DNA of 64,000 nucleotides. It comes from Camelus dromedarius. Its lineage: Eukaryota. Positions 1-64,000 of this stretch are shown here, piece by piece. The notes beneath the pieces are model-generated. The model worked only from the letters and a program-made list of their open reading frames with translations. It made no database searches and was not told where the DNA came from. A program made the translations under genes and the position numbers. Position 1 is the stretch's first letter. Each line of letters begins with the position of its first letter. The stretch spans positions 69,194,001 to 69,258,000 of the forward strand of contig NC_087436.1 of NCBI RefSeq assembly GCF_036321535.1, written 5' to 3'.

Positions 1-611
1 TGGGGAGTCACTGGTAATAAAAAGGAGCTGCTGTATTTCAGGGGCATTTAAAATACCCATAAGATGGGAAAAGAGAGATGTATGGAGAGAATTTAGAGGC
101 AAAGCGATAATCCAGGATGTTCTTGATAATTTTACTTAGAGAAATAATTACAACCAATATAAAGATTCTGTCCATAATAGATGTGACTCTTTAATAAAAA
201 GCCACCTGTTACACAGAGAACAAATTTACTGATACCTGGGGTAAAGGGGGGTGGAAAGGGATAAGTAAAGAATTGGAAATTTGCACCTCTTGGAGAGTGA
301 TCTAAATGTTGGCCATCTTGATTGTGTTGGAGGTTTTATTGGTGTATACCTCTATCAAAATTCATCAAATTGTACATCCGAAAAACATGTAGTTTACTGT
401 ACAGGAGTCGTACCATAATAAGGGTGTTAAAAAAAAGCCGACCTTTATATTTTATTTGTTTTCCCCTAGGACAGGAAAGAACAATGAAGATTCAGAGTGT
501 TCCTTTTGCATGCTTGAGTAATAAGTGCTGAGTAAGTTGGTTTCTTGTCCCAGTGCTCTCACTCCCTCAGCTGTTACTCTTGTTTCCAGCATTTGTTCTC
601 CCAGGTCTCAC

Positions 612-699
612 CAAGAAGGTCGTTCTGGGGGATCCACTTATACAGCCGAGTATTGGGTCCTAAGGTATCTGGTTTCTTGCCGTTGAATCTCCAAAGAAC
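612..699 (-). CDS. UGT2B: UGT2B gene A exon 4
   Basis: [29 protein letters not shown](G); acceptor CAG, donor GTGAG; 88 nt. Confidence 0.96.
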
Positions 700-3600
700 C
701 TGTTAGGGTGAAGTAGATAGCTTATTCATGAGTTGAACTTCAAAGTTATAGCACGTTAGAATTCTAAAGAGATGAAAAGACATCCAGTTAAATGCCTTCC
801 ATACGACAGGTCAGGAAATGAGGACAGCAGATCCTAAGTAGGGATGACTAGTAATGCACTGACATCAATAGGAATACCCACATTCTGTGTACTTATTTTT
901 ATGTTCAATCAGGTATGGAATGAATCATGACATTTCACACATGATGTTATTGACAAACTTCTCAATGACAAATTCAAGTATTTGGGAAATTGTTAGGTAT
1001 TCTTGATTCTAGTGAATTAAAACAGTGGCAAATTAGTAATAATCTTCACATTTGTTTTGATTTATTTTATATACTAGCACTCATTTTCAATTTTGGTATC
1101 CACTGGTTTATTTCTTTTTCACTCATAAAATGGAGTTTACTTGTATCCAGTCATTAATATAACTTTTTTTTATCAGTTTTATATCTTTTGATTTAGTAAA
1201 AGGAAAATGCCTACAGTTAGTCACTTAAGAGAAATATTTCTGCTTATTTATAATTTATTAATGATAAGATAATTAATGCTGCTTAGGAGGTACAACTTCT
1301 TTTAGATTACAAATTGTTAAGCGCCTCTTCCAAAAAAAAAGACAATTATTGTTTTTTGATGTAAATCCAGATTATTGCCACTATTAGTAGCTCTGAAAAT
1401 TTTTAAGTTTAGAAAAGAGGAGCATGTTGGTAATTTACAAGTAACAATAAGGCTGTTGAAAAAGCTCCAAAATAGGGATACTAAAATTTATTCAACTGAC
1501 CCCGAACACTTCAACAGTGAAGCACAATGCATTGACAGCAGTGGTTAATGTGGTTTTTATACTCAATACCAAAATAAGATACCTATTTTGGACTTCCTAG
1601 CAATTCTCATAAGCTGGATTATAATTTAACTGGTGTTTCATTTCTGTTTGCTATGTGAATGAAATGACTAAGTTCTCAACAAAAAATTAGCATAGGTGTT
1701 TGTGAGAAGACCACAATATCGGATAGTAAAAAGTAGTTCGTAAATAACAAAAGATCCCAGGTGTATTTTATTTACTAGAGAATAAGTTACTATATAATAT
1801 GGAGAAGGAGGCAGCAGAATCTTTTCCATGCCAGTCTTCCTTATGTTTGACTCTTGCCCTTCTCCCTCCTCAGTCAGGAAGAGTAACCTGATAGGCTGGA
1901 AGCAGAGTTCATTAAGGTCCACACTTTATAATGCATAGGATCCACCTTAAGGGCAGGACCCCATCTCCATCCTTTCTCTTTCATCTTCCTGCTTTAGGCT
2001 TTGGCAGGGCTCAGTCACCCAGGGCAGGCTGATGTTTGTCTTTGTCTAAATCATGGTGGCTGGATGGGTGTCTGGAGGCAGCTTGGGGAGCCCTGACCAA
2101 CCTTTCTCTGAATAGCACCCTGAAAAGCACACTGAATGGGTCTGTTGCAAAATTTAGAGGAAGTGATGGGGCCCAGGATTACCTGGCAAGCACAAACTGC
2201 ATGGCATATTTCTGACTTTGATCACTGCTGTTCAACATTACTGTGCTAGTACAATTTCTGTTAAAATTTAACTCCTGAGAACTTCTGTATGTGTACTATG
2301 TCCTCAGGAATCCTTCAGAGATAAAGGAGCAATGACAAGGCAGAATTTGGTGATTTTTCTACCTGCCCACATACCATTATAATACCAGATTTCACACTGC
2401 ATCTCTTAAATACATTTATTTGATTACAATGAGAATCCAAAAGTCATTGTCAAAGATACTCTCTGTATTATTGTAGGACCTGCTGTGTATATTTTGATTT
2501 TTAAATACTTGAGATACATTGGAGCTATCATAATAATTTACCTTTCTTGCAGAATATGTAATCATACTTTTTACAGAATTTAATAGTCTCATTGTATGGT
2601 TGTCCACTATTATGCTGCTTTATCTACCTTTTGTGGAATCTGGGCAAGGGCTGATGCAATCATATTGGCTCTTTCTTCTGTTATGTTAGTGACAATTGAC
2701 CCCAAAGTAAACACCACAATACCATCTTCTCCTGAGCTCTGGACAAACTCTTCCATTTCCTGTCAAAAAAGAATTTTCTCCATTACAAAAGAGCAACAGT
2801 GTAGCAAACATTATTGAAAGATTAATACAAACAGCTGAAGAGAAAAAATCTGTTATAGTCAGGAATTATTACGGTAGTAGCTTTTTGAAAAAAAAAAAAA
2901 GGTAAAATATACACAAGATGCAGTTTACCATCTTAGTCATTCCTAAGTCTATAGTTCAGAAATGTTAAGTATATTCGCATTGCGGAACCAATCTGCAGAA
3001 CTTTTTCATCTGGCAAAACTGGAAGTCTGTGCCCATTAAAAACTCCATTTTCCTCTTTGATCCCAGCCCCTGGGAATCATCATTCTACTCTGTGTTTCTA
3101 CAAATTTGATTAGTCTAGATACCTCATATACATTGAGTTGTATAGTACTTGTCTTTTTGTGACTGGCTTATGCCCTTCTCCTGAAGTTCATCCATGTTGT
3201 GTCATGTGTCAGAATCTCCTTTTAATGACTAAGTAATAACCCAGTGTTTGTGTATTCCATATTTTGTTGTTTGTGTTTTCTGTTCATGTACACCTGAGTT
3301 GCTTCAGTTTCTCGTCTCTTGTGAATAGTGCTTTCAAGATTATGGTGAACAAATAGCTATTTGGGATTCTAGGTTCAATTCTTTTGGATACACAGCCAGA
3401 AGAGAAATAGCTGGACCGTATGGTAACTCTATTTTATATTTTTTGAGGAAATTCCTCAAAAGTTTTAAATAATGGCTTTTTAAAAATGGACCTCAGGGTT
3501 GAAGGAGATGTGTGATTTGAGGTCAGTGTCTTCTATTACATGTACTTGTGCAAATGTGTGTGGGTGTGTGTATAAGCAAAAATGAGATAGAGGCAGTACA

Positions 3601-6600
3601 CAGTAGTGAGGAGGACACACTGGTAAACAGTGTTAGACTCTTCATCAGTCATGTTATTAATTACTAACATAGATCCTAGGAAGGAGGTCACACAGCAGGA
3701 TCTTAACTCACCTTTAATTCTTTCTTATTATAGTTCTCCTAAATCATTTGTTTATTCCAGGTACTTTTTAGAGAATTATTTTAGATTAGTCATTAGTATT
3801 TCATTTCCCTGACTATGATCACTAAGAAAAAGTTAGGATTTGAATGACTTTATCCTTCTCACAGATCTATAATCCTCAAACCTTAACTTAAAGTTACTCA
3901 AAAGTTCCCCAAATCTGTCTCTAAATTACTAGTCACTGACATTGAGGAGTCTGGTATTATAGTTTAGAATTTCTGTGAAACAGCCCTGTGTGTCCTATTA
4001 ATAACCAAGAGATGTACTTGTGTAGTTGCATTTCTGAGTGACCATACTGCTGGGTTTGTTTCCATTGGACACACTCTGCCCTGAAATCATGTTGTATATT
4101 TGTTGTCACAGTAGGATGTGCTATGTGTAAGTGGCTGTGAGGGACCCTCATCCTCACCTCACTAAGTCCCTGGGGGAGCACCTGCCCCACAGTGGGAGAG
4201 GTACACCAGGCTTTCTGTAGCAGAGATCTGATCACCTATGAGTAGTTCATGTCAAACTAAATGAGGCTCCTGGTGAAGCTGTATTTGATTGGAATTCTTT
4301 CAGAATTATTTTGTCTTGTAGTCCTTGAACCTAATTTAAAAAATTTTACTTTCTGCACTAGAATAATTCCACATTGTTCAATATTCTGTATAACAAAAAA
4401 AATGCAGAGGAGCAAAATTTTCCTGATTATCTGATGAAACCATATACTCCTCTTTTTGAAATGCCTTTCTTCTTTTTTACATTCATTATTCTTTTCTCTC
4501 TGGAAAATTCTGACCCCATCCTTCCATTTAAAATGTATAGTTTATGATCATGATTAATGTCATAAAACATTTTTTATAGAAGTATAGTCAGTTTACAATG
4601 CTGTGTTAATTTCTGGTGTACAGCGTTGGTATTAATTTATATATATATGTAATATATATACACACATATATACACACACACATTCCTTTTTATATTCTTT
4701 TTCATTATAGATTATTATCAGATATTGACTATAGTTCCCTGTGCTAAAGAATAGAAGCCTATTTTAAAGTTGTTTTCAAAACTGTTTTTAATAGGAACAA
4801 GAAAATAGGCAATTTCTTACAAACTTTAACCTTGTAGACTATACCGTGTAGATCATTCTTCAAAAGTATAATTTCATCCTGATGATCAGTTTTGCTATTA
4901 ATGTCTCTGAACTTCCCTATGACTCTCATGGTGCATCTAGGTAATGTGTGTATTTCCAGTGACTTGTCCCAGCATTTAAGGTTACCTGTGTTCTTTGTTT
5001 TTCCCTCATTGGTTTGCTCCCCAAAGCTGCCTCATCTCTCCTGTAGAAGATGCATCCCTATCATATTATTGTAATACATCCTCTATTTAAAAGTTAATCA
5101 CTGTTGTGGACTGGTTATTCTCATTGTCTGACATCTGTATGAAAATAATATAAGGTCATGACATTAAAGTATTAAAAATACGAAAAATTATTAAATTAAA
5201 ATAAGATATATTCTACCCTCTGTCTAGGGATATCCTTAGTTTAAAATTTATAAATATTTTTAAATGATGAAATATGTTAGAGGTATAACATTATTTCAGT
5301 TGTATAACTTACTGATTTGATACACTTAACAGATTGTAATAGGATTACCATCTTGGTGGTAGGTTGCACCTCTGTCATGTCAGATGATTATCATTTTTCT
5401 TTTGCGGTTGGAAAAAATAAGGTCTAGTCTCTTATCAAGTTTGATGATTAGAATATATTGTTATCTATACTCACTATCCTTTACCTTAAATCTCTAGGGC
5501 TAATTTACTATGAGATGCAAGTTCATACCCTTAAATAACATCTCTCCTTTTCTCCCACCCTCTAGCCCTTGGTAATCACCATACTGCTTTCAGTTTATAT
5601 GATTGACTTTTTTAGATTTCACACAGAAGAAGTATAATACAGAATTTTTCTTTCTCTGCATGTTCAAAAAGAGAAACTGATGACAACCTTTAGCTAGACT
5701 AAGGAAGGAAGAAAACTCAAATAGATGAAATTCGAAATGAAAGAGAAGACATTACAATTGAGACTCCAGAAATTCACTGGATCATGAGAGATTTCTATAA
5801 AGAATTCTATGGCAAGAAAATACATAACCAAGAAGAATGGCTACATTTGTAGAAACAAGAAATCAATAAAGACTGAATCAGAAAGAATTACAAAATCTGA
5901 ACAGTCAAAATGAGTTAAGATATTGAATCAGTAATTACAAAACTCTGAACACAGAAAACCCCAGCACCAGATCTCTTCACTGATAAATTCTATCAAATAT
6001 TTAAGGAATACTTAATGCCAGTCCTTGAAAAACTTTTCCAGAAAAAAATTACAGGTGGGAGAGAACACTTCAAAATTGATTCTTCAAAGCCAGTATATGG
6101 AGATACCAAGTAGATAAGGACATTGCAAGTAAAGGAAGGTATACGCCAATATCGAGAATGAATATAGATTAAAAAATTCTCAGCACAATGTCTGCTAGCT
6201 AAATTCTAGAACACATTAATAGTAATATATACCATGACCCAGTGTAATTTACCTGTAAGATGCAAGGAAATTTCAACATGCTGAAATCAATAAATGAAAT
6301 ACATTGCATTAACAGAATGAAAGATAAAATAAGTTGATCATCTCAATAGCTGTAGGAAGAGAATTTGACAAGATACAAAATCCCTTTAAGATAAAAAACC
6401 TGACCATGTTGGGTATATAGAAGGAATATTTTTCAACAAAATAAAGGCCACATATGACAAACCCAAATCTAACATTGTAGTGAATAGTGAAAATTTGAAA
6501 TATTTTTCTCTAGGATCAGGAAAAGGCAAGGGTTCCCACTCTCACACTTCCAGTCGACGTAGTACTAAAAGTCCCAGCTTAGAGCATCCAGGTAAGATAA

Positions 6601-9600
6601 AGAAATTAAAGACATCCAAATGAGAAAGGAAGAAGTAAAATTTTCATTTTTTTGCAGATGATACGATTTTTTTGTATGGAAAATCCCAAAGAGTCAACCA
6701 AAAGCTTTAACTAATGAACAAATTCTGTAAAGTTGCAGGATATAACATAAATTCAACATACAGAAGTCAGTTGCTTTTCTCTCTATTAATAACGAAATAT
6801 ATGAAAAATTATTTCATTCAACATAGCATGAAAAACAATAAAATAACTGGAAATAATTTTAGCCAATGAAGTGAAAAATCTATACAGTAATAATTACAAG
6901 ACTTTGTTGAAAGATGTGAAGAAAACACACACAAAAAGAAAGTCATCCAGTGTTCATGGATCAGAAGAATTAATATTGCTACACTATCCACACTACCCAA
7001 AGCCAAAGGCCTCACACCTACCAATTCCAAAGTATTACTACAAAGTTGTAGTATTTAACAGTGTGGTACTGCCCTAAAAATAGAGAAATAGATCGACAAA
7101 TGAAACAGAATACAGAGTCCCGAATTAAATGCCTGCATATATAGTCAACTAATATTCAACAAGGGAGGGAACACCACCCACTGGGGAAATGGTAGTCTCT
7201 TCTTTTCTTCTAAGAAAACTGGATAAGCACATGGAAAAAAAATGATGAGACCCCTATTTTAGACCTCTCAAAAAATTAAATCGGAATGGATCAAAGACAA
7301 GATCAGGTATCATAATGTTCCTCAGTAATTTTCTGAGAACCTCATAATTAATGGAAAAGTTAGTAGTTTGAAGGAATAATTAACAGAAAAGTTAGTAGTT
7401 TGAAAGTTAGTAGTTTGCAGACATTCTCTTGCATTCATCTCTTGTTTTGCAACTTAATAACAACAGCTACTATTACTAATATCATTATATTACTATTCAT
7501 CTTTCTATTTGTCCTTCTTTCTCTGGTCCTTTCTCTCCTACTAACACTGACTTGCTTGAAAGGAGAATGGGGATATCTTTGAAAAATGGAGTTAGATATA
7601 ATTTTCACTGATTTTATTTCAGCCTTTGGACGCTGTGACAGTTTACCACTGAATACCAAAACAATTTGTAAACAAATGAGATATTGTGTTTGACAGTTGA
7701 AAAAGATATGTTTCATTTTTCCACTAATAAGGAGTAATCAAAAAGGATCTCCTAAGAGATCACAAAATAGTTTGCTAAAGATTGCTTGCTTCCTATTTAT
7801 ATCTTGAATCAATTTAAAACAGCATGTCAATTTAAAACAGATTAGCTTCTTGCTTTCCTTCATAAGGAATAGTATCTTATAAACTGAAGAGAATTTTTGT
7901 AATTTGAAACTATGGGTAGTTTTTGTATTTAAGTGGTAGAAATTATTTGGTCGTTACTGTTAGTGTGCAGAATTAATGTGCTTATATACGCAGTGTACAT
8001 TTTCTGTCTGCTCATTCTGTCAGCAGCTACAATGTTGAGACCCGTGTTCCTTAAGGGAGCTGTACTGAGGTTTTCTGTATGCTTAGTTTAGGCAGAAAAC
8101 ACCTGTTCTAATAGACTAATTTATATCTTTCATGCTGTAAGATGTAAAACTCCAGGATTTTAGATGAGGAATGGTTTAAACGCTGTTGTGGAAGCAAGGA
8201 AGTGTTGGATTTGGTGCAGAAGTTGTTGGGGCATTCATTTGTATTTTTGAGGAAGGGTCCCTGGTGAAGAGCCTCAACCCTTATAAAAAGTTTTTAGCTT
8301 GTAATCTTGCTCATCTGATTGCCCAAAACATGAAAAAATTCTCAACATTTAAGATTTTTAACTTAAGTGTATTAAATTATATTTTATTTAAATTCAGTTT
8401 TTAATAAATTTAGTATATGCTGTTATTAAATTTTTTGATTAAAAATCTTTTAAAATTTGCTTTTCAAGCACTCCATGTGCTATCTTCTCTCTAGGACTTT
8501 GCTAGAGCATATAGGTGTATTGGAAAATCAGTTCCTACTCAATTACAATTTAGATCCAGGTGGCTGGCACATGTTGGATTATTGATAGTGTAATAGTAAC
8601 AAAATAACAATAAAGACAATAGTTAATGTTTATTCTGGATCAGTATGTGCCAGACATTTTGGATGTTTCATGTGTACTAACAACTTTTTTCCCAACTACA
8701 ACTGTATGAGATTCGTACTGTTATTATGAGTCAGTATGGTCATGTCTGTATGAATATTGTAGTCTAGTTTTCCATCATTGTTGCCTGTATCTCTCAGCAA
8801 ACCTGTGAAATGGTCTCCCTTTCTACTCTTACCCCTTCATAACCCAACCCAGTGACTACATCCTGTGTTTTTCTTTAAATGTGATTGTACCTCTCCCTTT
8901 CTTAACACTCTTAATTTTTTCCCGAATGCCCCTATTAGATGCTTCACACTCCTTAGAATGTCTGTCTCCAGCTTAATTCTCCAGCACCATCTGTCTCTTT
9001 ACTCAGCCTCTTCCTGTTCAGACTAAACTTGGACTTCTTGGGAACTGTCACTAACTACTCTCCCTGGCTGTCTTTTGTATCTTCCTCCACCCCTGACCTA
9101 CCCCGTCTGCTTATTCCTGCACATGTTCAGATCTGACCTTAATTATCAAAGAATCAGAGATACTTTCTATGAATTCTGTGAATGTTTCCTTAGCATTGTG
9201 GTCTTCCCTTATTATAACACTCTTTACACAATGTTTACGACTTGCCTGTATTCTGTCTTTCCAGTAGACTGTCAGGTGGCAGAAACTGTGTTTATATCAT
9301 TCCTCTGCATATGAGCACTCACTTCTGGTATAGGCGAGTCCCTTTATAATTATTTTTATGACTGATGCTTTATTATGTGTTGAATAATGAAGGCTGTAAT
9401 TTAAAATAGTATAAGTCCTCCAGGTGTCCCAATTTATGCTGTAATGGTAATGAATTTCACATACTTGTGCTAGTATAGAAATAAGAGTTTCTAATTGACA
9501 AGTCACTTCATCCGGCTTCCCAATTTCTCTGTTGTATAAACCATTGTAAATAAAGACTGCATAAGTATTCCCCTGAAAATGCAAAGTAAGGAAAACAAAA

Positions 9601-11078
9601 TAAATAGGAACATGTTACCATAGGCAAAGGTTTAGCAGGTCTGCAGTGGAGGCCTCCTACAAATTCAAAATTTGGTAGCAATGGGTGAGGGAATTCAAAA
9701 TCCCAAAAGGTTCGAATGAGCCACATGTCAGCTTTCCCAATTGTCTCAAATAATGTAGTGGGTCTTCCTGAAAGGAAAAAACAAAGACAAAAAGAACAAA
9801 TGTTCGATCAAATGAGAATATTGCCATGTGTATATATTAAGCAATATTTGAAATGGAGCTTGGAATGATGTAGTCAAAGATGTCTGAAAGTGGCTGTTCT
9901 TTGATAAAGCAAATATATTTCTTTGTGACTCTACTATACTATACTATAATGTGGAAACTGAGCTACACAAGTAGAAACAATTTCTAAATGCCACCTAGTT
10001 ACCTATGCTACAAATATGGGCATAGCTCTTAAGTCTACATTTTTTTAAGAAGACATTTTAGTCACCTTTTTAAAGTTAAAAAAAGTTTAGTAAGATGGAT
10101 ACTTAGTTTCTTGGAGATGTCTTAGGTGCTTCAATTTATGGTTTATGACTCCTGGAGTGTCCTGCGCTAGTAATGGGCCTTACCCCATGAATTAATGTTT
10201 CCATAATTATTATGAAATTGATGAAACATTTTATACTTTCATTTTATCATTTCACTTATAAAACCCAAATTTCTGTGATGTTTTATTTATATGATTTCAT
10301 CTTCAAAGTCATTAGAAAAGTTAGGACTTTATGCCACCAACTGAAAACATGACTTACCTAGTACTTCACTGTAAAACTGATTCCACTTCTTCTCATTAAA
10401 TGTCTGGAACCAAAAGTCAAAGTAAAGTACGTACATCATATTTTTCACCCTCTCCATGAATGTCATTTGATCACCTAATTCTGACATGATAACCGGTACG
10501 TAGGATGGTGGGAGTGGAAGTTTTCCACCATACTTCTCCAGTAAAAAGCCCGGAGAGAAGCGGAGACTGTACACTAATGGGATTTGAAGTATCTCAGCCA
10601 GCAGCTCACCACAGGGCCCAATGGCATCTGCAAGAACGACGTCAAACCTTGATTCATGTAGTTTTGTCATAAGTTTCTTGTTCGAAACAAGATCTTTACA
10701 GCCTGTGATAAGAATATCAGAAAATTCCAAAAACGTACTTTGCACTGTTGAAAAGTAAGTCCAAAATGAATCTTTTGCAAAATTAATCCATTTTTCAAGC
10801 AAATGCTTGAAAATATACTTAAAATTATCTTTAGTTAAAAGTGTTGGAAAAATCTCAAATTTAATAGAAGATTGTGTATTGGGATTAATAAAAATGGAAG
10901 CTGAAGATATCAGGACAGTCACCTCATGACCCCTCGTGATAAGTTCATCCAGAATTGTATTCATATTAATCCAATGACTATATTCCACTGGCCACACGAG
11001 CACCTTCCCACAACTCCCAGAGCTAAAGTAGCAGTTCAGCTGCAGCAGCAGCAAAAGTGAGAGCCATTTCATGGACAT
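612..11078 (-). CDS. UGT2B: UDP-glucuronosyltransferase 2B family gene A, exons 1-4 only (exons 5-6 lie left of the window); join(complement 10358-11078, 9619-9767, 2628-2759, 612-699)
   Basis: Exon sizes 721/149/132/88, GT-AG junctions, open frame throughout; paralogous to gene B at an offset of about 39.2 kb. Confidence 0.95.
2628..2759 (-). CDS. UGT2B: UGT2B gene A exon 3
   Basis: [48 protein letters not shown] flanks; 132 nt. Confidence 0.96.
2895..3460 (-). mobile_element. Old L1 (L1MB-like) 3' end fragment; paralogue at about 42130-42700
   Basis: Typical L1M 3' UTR antisense text (tttaccatcttagtcattcctaagt, ttcatccatgttgt, ggaccgtatggtaactctatt). Confidence 0.7.
4568..4760 (-). mobile_element. 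Short L1 3' end fragment with (TA/CA)n; paralogue at about 43815-43990
   Basis: gaagtatagtcagtttacaatgctgtgttaatttctggtgtacagc matches the 3' end of the L1 near 14090. Confidence 0.75.
5260..7300. mobile_element. Old L1 with inverted structure: 3' end on minus (about 5260-5660) joined to an ORF2 fragment on plus (about 5665-7300); paralogue at about 44490-46520
   Basis: Antisense L1MA-type 3' UTR switches abruptly to sense, A-rich ORF2 (RT region) sequence. Confidence 0.75.
8600..9320. mobile_element. Degenerate MIR/L2 remnants in intron 2; paralogue at about 47815-48535
   Basis: tatgtgccagaca...caactgtatgag is MIR-like; gcctgtattctgtctttccagtagactgt is L2 3'-like. Confidence 0.45.
9619..9767 (-). 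CDS. UGT2B: UGT2B gene A exon 2
   Basis: Acceptor CAG|GA; (G)[49 protein letters not shown]; donor GTAAC; 149 nt. Confidence 0.96.
10358..11078 (-). CDS. UGT2B: UGT2B gene A exon 1 (signal peptide and aglycone-binding domain)
   Basis: ATG at 11078 (AAG ATG context); [36 protein letters not shown]...FYSEVLG; donor G|GTAAG; 721 nt. Confidence 0.96.
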
Positions 11079-11134
11079 CTTGTTCACATGCAAAACTTTT
11101 GAAAATTTCTCTATCCTTTTGCTATTGCTCATGC

Positions 11135-11212
11135 TTATATCCAAGGAGAAATCAATCAAGAAGTTAAAGTATAACTCCTACACTAAAGAAGTTAAATTAT
11201 AACTCCTACACC
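11135..11212 (-). promoter_or_regulatory. Gene A proximal promoter: TATAA-like box (11135-11139), TGATTGAT Pbx-type site (11151-11158), two HNF1-like sites (11163-11175, 11191-11203)
   Basis: Minus strand reads GTTATAATTTAAC ... GTTATACTTTAAC-TTCT-TGATTGAT ... GATATAAG. The layout resembles the HNF1 plus Pbx element described for human UGT2B proximal promoters. Confidence 0.7.
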
Positions 11213-11456
11213 TTAAGTAAACACATTTTATGAGTAGTCAGCAGCCATGGAAATCAAGTGAAAGGGCAAAATGTAGAAAAATCCACGATTGTACAGTTTG
11301 TTTTATATTGTGTTGTCAGTGTTAACACCCCTCTAAAAGTCGATGACTTTACAACCTGCAAATCAACTGTATTATGTAAGTAATAAGACTAATGTAAAGC
11401 AATAGGAAGTGAGGGGCTCTCGTGTCTGCAGGCTCCTTGACACAAAATTAGAGATA

Positions 11457-12450
11457 CGGTGACATCAGCACAATGGAGGGTTAGGAGGTCCCAACACTTT
11501 AAGACCCACAAAAACAACAAAAACAATAAATGAATAACTACAAACTGGTGTTAAGTTATTTCGGGGAAAATGTCTGGACTACAATGAAGCAGCAGCAGAA
11601 TCCCTGCAGATTACAAAACTGAGGATGGCCACGTAGAAAAGCACAGGAAAGACTTTACCTACCTCGCCTCATGCCCTGGTTCAGAGCAGCCTGTCACAGC
11701 AGAGATGCCCTGGAGGCATTTCACCCCCTGGGGAAGAAGAGACCAGGAGGACCCCAGCAAGCCTCTCCACCCTAGGTGTTTGTGGCCTTTGACACAGAGG
11801 ACTTCCAAGATCTTTACCAACACGGATTCCAGCTGACAGAGCTGCCCAGAGTCCCTGCTTCTGTGTCTTTCCTGAGGCTGGAAATGTAGCTGTGGTGTGA
11901 CCTGACCCTTGGGGCCCCGTCCCTCCTGTAACCTGCTCTCCCTGATGGAGTTGCCACCGGGCCTTGCCATTTGTGTGACTGGAGCTGCTGCTGTGCACCG
12001 AGCCCCAGGTTCCGAGTCAGGGCGGGTTCCTGCCATAAATGTGGCCCTGCTGCTACTGCTTCGGACCTCACCCTGGATTCCTACTTGTGGCTCTGACTGG
12101 CCACTCCCTAGGCTGAGCTGCTGCTGCTGTACGCACCTTCCGTGAGTCCTGAGTCAGGGCTTTAAGCTCTCATTGCTGGGGCCGCAGGGCTGCGCTCTGC
12201 TCCTCACCCTGGGTCTTCAGCCAGCGCTCTGCCCCACCGTTACCAGGGCCACACCGCTGCTGGTCTGCACCCCACCCCCTGGGTCCTGACAGGGGGCTTT
12301 AACAGGCCATCACTGAGAACAGGTGCTGATGCTCTGTGACGCCCCTGGGGCCAGAATTGGAACTTTGACCCAGTACATCTCCGGGCTCTACTGCTATAGG
12401 ACCATGCCCTCCTGGGCCTCAGCCACTGCTGCAGTCCCCCTCCCCAAATG
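11457..12450 (+). mobile_element. Old L1 5' UTR-like GC-rich fragment, divergent from gene A
   Basis: Begins gtgacatcagcacaatggagggttaggaggtccc, resembling L1M-type 5' termini (GACATCAGCAAGATGGCGG); GC-rich with internal degenerate repeats. Confidence 0.55.
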
Positions 12451-12459
12451 TATTAACTC

Positions 12460-14065
12460 TGTGTCTTATGCCTACAGTACAACTGTATGCATGGTTTACC
12501 TGCTTGCTTTTTATATTTATTGAGAGAAGAAAGGAGAAGAAATGTACACTTAATACTGTTTTGTATAATTACTTAATTGTCTTCACCCGTGCTCTGGTTT
12601 ATCCTGGTAAGTAGAACTGCAGTCTGTGTTTACTTTCTTGAGCACGAAGATCTTCCTTCAGTTTTTCCTGTAAGGCAGATTTCCCACCAATGAATTCTAT
12701 TTTGGTGGAGTGTGGGACAGAGGAATATCTGTATTTTGCTCTCTTTCTTGAAAGCAGTTTTGTTTGATAGAGAATTTTTGGTTGATAGGTTTGTAGCACT
12801 TTGAATATGTCATCCCACAGTCATAGAGCTTCCATTGTTTCTGATGTTTTAAAAGCAGTATCTTACTAGAGTTTGATTGTATGGATGAATATTCTCTTAG
12901 TGCTTCGAGATTTTCTGTCTTTAGTTTTTGACATTTCACTAGTGTCTGTGTGTGCCTGTGCTCTTTTTCTCTTACTTGGAATTGATTGAACAATTGGGAT
13001 GTGTAGATCAATTTAGTTCATCATATTTGGTTTGTTTTCAGGAAGTTTTTAAATAATATTTTCTTTGTTCCTCTTTCTTTTGGCACTCCCATTTTGTGTA
13101 TGTTGGTGTTCTTAATTTTGTGCCAGCATCTCTAAGCCTCTCCAGTTGTTTCATTCTTTTTTCTCTCTCTTATTTGGATTATATTATCTTTTGATCTATT
13201 TTCAAGTTTGCAGGTTTTTCATCAACTCCTACAAATTGACTGTTGACCGCCTCTAGTGAATTTTTCATTTCAGATACTGTAATTTTCAACTCCACAATTT
13301 CCATTTGTTAGTTTTGTTAAATACAGTTTCTGTTTATAGATGCTCTTAGATGGGATGTTGTTATTATACCTTTCTTCATTAAGCGTGGTTTCCTGATAGT
13401 AGGTTGTATGCTTCCAGGGATTTGTCCATTTTTTCTGATTTGTTCAATTTGTTAGAATATCATGACTCACAATAGACTCTTACAATCATTTAAATTTTTT
13501 AATTTAATTTCTCATTTTATTTATTTATTTGAAGGTTTTGTCTTCTTGGTAACGTCCTTTGAGTCACTGAACCCACTTACAATAGATAAATTGAAATTTT
13601 TCCCTTACAGCCAACCATTTGTTCCTCCCACAGGCAGTTTCTATGGCCTGCTGTTTTTCTCATGTAGGTCACATTTTCCTATTTCTTTTTATGTCTTGTG
13701 AAATTTTTCTTAAAGACAGTAACATTTAGATAATCGAGTGTAGCCACCCTGGATGCTGGTTCTCTCCAGTACTATGTATTGTTAGTGTAGTTTGTTTAGC
13801 GACCAAATGGACTATTTTAGTGAAGTTTGTTCCCCCTACAGTGTAAAGCCTCTGATGTGTCTACTTGGAAGGGGTTGCCGCAGGCATCTTCCCATCTCCT
13901 GGGCTGCCAGTGGTTTTAGTAGGGCACTCCTTTTGAGTCTTTTCTTACTGTTAGCTATCACCAATTGTTGGATGATTAGGCTAACGTTGATGATAATATC
14001 TTGGAAGCATAAATTGCTCCAGAGTCTGAGCCTAAAAGCTCAGGCTCTTTTGCAGAAATACTTTT
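12460..14065 (-). mobile_element. Ancient L1 (L1MC/MD-like) ORF1/5' region; continues at 20869-21790 after a nested L1
   Basis: Degenerate ORF1 C-terminal peptides (QPKILYQTKLLS; paralogue CQSKILYQGKLSFKSE at 50786-50980). Confidence 0.65.
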
Positions 14066-14553
14066 TAAAGACTTTGCATTCTTTTTCATTGAAGTATAGT
14101 CAGTTTACAATGTTGTGTCAATTTCTGGTGTACAGCACAATGTTTCAGTCATACATATACATACATATATTCGTGTTCATATTCTTTTTCATTAGAGGTT
14201 ACTACAAGATATTGAATAGAGTTCCCTGTGCTGTACAGTAGAAACTTGTTGTTAATCTATTTTATATGTAGTAGTTAGTATTTGCAAATCTCAGACACTT
14301 AGTTTATCCCTTCCCACTTCCTCCCCCCGTTGGCAACCATACGTTTGTTCTTTATGTCTGTGAGTTTATTTATCTTTTGTAAATAAGTTGATTTGTGTCT
14401 TTTTTATTTTTTTAAGATTCCACATCTAAGTGATATCATACGGTACTTTTCTTTCTCTCTGACTTATTGAGATTGACGATCTCCACGTCCACCCATGTTG
14501 CTGCAAATGGCATTATTTTATTCTTTTTTATGCTGAGTAGTATTCATGTAATT

Positions 14554-14589
<36 letters not shown>

Positions 14590-17500
14590 AAATTTTCTTT
14601 ATCCATTCATTTGTGAATCAACATTTAGGTTGTTTCCATGTCTTGGCTGTTGTAAATAGTGCTGCTGTGAGTATTGGAGTGCATGTGTCTTTTCGAATTA
14701 TAGTTTTCCCTGGGTATATGCCCAGGAGTGGGATTGCTGGATCATATGGTAAGTCTATTTTTAGTTTTTGAAGAAACCCCCATAGTGGTTGCACCAATCT
14801 ACATTCCTACGAACAGTGTAGGAGGGTTGGTTTTTCTTCACATCCTCTCTAGCAGTTATTACTTGTAGAGTTTTTAATGATGGCCATTCTGAATGGTGTA
14901 AGGTGATACCTGGTTGTACTTTTCATATGCATTTCGCTGATAATTATTGATGTTGAGCATCTTTTCTTGTGCCTGTTGGCGATCTGGATGTCTTCTTTGG
15001 AGAGATGTCTATGTAGGTCTTCTTTCCACTTTTGATTGGGTTGCTTTTTGGGTTTTTTTTGATATTAAGCTGTATGAAATGTTTGCATATTTTGGAAATT
15101 AGTCCTTTGTGGGTCACATAATTTGCAAATATTTTCTCCCAATCTGTAGGTTGTTTTTTCTTTTTGCTGTTGGAATCCTTAGCTGTGCATAAGCTTTTAA
15201 GTTTAATCACGTCCCATGTGGTTACTTTTGCTTTGATTTGCATTACTCTGTGGGCTGGTTTGAAAAAAAACTATTGCTTCGATTCATGTCAAAGAGTGTT
15301 CTGCCTATGTTTTCCTCTAGGAATTTTATAGTATCCAATGTTACATTTAGATCTTTAATCCATATTGTTTTATGAGGGAAAGGTAATTTGGTTTATTCAC
15401 TGATTTCTGCTTGGAGGAGGTACAGAGGATTGAACCCAGGACGTCTTGCATGCTGAGCACTACGACTTGAGCTATCCCCTTCCTACTCTTTAATGTATTT
15501 TGAATTTATTTTTGCATATAGTGTTAGAGAATATTCTAGTTTCATTTTTTATAAGTAGCTGTCCAGTTTTCACAGCACTACTTACTGAAGAGACTGTCTT
15601 TTGTCCATTGCATATTCTTGCCTCCTTTGTCATAGATTAATTGACCATAAGTGGGTGGGTATTTCTGGACTTTCTATTCTGTTCCATTGATCAATGTATT
15701 TGTTTTTTGTGGAAGTACCATACTGTTTTTGTTTTTCTTTTTTTGAGTTATAGTCAGTTTACAATGTTGTGAGTGCCGTACTGTTTTGATTACTGTAGCC
15801 TTGTAGTGTAGTCTGAAGTCAGGGAGCATGATTTCCCCTAGGTCCATTCTACTTTCTTCAGATTGTTTGGCTATTTGGAGTCTTTTATGTTTCCATACAA
15901 ATTTTAACATTTTTTGTTCCAGTTCTGTGAAAAGTGGCATGGGTAACTTGATAGGAATTGCATTGATTCTGTAAACTGCCTTAGGTAGTATTGCCATTTT
16001 AACAATGTTGAGTCTTCCGATCCAAGAACACAGTTTATCTTTCCATCTGTTTGTGTTGTCTTCAATTTCTTTCATCATTATCTTACAGTGTTTGGAATAC
16101 AGTTCCTTTGCCTCTTAGGTAGGTTTATTCCTAGGTATATTATTCTTTTTCATGTGATAGTAAATGGGATTGTTTCCTTAAGTTCTTTTTCTGCTATTCT
16201 TTTGTTAGTGTATAGAAGTGCAACTGGTTTCTGTATATTAATTTTGTCTTGCAACTTTACTGAATTTATTGATGAGCTTTAGTAGTTTCCTCATAGCATC
16301 TTTAGGATTTTCTATAGTATCATGTTTATCTGCAAACAGTGACAAGTTTTAATTTCTTCTTTTCCAATTTGGATTGCTCTTATTTGATTTTCTTCTCTGA
16401 TTGCTGTGAGTAGGACTTTCAAAACTATGTTGAATAAAAGTGGCGAGAGTGGGCATTCTTGTCTTGTTCCTGATCTTGGAGAAAATGCTTTCAGTTTTTC
16501 ACCATGAAGTATGATGTTAGCTGTGGGTTTGTCATATGTGACCTTTGTTATGTTGAGGTATGTTACCTCTATGCCCACTTTCTGGAGAGATTTTATCATA
16601 AATGGATGTTGAATTTTATCAAAAGCTTTTCCTGCATCTGGTGACATGATGATATGATTTTTATGCTTCAGTTTGTTAATGTGGTGTATCACACTGATTG
16701 ATTTGCAGCTCCTGAATAATCCTTGCATCCCTGAAATAAATAACACCTGATCATGGGGTATGAAACTTTTAATGCATTGTTGGAGTCGATTTGCTAGTGT
16801 TTTGTTGAAGATTTTTGCACCTGCATTCATAAGTGATATTTGGTGTAATTTTCTTGTTTTGTGGTGTCTATCTGGATTTCGTATGAGGGTGATGGTGGCC
16901 TCATAGAAGGAGTTCAGATGTGTTTCTTCCTGTGCAGTTTTTTGGAATAGTTTCAGAAGGATCAGTGTTAACTGTTCTCTAAATGTTAGGATTCACCTGC
17001 GAAGTCATCTGGTCCTGGACTTCTGTTTGTTGGGAATGTTTTAATTACTGATTTGATTTCAGTACTGGTAATTGGTCTATTCATATTTTCTATTTCTTCT
17101 TGGTTCTGTCTTGGCAAATTTGTAGGAAGTTTTCCATTTCTTCTAGGTTGTCCATTTTGTTAGTGTGTAGTTACTCATAGTAGCCTCTTATAATCCTTTG
17201 TATTTGTCTAGTGTCAGCTGTAAATTCTCCTTTTTCATTTCTGATTTTGTTCATTTGGACCCTCTCCCTTTTTTTCTTGATGAGTCTGTCTAAAGGATTA
17301 TCAATTTTGTTTATCTGTTCAAAGAACTGGCTTTTAGTTTCATTGATGTTTTCTATTTCTTAAAGTTTCTATTCCGTTTATTTCTTCTCTAATTTTTATG
17401 ATTTGTTTCCTTCTACTCACTTTGGGTTCTGGTTATTCTTCTTTCTCTAATTTCTTTAGGTGTAATATTAGGTTGTTTATTTGAGATTTTTCTTGTTTCC

Positions 17501-20500
17501 TGAGGTAAGCTTATATCTCTATAAATTTCCCTCTTAGTACTGCTTTTACCCTGTCTCAGAAGTTTTAGATCACTGTGTTTTTGCTTTCAGTTGTCTCTAA
17601 GTATTTTTGTATTTCCTCTTTTATGATCCATTGTTTGTTTAGTAACATACTGTGTAGCCTCCACGTGTTTGCGATTTTTGCAGTTTTTTTCTCTTTGTTG
17701 ATTCCAAGCTCATAGCATTGTGGTTGGAAAAGATGCTTGATATGATTTCAGTTTTCTTTAATTTACCAAGGCTTGCTTTGTAGGCCAGCATGTGGTCGAT
17801 TCTGGAGAATGTTACATGTGCACTTTAGGAGAATGTGTATTTTGCTGCTTTTGGTTGGAATGCTCTTTAAATATCAATTCACCCCACCTGTCTAATGCTT
17901 TTTTTAAGGCTTGTGTTTCCTTATTAAATTTTTGTCTGGATAATCTGTGCATTGATGTAAGTGGGGTGTTAAAGTCCCCTACTATTACTGTGTTATTGTT
18001 GATTTCTCCTTTTATATATGTTAATAATTGCCTTGTATGTTGAGGTGCTCCTCTGTTAAGTGTGTATATATTTACAATTGTTACATCTGCTTGGATTGAT
18101 CCCTTGAACATTGTGTCGTTTCCTTCTTTGTGTCTTGTAACAGTCTTTATTTTAAAGTGTATTTTGTCTGATATAAATATTGCTACTCCAGCTTTCTTTT
18201 GGCGTCCATTTTCATGGAATACCATTTTCCATCCCCTCGCTTTCAACCCGCACGTGTCTCTAGCTGTATAATGCATTTCTTGTAGACTGCATATATAGAT
18301 GAGTCATGTTTTGGTATCAATTTAGTCAGTCTATGTCTTTTGGTTGGAACATTTAATCCATTTACATTTAAAGTAATTATCTATATGTATATTCTTATTG
18401 CCATTTTCTTAATTGTTTTGGATTTGGTTTTGTAGGTCTTTTTTTCTCTTTCTTCTTTCTCTCTTCTCTTGTGGTTTGGTGACTATAACATTACAATTGG
18501 AGTCCTCTTTCTTTTTTGTGTGTATATCTATTATAGATTTTTGGTTTGCCGTTACCATGAGGTTTAGGCATCGAAGTCTCTCTCTCCCCCTCTCTCTCTC
18601 TCTCTCCATTGTTTTACACTACTAGTCTCTTAATTTCAGATGCATTTTACATACCCTGCATTCATACCCTCCTCCCCTTATGATTACTAGTTTTGATATT
18701 GTATTGTACATCTAATTATTTTGTGTATCCTTTAACTGCTTATTGCAAATACAGATGATTTTACTACTTTTTTTCTTTCAACTTCTCTTTAGTTTGTGTG
18801 TGGATGATTTCCTACATTTATTGTATGTTTACATTTCCAGTGAGCCTTGCCAGTTTGTAATCTTCTTGTTTCTGGTAGTGGCCTTTTCTCTTCTGCCTAG
18901 AAAGCTTCTTTAACATTTGTTGTAACTTTGGTTTGGTGGTGCTGAATTCTTTTAGTTTTTGCTTGTCTGTCAAGCCTTTGATTTTTCCATCAAATTTGAA
19001 CAACAGCCTTGCTGGGAAGTGTATTCTTGGTTTTAAGTTTTTCCTTTTCTTTTCTTTTTTCTTTTTTGGTTTTTCCTTTTCAACACTTTAAATATATCTT
19101 GCCACTCCGTTACAGCCTGTAGAGTTTCTGTTGAATAATCAGCTGGTAAGTATGGGAGTTCCTTCGTATGTTATTTGTTGCTTTTCTCTTGCTGACTTTA
19201 ATATTTCCTCCTTATTGTTAATTTTTGTCAGTTTGAGTTTTATGTACCTTGCCATGTTCCTCTTGGAGTTAATCCTGTAGGGGACTGTGTTTGCTTCCTG
19301 GATGTGACTGTTTCCTTTCCCAAGTTAGGGAAATTTTCAGTTGTTACCTCTTCAAAAAAAATTTCTCTCTGTCTTCTCTTTGTGGGAACTGTAGAATGTC
19401 AATGTTAGTGTGCTTCATTTTGTCCCAGAGGCCTTATAATCTTTCCTCATTTATTTTCATTCTATTTTCTTTTTTCTGTTCTGCAGCAGTGATTTCCACT
19501 ACCCTATCTTCTAGCTCACCGATCCATTCTTCTGCCTCGTATAGTCTATTTTTTTTCCTTCTTTTGTATTATTCTTTTCAGTAATTTTATTCCTCATTTC
19601 TGTTTGGTCTTTATATTTTCTAACTCTTTGCTGAAAACTTTGCTCTGTGAATATAATCTCTTCCCACGTTCTCTGGTCATTCTCACAATGTTTAAAACTA
19701 AACTCTTTCCTGAGTAGATTGCCTATCTTCTCATCACTTTTTTTCTGGAATTTTATCTTCTGCCTTTGCCTGGCACATACTCCTCTGATGCTTCATTTTG
19801 TCTAAATTTGTGTTTGTGTTTTTATGTAGGTTAGTTATGTTTATTGACCTTGGGGAAGTGGCCCTCTTTAGGAGACATCCTGTGCATCCCAGCAGTGCAC
19901 TCCTCTCTTGTCACCCAAAGGGGAAATGTCCAACTGGTCCCAGTATAATCTGGCCTTTGTTTGGGAACTCCTTCCACAAGTTGTTTCCTTACTTCTAGAC
20001 TCTTCCACCTGGTGGGTAAGGCTGAACTAGAGGGTTATACAGGTTTCCGAGAAGGAGGAGGCAGTGCCTGTTCACTGCTCAGTGGAGCTGGGTCTTGGCA
20101 GTCTGGTAGGCAGGGCTGTTTCTCGGTGTGTCTAGAGGTGGCTGTAGGCTCAGGAAGTCTGCTGAAGGAAGGAGTTGTGTTCCCATCCCATGTATTGTTT
20201 GGCCTGGGCTTCCCCACACTAAAGCCAGGTATCGGCACCAAAGATCCAAGGAAGATGTCAGCCTCCAGAAAGGCTCATGTAGGTAAACACTCTCCAAATG
20301 TCTACCACCAGCTTCTATGTGCCCAGCGTGAGGCAGAGCCACCCGCTTCCCCAGGAGACCTTGCAAAACCTGCAGGCATCTCTGGCCCAGGCTTCTGTGA
20401 AATCACTGCCTCAGCCCTTGGTCTCAGTGTGTGTGAGTTTCTGTGTGCACCTCCCAAGAGAGTGAAGTCTCTTTCCCCTAGTCCAGTGGAGCTTCTGCAG

Positions 20501-20868
20501 TTAAGTCCTGCTGGCCTTTAAAACCAGATGTTCTGGAGTCTCCTTCTCTCAATGCTGGAACCCCAGGCTGGGGAGCCTGATGTGGGACTCACAACTCTCA
20601 CTCCTTTGGGAGGGCATCTGCAATATAATATTTCTCCAGCTTGTGGGTTGCCCACTTAGAGGGTATTGAGCCCAATTATATTGCGAGCAGACCCCTCCCA
20701 CTGCCCCACTGTGGTTCCCTCTTTATGTTTCCGGTTGAAGTAGATCCTTTTTGCTAGCTTCCAGTCTTTTTTTTCTTTAATCGATGGTGGTTTAGCAGTC
20801 AGTTTTGTTGTGTTCATAAGAGGAGGCAAACTTGTGGGCTTACTACTCTGCCATCTTGACTGAAAACC
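14066..20868 (-). mobile_element. Near full-length (about 6.8 kb) decayed LINE-1 with 5' UTR, ORF1, ORF2 and 3' UTR
   Basis: Endonuclease peptide (IVGDFNTPLT, 17812-18276), RT peptide ([16 protein letters not shown], 16312-16830), ORF1 end (18818-19003) and 5' end CAAGATGGCAG near 20857. Candidate TSD cagaaatactttt (14053-14065) / caggtatactttt (20869-20881). Many stops and frameshifts. Confidence 0.92.
15368..15483 (-). mobile_element. tRNA-derived SINE (camelid Vic-1-like) nested in L1 ORF2
   Basis: Minus strand GGGGATAGCTCAAGT...GCATGCAAGACGTCCTGGGTTCAATCC shows Pol III A and B boxes; flanked by tctttaat repeats. Confidence 0.8.
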
Positions 20869-21421
20869 CAGGTATACTTTTGATGTCAGTATCTAAGGTG
20901 TGTTCTGACCTCTGGAAGCCTCTTAGCTGTTTCTTTGTCTGGTTTTCTTTGACAAACTAGCTTGGCAACAGTTTAGTTTGTGTCTGTCATGAAGCAATCA
21001 GCTTCCTTTTCACTGCTTACCAGGAAACCTTTCATAGTTTAAAGACACTCTTTGGGTTGACCTCTTTAGTCTGTTTTAAATAAAATGAGTTCCTTGGCAA
21101 TAGTTCGGAGGTCCACGTTTTGTGTCTTGAGTCTCCCTCTGGTCAAACTCTCTGAACTTTGACTTCTAGAGCTGGGACAGTGGCATACTTCTCTCTGAGT
21201 GACATTCCTGCTTTACAAGAAGGAAGTAACCTTTATTTTTAGTTTGCCTTTATAATCAGGGAACTTCCTACCTGGGAATGAGCTTAGGTGATGACTCTTT
21301 GGGATTCAGTATTTTCAATATGTCGTGCCTGAATAAGACCTCCACTCTATGAGTGGGGCTAGGTGGAAGAAGAGAGAATCTTGTTGGCCACACTTGTCTG
21401 GAACTTATCCTCTGTAACACA

Positions 21422-21453
21422 CGTGTGCGTGTGCGTGTGTGTGTGTGTGTGTG
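21422..21453. repeat. (TG)n microsatellite
   Basis: Direct inspection. Confidence 0.85.
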
Positions 21454-22609
21454 AAATTCAAGTGGCTTGACAGTTCTAAGAATATACCACAGTACTCAGA
21501 TGTGAATGTGGGGAGTCGGAGCCCTAAGTTCTCTCTGACCCTACTAGGAATATCTCTTACTCTGATTAAGGAAGGTGAGAAGGGTTGAGTTTTAAATAGC
21601 ACAGGTTCTCACTGATTTTACCATTTTGTATTTTCTGGAATAAATGTGTACTTGCTGTATGTCTTTAGGACAATTTCTAGACCTTTTAAATAGTCATTTA
21701 AAAATAATTTTTGTCTAGTTATGCTCCATTCACATGGAAGCTGGTCCATAGAACATGGCATACTGCCATTGTGAAAGTGGGAGGTTGAAGGAGTTTTGTA
21801 AATTTCTCTACATTCTACTTCTTGAACATATGCTGTGTTCTTGCGTATGTTCAGTAAGGGAGAAATCCTGAAATAAAAATAAATTATGTTCCCATCAACA
21901 AGAAATAATCATATAAAATCATGCAATGTAGTTCTTGAAAAGAATAAGATATATCAATATTTAAACAATGCAGAAAGATCACTAAGGTGTACTATTAATT
22001 AAAAATGCAAGTTGTAGATCAGTAATCACATTAACTGTACTTACTGTGCATCACTTATTTATAACCTAGTTACACAAACTGTATATCCTTCATGCACATG
22101 TATATGTAATAAATATGTAATAAATAAAGATTAATAAATAAAAATAAACAAAGAATAAAGACAGAAGATAGGAAAAAGAAAATCTTAATATTTCAGAAAA
22201 TTTTAATTAAAGAACCAAGAAGATATATGAAAGATTTATAAAGAAACCTGATTAATGTTGTAGTCTTGTATGTCTTTTTGGGAGGTTGAGGTGGGGCATT
22301 GCTTTAACATGCTGTAGAATGAAGCTTACAGAATGCCAATTTACTATGGCCTGGGGAGTGAGTAATTGGGAAGTAACTGTCTACTGAGAATATAGATTCA
22401 TTTGGGTGCTGAAAATAGTCTGGATCTAGATAGAGGTGACAGTTTACATCTCTGCATGTTTATTAACTTACACTGAATTGTATAATATTTAATGGTTAAA
22501 AAGGTGAATTTTGTGTTATATGAATTTTACCTCAGTGGTAAAAACCCAAATGGCTGCTAAGATTTGGTCAAGAGGCCATGGTGGAACAGCCCTTAGTTTG
22601 TAACATAAT

Positions 22610-25600
22610 TCAATTTATTTATTTACATACACTGAAGTGTAGTTGATTTACAATTTTGTGCTAGTTTCAAGTTACAGAATACTGGTTATTTTTGTAGATT
22701 ATATTCCATTACAATTTGTTATAAGATATTGAGAATAACCTCTCATGCTATATAGTAAATTTTTGTTGCTTATCTATTTTATATACAGTTGTTTTTTGTT
22801 ACATATTCGTTATTTGTCCCTCCCCACCTCTAGTTTAGTAACCATAACTTTACTGTCCATATCTATGAGTCTGTTTCTGTTTTGTGTATAGATTCATTTG
22901 TATTATTGTTTAGATTAAACATATAGGCAATATCTTACAATATTTGTCTCTCTGTGTCTGACTTATTTTACCAAGCCCAGTATTCTTTAGGTCCATCCAT
23001 GTTGCTGCAAATAATTTTATATTCTTTTTTATGACTGAATAATAGTCCATTTTACATATGTACCACCTGTTCTTTAGACAGAGTTCTGTTGATGGGTACT
23101 TGGTTTGCTTCCATGTTTTGGTTATTACAAATACTGCTGCTATGAACATTGGAATTCTTGGATCTTTTGAAACAAGAGAGTAGTGGAATTTCTGAACCAT
23201 GTATTAGTTCTATTTTTAAGTTTTATGAGTCTCCATTCTTTTTTCCAAAGTGGTTGCACCAATGTACATTCCCACCAACAGTGTAGAAGGGTTCCCTTTT
23301 CTCTACGTCTTCTTCAGTCTTTACTACTGGTAGACTTTTGATGATACTCATTCTAACCAGTATGAAGTGTTACCTCATTGTGATTTTGATTTGCATTTCT
23401 GTAGTAATTAGCAATGTTGAGCATATTTTCATGTGATTGTTACACATGCATATGTCTTCTTTGGAAAAATGTCTATTCAGTTCTTCTGCCCAGTTTTTGA
23501 TTGGATTGTTTTTTGATATTGAGTTGTATGAGCTGTTTTTGTATTTTGGATATTAACTCATTACTGGTCACATCATTTGCAGCTAGTTTCTCGCATTCCA
23601 TAGGTTGTGTTTTCAATTCGTCCGTGGTTTCCTTTGCTGTTCAAAAGCTTTTAGGTTTCATTAGGTCGCATTTGCTTACTTTTGCTGTTATTTATTTTTC
23701 CGTTGGGGACCAATCTAAGAAAATTTTGCTGATTTATGTTAAAGAGAGTTTTACCTATGTTCTGTTCTAGGAGTTTCATGATGTCAAGCCTTATATTTAT
23801 GTCTTTAAACTAATTTGAGTTTATTTTTGTATTTGGTGTCAGGGAATGTTCTAGTCTCATTGTTTTTAATGTGACTGTCCAGTTGTCCATTACCATTTGT
23901 TGAATAGACTGTGTTTTCTCTTTTGTATATTCTGACTCCTTTGTCATAGATTGACTTTAGGTAGATGGTTTATTTCTGGGCTCTGTGTTCTGTTCCATTG
24001 TTCCATGTGTCTGTTTTTGTGCCAATTCCACACTGTTTTCATTACTGCAGCTTTGCAGTTTTGGCTGAAGTCTGGAAGGGTTGTATCACTAACTTCATTC
24101 TTTTTCCTCCAGATTGCTTTTCCCACTTGCGGTCTTTTGTGGTTCCATATAAATTTTAGTATCATTTGTCCTAGTTTTATGAAACATATCCTGGGTATTT
24201 TGGTGGTGATTGCATGAAATCTGTAGATTGTTTTGAGTAATATAGCCACTTAAACAGTGTTAATTCTTCCAATGCAAGAGCAAGAGATATCTTCTCATTT
24301 CTTTCAATCATCTTCAGTTTCTTCATCAATGTTTTATAGTTTTCAGTGTATAGGTCTTTCAACTCTTTGGTTAAGTTGATTCCTAGATAATTTAATTTGA
24401 TGTTTTGATGTGATTTTAAACAGGAAAATTTTTTCTTTTTATTTCTGATATTTCATTGTTAGTGTATAGAAATGCAACAGGTTTCTGTATATAAATCTTG
24501 TATCCTGACACTTTGTTGAATTCATTTCTTCTAACAGTTTTTGTGTGGAGATGTTCAGACTCTTTACATAGAGTATCATGTCATCTACAAATAGTGACAG
24601 TTTAACCCCTTACCTTACATTTTGAAGAATTTACTTTTTTTTTTCTTGTCTGATTGCTGTTTTTAGGACTTCACGTCCCATGGTAAATAGAGGCTGTGAG
24701 TGGGAATCCTTGTCTAGTACTTGATTTTGCTGGAAGGCTTTCAGCTTTTTCACTATTGAGTATTATGTAGGTTGTTGGTATTTCGTAAATGGCCTTCACT
24801 GAGGTATGTTTCCTGTATATCCACACTGATCATAGTTTTTGTTCATAAATGAATGTTGTCTTTTGTTAAATTCTGTTTTGTGTTTATTGAGATGATCATG
24901 TGGTTTTTGATTTTCCTTTTGTTAATTTAATTATCACACTGATAGGGTTGCATCTGTTGAACCATCCTTGTTCCATCATAATTCCAATTTGATCAGGTCA
25001 ATAATCCTTCATATATATATTTGGATTTTTTGGCTAATATTTCATTGAGAATTTTTGCATCTTTATTCATCAAAATATTGGCTTGTAAATTTTTTTGTCA
25101 TGTCTTTGATATCAGGGCTAATATTTGCCTTGTAGAATTCATGTGAGGTGTTTCATCATCTTCAATTTTTTGGAATAATTTGAAAAGGGTAGATATAAGT
25201 TCTCTTTTATATTTTAGGTAGAAGTACCATGTGAAGCCATCTGTTCCTGGACTTTTGTTTACAGGCAAAACTTTTTTTTTTTTTTAACTTACAGCATCTA
25301 TTTCACTTCTAGTGATTAGTTTGTTCAAATTGTGTCTTAAGTCAGTCTTGGCAAGTTGTATATCTCTAAAAATTCATACATTTCTTCTAGGTTGTCCCAG
25401 TTTTTGGCATATAATGATTCATAGTATTCTCATGTGGTTTTTTGTATCTCAATGGTATTGGTTTTTATTCTTTTTCTTTCATTTGTTATTTTGTTTATTT
25501 GCGTCTACTCTCTTCTTGTTGAGCACAACTGAATGTCAGTTTTATTTGTTAAAACAGAGCTCTTGGTTTTTTGATCTTTTCTAATGGTTTTTTAGTCTTG

Positions 25601-28600
25601 ATTTCATTTTCTTTCTCTTTATTAATTTCTTCCTTCTGCTTCTTTGGTCTTTGTTTTTCTTTTTCTGTTTTTTGTATGTAGTAGGCTAAACTGTTTATTT
25701 GAGATTTTTTTTGTTTCTTAAAGAAGGCCTGCATGACTATGACCTTCCCTCTTAGAACAGCTTTTGGTGTATCCTAGAGATTTTATAAAGTTGTGCTTTC
25801 ATTTTCATTTGTCTTGTGATATTTTCTCATGTCTTCTTTGATTTCATCATTGACCCATTGGCTCTTTGGTAGCGTGTTGTTTATTCTCAACATGTTCATT
25901 CTTTCCTTCTTTTTCTTTCTGTAAGTGATTTCTAGTTTCTTAACATTGTGGTTTAATACATGCTTGATATACTTTCTATCCTCTTTAATTTGTTGAGGCT
26001 TTTTTGTGACCTACTATGTAGTCTTTCCTAGAGACTTCCGTATATGCTTGGAAAGAATGTGTGCTTTGCATTTATGCATGTAATTTCCTATAGATATGAA
26101 TTAAATCCTACTAGTCTCTTGTGTCATTGCGGAGCACTGTTGCCTTATGAATTTTCTGTCTGGGTGATCTGTCCATTAATGTCAGTGGGGTGTTAAAACT
26201 CTCATTGTATCATTGTATCCCTGTCAATTTCAGCTTTAATTTCTGTTAATATTTGCTTTATATATTGAGGTGCTCCTGTTTTGATTGTGTATATGGTAGT
26301 GAGGGTTATATCTTCTTCTTTTATTAATTCCTTTATCATTGCATAATGACCGGTTTGTCCTTTGTTATGACCTTTTTCAAAAGTCTATTTTGTCTGATAC
26401 GAGTATTGCTAGCCTTACTTCTTTGTTGTTTCCATTTGCATAAGATACCTTTTTTCATCTCCTTGTTTTAAATTTGTGTGTGTCTTTTGCCTTGAAATAC
26501 GTCTCTTGTAGGCCACATAGTGTAAGTTCTTGTATTTTTTTTACAATCCATTCAGCCAGACTTTTGATTGGAGCATTTAGCTCATTGCATTTAGAGTAAT
26601 TATTTCAAAAGTAGGTACTTATTGCCATTTTTATCCTTGTTTTTCAGTTGCTTTTTTAGTTCTTCTCCATTCACCACTTCTTTTTGTCTTTCCTTTTGTG
26701 GTTTGATAATTTTGTTTCACAGTATGCATGAGTTCTTTAATTTTTAGCTTTTTAAAATCTATGTATGGTTTTGATTGGTGGTTACCTTGGGATTTATTTA
26801 TGTTGACCCATAAATATGTCTATTTGCTTTAAACTGATAATTATTTAAGTTCAGTCACACTCTAAAAGGTCTTTATTGTCTATTCCTCTTTCCCACATTT
26901 TGTTATTTATGTCCTTTTTTTAATCACCATGCTTGTATATCTACTGTTTATTGTAGTTGAGTTGCTTTTACAATTTTTTGTTTGCTTTGTATTCTATGAA
27001 CTGGCGTATTTAAGTGATACTCAGTCATTACTATGTATTTTCTTGCTATTGGAATTTTCCCTTCAGAAAAATTTTTGCTTCTTTTTCATGTAGGGAAGAC
27101 CCTTCAACATTTCTTTTAGGGTAGGTTTAGTACTGCCGAATTGTTTTAGTTTTTACATGTCTCATAAATTCTTTATCTTTCCTTCTATTCTGAATGATAA
27201 TATTACTGAGCAAAGTATCCTAGGTTGCAGGATTTTCACATTCAGGACTTTGTATATAACATGCCTCTCCCTTACGGTCTGCAAATTTCTTGCTAAGGAA
27301 TCAGCTGATAGACTTTAGGGTGATCCCTTCAAAATGACTCCTTATTTTTTCTTGTGCTTTTGCATTCTGTCTTTATTATTAACTTTTGCTATGTTAATTA
27401 TATGTATTTTTGTGTGTCTTTTTGGGTTCACTGTTTCATACCCTTCTGCTTCTTGTACCTTGGTATCTGTTTCTTTCTTTAGTTTTGGCAAGTTTCCATC
27501 CATAATTTCTTCACATACATTAATCCACTTCTTTGTCTCTTCTTTCTCTGAAATCTCTATTATATATAAGTTGGCATGTTTTATACAATTATATGTATCT
27601 CATATGTTGCTTTTATTTAAAAAAATCTTTTCTGTCTGCTAGCCTGAGTGGCTGATTTCCATTATTTTATCTTCCAGATCACTTATTCATTGTTTTGTGT
27701 TTTGTAATCATCTATCCATCACTTTTACAGTGAGTTTTATCTCATAAATTGAATTATCTATTTTCATTAGTTGATCATCATAAATCCCCTCTCCTTGATC
27801 AAAATCTGTATTTATATCTGTTAGTATTCTTAATTCATGTAGGTTTTTTATCACATCCTTTTTGAACTCAGGGTCTGATAAACTTGTGTTTCTGTGTCAT
27901 TATTTATTCTTTAGGAGGATTTCTTTTACTCTTTCAATTGGGGATGTTACTTCTGCTTTGTCATTTCAGTGAATGTTCTCTGTCTTCGTGAATTTAGGAG
28001 AAACTTCTCTACTGTGGTCTTGAAGAGGTGTTTTTATCTGGGAGAGTCCCTGTGTAGACTACATGTTTCCCGTGTCTCTGGTGTGCGCACTCGTTTGGAA
28101 ATGCTAGTCAGCCACATCTTTCAACAGATTGTGATGGCCATTATCATGTTGATGGGGGGGTTGTTGCTGTTGGAGTGTCTAAAACCTGTGTAGAGTGTGA
28201 GGCATGACTATTTCTCTGCTCCATGTCTGTTACCACCTTGTCAGGGGTAGTATCTTCTTCCCAGGTGTTGGAATAGAAGCTTGGAGATTCCAGCACAATC
28301 AGGGTCCTTTCTTATTGATAGTATTCCTAAACCCAAGGGTGGGGAGTGCTAAAGCATGTGAAGCCTTTGTGTTCAGAGAAGTCAGATATACCACCTGTGT
28401 AGGCATCTTTGGCTCTGCTCAGGTGCAGCCCAAGTTTGTATCTTGTACCTTGTTGTGGTTGTACCAGATAATAGTGCAAGGCTGTGTTGTGGAGTAAGAG
28501 GGGCCAAAGTACTTGGCCAGATGTTAGAGGGATGTGTCATACTGGTCCCTGTGGATCTTGAAACACTACCTAATCAGCACCAACATTCGCAGCAGCCTCC

Positions 28601-29213
28601 CCCAACCTGCCCCCCAGACCACACCCAAGGCCCATGCCTCCACTGCATAGCTAGACTGAGTCTTTTTCCAGGGTCCAGCTGTCCCAGATCCAGAGCCAAG
28701 ATGTGGTGTGGAATGAACTGGGCTGAGATGCTTGCCCACTCAGATTCTAGAGTATTGCAAGCAGGCATCTGCCACTGTAGAATGTCCTTACTGTTTGTTG
28801 GCAAGCCAACATGTATACTTTCTTTGAGAGTGGAGTATAGGATAGTCTAGCCCTGTTATTTGTTTCATTAGTTCCCCAGCATCCAAAGGGGTTATTTCCT
28901 CCATATAGGACACCAGGGCTGGAATGCCCAGTCTGGTGCTCCATAGTGAGTTCTCCAAGCTCAGAAGAGGCTCCACCTGTGAGGGCCTTCTCTTCTTTTC
29001 AAATTCCTCACAGGGGCAGAGGCCCCAACCCTTTACTTTTTTTCCATTCTACCCACTTACGTGGAACTCTTTCTTGTAGCTTTGTTTTTGTAGGAGTTCT
29101 GTATGTTTACAGGTAGTTTTCTGTGACATTTGTTCCACATGAAGATGTATTTTTGATGTGTTTGTGGGTGAAGTGAGCTGTGTGTCCTCCTACTCTGTCA
29201 TCTTGACACAATC
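22610..29213 (-). mobile_element. Second near full-length, older decayed LINE-1
   Basis: ORF2 peptides at 22910-23200 (PMFIAAVFVITKTWKQ), 23944-24362 and 25549-25734; 5' end CAAGATGACAGAGTAGGAGG near 29200. Confidence 0.88.
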
Positions 29214-29389
29214 TTGTAACTTAAATTTTATAACTACATATTTACAGAAAATGCTGTTATTATAATCATTTACAGTTGAAATATGACACACTAAAATATG
29301 TTACATAAATGAGTACTAAAATTATTTCTATGCATTTAAATGGGAACAGTGCATGTAAATTACATTTCACTATATACACCAACTACGTT

Positions 29390-29580
29390 TAGTGCTTTAC
29401 AAGGTTAGTATAATCAGACTTTCAACAACTCCATGAAGTGGTTAATACCATTACTTTATCTGCATTTCACTGATGGTGCAGCTGAATCATAGGAAGGTGA
29501 CATGCCCAACCCCGCATAACTCTGGTAGTTTTGTAGACTTAAATCCATGCTACCTGAGTACAGAGTGTAACCACTTAACC
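29390..29580 (-). mobile_element. MIR remnant; paralogue at about 59670-59870
   Basis: gtgctttac...caactccatgaagt...catttcactgatg resembles the MIR core. Confidence 0.55.
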
Positions 29581-29694
29581 GTTTTGATACAATGGATCCC
29601 CTTTTTGGGTTGTAGTTTTTCAAAATGTAACATTGATAATTTCCCATTATTAAGCTATATCTTAAATTTTAATATTATGGCAAAAGTATAATTT

Positions 29695-30350
29695 TTTTCC
29701 AGTTGTATATTGCTGCATAAAAAAATGCCCTTAAAAGTAGGGATTTAGAACAGCAGTACTCATTTTATTTTTATCTATTACAGTTGTGGGTGTTGTGTAG
29801 GCTCAGCTAAGTGATTATTGTAGGATGTTTCTCAGGTGGTTACAGTCTTGTGGCTGGGGTTGTAATTATGTAGACATAGCTGGTGATTGGTTTGAGAAGA
29901 CTCAATCTGTTGGAAGGTCAAAGTTCTGGGACTTCTTAGGCATATCTATGAACTTTCCACAAATGATCATTTACGACGGGGAGTTTGGGTGTGGTGCAGG
30001 GCTCCATGCTGAGTATGGAGCTACGGAGGGAGAGAGAGACAGAGAGTGAGACAAAGAAAGAAATAGACAATGTGTTGCATTTTGTAACTGAGTATTGGAG
30101 GTTAGACTGGAACATTTGTGAGACAGCAACAAAATTTTCTTTTTAAATTTTTCTTTTAAAGTTTTTGGAGGGTAGGTAATTAAGTTTATTTATTTATTTT
30201 AATGGCAGTACTGGGATTTGAACCCAGGACCTTGTGCATGCTAAGCATGCACCCTCCACCTGAGCTATACCCTTCCCTTCCCAGCAACAAGACTTCCCAA
30301 AGTTCAAAAGAGAGGAAATTTCTTGATGGGAGAGGTATCAAAGATTTTTG
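29695..30350. mobile_element. MaLR (MLT1-like) solo LTR remnant interrupted by a SINE; paralogue at about 59985-60640
   Basis: tattgctgcataa...aaaagtagggatttagaacagca...ggctcagct and cttgatgggag are MLT1-type motifs. Confidence 0.55.
30140..30281 (-). mobile_element. tRNA-derived SINE (camelid Vic-1-like) with TSD cagcaacaa
   Basis: Minus strand GGGAAGGGTATAGCTCAGGTGGAGGGTGCATGCTTAGCATGCACAAGGTCCTGGGTTCAAATCCCAGTAC, then an AAAT-rich tail; cagcaacaa on both sides. Confidence 0.88.
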
Positions 30351-32750
30351 TCATATCTCAAAAACAATATAAATGTAAGTATTTGAAGTAAGCCAGCAGA
30401 GGTGCTTGAGCTATTTTAAAATTACTTCAATATTGGCATTAAAACCACAATCATTAAATCTTTGTGAGTTAAGTTTTTTAAAACTATTGAAATTGCAAAT
30501 ATATGTTGTAATATATTTATCTATAATATGTAAAATGTGTAGTTGGTGTACTAAAAAACAGCTCTAATTTGATATATTTCATATGTCAAATTTCTAGTCA
30601 TTTCAAGTGCTCTGAATGAAACTAATAAATTGGTAACAAGATATCAAAAATTGTAGAACTTAATATCTTGAATGAATATGTTATTTTCACTAATAATTTT
30701 TAAACCATGTAAATAAGAAATGAAAACATTATTGTGAAAGGTCAAATAATGATGTCTAGAGAATAAAAATTTAAATTCTCATCATTGGGAATTCAGTATA
30801 TTCTTTAAGAGCATTTCTTCTGTGGTTTATAAATTTACATACATGTAATTTTATTTCCAAAGGAGAATGTCATACTTTCTTTGTTTGTAATCTCTGTACG
30901 TGTTCTTTATTTAGTAAGTGACATGGAGAGCATTCAACAACATGGCCCATAATCTATCCGTTTCCTCTCATAGCTGTATAACCCATACCTATGTTGTAGT
31001 TAAGTGTGTTTACTAGTGGATAGCCATTTAAGTTCTAGTGGAATATTCAGAATATAATAATGAACATACGCAAGTTTTTCTGCATTCCTAGATGTAGAGT
31101 TGCAATTGTCAAACACTGTTTATATTTTATTTACAAGAGTATTTCCACAGTATACTTCCAGAAAAAATAGTGATCCCAGATTGTTTTTTCCATAAATCAT
31201 CTGTAGACAAATAATTTATTGACAGTTCCCATTTCCCAATTCACCAGTGGCCTGTGTCAACATTTGTATCTCATTGGCAATTTCACTTTTGGGAAAATCC
31301 TGTTCATATGCTTCATCTATTTTCATTGTGACTGTTTGACTTTTTATTGAAGGTAAGTAGTGGTGATCACTGTACAGTGACTATGAATCCTATTTGTGTT
31401 ACACATGTTGCAGAATCAATTTGAAGAAAAGTATTTAAGCCTAGATGCATCATTTAACAATATTATCTACTATGGTGCCGTATTAATTCCATTTTTTTTT
31501 TTACAAAAGGTTTTATTTATCTGAAAGAGTTGTATGAAAAATTCTGTGGTAAATGTTTTCTAAAGTTCCCTAAGCATCATGTTTTAAGTTATTTTTAAAA
31601 TAAACTATGCCTTAGGCTGAAGAATGTCTGACATATGACTTGGATGATGCTCTTCTTGACCAGTAAGACAAGTAGACTTTTCCTCATCTGGACCATGTCG
31701 ATCATAAAGGGCTTTCCTGATGTGCCGTTTTCAGGATAGCCTTCAGATTTCTTTCCTTTGATTTACTTATTTTCCAAAAAATTTATGTAATTTTTGTATT
31801 CTGCCTATTGTTACTGATTATGTAAGTCATAGTGGGCCTAGGTTTAAAGAAAATGATGCTGTTATTATTTTTGTTGTGACAAAAGATTAAACATTTACAT
31901 TTAAGTATTATGGGAAGGAAGGGGAAATAGGTTCATGAGGAAAGAGACAAAAGAATGACACACATGATGTTAAGTATCATTATATAAAATAATAGTAATT
32001 ATTTCAATCTGTGTTCCACAAACACAGTGAATTTCACAACGTATCTTCAAGCTGCTAAGTGATGCTTTGTATTGTTTTGAAAAAATGTATATAGATATAT
32101 AGATATATAGATATAGACAGGGTATATAGATGTTTTCAGGTACATTTGAAGAGAATGAAAATTCAGTAAGTCCCTTTGGTGTACATGTTACGTATTTTCT
32201 TAATATATAATAGAAAACTTAAATCCATTATCAAAAGCTGAATATGGGAGTGAAAGAGATCAGGTAAATATTTTTTAAATTAAGGAGAAAAAGAAAATTA
32301 AGTCAAGGATTTTCACAAATAGCTCAGTTTTATAATAGGAAGCAGGTAGCAGTTGCTGTATTCCTACTTCCAGAGACATTTCACTGGGACATGAGTTAAA
32401 CTGGATGAAGGCAAATGACTTGCCATGGCTTTAGATAAGTAGTGATTCTGAGGCTGGATACACAGTAAAAACCAAGAAGTGTTAGTGGTCTCACAAATAA
32501 AATGGAAGGGTGAATCTTTTTCACAATTCCAATTATTGGAACACTTTTTGTGGTAAGATAACGTAATAAAATTCCAGAACAAAATAAATTTACAATTTTC
32601 AGATTATCTTCAAAATAATATGGATAATATAAGTAGACTTGTTATTTTATTATGTATATGCACACCCTGTGAAAGACAGTTAAATTCAATAATTTCTTTT
32701 TAGTAAAATTTTGAATTAAACTAATCAATTTCAATATATACCTATATAGT

Positions 32751-32762
32751 TTTATTTTTATT
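32751..32762 (-). terminator. Candidate polyadenylation signals for gene B (two adjacent AATAAA; another at 32646-32651)
   Basis: tttatt hexamers on the plus strand about 220 nt past the stop codon; the region is AT-rich, so specificity is low. Confidence 0.4.
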
Positions 32763-32973
32763 TAATTTTCAGCAGCTTTTCTCTTTTCATAACATATTTC
32801 TAACTCTCAAGCAGGAAGAAAATCCCTTGAAAGCAAATTTTGATCTTTGATGCTAAATTGTAAAAAGTCCTTTTGTCACAGGAGGACAGGAACCTCATCA
32901 TAACTCCTTCTTGCTGGAATCAACTGAAACAGATCCATGTATGGGGTGTTCCTGCTTCAGGCCTCAGATAGAG

Positions 32974-33253
32974 TTACTCCTTTTTTTCCTTCTTTCCTGC
33001 TATAGGAAACTTCTGGCAGCAAAACAGACAGCATTTTGTGATGACCAAGAGAGCAGCTGCCACACAGGCCAGCAGGAACCCAATCACATCCAGAGAGTGG
33101 TACTGGTACCAGGTGAGGTCGTGAGCGGCTGGCCGCAGGTGCTTGGCTCCTTTGTGGCGCATGACAAACTCGATCCAGAAGACTGCTCGGTCCAGGGGCT
33201 TTATAGGTTGATCGTGTTGAATGGTTGATAACCTCATAGCATTCTGCTTGTAG
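32974..33253 (-). CDS. UGT2B: UGT2B gene B exon 6 (TM helix, ER-retrieval tail, stop)
   Basis: [92 protein letters not shown]; 280 nt. Confidence 0.96.
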
Positions 33254-36200
33254 CTGAAGGAAAAGCAGATGTTAATTTTTAGAATAAACTAGAAAAGATA
33301 CATATGTGGAATTTTCATGCACGTGGTAAAAATGTGTGCCACATTGAATGGAAGAAAAATAGATTATTTTTCTCAGAGATGATTATAGATCCTAGCTTAT
33401 GTGCTAGAATTTGTTGAATGCATAGAATTTCAAGCTATGGAGAAAAGAGAGAAATTAGGAGAGGACAGGTATTTGTAGCGAAAACAATGGAATGGGTTAG
33501 GTCCTGATGTTGAAATAAAAGAACAGAAAAGATATACATGATTTGAGTGTTCACAGTTTGTATTATCTAGGAAGGAATTTTTTTTCTTTGTATATAATGA
33601 CAACAAAAAATTTTTTTATATTGAGGTATAGTCAGTTTACAAAGTTGTATCAAGTTCTGATGTACAGTATAATTCTTCAGCCATCCATGCATATACATAT
33701 ATTCATTTTCATATTCTTTTTTGCCATAAGCTACCACAGAATATTGAATATATTTCCCTGTGCTACATAGTATAAGCTTGTTATTTATCTACTTTATATA
33801 TACCAGTCAATATATGCCAATCTCGAACTCCCAGTTTATCTCTTCCCACTCTCTTCCCCCCCGGCAACCGCCAGTCTTTATTCTATGTCTGTGAGTTTGT
33901 TTCTATTTTATATATACACATTCATTTCTTTTTTTTTTTTTTTTAGTTTCCACATATAAATGATAACATATGGTATTTTTCTTTGTCTTTCTGGCTTGCT
34001 TCACTTAGGATGACACTCTCCAGGGCCATCCATGTTGCTGCAAATGGCATTATCTAATCGTTTTTTATGACTGAGTAGTATTCCACTGTACAAATATACC
34101 ATAACTTCATTATCCAGTCATTTGTTGATGGACATTTAGGTTGTTTTCATGTCTTAGCTATTGTAAATAGTGCTGCTGTGAACACTGGGGTGCAGGTGTC
34201 TTTGAATTAGGTTCCTTCTGGATATATGCCCAGGAGCAGGATTCCTGGATCATATGGTAAGTCTGTTTTCAGTCTTTTGTGGAATCTCCTTACTGTTTTC
34301 CACAATGGCTGCACCAAACTGCATTTAGTAAGGAATTGTTAATAGACCTGTTAGACAAGTTTTAAAATACTATCATAATCCAGAGATAGGAGGAAAATCC
34401 ATGTTGAGATTCAGAGGTATGTCCAGTCGGGGCTGGTGAGCAGTTGGTATTTAGCATGAATTGGTATTTATCTTCTATTAGTGAAGTGGTGGTTAAAAGT
34501 TTGGAAGTGATTGCCTTGTTTTGAATCCTGACTCTGACATTTGCCTTGATGTCTGCTGTGTTATTCTTTCCTTAGGTTTTCATTGATAAATGGGATGGAT
34601 AGGAATGGTATCTGATCTGATTATTTGGAGGAATAGTATATCAATTCTTAAGTATTCTTGGCATACAGTAGACTCTTAGTAAACGTTTGCTAGTATTGGT
34701 GGTGTTTTTCTTGTGAGTGATTTTAGAATCTGGTGAGTGCTCAACATTTCACTTTCTGGCATTGCAGTTGCATTTGTCTCTAGTGTTGGAATGACCATGG
34801 ACTAACAGACAAGGAGGAAGGGAGGAATAAAGAGATATGGCTCACAAACTCTAAATCACGAAGTGCAGTAGCATGGCACTGAAGCAATAACAAGGAGGTA
34901 AAATCTCTTTGTGTTCTGTATAAAGCACAGGAGGAGCCTTGGGTTTTTCAGAGGAGACACTTATGTGACATTTTTGTAATACAATAGGGAAACACTACCA
35001 TGAAGAAGGTACTTAATATGTGCAAAGGACTTAATACAATGTGTAGCATATAGCAAACATTCTGTATCTAGCAGCTAATAAATTATCTTCATTTTTGACA
35101 CCAGCTTTACATTATTAAAAATTTAAAGTGGTATAATCTTTCCAAGAGTTACACTTTTACATTAAACTGCCAAATGAATCATATATTTCTTTAAAATTAG
35201 AAAGTGTGCTGCTTATGCTGTTCAGTTAGGACAATAGTTGTGTTAAAATTTAAATAAATAACACTGTTTTTAGGTAGCAGGATAGAAGTTTAACACACAG
35301 AAATCTGTTGCATTTCTTCACACTAATTATGAAATATCAGAAAAGGAAATTTTCACAAAAATCATGTCAGAAAAAAATAAAATATTTATGAATAAACCTG
35401 ACGAAGCAGGTGAAAGACTTAGAGGCAGAGAAGTATTAAACATTGATTAAGGAAATTAAAGATGACTTAAAGAAATGCAAAGATATCCCATACTCTTGGA
35501 TTGGAAGATTTAATGTAGTTAAAGTGGTCACACTACCAAAGCATTCTACTGATTTAATGGGGTCCCAATCAAATTACCCAGGATGTTTTTTTCACAGAAC
35601 TGGAATTAATAATTCTAACATTTATATGGAATCACAAACAACCCAGAATTTCCAAAGTGATATTGAAGAAAAAGAACAAAGTTGGAAAAATAACCCTCTA
35701 AGACTTCAGACAGTACTGCAAAGTTACCGTAATCAAAAGAATGTGGTACTGACACACAAAATAAGACATATGGATCAATCGATCAAAATACAGAGCCCGG
35801 AAATAAACATACATACATACAGTCAATTAATCTTTGACAAAGTAGGCAAGAATATAAAATGGAGAAAATACAGCCTGTTCAGCAAGTGGTGCTGGGAAAG
35901 CTGGATATTCAAAACCAGTGAAGTTGTAACATTACCCCACACCATACACAAAAATAAACTCAAAATAGCTTAAAGACTTAAACATAAGTCACTATAATCC
36001 CCCTAGACGAAAACATAGGGAAAACATTCTCTGACATAAATCTTAGCAGTTTCCTCCTATGAAATCATGTCTACTAAGACAATAGAAATAAAAGCAAAAA
36101 TAAACAAATGGTACCTACTGAAACTTGTAAGGTTTTCCACAATAAAGGAAACTGTAAACAAAACCAAAAGACAACCTACACAATGGGAGAAAATATTTTC

Positions 36201-39200
36201 AAATTATGCGACTGACAAGGGCTTAATTTCCAGAATATACAAACAGCTCATACCACTGAATAACAAAAAAACAAACAACTCAATTCAAAAATGAGCAGAA
36301 GAGCTAAACAAATATTTCTGCAATGAAGACATATAAATTGCCAATGAGCACATAAAAAATGCTCAGTATAGGTAATTATCAGAGTAATTCAAATCAAAAT
36401 TACAATGAGGTATCATATCACACTGGTTAGAATGGCCATCATTAAAAAGTCTGCAAAGGACAAATGGTAAAGAGGATGTGGAGAAAAGGAACCCTCCTAC
36501 TCTGTTGGTAGAATGTAGTTTGGTGCACCCATTTTGAAAAACAGTATGGAGATTCCTTAAAAAACTAAAGCAAAAGTTACCATATGATCCAGCAATCTCA
36601 CTCCTGGGTATATATTTGGAGAAAACTCTAATTTGAAAGCTTCATGTACCTCAGTGTTCATAGCAGCACCATTTACAGTAACAAAGACATGGAAGCAATC
36701 TAAATGTCCATGGACAGATAATTGGATAAAGAAGTTGTGGTATATATATATAGAATCATACCCAGGTATAAAAAAGAAAAGAATAAAATAATGCCATTTT
36801 CAGCAACATATATGGATCTGGAGATTGTCATAAAGACAGGATGGAAGAAAGAAAGACAAATACCATATGATATCACTTATATGTTGAATGTAAAAAAACT
36901 GACACAAATGGACACATCTACAAAACACAAACAAATACACAGACATGGAAATTGAACTTAAGTTTACTAGAGGGAGTGGGTTGGAAATGGAGGATAAACC
37001 AAGGATTTGGAATTTGCAGATATTAACTACTATGTATAAAATAGATAAACAACAAGGTCTTATTGTATAGCTTAGGGAACTACATTTATTAACTTCTAAT
37101 AGCCTATAATGAGAACAATTATGAAAAAGGATATATATAAACACACACACACAAACAAACGCATACATATACATACGTACATCATACAATAACTGAAACA
37201 CTATGAAACACCATAAATTAACACTACATTGTAAACCGACTATGTCAGTTAAAAAAATAAAATAACACTGCTATTAAAGCCAAAATGTCAACTTTGCTAT
37301 TATTACGAACACATTCACAAAAAGTTTTCTATTCAAAGTCATTATGAAACAAAAGGGAGAAAATACATACAGTAGTTGTGATAATAATGGTAATAATATT
37401 ACTGAAATTCATGTAAATCCTCAAATGATTTGGAAACCAAATACGATCGCTTTGAAATAGGAATATCCAAACATGTTTTCCAAATAGACAAATAGAAGTA
37501 TAACCAAAATATCTATGAATATACCTACATTCATAAGTAGTCTCTAAATAGTTGTAATTGGGTAAATTAGAAAGATATAGTTGCTTCCATTTATCAGGGA
37601 TGGGATCAAAATATTAGCACAGACTTTGAGATACAGAGAAGAAGCTATCCATCACCAGTGAAGTGGGAGGGGAAACAAAAGGGTGGTGGACTAGGAGATA
37701 CAAACTTTGGATGCAATATGTGTTCAAATATGTTTTGAGCAACAATGGGAAAATAGCCAATAAGTTTTATAACTGTTAAAGGAAAGTAACCTTTCAAAAT
37801 AATATGCAACTAATTAAAAAAAAACAGGAATATCCCAGCATATCTCTTCCAAGTCACTTTCTGATTTCAGTTCTTCCAAATAGTCAAAAAGAGTTATAGC
37901 AAAAAGAACTAAGAATATACCTATGATTTTAAGTAGTGACTACATAGTTGCAGTTGGGTAAATTAGAAGGTTTTGGTTGTTTCCCTTTTATCAGTGATAA
38001 GATCAAAATATTAGCACAGAAAACTTGGGAATTGCTAAATGTAATGAGAAGTTGAGATGGAGTATGTCATGGTGGTTTACTGAAAATAGACATCTTAGAA
38101 GAGCTTAAAATATTTGAGGAGTTCTCATGCTGAAAGAAAGTCATAACTGCGGATGAGTACTCTTACAACGTCATGATTCCCTACTTGAGCTTTGTCCTTT
38201 ATGCTTCCTCTTAATTCTTCTTTCACCATTTCAGTGAGTCTTCTCATTCTAATGATGAGCTCTTTCAAAATTTCTCCATTTTCCTTAAATTTCTGAATAA
38301 GCTTTCTGCTAAAACCATTGCAAACAAACTTAACGTGACACTCACAGTAGGTGATTGTGGACTATTTAAAGCCCTGTGCAACTCTTACTCCTCATTGTGT
38401 TTATGTGAAGATGCATTGCTACCTCCCTGGCCTCCTTATGAGAACTTCTCTAGACAGAGTATGTAGTAGAAAAATATACATATGTACTCACGAAGGATTA
38501 TTAATGACTTGGTTCAATGCATTGAGCAAATCTGTTGTTGACATTGTGTCCAAGTCCAGTCTGGCAGCTGCCCCCTTGGCCGTCATGTGAGCGATGTTAT
38601 CGGGTTGGTCAGCAAACAAAGGAATGCCCACCATAGGGATCCCGTGGTAGATGGCCTCATAAATGCCATTGGCTCCACCATGAGTTATAAAAGCTTTGGT
38701 TTTTGGATGACCTAGGATTGAGTGAATTTCAGTAAAATGATTAATTAATGTTAGAAATCAAATGAGAACTGGCCATTACAAGGCAGTGAAAGAAGCAGTG
38801 TCCTTTCGATAACAGATGATTATACACATGAAACTGCATTTCAACTGCTTTCAGAACTCAGATCAGGAAGCCACTCAGTCTGCTGGAGAGGGAAGTGAAG
38901 CCTTCATGAAAGGAGTGCTGTGTGAGTTGAATTCACAAATGTACTCCAGATTGTCAGGTGAACAAATGGAAAGAACATTCTGGGTGAAAGAAACCACAGA
39001 GCAAGAAAGGGGGAGGATGTGTCAAAAATACAGTCTCTTAAGGAAATAGTGAAGTCATTTAGTCTGATAGGAAGGGTGTCAAGGCAACAGGAAGGGGAAT
39101 GTTCGTGCACTGGGACCAGAGGAAGGAAAAGCTACATTTTATCATGAAATGTGTTATAACTTCTTGAAAACATTGTGAAGTATTTTCCTATAGAACATGG

Positions 39201-42200
39201 GGAGTCACTGGTAATAAAAAGGAGCTGCTGTATTTCAGGGGCATTTAAAATACCCATAAGATGGGAAAAGATAGATGTAAGGAGAGAATTTATAGGCAAA
39301 GCAATAATCCCAGATGTTCTTGATAATTTTACTGTGAGAAGTAATTACAACCAAAATAAAGATTCTGTCCGTAAGAGATGTGACTCTTTAATAAAAAGTC
39401 AACTATTACGTAGAGAAGAAACTTATTGTTACCAGGGGTAAAGAGGGTGGGAAAGGGTAAGTTGGGAATCGGAAATTTGCACCTCTTGGAGAGTGATCGA
39501 ATTGTTGGCCATCTCGATTGTGGTGGATGTTTTATTGGTGTATACCTCTATCAAAATTCATCAAATTGTACATCCGAAAAATCTGTAGTTTACTGTACAG
39601 GAATCGTACCATAATAATGGTGTTAAAAAAAAGCCAACCTTTATATTTTATTTGTTTTCCTCCAGGTCAAGAGAGAATAATGAAGATTCAGAGTGTTCCT
39701 TTTGCATGCTTGAATAATATGTTCTGGATAAGTTGGTTTCCTGTCCCAGTGCTGTCACTCCCTCAGCTGTTACCCTTGTTTCCAACATTTGTTCTCCCAG
39801 GTCTCACCAAGAAGGTCGTTCTGGGGGATCCACTTGTACAGCCGAGTATTGGGTCCTAAGGTATCTGGTTTCTTGCCATGGTATCTCCAAAGAACCTGTT
39901 AGGGTGAAGTAGATAGCTTATTCATGAGTTGAACTTCAAAGTTATAGCACGTTAGAATTCTAAAGAGATGAAAAGACATCCAGTTAAATGCCTTCCATAC
40001 GACAGGTCAGGAAATGAGGACAGCAGATCCTAAGTAGAGATGACTAGTAATGCACTGACATCAATAGGAATACCCACATTCTGTGTACTTATTTTTATGT
40101 TCAATGAGGTATGGAATGAATCATGACATATCACACATGATGTCATTGACAAATGAATTTTTCAATGACAAATTCAAGTATTTATGAAATTGTTAGGTAG
40201 TCTGGATTCTAGTGAAAAAGCAAAACAGTGGCAAATTACTAATAATCTACACATTTGTTTTGCTTTATTTTATATACTAGCTCTTATTTTCAAAGTTGTT
40301 ATTTGCTGAGTTATTTCTTATCGACTCTTAAGGAATGGAGTTTACGTATATCCACTCGTTAATGTGACAAGTTATTTTATTAGAATTTTACATGTTTTGA
40401 TTTACTAATAGAAAGTACCTGCAGTTAGCCACTTAAGAGAAGTAAGTATTTCTGCTTATTTATAATTTATTAATAATAAGACAATTAATGCTGCTTAGAA
40501 AGTAAAACTTCTTTTAGATTACAAATTGTTAAGCGCTTTTTTAAAAAAAAAAAAGAGAGAATTGGTATTTTTTGACATAAATCCAGATTATTACCAGTAT
40601 TAGTAGGTGTGAAAACATTTAAGTTTAGAAAGGAGGAGCATGTGGTAATTTACAAGTAACAATAAGGTATTGGAAAAGCTCCAAAAGTGGGATGCTAAAA
40701 TTATTCAGCTGACCCTGAACACTTCAACAGTGAAGCACAGTGCATTGACAGCAGTGGTTAATGCGGTTTTCATATTCAGCACCAAAATAAGCCACCCATT
40801 TTGGATTTCCAAGTAATTCTTACACATTGGATTATAATTTCCTGGTGTCCAATTTCTATTTGCTGTGTGAGTGAAAGTGACGTTATGTTCTCAGCAAAAA
40901 ATTAGCTCAGTTGTTTAAGAGAAGACTACAATATCAGATAGTAAAGTAGGAGTAGGTCACAAATAACCAAAGATCCCAGGTGTATTTTATTTTGTAGAGA
41001 GTAAGTTACTGCTGTATAATATGGGGAAGGAGGCAGTAGAATCTTTTCCATGCCAGTCTTCCTTATGCTTGACTTTCTCAAATAGTCCATTCTCCCTCCT
41101 CAGTCAGGAAGAGTAATCTGATAGGCTGGATGCAGAGTCCGTTATAGTCCACCCTTTACAGTGCACAGGGTTCACCTTCAGGGCAGAACCCCATCTTCAC
41201 TGTTTCTCTTTTATCTTCCTGCTTCAGGCTTTGGTAGGACCAAGGCACCCAGGGCAGGCTGATGTTTGTTTTTGTGTAAATCATGGTGCCTGACTGGGTG
41301 TCTGCAGGCAGCTTGGGGAGCCCTGATCATCTTTTCTCTGAATAGCACCCTGAAAAGCACACTGAATAGATCTGTTCCAAAATTTAGGGAAAATAAAGGC
41401 AGCCAGGATTACCTGGCAAGTATAAACTGCATAGCACATTTCCGACTTTTATCAATATTGCCCAATGTTACTGTGCTAGTACAATTACTGTTAAAATTTA
41501 ACTCCTGAGAACTTCTGTGTGTGTACTGTGTCCTCAGGAATCCTTCAAGGAAAGCAGTGATGACAAGGCAGAATTTGGTGATTTCTCTACCTGCCCACAG
41601 TACCATTATACTAACCAGATTTCGCACTGCATCTCTCATGTATATTTAATTGATTATAGTGTGTATCCAAAATCATTGTCAAGACACTGTCTGTATTATT
41701 GCAGCACCTGCTATGTATATTCTGGCTTTTAAATATTTGAGACATGTTGGGGCTATCATAGTAATTTACCTTTCTTGCAAAGTATGTTTATAGTCAAACT
41801 TTTTACAAGATTTAACTGTCTGATTTTATAGTTGTCTACTATTATGTTTCTTTATCTACCTTTTGTGGAATCTGGGCAAGGGCTGATGCAATCACATTGG
41901 CTCTTTCTTCTGTTATGTTAGTGACAATCGACCCCAAAGTAAACACCACAATACCATCTTCTCCTGAGCTCTGGACAAACTCTTCCATTTCCTGTCAAAA
42001 AAGAATTTTCTCCATTACAAATGAGCAACAGCATAGCAAACGTTATTGAAAGGATTGCTACAAACAGCTGAATAGTAAAAATTCTGATACAATCAGGAAT
42101 TATTTCAGTAGTGGCTTTTTGAAAAAGAAACCTGATAAAATATATGTAACATACAATTTACCATCTTAGTCATTCCTAAGTCTGTAGTTCAAAAGTATTA

Positions 42201-45200
42201 AGTACATTCACATTGTGGAACCGATCTGTAGAACTTTTTCATCTGGCAAAACTGGAAGTCTGTGCCCATTAAAAACTCCATTTTCCTCTTTGATCCCAGC
42301 CCCTGGCAATCATGATTCTACTCTACGTTTCTACAAATTTGCTCAGTCCACATACCTCATATACGTTGATTTGTATAGTACTTGTCTTTTTGTTACTGGC
42401 TTACTTCCCTTATCCTAAGGTTCATTCATGTTGTGTCATGTGTCAGAATCTTCTTTTAAAGACTGAGTGATATTCGAGTGTTTTTGTATTCCGCACTTTG
42501 TTTATTGCTTTATCTGTTCATGGAGAATTGGGTTGCTTCAAGTTCTTGGCTCTTGTGAATAATGCCTTTATGAATATGGTGTGCAAATATCTCCTTGGGG
42601 TGCTAGGTTCAGTTCTTTTGTATACACATCCAGAAGAGAAATAGCTGGACCATATGGTAATTCTATTTTATATTTTTTTTTTTTGGAAACTCCTCAAAAG
42701 TTTTCAGTAATGGCTTTGTTTTAATAGACCTCATCCCTAATGTCCTTGGGAAGGAGATGTGTGATGTGAGGTCGGTTTCTTCTGTTATATGTATGTGTGC
42801 AAATGTGTGCATATAAGGAAGAAATGAGATAGAGGCAGTACACAGTAGTGAGGAGGACACACTGGTAAACAGTGTTAGACTCTTCATCAGTCATGTTATT
42901 AATTACTAACATAGATCCTTGGAAGGAGGTCACACAGCAGGATCTTAACTCATCTTTAATTCTTTCTTATTATAGTTCTACTAAATCCTTTGTTTATTCC
43001 AGGCCCTTTCTAGAGAATTAGTTTGGAGTAGTCATTAGTATTTCATTTCCCTGACTGTGATCACTAAGAAAAAGTTAGGATTTGAATGACTTTATCCTTC
43101 TCACAGATCTATAATCCTCATACCTTAACTTTAAGTTACTCAGAAGTTCCCCAAATCTGTCTCTAAATTACTAGTCACTGACATTGAGGAGTCTGGTATT
43201 ATAGTTTAGAATTTCTGTGAAACAGCCCTGTGTGTCCTATTAATAAGCAAGAGATATACTTGTGTAGTTGCATTTCTGAGTGAGCATACTGCTGGGTTTG
43301 TTTCCATGGGACACCCTCTGCTCTGAAATCACCTTGTATATTTGCTGTCACAGTAGGATGTGCTATGTGCAAGGGGCTGTGAGGGACCCTCATCATCACC
43401 TCACTAAGTCCCTGGGGGAGCACCTGCCCCACAGTGGGAGAGGAACACCAGGCTTTCTGTAGCAGAGATCTGGTCACCTGTGAGTAGTTCATGTCAGACT
43501 AAATAAAGCTCCTGGTGAAGCTGTATTTGATTGGAATTCTCTCAGAATTATTTTGTCTTGTAGTCCTTGACCCTTTCTCACTAAAAAATTGTTACTGTCT
43601 GCACTAGAATAATTACACATTGTTCAACATACTGTATTACAAAAAAAGTGCAAAGGAGCAATATTTTCTGGATCTCATTAAACCATATACTCCTGTTTTT
43701 AAAATATCTTTCTGCTGTTTTACATTCATTATTCTTTTTTCTCTGGAAAATTCTGACCTAATCCCTCCATTTAAAATGAATATTTTATTATCATGATTAA
43801 TGTCATAAAACTACTTTTTTATTGAATTATATTCAGTTTACAGTGTTGTGTTAATTTCTGGTGTACAGCATTGGTATTAATTCATATATATATGACAGAC
43901 ACAGACACACACATTCCTTTTTATATTCTTTTTCAGTATAAATTATTTCAAGATATTGAATATTGTTCCCTGTGCTAAACAATAGGAACCCTATTAAAAA
44001 CTGCATTTAAAACTATTTTCAATAGGAACAGGAAAATAGGCAATTTGTTTCAAAATTTAACTTTGCATTCTATATTGTGTAGATCATTCTTCAAAAGTAC
44101 AATTTCACCCTGATGATCAGTTTTGCTATTAATGTCTCTGAACTTCCTTGTGACTTTCATGGTGCATCTAGGTAATGTGTGTATTTCCAGTGACCTGTCC
44201 CAGCATTTAAGGTTACCTGTGTTCTTTGTTTTTCCCTCATTGGTTTGCTCCCCAAAGCTGCCTCATCTCTCCTGTAGAAGATGCATCCCTATCATATTAT
44301 TGTAATACATCCTCTATTTAAAAGTTAATCACTGTTGTGGACTGGTTATTCTCATTGTCTGACATCTGTATGAAAATAATATAAGGTCATGACATTAAAG
44401 TATTAAAAATACGAAAAATTATTAAATTAAAATAAGATATATTCTACCCTCTGTCTAGGGATATCCTTAGTTTAAAATTTATAAATATTTTTTAATGATG
44501 AAATATGTTAGAGGTATAACATTATTTCAGTTGTATAACTTACTGATTTGATGCACTTATAGATGGTAATAGGATTGCCATCTTGATGATAGGTTGCACC
44601 TCTGTCATGTCACATGATTATTATTTTTCTTTTGTGGTTGGAATAATTAAGGTCTAGTCTCTCATCAAGTTTGATGATTAGAATATATTGTTGTCTATAC
44701 TCACTATCCTTTACCTTAAATCTCCAGGGCTAATTTACTATGAGATGAAAGTTTATAATAACATTGAATAACATCTCTCCTTTTCTCCCACCCCCTAGCC
44801 CTTGGTAATCACCATACTATTTTCAGTTTATACGACTGACTCTTTTAGATTTCAGACAGAAGAAGTATAATACAGAATTTTTCTTTCTCTGCATGTTCCA
44901 AAATAGAAACAATGGTGACAACCTTCAGCTAGACTAACTAAAGAAGAAAGAAAACTCAAATAATGAAATTCGAAATGAAAGAGAAGACATTACAACTGAG
45001 ACTCCAGAAATTCACTGGATCGTAAGAGATTTCTATGAAGAATTCTATGGCAAGAAAATATATAACCAAGAAGAATGGCTACATTTCTAGAAACAAGAAA
45101 GAATTAGAAAATCTGAACAGTCATAATAAGTAAAGATACTAAATCAGTAATCACAAGCTCCTGACACAGAAAACCCCAGGACCAGATGACTTCACTGATA

Positions 45201-48200
45201 AATTCTATCAAATATTTAAGGAATATTTAATGCCAGTCCTTCAAAAACTCTTCCAAAAAAACCTAAAGAGGAGGGAGGGAACACTTCAAAATTCATTCTT
45301 CAAAGCCAGTATATGTAGATACCAAGTAGATAGGAACATTCCTGGGAAAGAAAGGTATAAGCCAATATCCAGAATGATTATAGATTTAAAAATTCTCAAT
45401 ACAGTGTCTGTTCGCTAAATTCTAGAACACATTAATAGTACTATATACCATGACCTAGTGTGATTTACCTGTAAGAGGCAAGGAAGTTTCAACATGCTGA
45501 AATCAATAAATGAAATACATTGCATTAACAGAATGAAAGGTAAAATAAGTTGATAATCTCAATAGCTGTAGGAAGAGAATTTGACAAGATACAAAATCTC
45601 TTTAAGATGAAAAACCTGACCATGTTGGGTATATAGAAGGAACATTCCTCAACAAAATAAAGGCTACATATGACAAACCCAAATCTAACATTATAGTCAA
45701 CAGTGAAAATATGAAACGTTTTTCTCTAAGATCAGGAAAAGGCAAGGGTTCCCACTCTCACACTTCCAGTCAACGTAGTACTAAAAGTCCCAGCTTAGAG
45801 CATCCAGGCAAGACAAAGAAATTAAAGACATCCAAATGAGAAAGGAAGAAGTAAAATTTTCATTTTTTTTGCAGATGATATGATTTTTTTGTATGCAAAA
45901 TCCCAAAGAGTCAACCAAAAGCTTTAACTAATGAACAAATTCTGTAAAGTTGCAGGATATAACATAAATTCAACATACAGAAGTCAGTTGCTTTTCTCTC
46001 TATTAATAATGAAATATATGAAAAATTATTCCATTCAACATAGCATGAAAAACAATAAAATAACTGGAAATAATTTTAGCCAATGAAGTGAAAAATCTGT
46101 ACAGTAATAATTACAAGACTTTGTTGAAAGAAGTGAAGAAAACACACAAAAAGGAAAGTCATCCAGTGTTCATGGATCAGAAGAATTAATATTGCTACAC
46201 TATCCACACTACCCAAAGCCAAAGGCCTCACACCTACCGATTCCAAAGTATTACTACAAAGTTGTAGTATTTAACAGTATGGTACTGCCCTAAAAATAGA
46301 GAAGTTGATCGACAAGTGAAACAGAATACAGAGTCCCAAATTAAATGCCTGCATATATAGTCAACTAATACTCAACAAGGGAGAGAACACCACCCACTGG
46401 GGAAATGGTAGTCTCTTCTTTTCTTCTAAGAAAACTGGATAAGCACATGGAAAAAAAATGATGAGACCCCTATTTTAGACCTCTCAAAAAATTAAATCGG
46501 AATGGATCAAAGACAAGATCAGGTATCATAATGTTCCTCAGTAATTTTCTGAGAACCTCATAATTAATGGAAAAGTTAGTAGTTTGAAGGAATAATTAAC
46601 AGAAAAGTTAGTAGTTTGAAAGTTAGTAGTTTGCAGACATTCTCTTGCATTCATCTCTTGTTTTGCAACTTAATAACAACAGCTACTATTACTAATATCA
46701 TTATATTACTATTCATCTTTCTATTTGTCCTTCTTTCTCTGGTCCTTTCTCTCCTACTAACACTGACTTGCTTGAAAGGAGAATGGGGATATCTTTGAAA
46801 AATGGAGTTAGATATAATTTTCACTGATTTTATTTCAGCCTTTGGACGCTGTGACAGTTTACCACTGAATACCAAAACAATTTGTAAACAAATGAGATAT
46901 TGTGTTTGACAGTTGAAAAAGATATGTTTCATTTTTCCACTAATAAGGAGTAATCAAAAAGGATCTCCTAAGAGATCACAAAATAGTTTGCTAAAGATTG
47001 CTTGCTTCCTATTTATATCTTGAATCAATTTAAAACAGCATGTCAATTTAAAACAGATTAGCTTCTTGCTTTCCTTCATAAGGAATAGTATCTTATAAAC
47101 TGAAGAGAATTTTTGTAATTTGAAACTATGGGTAGTTTTTGTATTTAAGTGGTAGAAATTATTTGGTCGTTACTGTTAGTGTGCAGAATTAATGTGCTTA
47201 TATACGCAGTGTACATTTTCTGTCTGCTCATTCTGTCAGCAGCTACAATGTTGAGACCCGTGTTCCTTAAGGGAGCTGTACTGAGGTTTTCTGTATGCTT
47301 AGTTTAGGCAGAAAACACCTGTTCTAATAGACTAATTTATATCTTTCATGCTGTAAGATGTAAAACTCCAGGATTTTAGATGAGGAATGGTTTAAACGCT
47401 GTTGTGGAAGCAAGGAAATGTTGGATTTGGTGCAGAAGTTGTTGGGGCATTCATTTGTATTTTTGAGGAAGGGTCCCTGGTGAAGAGCCTCAACCCTTAT
47501 AAAAAGTTTTTAGCTTGTAATCTTGCTCATCTGATTGCCCAAAACATGAAAAAATTCTCAACATTTAAGATTTTTAACTTAAGTGTATTAAATTATATTT
47601 TATTTAAATTCAGTTTTTAATAAATTTAGTATATGCTGTTATTAAATTTTTTGATTAAAAATCTTTTAAAATTTGCTTTTCAAGCACTCCATGTGCTATC
47701 TTCTCTCTAGGACTTTGCTAGAGCATATAGGTGTATTGGAAAATCAGTTCCTACTCAATTACAATTTAGATCCAGGTGGCTGGCACATGTTGGATTATTG
47801 ATAGTGTAATAGTAACAAAATAACAATAAAGACAATAGTTAATGTTTATTCTGGATCAGTATGTGCCAGACATTTTGGATGTTTCATGTGTACTAACAAC
47901 TTTTTTCCCAACTACAACTGTATGAGATTCGTACTGTTATTATGAGTCAGTATGGTCATGTCTGTATGAATATTGTAGTCTAGTTTTCCATCATTGTTGC
48001 CTGTATCTCTCAGCAAACCTGTGAAATGGTCTCCCTTTCTACTCTTACCCCTTCATAACCCAACCCAGTGACTACATCCTGTGTTTTTCTTTAAATGTGA
48101 TTGTACCTCTCCCTTTCTTAACACTCTTAATTTTTTCCCGAATGCCCCTATTAGATGCTTCACACTCCTTAGAATGTCTGTCTCCAGCTTAATTCTCCAG

Positions 48201-50309
48201 CACCATCTGTCTCTTTACTCAGCCTCTTCCTGTTCAGACTAAACTTGGACTTCTTGGGAACTGTCACTAACTACTCTCCCTGGCTGTCTTTTGTATCTTC
48301 CTCCACCCCTGACCTACCCCGTCTGCTTATTCCTGCACATGTTCAGATCTGACCTTAATTATCAAAGAATCAGAGATACTTTCTATGAATTCTGTGAATG
48401 TTTCCTTAGCATTGTGGTCTTCCCTTATTATAACACTCTTTACACAATGTTTACGACTTGCCTGTATTCTGTCTTTCCAGTAGACTGTCAGGTGGCAGAA
48501 ACTGTGTTTATATCATTCCTCTGCATATGAGCACTCACTTCTGGTATAGGCGAGTCCCTTTATAATTATTATTTTTATGACTGTCTGATGCTTCATTATG
48601 TGTTGAATAATGAAGGCTGTAATTTAACAGACATAGTGTCAAAGTCTCCCAGATGTCCCAATTTATTCTGTAATGGTAATGAATTTCACATACCTGTGCT
48701 AGTATAGAAATATGAGTTTCTAACTGACAAGTCACTTTATCTGGCTTCCCACATTTCTCTGCTGTATTAACCATTGTAAATAAAGAATGCATAAGTATTC
48801 CTATTGAAAATGCAAAGTGAAGACAACCACATAAATAGGAATATGTTACCATAGGCAGAGGTTTGGCAGGTCTGCAGTGGAGGCCTCCTACAAATTCAAA
48901 ATTTGGTAGCCGTGGTCGAGAGAATTCAAAATCCCAGTAGTTTCGAATGAGCCACATGTCAGCTTTCCCAACTGTCTCCAATAATGTAGTGGGTCTTCCT
49001 GAAAGGAGAAACAAAAGCAAAAAGAACAAATGTTCAATCAAATGAGAATATTGCCATGTGAATGTATTAGGCAATATTTGAAATGGAGCTTGGAATAACG
49101 TAGTCAAAGATGTTTGTACGTGGCTGTTCTTTGATAAAGCAAATATTTTTTTTTCTGTCTATACTATACTATAATGTGGAAACTGAGCTACACAGGTAGA
49201 AACAATTTCTAAATGCCACCTACATACCTATGCTACAAATATATGCATAGCTCTTAAATCTACCTTTTTTTTTTTATCAAGACGTTTTAGGAGGTTTCTA
49301 GTCACCTTTTTAAAGTTAAAAAGCAAAGTTTATTAAGATGGATATATAGTTTCTTGGAGATGTTGTACGTGCTTCAATTTGAGGTTTATGACTGCTGGAG
49401 TGTCCTGCGCTAGTAATGGGCCTTACCCAGTGAAGTAATTTTTCCATAATTATTATGAAATTGATGAAACATTTTATACTTTCATTTTATCATTTCACTT
49501 ATAAAACATAAATTTCTGTGACGCTTTATTTATACGGTGTCATCTTCAAAGGCATTAGAAACGTTAGGACTTCATGCCACCAACTGAAAACATGACTTAC
49601 CTAGTACTTCACTGTAAAAGTGATTCCACTTCTTCTCATTAAATGTCTGGAACCAAAAGTCAAAATAAAGTACGTACATCATATTTTTCACCCTCTCCAT
49701 GAATGTCATTTGATCACCTAATTCTGACATGATAACCGGTACGTAGGATGGTGGGAGTGGAAGTTTTCCACCATACTTCTCCAGTGCAAAGCCCGGAGAG
49801 AAGCGGAGACTGTACACTAACGGGATTTGAAGTATCTCAGCCAGCAGCTCACCACAGGGTCCGACGGCATCTGCAAGAACAACGTCAAACCTTGATTCAT
49901 GTAGTTTTGTCATAAGTTTCTTGTTTGAAACAACATCTTTACAGAGTTTCATTTGCATATCAGAATATTCCCACAAGATACTTTCAACTGTTGAAAAATA
50001 AGTCCAAAATGAGTCTTTTGCCAAATATGTCCATTTATCAAGCAAATGCTTGAAGACATACTTAAAATCATCTTTAGTTAAAAATCTCAAATTTAATAGA
50101 GATTGTGTATTGGGATCAATAAAAATGGAAGCTGAAGATATCAGGACAGTCACCTCATGACCCTTCGTGACAAGTTCATCCAGAATTGTCTTCATATTAA
50201 TCCAATGACTATATTCCACTGGCCACACCAGCACCTTCCCACAACTCCCAGAACTAAAGTAGCAATTCAGCTGCAGCAGCAGCAGAAGGGAGATCCATTT
50301 CATAGACAT
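32974..50309 (-). CDS. UGT2B: UDP-glucuronosyltransferase 2B family gene B, complete 6-exon CDS, 525 aa; join(complement 49601-50309, 48850-48998, 41860-41991, 39808-39895, 38492-38711, 32974-33253)
   Basis: Exon sizes 709/149/132/88/220/280 match the UGT2B architecture, all junctions are GT-AG and phases are compatible. Protein has signal peptide [14 protein letters not shown], catalytic His35 (PVEYSHW), the LADA Asp, the UGT signature [44 protein letters not shown], a TM helix and a KxKxx ER-retrieval tail. The individual member cannot be named by eye. Confidence 0.96.
33580..34325 (-). mobile_element. 5'-truncated L1 in gene B intron 5
   Basis: L1 3' UTR and ORF2 end on minus; TSD taggaaggaatt (33568-33579) / tagtaaggaatt (34326-34337). 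Confidence 0.88.
34485..34700 (+). mobile_element. MIR remnant
   Basis: gtggttaaaag...ttgaatcctgactctgac...cattgataaatggga...ggcatacagtag. Confidence 0.6.
35267..37259 (+). mobile_element. 5'-truncated L1 (about 2 kb), antisense to gene B, in intron 5
   Basis: ORF2 C-terminal peptides at 35443-36294, 3' UTR and A-tail; TSD aaataacactg (35256-35266 / 37260-37270). Confidence 0.92.
37630..37824 (+). mobile_element. Short old L1 3' end fragment with A-tail
   Basis: gagatacaaact...gggaaaatagccaata...ttataact...gtaacctt followed by poly(A). Confidence 0.55.
38492..38711 (-). CDS. UGT2B: UGT2B gene B exon 5 (UDP-sugar binding signature)
   Basis: (G)[72 protein letters not shown](S); acceptor TAG, donor GTGAG; 220 nt. 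Confidence 0.96.
39808..39895 (-). CDS. UGT2B: UGT2B gene B exon 4
   Basis: [29 protein letters not shown](G); 88 nt. Confidence 0.96.
41860..41991 (-). CDS. UGT2B: UGT2B gene B exon 3
   Basis: [44 protein letters not shown]; 132 nt. Confidence 0.96.
48850..48998 (-). CDS. UGT2B: UGT2B gene B exon 2
   Basis: (G)[49 protein letters not shown]; 149 nt; AG/GT flanks. Confidence 0.96.
49601..50309 (-). CDS. UGT2B: UGT2B gene B exon 1 (12 nt shorter than in A)
   Basis: ATG at 50309; [36 protein letters not shown]...FYSEVLG; donor GTAAG; 709 nt. Confidence 0.96.
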
Positions 50310-50366
50310 CTTGTTCACATGCAATGCTGTTAAAGAATTATTGTATTCTTTTGCTATTGCTCATGC

Positions 50367-50407
50367 TTATATCCAAGGAGAAATCAATCAGGAATTTAAA
50401 ATACAAC
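50367..50407 (-). promoter_or_regulatory. Gene B proximal promoter: TATAA-like box, TGATTGAT (50383-50390), single degenerate HNF1-like site (50395-50407)
   Basis: Minus strand reads GTTGTATTTTAAA-TTCC-TGATTGAT; positional homologue of the gene A promoter. Confidence 0.6.
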
Positions 50408-51584
50408 TCCTATATCTCTAGTAGTACGTTAGATGAGTAGTCAGCAGCTGTGGAAATCAAGTGAAAGGGCAAAGTGTAGAACACTTGGTGTTTATACAGT
50501 GTGTTTACTGTTGTGTTGTCAGTGCTGTCACCCCTCTAAATGTCGATGACCTTGCACATGCAATTCAGCTGTATTATGTAAGTAATAAGACTAATGTAAA
50601 GCAATAGGACGTGAGGGGCTCTTGTGTCTGCAGTCTCCTTGACACAGAATTAGAGATACGGTGACATCAGCAAAATGGAGGGTTAGGCTATAATATAAGT
50701 CCCACTTTCAAGGTATAATTAGTCAGTTGTCTTCACCCATGCTCTGGTTTATCCTGGTGAGTAGAGCTGCAGTCTGGGTTTACTTTCATGAGCTCAAAGA
50801 CTTTCCTACAGTTTTTCCTGTAAGGAAGATTTCACACCAATGAATTGTGTTTTGGTGGAGTGTGAAACAAAGGAATGTCCGTATTTTCCATTCACTTTTG
50901 AAAGATAGCTTTCCTTGATACAGAATTTTTGATTGACAGGTTTGTGTTTCAGCACTTTGAGCATGTCGTCCCACTGTCATAGAGCTTCCATTGTTTCTCC
51001 TGAGATAGAAGCTGTAACTTACTGGAGTTTACTGCTATGAATTATTTTTCTCTTATTGCTTCAAGATTTTCTGTCTTTATCTTTTAACATTTCTATAGTG
51101 TCTGGGTGTGGCTGTTCTCTCTTTATCCCACTTGGAATTGGTTGAACAATTGGAATGTGGAGATGAATATGTTTCATCATATTTAGGATGCTTTCAGGTA
51201 TTTTGAATAGTCTTTTGCACTACTCCTCTTTCCTCTGGCACTCCCATTTTGTATATGTTAGTGTGTTTGATTTTGTCCCACCAAGTCTATGCCTTAATTT
51301 TTTTCATTCTGTTTTCTGTTTTATTTGAATTATATTATCTTTTGGTGTATCTTCAAGTTTTCAGGTTTTTCATCAACTCCTTCTAGTCTACTGTTGATCC
51401 CCTCTAGTGAATTTTTCATTTCAGATTGTATAATTTTACTCCACAATTTTCATATGCTAATTTTTTTAAATAGAATTTCTAATTATTCATAGATGCTATT
51501 TGGTGGGACATTTTTATTATACCTTTCTTCTTTAAGGATCATTTCTTGATGGGAGGTTCTGTGCCTCCAGAAATTTCTTCATTT

Positions 51585-51665
51585 CTCTGTGTCTCTGTGT
51601 GTGTGTGTGTGTGTGTGTATGTGTGTATATATATGTATGTATATGTATTATGTATATATATATAT
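51585..51665. repeat. (TG)n/(TA)n microsatellite at the L1 tail
   Basis: Direct inspection. Confidence 0.85.
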
Positions 51666-54635
51666 ATTTACAATGGTGTGTTAATTTCTGGTGTACAGCA
51701 TAATACTTCAGTCATATAAGAACATACATACATACATATTCATTTTAATATTTCTCACCATAAGTTACTACAAGATATTTAATATAGTTCTCTGTGCTAT
51801 ACAGTATTAAGTTGTTGTTTATCTATTTTATGTGTATTAGTTAGTGTCTCCAAATCTCAAGCTCCCAATTTAACCCTTCTCACTCCCTCCTCCCCCTCAC
51901 CCCGTAACCATAAGTTTGTTTTCTATGTCTGGGAGTCTGCTTCTGTTTTGTAAATAAATTTGTTTCTTGCTTTTTTCTTTAGATTCCCCATTAAGTAATA
52001 TCATATGGTATTTTTCTTTCTCTTTCTGGCTTACTTCACTTAAAATACATTCTTCAGGTCTATCTATGGTACTGCAGATGGTATTATTTTATTATTTGTT
52101 GTGGCTGAATAGTATTCCATTGTATAAATATAGCACAATTTATTTATCCAGTCATATGTTGATGGATATTTAGGTTGTTTCCATGTCTTGGCTATTATAA
52201 ATAGTGCTGCTATGAACATTGGGGTGTGTATGTCGTTTTGAATTAAGATTCCTTCTGGATATAGTCCCAGAAGTGGGATTGCAGGATCATGTGGTAAGTT
52301 TATTTTTAGCCTTTTGAGGAATCTCCATACTGTTTTCCATAATGGCTGTACCAAACTACATTCCCACGCACGGTGTAGGAGAGATCCCTTTTCTCCTCAG
52401 CCTCTCCAGCATTTATTGTTTGTGGACTTTTGAATGATGGCCATTCTCACTGATATGAGGTGATACCTCATCATAATTTTGATTTGCATTTCTATGGTAA
52501 TTAGTGATATTGAGCATGATTTTCCTGTTTCATAATGGCCATTTGTATGTCTTCATTGGAGAATTGCTTGTTTAGGTCTTCTGTCCATTTTTGGATTGGG
52601 TTGTTTGTTTTATTCTTATTAAGTTTTGTAAGCTGTTTATATGTTCGAGATATTAAACCTTTGTCCCTCTCATCTTTTGCAAATACTTTCTCCCATTCAG
52701 TAAGTTGTCTTTTTGTTTTGCTTATGGTTTCCTTTGCTGTGCAAAAGCTTGTAAGTTTAATTAGGTCCCATTCGTTTATTTTTGCTTTTATTTCTTTTGT
52801 TTGGATAGATTGCCCTAGGAGAACAATGCTGAGATTTATGTTGGATATCTTTTTGCCTATGTTTTCTTCTAAGAGGTTTACAGTGTCTTGTCTTATAAGT
52901 AAGTCTTTAAGCCATTTGTAGTTTATTTTTGTGTATGGTGTGAGGGAATGTTCTGACTTCATTGATTTACATGCAGCTGTCCAGTTTACCCAACACCATT
53001 TGCTGAAGAGACTGTCTTTACTCCATTGTATGTTCTTGCCTCCTTTTACAAAGATTAATTGACCAGAAGTTTGTAGGTTTATTTGTGGGCTCTCTATTCT
53101 GGCCATTGATCCATATATGTTTTTGTACCAATACCATGCTCTTTTGATTACTACAGCTCTGTAGTATTGTCTGAAGTCTGGGAGGATTATTCCTCCAGCT
53201 TCATTGTTTTTGTTTAGTAATGCTTTGGCAATTCTGCATCTTTAGTGATTCCATATAAATTTTAGGATTATTTGTTCTAACATTCTGTGAAAAGTGTCCT
53301 GGGTAATTTGATAGGGATTGCATTGAATCTGTAGATTGTTTTGTGAAATATGGCCATTTTAACAATATGAATTCTTCCAATCCAAGAGGAAGATATCCTT
53401 CCATTTCTTTGTATCATCTTTGGGTTCCTTCTTCATTGTTTTACAGTTTTCAGTTGTTAGGTCTTTCAACTTCTTGGTTAAGTTGATTCCTGGGTATTTT
53501 ATTTTTTTGATGTGATTTCAATGGGATTGTTTTTTTCTTCTCTTTCTGATATTTTGTTATAGTGTGTAGAAATGCAACAGATTTCTTTATATTAATTTAG
53601 AGTTCTCTACATAGAGTATCATGTCATCTGCAAATAGGGATCGTTTTACCTCTTACCTTACATGTTGGGTAATTTTGTTTTTCTTGTCTGATTGCTGTGT
53701 GTAGGACCTCACATCCCATATTAAATAGAGGCTTTGAGAGTGGGCATTCTTGTCTAGTACCTGAATTTTGTGGGAAGGCTTTCAGCTTTTTCTCTGTTGA
53801 GTATTATGTTGGCTGTTAGTTGTTGGTTATTGGTATGTTGTAAATGGCCTTTATTACATTGAGATAGGTTCCCTCTATATTCACTTTGATGAGAGTTTTT
53901 ATTCACGAGTGAATGTGACTTTTCTCAAATGCATTTTTGTGTGTATTAAGATGATCATTATGGTTTTTGACTTTTCTTTTGTTTATGTGTGTATCACACT
54001 AATTGATTTTCCTCTGTTGAGCCATTCTTGTGGCCCTAGAATAATTTCAAATTGATCAGATGAATGATCCTTTTAATGTATTGTTGGATTGTGTTGGCTA
54101 ATATTTTGTTGAGAATTTTTGCATCTGTATTTATTAAAAATACTGGCATGTAGTTTTTTTTTTTTTCACAATATCTTTGTCTGGTTTTCGTATCAGGGTA
54201 CTAGTTGACTTGTGGAATGAATTTGGAGGTGTTCCATCCTCTTTAATTTTTTGGAATATTTGGAGAAGGCTAGGTATAAGTTCTTCTTTATATGATTGGT
54301 AGAAGTCCCCTGTCAAGTCATCTATTCCTGGACTTTTGTTTTCAAGGAGTTAAAAATTATATTGCACATTTTATTGCGCTTCTAGCTATCAGTCTCTCAA
54401 ATTGCCTGTTTCTTCTTGACTCAGTCTTGGAAAGTTGCATATTTCTAGAAATTTGTCCATTTCTTATAGGTTGTCCAATTTGTTGGCATATAACTATTTA
54501 TAGTATTCTCTTATGATTTTTTTTTGCATCTCTGTGGTGTTGGTTGATACTCATTTTCTTTCGTTTATTATTTTGTTTTTATTTTAGGTCTTCTTTATTC
54601 TTGTTGAGCATGACCGAAAGATTGTCTGTTTTATC
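51665..54635 (-). mobile_element. L1 3' half, apparently chimeric (younger 3' part joined to an older ORF2 part)
   Basis: Well preserved ORF2 C-terminal ORFs at 52064-53106; beyond about 53330 the sequence tracks the older L1 at 24215-25550. Confidence 0.85.
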
Positions 54636-54639
54636 TTTT

Positions 54640-55772
54640 TTTATTCTTTTTTTTTTTTTGATTTATAATCATTTTACAATGTTGTTTCAAATTCCAGTGT
54701 AGAGCACAATTTTTCAGTTATACATAAACATATATATATTCATTGTTCACATTTTTTTCTCTGTGAGCTACCATAAGATCTTGTGTATATTTCCCTTTGC
54801 TGTACAGTATAATCTTGTTTATCTATTCCACAATTTTGAAATCCCGTCTATCCCTTCCTACCCTCTGTCCCCTGAGCAACCACAAGTTTGTATTCTATGT
54901 CTATGAGTCTGTTCTTGTTTTGTATTTGTGCTTTGTTTGGTTTTTTTTTGTTTTTTTGTTTTTTTTTTTTTTAGATTCCACATATGAGTGATCTCATATG
55001 GTATTTTTCTTTCTCTTTCTGGCTTACTTCACTTAGAACGACATTCTCCAGGAGCATCCATGTTGCTGCAAATGGCATTACGTTGTCAGTTTTTATGGCT
55101 GAATAGTTCCATTGTATAAATACACCACATCTTCTTTATCCGGTCATCTGTTCATGGACATTTAGGCTGTTTCCATGTCTTGGCTATTGTAAATAATGAT
55201 GCTGTGAAAATTGGGGTGCCAGTGTCATCCTGAAGCAGGGTTCCTTCTGGATATATGCCCAGGAGCGGGATTCCTGGGTCATATGGTTAATCTATTCCTA
55301 GTCTTTTGAGGAATCTCCATACTGTTTTCCACAGTGGCTGCACCAAACTGCATTCCTACCAGCAGTATAGGAGGGTTCCCCTTTCTCCACAGCCTCTCCA
55401 GCGTTTGTTGTTTGTGAATTTTTGAATGATGGCCATTCTGACTGGTGTGAGGATTTAACTGATGGTAGTTTTGATTTGCATTTCTCTGATAAGTAGTGAT
55501 ATTGAGCATTTTTTCATGTGCCTATTGATCATTTGTATGTCTTCCTTGGAGAATTGCTTGTTTAGATCTTCTGCCCATTTTTGGATTGGGTTGTTTATTT
55601 TTTTCTTATTAAATCGCGTGAGCAGCTTATATATTCTGGAGATCAAGCCTTTGTCGGTTTCATTTGCAAAAAATTTTTCCCATTCTGTAGGTTGTCTTTT
55701 TGTTTTACTTATGGTGTCCTTTGCTGTACAGTAGCTTGTAAATTTCATTGGGTCCCATTTGTTTATTCTTGT
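54640..55772 (-). mobile_element. Young 5'-truncated L1 nested in the older L1
   Basis: Poly(T) at 54646-54659, 3' UTR, and ORF2 end peptide [11 protein letters not shown]...[18 protein letters not shown]. Confidence 0.9.
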
Positions 55773-56059
55773 GTACATCCCTCACTTTAAATCTGTGTGT
55801 ATCTTTTGCCTTTAACTATGTCTCATGTAGGCAGCATATTGCAGATTTTTTTTTCATTTTTCAGTTTTATTATGTAAAATTGTTACAATTTGCACATATA
55901 GAGTATATTGTATGTAACTACATATACAGAATATGTTGCACATATTGTTTAATAATTTACATACATGTTATGTTTATTACTTCTAAGAATGTTAAGAACT
56001 TTAGCTTTTTTAACTAAATAGTTATCAAAGGAATAAAGCCGACCACAACATAAGAATTA

Positions 56060-57235
56060 ATTCAAAAAGATACACAACCCTGCTTTTAACAGCAACGTTC
56101 TTTATAATTGCCAATAAATGGAAGCATCCTAAGTGCACATCAATAGATGAATAGATAAAGAAGATGCAGCTTCTATATGTAATAGACTACAACCCACCCA
56201 TTTGCAGCCCTTCATTCACTTTTTTTTTTCTTTCACTTCAAAAACCAGAATTTGATAACTGGCATAAACATTTGCATTGCATCAAAAACAACAAAACACC
56301 TAGAAATAAACTTAATCAAGGAAGTTATATATACTCTGAAAACTGTAAAACATTGATGAAAGGAATTGAAGATGATACAAAGAAATGGAAAGATAGCTTG
56401 TGCTCTTGAATTGGAAGAATCAACCTTATCAAAATGGCCGTACTACCCAAGGCAATCTGCAGATCCAACGCAACCCCTGTCAAAATACTCATGACATTTT
56501 TCACAGAACTAGAACAAGCAATTCCAAAACGTGTATGGAACCATAAAGGACCTGGAACTACCAAAGCAATGTTTTTGGGTCTTCTCTTCTTCTTCTTTGT
56601 CTTCGTCGTCTATGTCGTCGTCTTCATCTTCTTTGTCGTCGTCATCGTCGTCTTCTCCTCCTCCTTCTCCTCCTTCTTCCTCTTCCTCATTCTTCTCTTC
56701 CTTCTTCTCTTTCCTCCTCCTCCTCTTCTTCTTCTTTTATTTTTTTAAATAGACTTTAGCGTTTTAGAGCCATTTCAGGTACACAACAGAACTAAGCAGA
56801 ATATACAGAGTTCACACATAGCCCTCCCCACCCACCCATATATATATACTCCCCTACCCTCAATGTCCCTCATCAGTGTGGCATATTTGGTACAGTCGGT
56901 GAACCAACATGGGCACGTTATTATCAACCAAAGTCTATAGTTTACATTAGGGTTCACTCTTGATGTTGTACATTCTGTGGGTTTTGACATATGCATAATG
57001 ACATGTAGCCATCACTATAGTATCATACAGAAAAATTTCATTGGTGTAAAAATCCCTTGTGCTCCATCTATTCAGTCCTCCCTCCCTCCCTCTCCCCAAA
57101 TCCCTGGAAACCATAATCTTTTTATTGTTTCTGTAGCTGTACCTTTTACAGAATGTCGTTTGGTTGTAATTGTACAGTTTGTAGCCGAAATTTATAAGGA
57201 ACCACAAAAAGACCCCGAATAGCCAGAACAATCTT
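56060..57235. mobile_element. Mosaic of L1 fragments: plus-strand ORF2 pieces (about 56060-56170, 56270-56572, 57186-57235) and a minus-strand old L1 3' end (about 56745-57180)
   Basis: MAVLPKAICRSNATPVKI peptide; L1MB/MC-type 3' UTR (TSRVNPNVNYRLW read-through). Confidence 0.7.
56578..56735. repeat. Compound trinucleotide microsatellite (CTT/CGT/CCT)n
   Basis: Direct inspection. Confidence 0.9.
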
Positions 57236-59299
57236 TTGTAGGTCTCTCTTCTTTCCCCTCTTTCTTCTTTTTGTTCTGTTTTCTTATGGTTTGATGACTA
57301 GAGAAGGTCCTTTAACATTTGTTGTAAAGCTGGTTTGGTGGTGCTGAAATCTTTTAGCTTTTGTTTATCTGTGAAGCTTTTGATTTCTCCATCAAGTCTG
57401 AACGAGAGCCTTGCTGGATAGAGTATTCTTGGTTGCGAGTTTCCCCGTTGCATCACTTTAAATGTATCATGCCACTCCCTTCTGTCCTGTAAAGTTCCTG
57501 CTGAAAAATTAGCTGATAACCTTATGGGAGTTCCCTTGTATGTTATTTGTTGCTTTTCTCTTGCTAGTTTTAATATTTTCTCCTTATCCTTAATTGTTGT
57601 CAGTTTGATGACTATGTGCCTTGCTGTGTTCCTCTTTAGGTAGATTCTCTGTGGTACTCTCTGCGATTCCAGGACTTGGGTGACTGTTTCCTTCCCCAAG
57701 TTGGGTAGGTTTTCAGTTATTTTCCCTCCAAAAATTTTCTCAGTTCTCAGGTCCTTTGTCTTTCTCTTCTCTTTCTGGGACCCCTATAATGTGAGTATTA
57801 GAGCGCTTCATATTGTTCCAGAGTTCTCTTAAAGTATCCTCATTTCTTTTCATTCTTTTTTCTTTTGTCTATTCTGTAGTAGTGATTTCCACTAATCTGT
57901 CTTCTAGCTCATTGATCCGTTCTTCTGCTTCATTTAGTCTATTCTTGATTCCTTCTAGTGTGTTTTTCATTTCGGTGATTTTATCCTTCAACTCTGTGTC
58001 TTCTTTATATTTTCAAACTCTTTGCTAAAACTTCACTCTCTGCATCTATACGCCTCTTGAGTTCTCTGAACATCTTTGCCATCATTACCTTAAACTCTTT
58101 CTCGAATAAATTATACATATCTCCTTATCACTTACTTCTGTTTCTGGGATTTTATCTTGTGCCTTCACCTGGGAGATATTTCTCTGTGGCCTCACATTCT
58201 GTCCTTGTATTTGTATTTTTAGGTAGGTTAGTTACATTTGTAGACCTTGGAGAGGTGGCCCTCTGTAGGAGATGTGCTATGCATCCCAGCGGTACACTCC
58301 TCTCTTGTTACTCAAGGGCCAGGGTCCAGCTGGTCCCAGTGTAGAGTCTGGCATGTGTTTGTGGATTCCTTCCACAAGCTTTGGGATTGTTTTTTTATTT
58401 CTGGTACCTGCCCCCTGGTGGATGAGGGAGGAACTAGAGGCTTATGCAGGTTTCCTGGCAGGAGGAGTTAGTGTCTGCCCACTGCTGGGTGCAGCTTGGT
58501 TCTGGACCTCTGGTGGGTACGGCCCTGTCTAGAGGTGTTTGTGGGGTTAGGAAGTCTGCTGATGGGTGCGCTGTGTTCCCACCCAGTATGTTTTTTGGCT
58601 TGAGGTTTCCCTACAGGCTGTTGGGTGGGGCTAGTTCTTGGTGCTAGTGATCCAATAATGATATCAGCCTCCAGGAAAGCTCATGCAGATGAACACTCCT
58701 GTAATGTCCAGCACCAGCTTTTATGTCCCCTAGGTGAGCCACAGCTTTCCCCTACATCCCCAGGAGTCCTTCCAAAACCAGCAGACAGGTCTGTCCCAGG
58801 TTCTTATGAAATCACTGCCTCTGCCCTTGGACCTGGCACACGTGAGATTCTGTTTTCTCTTCCCTAGAGAATGAAGTCTCTGTTTCCCCCTAGTCCCATG
58901 ATGCTCCTGGAGCTAAGCCCCACTGGCCTTGAAAACCAGATGTCCTGGGATCTCCTCCTCCTCTCAATGCTGGAACCCTGGGCTGGGGAGTCTGATGTGG
59001 GGCTGAGAAGTCTCACTCCTGTGGGTGCGCCCCTGCAACTTAATCGTCTTTCAGCTTGTGGGTCACTCAACCCAGGGGTATGGAGCCTGATAATATTGGA
59101 AGCATGCCCCTCCTACCATCCCACTGTGGTTCCCTCTTTATGTTTAGAGTTGAAAAAGTTTTTTTTTTTTTTTTCGCTAGATTCCACTCTTTTTTTTTTT
59201 TTTTTTTTGATGGTTGTTTAGCAGTCATTTGTGGTTTTGTTGTAGTTGCAAGGAGAGACGAGTTCATGGTCCTATCGCTTCACCATCTTGCCCCGTTAC
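57236..59299 (-). mobile_element. L1 5' portion (5' UTR plus ORF1), same family as 14066-20868
   Basis: ORF1 C-terminal peptide at 57298-57699 (KGTPIRLSANFS, PRILYPARLSF); 5' end CAAGATGGTG near 59290. Confidence 0.9.
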
Positions 59300-62055
59300 T
59301 TTTTTTCCATTGTGCCTGGTTACAGGGAACTCTTTCTTGTAGCTTTGTTTTCGTAGTTCTGTCAGTTTACAGTTTTCTGTGACAGCTGTTCCACGTGAAG
59401 ATGTATTTTTGATGTGTTTGTGAGGATCGTGAGCACCATGTCCGCCTACTCTGGCATCTTGGCACAGTCCTGTACCACAAATTTATTTCTCCTTATTTAG
59501 TTTCTGCATATTTACAGGAAATGCTGTTATTATCATTATTTGCATTTGAAACATGTTACATAAAATGTACTGCATAAACCTGTGGACTAAAATTATTATG
59601 AATGTATTTCCATGCATTTAAATCAGAATAGTTAATGTAAATTACATAGCACTATAGACACCAACTACATTTAGTGCTTTACAAGGTTAGTATATTCAGA
59701 CTTTGAAGAACTCCATGAAGTGGTTAATACCATTACTTTATCTGCATTTCACTGATGGGGCAGCTGAGGCTTAGGGAGATACAGTAACACTCCCAACCCC
59801 ACACAAGTCTGTGGCAGTTCTTCGGGGACTTAAATCCATGCTGTCTGAGTACAGAGTTCAAACTCTTAACCATTTTGGTATGGTGGGTCTCCTTTTTGGG
59901 TTACAGTTTTTCAAAATGTAACATTGATAATGTCCCATTATTAAGCTGTATCTTTATTGTAATATTATTACAAAGGTATAATTATTTTTCCAGTGGTGTA
60001 TTACTGCATAAAAAGTGCCCTTAAAAGTAGGGGCTTAGAAGAGCAGTCCTCATTTTATTTTTATCTATTATAGTTCTGGGTGTTGTCTAGGCTCAGCTAA
60101 GTGATTATTGTAGGAGGTTTCTCAGGTGGCTACAGTCTTGTGGTGGCTGGGGTTGTAATTATCTGGTGATTGGTTTGAGAAGATGCAATCTGTTGGAGGG
60201 CCAAGTACTAGGACTTCTGAGGCATATCTATGAACTCTCCACAAATGATCATTTACCATGGGGACTTTGGGTGTGGTACAGGGCTCCGTGGTGAGTAGGG
60301 AAGTAGGGAGTGGACAGAGACAGAGAGAGAGAGACAGACGAAGAAATAGACAATATGTTGCAGTTTGTAACTGACTATTGGAGGTTAGACTGCAACATTT
60401 GTGAGACAAGTACAAAATTGTTTTTTAACTTTTTTTTTTTGGAAGGGAGATAGATAGGTTTATTTAGTTATTTTAATGGCAGTACTGCAGTTTAGACCCA
60501 GGACCTTGTGCATGCTAAGCAAACACACTACCCCTGAGCTATGGCCTTCTCCTCCCAGCAACAAGACTTTCTAAACTTTAAAAGAGAGGAAATTACTTGA
60601 TGGGAGAGATGTCAAAATATTTGTAGTGATATCTCAGAAACACTATAAATGTAAGTATTGGAAGTAAGCCAGCAGAGGTCCCTGAGCTATTGTAAAATTA
60701 ATTCAATATTGACATTAAAACCAAAGTAAAGGCATTAAATTTTTGTGAGTTAAGATTTTTAAAACTATTGAAATTTTAAATACAAGTAGTAATACATTTA
60801 TCTATAATATTTAAATGTTGCAGAATCAATTTGAGGAAAATTATTTAAGCCTCGATGTGTGATTTAAAACTATTATATACTATGGCATCATTTTAGTTCC
60901 ATTTTTAAATACAAGGTGTCAGTTATACATACAAATTGTATTGAAAATTCTGTGGCACATGTTTTCTATAATTCCCTGAACGTCAATGTTTTAATTTATT
61001 TTTAAAATAAATTATGCTTTCAGCTGAGGAATGACTGTCACATGATTTGGATGATGGTTTTGACCAATAAGACAACTATGCTTTTCCTCATCTGGACCAC
61101 TTTGATAATAAAGTCCTTTCCTGATGTGCAATTTTCAAGAGTGCCTTCAGATATCTTCCATTTGATTTACCAATTTTCCATGAAATTTATATAATTTTTG
61201 TATTCCACCCACTGTTACCAATTATGTCAGTCAAGGAGGGCCTAGGTTTAAAGAAAATGATGCTTTTATTATTTTTTCTCTTGACAAAGGATTGAGTGTT
61301 TACAGATAATTGTTATGGAATGGATGGAGAAATAGGCTCCTGAGAAAAGAGACAAAAGAATGAGCTATACTGAACCAAAGTATGGTTATGTAGAGTAATA
61401 TCCATTATTTCAATCTGTGTTCAACAAACACATTGAATTTCATAGTGTATCTGCAATAAGCTAAGTGATGCTGTGTCTTATTTTGATGGAATATATAGAG
61501 ATATAGATATATTTTGGTACATTTGGAGGGAATGAAAATTCAATAATTCCCTTTAGAGTATAGGTTGTATATTTTCTTGATTTAAAGTTGAAAAGTTATA
61601 TCCATTATCAAAGGCTGAATATAGGAATGAAAGCGATCAGGTGAATATTTTTAAAGGTAAAGAGAAAAAGAAAATTCAGTCATGAAATCAAAGATTTTCA
61701 CAAATGGCTCAGTTTTATAATAGGAAGCAGGTAGCAGTTGCTGTATGACTGATTCCACAGACATTTCACTGGGACATGACTTAACCCGGAGGAATGCAAG
61801 TGAGTTGCCATGGCTTTAGGTAAGGAGTGATGCTGAGGCTGGAAGCACAGTAAAATCCAAGAAGTGTTCGTGGACTCACAAATGAAATGGAAGGGTGAAT
61901 CTTTTACACAATTTCAAGTATTGAACAGTTTCTGTAGCAAGATAAAACTATAAAATTCTGCACCAAAATAAGGTGAAAATATTCTGAATATCTACAACAT
62001 AATTTTGATACTGTGAGTAGACTTGTTATGGTTCTTTTGTACGTGCATACCATGT
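59300..62055 (+). repeat. Paralogue of 29035-32670 (3' flank of gene B), i.e. 3' flank of a third UGT2B copy (C)
   Basis: Colinear matches such as tttcacaaat(a/g)gctcagttttataataggaagcaggtagcagttgctgtat near 32310 and 61695; shared MIR, MaLR and SINE. Confidence 0.9.
60420..60556 (-). mobile_element. Paralogous copy of the same SINE insertion
   Basis: cccaggaccttgtgcatgctaagc...ctgagctat at the same flanking position (cagcaacaagactt). Confidence 0.85.
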
Positions 62056-62255
62056 NNNNNNNNNNNNNNNNNNNNNNNNNNNNNNNNNNNNNNNNNNNNN
62101 NNNNNNNNNNNNNNNNNNNNNNNNNNNNNNNNNNNNNNNNNNNNNNNNNNNNNNNNNNNNNNNNNNNNNNNNNNNNNNNNNNNNNNNNNNNNNNNNNNNN
62201 NNNNNNNNNNNNNNNNNNNNNNNNNNNNNNNNNNNNNNNNNNNNNNNNNNNNNNN
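62056..62255. other. Assembly gap (200 N)
   Basis: Run of exactly 200 N. Confidence 1.
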
Positions 62256-64000
62256 TATCCTATTTCTTGAGGGTGTAATGCTCTGAAAATATCCACCAAA
62301 TCTAGTTTTTCTATTGTAGTATTTAATTTTTCTGTTGCCTTGTTTATTTTCTGTCTGGAAGATCTGTCTAGTGATGTTAATGCAGTGTTAAAATCTCCAA
62401 CTATGATTGTATTCCCATCAATATCCCCCTTTATCTCTGTTAGTAATTCTTGTATGTACTTAGGTGCTCCTATATTGGGTGCATATATATTAACGAGTGT
62501 AATATCCTCATCTTGTATCACTCCTTTAATCATTATAAAATGTCCTTCTTTATCTTTCTTTATGGCCTTTGTTTTAAAGTCTATTTTGCCTGAAATCAGT
62601 ACTGCAACACCTGCTTTTTTGGCTTTTCCATTTGCATGGAATATCCTTTTCCATCCTTTCACTTTCAATCTATATGTGTCCTTCTCCCTAAAGTGTGTCT
62701 CTTGTATGCAGCATATTGAAGGTTCTTGCTTTATTATCCAGTCTGCCACTCTATTCTTTTGACTGGAGCATTTAGTCCATTAATATTTACAGTAATTAAT
62801 GATAGATGTGTGTTTATTGCCATTTTGAACTTATCTTTGCAGTTGAATTGGTATATCCTCTTTGTTCCTTTCTTCTTCCTATTGTGCTTTGGTAATTTTC
62901 CTTTGTATTTTCATGGATTTTATTTAATTTTTGTGACTCCTTTGTAAATTTCTGGCTTGTGGTTACCCTTTTTTGTAAATCTATTAACCCATTACTATAA
63001 CTGTTTTTATTAAACTGATAGTAACATGCTCTCAAACCCATCCTACTGTTAAAAAAATTTTAAAAAGAAAGAAAAAGATATTCTATATTTCCCTGCCTCC
63101 CTCTCCCACTCTCAGTGATTTGTATGTCTTCTTTTATAATTTCATGTTTACTTTATTTGTAATTCATGAGTTAATCACCTTTCCAGTTGTGTGTTTCTCA
63201 TTTCTGTAGCATCCTGCTGCTTTTCTATTTAGAATAGCCCTTTCAATATTTCTTTTAGCATGGGTTTAGTGTTGCTAAACTCCTGCAGCTTTTTTTTTTG
63301 TCTGTGAAACTCTTTATTTCTCCTTCTATCCTAAAGGATAGCCTTGCTGGATAAAGGATCCTAGGCTGCATCTTTTTTTCATTCAGGGCTTTGAGTATAT
63401 CTTGCCACTCGCTTCTGGCCTGTAATGTTTGTGTAGAGAATCAGCTGAGAGCCTTATGGGGGTTCCCTTGTAACTTACTCTTTGCTTTTCTCTTGCTGCC
63501 TTTAGAATCATTTCTTTATCCTTGACTCTGGCCATCTTGATTATGATATGTCTTGGTGTGGGTCTATTTGGGTTCTTCCTGTTTGGGACCCTCTGAGCTT
63601 CCTGTACTTGGATATCTGATTCCTTCTTTAAGTTTGGGAAGTTTTCAGTCATGATTTCTTCAAAAACCTTTTCAATCCCCTTTGATCTTTCTTCTCCTTC
63701 TGGGACCCCTATTATGCGAAGATTAGGACGCTTTATGTTATCCCATAGGTCCCTTATGCTATTTTCATTATTTTTTACTTGCTTATCTTGTAGTTCTTCT
63801 GAATGGGTGCTTTCTATTGCCCTGTCTTCTAGATCACTAATTCGTTCCTCTGCATTATCTAGTCGGCTTTGCACAGCTATTAGATCATTCCTCATCTCTG
63901 TCAATGAGTTTACCCATTCTACTTGGCTATTCTTTATAGCTTCAATTTCATTTTTGACATATTTTATATCTCTAAACACTATCTCTTTTAATTCCTTCAG
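62256..64000 (-). mobile_element. Young LINE-1: ORF1, inter-ORF spacer and ORF2 endonuclease N-terminus, cut by the gap and the window edge
   Basis: ORF1 63383-63979 (LWDNIKRPNLRIIGVPEGEE); ORF2 starts at about 62823 (MAINTHLS) and continues ...ICCIQETH...IYAPN...IVGDFNT. A few single-base frameshifts but no stops in the long segments. Confidence 0.95.

Follow-up and report, generated by a model that had tools for sequence, protein, structure and literature searches.

A compensated pair of deletions in the first exon of a dromedary UGT2B31-like gene and its possible effect on the enzyme

Does a UGT2B gene in which part of a core strand is read in another frame still encode a working enzyme, and did the two deletions responsible arise together or one after the other? 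A locus of the dromedary, Camelus dromedarius, raises both questions. We analyzed a stretch of 64,000 nucleotides (assembly GCF_036321535.1, contig NC_087436.1, positions 69,194,001 to 69,258,000), called here the window, which contains two UGT2B genes, A and B, in an 11.6-kb duplicated block with 91% identity. Well-supported compensated frameshift pairs are few in vertebrates, and their origin in one event or two is an open question. If gene B is active, the core strand of a drug-metabolizing enzyme would be replaceable by an out-of-frame peptide, which would bear on how the dromedary handles drugs and plant toxins. If it is impaired, it is an ordinary decaying duplicate, annotated as working because its frame is open. 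Among the papers listed by a search of the open literature none deals with gene B, and in the supplements of PMC12127551 and PMC7381958 only one orthogroup row and one UGT2A1 row matched.

Both genes lie on the minus strand. Gene B begins with an ATG at 50309 and comprises exon 1 at 49601..50309 (709 nt; signal peptide and acceptor-binding N-terminal domain), exon 2 at 48850..48998 (149 nt), exon 3 at 41860..41991 (132 nt), exon 4 at 39808..39895 (88 nt), exon 5 at 38492..38711 (220 nt; UGT signature) and the coding part of exon 6 at 32974..33253 (280 nt; transmembrane helix and stop). Each of these exons fits exactly to P0001, which is the RefSeq protein XP_064341190.1, named “UGT2B31-like”, from Camelus dromedarius. 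The boundaries of all six exons are GT-AG, the 1578-nt ORF gives a 525-aa product that equals P0001, and the poly(A) signals are intact. The Pfam domain UDPGT (PF00201) covers residues 24-520. In UGT2B enzymes the His35/Asp151 pair has a catalytic role. H35 and D147, the latter in the position of D151, are present in the B protein (the UGT2B7 residues His35 and Asp151 are given in Table 1 of PMC9412022). The first-pass annotation had described the ORF, the splice sites, His35 and the UGT signature as intact, and the exact six-exon fit together with the Pfam match bears this out.

Gene B shares with the mammalian UGT2B compared (PF00201; alpaca XP_006212554.2) the six exons, the signal peptide, the H35/D151-type pair and the transmembrane tail, and its C-terminal UDP-sugar domain is 79-84% identical to the solved domains of human UGT2B7, 2B10, 2B15 and 2B17. 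Only B among them has a shortened and rewritten beta-3 segment. The five human UGT2B chains found represent the C-terminal domain only, so the affected part is without a solved reference.

Exon 1 of gene A (10358..11078, minus strand) is 721 nt long; gene A is an intact paralogue with the ancestral length. Aligned with it, the 709-nt exon 1 of gene B has exactly two gaps, both in B, of 1 nt and 11 nt. The 1-nt deletion falls after codon 70 at 50099..50101 (minus strand), where AA of gene A is reduced in B to a single A at plus-strand position 50100. The 11-nt deletion has its junction at 50080..50084 (minus strand) in a T-run, which is an A-run on the plus strand. Between the two, codons 71-76 (50082..50099, minus strand) are read in the shifted frame and give LLNLRF where the ancestor has ten residues, which belong to strand beta-3 and to the stretch that links it with the next helix. 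The net change is -12: six codons are out of frame and four residues are gone. The 1-nt deletion alone leads to a stop at codon 81 and the 11-nt deletion alone to a stop at codon 79, so each single deletion is a null, as had been proposed for an intermediate. The compensated double frameshift was thus described correctly from the start, wherever we checked it.

Both deletions touch short runs, an assembly gap of 200 N (62056..62255) lies 12 kb away upstream of B, two paralogues are missing from the assembly, and A and B hardly differ over 2 kb of intron 2. These features would suit an error at homopolymers, in the consensus or the assembly, or paralogues that have been collapsed. As independent evidence, public sequencing runs were checked over 49950-50250 by 26 sampled 31-mers. 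The check listed 24 runs, best holders first; four possible source runs were set aside, leaving 20. At least 25 of the 26 words (0.96-1.00) are held by 10 of the 20 listed non-source runs (9 samples, 5 studies); all 26 are held by three listed runs (2 samples, 2 studies), and seven further samples hold 25. Four listed run rows have no words at all. The listing ranks the best holders and thus gives no allele frequency. Junction-spanning 31-mers make up 43 of the 271 possible ones, so that the probability of having sampled none is 0.009; one given junction would be missed by the sampled words with a probability of 0.07-0.08. Gene A shares only 24 of the 271 31-mers of B, and a run with gene A alone would score about 0.09.

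The RefSeq protein P0001 is not independent support for the deletions. A second dromedary assembly provides the B-type fragment P0258, which begins past the deletion site and carries the B-private residues H230, S263 and R266 downstream of it. Its start at M133, skipping the site, was considered as a sign of a one-deletion allele and rejected, because the A-type model P0128 starts at the equivalent Met though A is intact in that species. The consensus error that the first-pass annotation had considered is unlikely, given that all 26 words occur in two samples, each from a different other study. The deletion pair is unlikely to be an assembly error, and an artefact of the homopolymers or of collapsed paralogues is, as an account of the whole locus, very improbable. 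A pattern scan of metagenome contigs returned 0 stretches with camelid alleles, and there was no truncated camelid B peptide among 24 matches for proteins of 55-175 aa (best 79% identity).

The length of the affected segment is strongly kept among relatives. Starting from 303 proteins, we retained 284 with the beta-2 motif, which gave 205 distinct segments, 202 of them with both ends aligned. The span from H51 to F86 is 36 residues in 198 of the 201 non-B segments; the others have 39, 35 and, in a truncated fragment, 31, and B has 32. None of 74 non-camelid rows is gapped internally between positions 55 and 110. Alpaca has three types, of which P0122 (93%) is nearest to B and keeps the full-length segment; at the protein level this ancestral state is found in P0122 and in every other camelid paralogue. 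Both observations confirm that B is the derived state, as had been concluded from exon 1 of gene A. The full segment of P0122 also makes the deletions younger than the split from alpaca. Dromedary and two-humped camels separated 5-8 million years ago, as given in PMC4884201.

In trees of 13-15 rows (isoforms and most fragments left out) B groups with A, and the orthology of B to P0122 is an open node, which gene conversion blurs. P0001 is a mosaic with parts like alpaca P0122 and others (around residues 115-126 and 401-416) like the C-type paralogues, a pattern to be expected if gene conversion has occurred repeatedly or if ancestral sequence has been retained. Over about 2 kb the second introns of A (2760-9618) and B (41992-48849) differ by 0-0.2%, and elsewhere by 2-13%; the near-identical tract reflects either recent A-B gene conversion or a local assembly collapse.

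The dromedary UGT2B genes considered here number about four and are nearly identical; besides A and B they include two C-type paralogues, C1 and C2 (P0133 and P0253). No gene of this assembly matches P0133 or P0253; a different assembly of the dromedary has the C-type proteins, and so do two-humped camels. The 200-N gap probably hides both genes, a placement that we infer. Proteins of A, C1 and C2 were recovered from Bactrian and wild camels, and no B-type protein came from either species in protein searches over 55-2000 aa and cluster look-ups. According to PMC12127551, NCBI gives no protein to genes labelled as pseudogenes. In two-humped camels B may be a pseudogene, deleted, or collapsed in the assemblies.

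This absence bears on two readings in which the deletions came in succession. In the first, the 1-nt or the 11-nt deletion made B a null in the Camelus line, the second deletion reopened the frame of an already dead gene by chance, and B is now a transcribed pseudogene. A pseudogene in the sister species would explain why its protein is missing there while A, C1 and C2 are found; the missing database protein may equally mean gene deletion or assembly collapse. In the second reading a single-frameshift null became fixed, two-humped camels perhaps still have it, and the dromedary regained an active enzyme through the second deletion. This reading too fits the absence of the B-type protein, and a stop-free window of 62 nt was available for the rescue of the frame; however, it needs an unseen intermediate plus an activity that is so far only putative.

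As the first-pass annotation stated, the 11-nt deletion lies between T-runs with microhomology. This amounts to 4 nt against gene A, and at least 4 nt occur in only 4 of the 464 possible 11-nt deletions of exon 1. The Phe at position 80 of alpaca suggests that the true ancestor may have had a microhomology of 6 nt. Through the 1-nt deletion a stem of 5 bp becomes a perfect inverted repeat of 6 bp (50083..50104; arms 50083-50088 and 50099-50104 around a 10-nt loop), one arm of which overlaps the T-run of the 11-nt deletion. The DNA hairpin has an energy of -2.6 to -3.0 kcal/mol in B vs -0.7 to -0.9 in A. Of the 466 single-nucleotide deletions that exon 1 could undergo, 22 would produce a perfect inverted repeat of at least 6 bp. 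The hairpin is weak, and its test was chosen after seeing the sequence. Its overlap with the microhomology modestly favours one clustered event, and it speaks against the restoration of an enzyme in two steps. A single four-point template switch was also tried as the source and rejected, since with gene A as a stand-in ancestor there is no solution for both deletions and the longest reverse-complement piece is the 6-nt arm.

By a rough estimate with assumed target sizes, only about 0.5-1.5% of second lesions in a dead gene would be rescuing indels, which argues against a frame reopened by chance. Two published studies point in different directions here: PMC8935012 describes paired compensatory frameshifts as arising mostly sequentially via a rare intermediate, which favours the restoration of activity by a second deletion, while Walker et al. 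2021 (PMC7954356) regard single events as the most parsimonious explanation of tight mutation clusters. We estimate that one event probably made both deletions.

The comparison with these studies places gene B in a known class. The pairs of PMC8935012 (e.g. ARHGAP6, SPATA24 and RASSF4) have in common with B that the frame is restored by a pair of deletions with a few codons between them and that a short stretch in a new frame is found in a single species and in a dispensable young gene. In agreement with the pCFM rule of that study, the frame-disrupting changes of -1 and -11 in one coding sequence of B sum to a multiple of 3, and relatives have the ancestral state without either indel (at the protein level). 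The second deletion, of 11 nt, does not pass the 1-2-nt indel filter, which is a quality criterion and not a part of the concept; PMC8935012 scored only indels of 1-2 nt, so a pair of 1 and 11 nt was outside its search. The terms “UGT” and “camel” have 0 occurrences in its main text. The study reports 468 vertebrate candidates, five of them of high confidence. For the high-confidence set it asks that a pair be common to more than one species or be backed by mRNA or protein; the pair in B is seen in several samples of one organism. Its cases favour weakly conserved segments, whereas the change in B affects a core strand of average conservation whose length is invariant in UGT2B. Quasi-palindrome correction and short-range template switching, as described in PMC7954356, share with B that two clustered changes make a local inverted repeat more perfect than it was. 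However, a four-point switch of that kind explains at most the 1-nt loss, and a slip between direct repeats must be added. The pair in B is a real, derived and fairly clean case of the described class.

Among the non-B segments E75 is found in 197/204, F or Y at position 77 in 197/204 and P78 in 188/204, and the conserved E75 is lost in B. To look beyond close relatives we used 143 new 50%-cluster representatives of distant UGTs, 72 segments of which were scorable. The span from F74 to F86 is 13 residues in 65 of them, 11 in four and 9 in one internally deleted sequence; B has 9, and its strand-to-helix link is four residues short of the length kept in these 65. The loop before beta-3 is variable in distant UGTs, mostly 21 or 23 residues, and this natural variation of 2-3 residues could absorb part of the loss. 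The total span from H51 to F86 is 33-38 residues in 71 of the 72 segments, and B is one residue under the shortest natural class (33). The reindeer UGT2B P0079 has a 3-residue duplication at the end of strand beta-3, the sole insertion there among close relatives.

The loss of the FPT motif, noted earlier, counts for less than the length, since a proline at this position occurs in only 24 of the 72 distant segments. Its absence in the other 48 speaks for an active B. So does the structure: the suggestion that the shifted peptide may still form a beta-strand is supported by the AlphaFold models, which predict a strand at 73-77 in both B and alpaca P0122, followed by a helix at 81-94 in B vs 83-98 in P0122. 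In residues 71-80 the confidence is 58 for B vs 85 for P0122. The models are weak overall (mean pLDDT 62-63, pTM 0.48-0.49) and are too weak and too alignment-driven for judging stability.

The hydrophobic/polar alternation of the native strand is indeed retained in the shifted peptide, as was noted before, since the second and third bases are the same in four of the five native codons. The match is modest and weaker than was stated. A match of 5 of 5 is seen in 10% of 740 stop-free shifted windows (hydrophobic pattern 10-26%), the BLOSUM similarity is equalled by 17-25% of shifted windows, and the family profile gives the shifted peptide -13.0 bits vs +16.8 for the native one. The difference in hydropathy is rarer: one as small occurs in 2.2% of the 740 windows for the 5-residue core and in 7.5% for six residues.

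These data bear on the reading in which B arose in the same way (at once, or through an intermediate that was short-lived and never fixed), folds, and is active under purifying selection with a rebuilt beta-3 and a possibly shifted substrate range. The modelled strand, the hydropathy and the frequent absence of the proline support it; the span under that of 71/72 distant and 198/201 close segments, the lost E75 and the profile score count against it.

Between A and B dN is 0.047 and dS 0.097, a ratio of 0.49 (p=0.002; 519 codons). Outside the indel B has nine private residues, three of them at conserved sites (Q230H, P263S and F502L); gene A has 19, two of them at conserved sites, and each alpaca paralogue has 1-2 conserved-site changes. 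In the tree B and the Camelus A clade have branches of equal length (0.049), and dN/dS on the B branch is about 0.16-0.57 if synonymous changes are split evenly, which is a rough bound. The lack of excess decay and the A-B ratio indicate that B was not dead for most of its history, and both are in line with an active enzyme. However, dN/dS also averages over the period that preceded the deletion, and it cannot demonstrate function from then on. For a gene that died, the probability of no further lesion is 0.38 at a neutral branch of 0.005 (an assumed length) and 0.02 at one of 0.02, where 24 amino-acid changes would be expected vs nine private ones observed. Thus a long death is excluded, and the intact ORF is weak evidence for function if the death was recent.

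HNF1-alpha controls UGT2B7 and UGT2B17 (PMC2835698), and a study of HNF1 and Pbx2 on UGT2B17 is cited in PMC10985967. We scored HNF1- and PBX-like motifs against the consensus as printed in Table 1 of PMC2835698. The proximal promoter of B (50367..50407, minus strand) contains a degenerate HNF1-like 13-mer at 50395-50407, an intact PBX-like TGATTGAT at 50383-50390 and TATAA at 50367-50371. The HNF1-like site has five mismatches that affect both outer half-sites, and the adjacent PBX-like and TATA motifs are intact. Gene A has two HNF1-like 13-mers (-125 and -97) with three mismatches each, and in a neighbouring UGT2B pseudogene a comparable site with four mismatches lies at -97/-98. Sites with three mismatches occur in the window at 0.34 per 400 nt, so the element is identified by its position and not by its score. 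By this comparison the degenerate site of B appears to be derived, which weakens the case for an active gene. In gene A a tandem duplication at 11163-11203 gave rise to two HNF1-like elements.

Two RNA-seq runs of one study hold B-type words at 0.89 and 0.81 (21-23 of 26), far above the level from A alone, and were counted in favour of an active B. They lack 3 and 5 words, and the expected number of junction words is 4.1. The missed words come close to this number, so these runs show B-type sequence and not the junction, and the stretch may be held as DNA. The RNA runs X19 (0.39) and X20 (0.15) were left out as evidence, and X16 and X18 were taken as RNA by guess.

Taken together, the span, the conservation of E75 and F/Y77, the drop of model confidence, the three further paralogues, the HNF1-like site and the three private changes at conserved sites speak for impairment. 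Against it stand the intact ORF, splice sites and poly(A) signals, the absence of excess decay, the dN/dS of 0.49, the words in RNA runs and the modelled strand. Judged from these sequence data, B is somewhat likely to be impaired or dead, and an active enzyme of whatever origin is possible but falls short of being likely. Among the full readings we tentatively prefer, at less than even confidence, the one in which B is a weakened, redundant UGT2B paralogue whose deletions probably arose in one event. An active B that kept its function throughout or nearly so is rather unlikely, a gene that was already dead when its frame reopened is unlikely, and a true restoration from a fixed null is quite unlikely.

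For the weakened paralogue we propose the following course. Gene B is a real UGT2B31-like dromedary paralogue, one of about four near-identical copies. After its lineage left that of alpaca, both deletions most likely came from one short stretch of error-prone synthesis where the DNA is rich in T/A. On the antisense strand the polymerase would slip between two T-runs 11 nt apart and then fold back; within 25 nt, on the same strand, one base would be dropped while a small fold-back hairpin was perfected. The net change of -12 would keep the frame and let the allele escape nonsense decay, and the allele could spread because sister genes cover the job of B. The protein probably forms strand beta-3 with the new sequence, minus E75 and four strand-to-helix residues, and the likely outcome is a weakened or inactive enzyme under relaxed selection.

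In the most far-reaching version of a sequential origin, one of the deletions would have made B null in the common ancestor of the Old World camels. Bactrian and wild camels would still carry B as a pseudogene with that deletion alone, and in the dromedary it would have been revived as a glucuronosyltransferase that works, has a core strand written by the frameshift and differs in its substrate range. We regard this as a long shot; if true, it would be a compensated frameshift whose null intermediate is still alive in a sister species.

Several further UGT sequences were seen in the same assembly. A third UGT2B exon 1 (L006, G000:C1:69268156-69268869), 10 kb past the window, is a pseudogene with two in-frame stops. 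Four near-identical, more distant UGT2 exon 1 copies (L010-L013, G000:C1:69.29-69.40 Mb) follow with a spacing of about 33 kb. Five tandem UGT1A-like first exons (L014-L018, G000:C4:92.701-92.724 Mb), three of them with identical scores, are spaced by about 5.5 kb and represent either a recent expansion or an assembly repeat. Between and inside the genes of the window (13400-32700, 33600-37200 and 51600-64000) there are many decayed repeat fragments, recognizable as ORF pieces and self-matches, which we take to be LINE-1.
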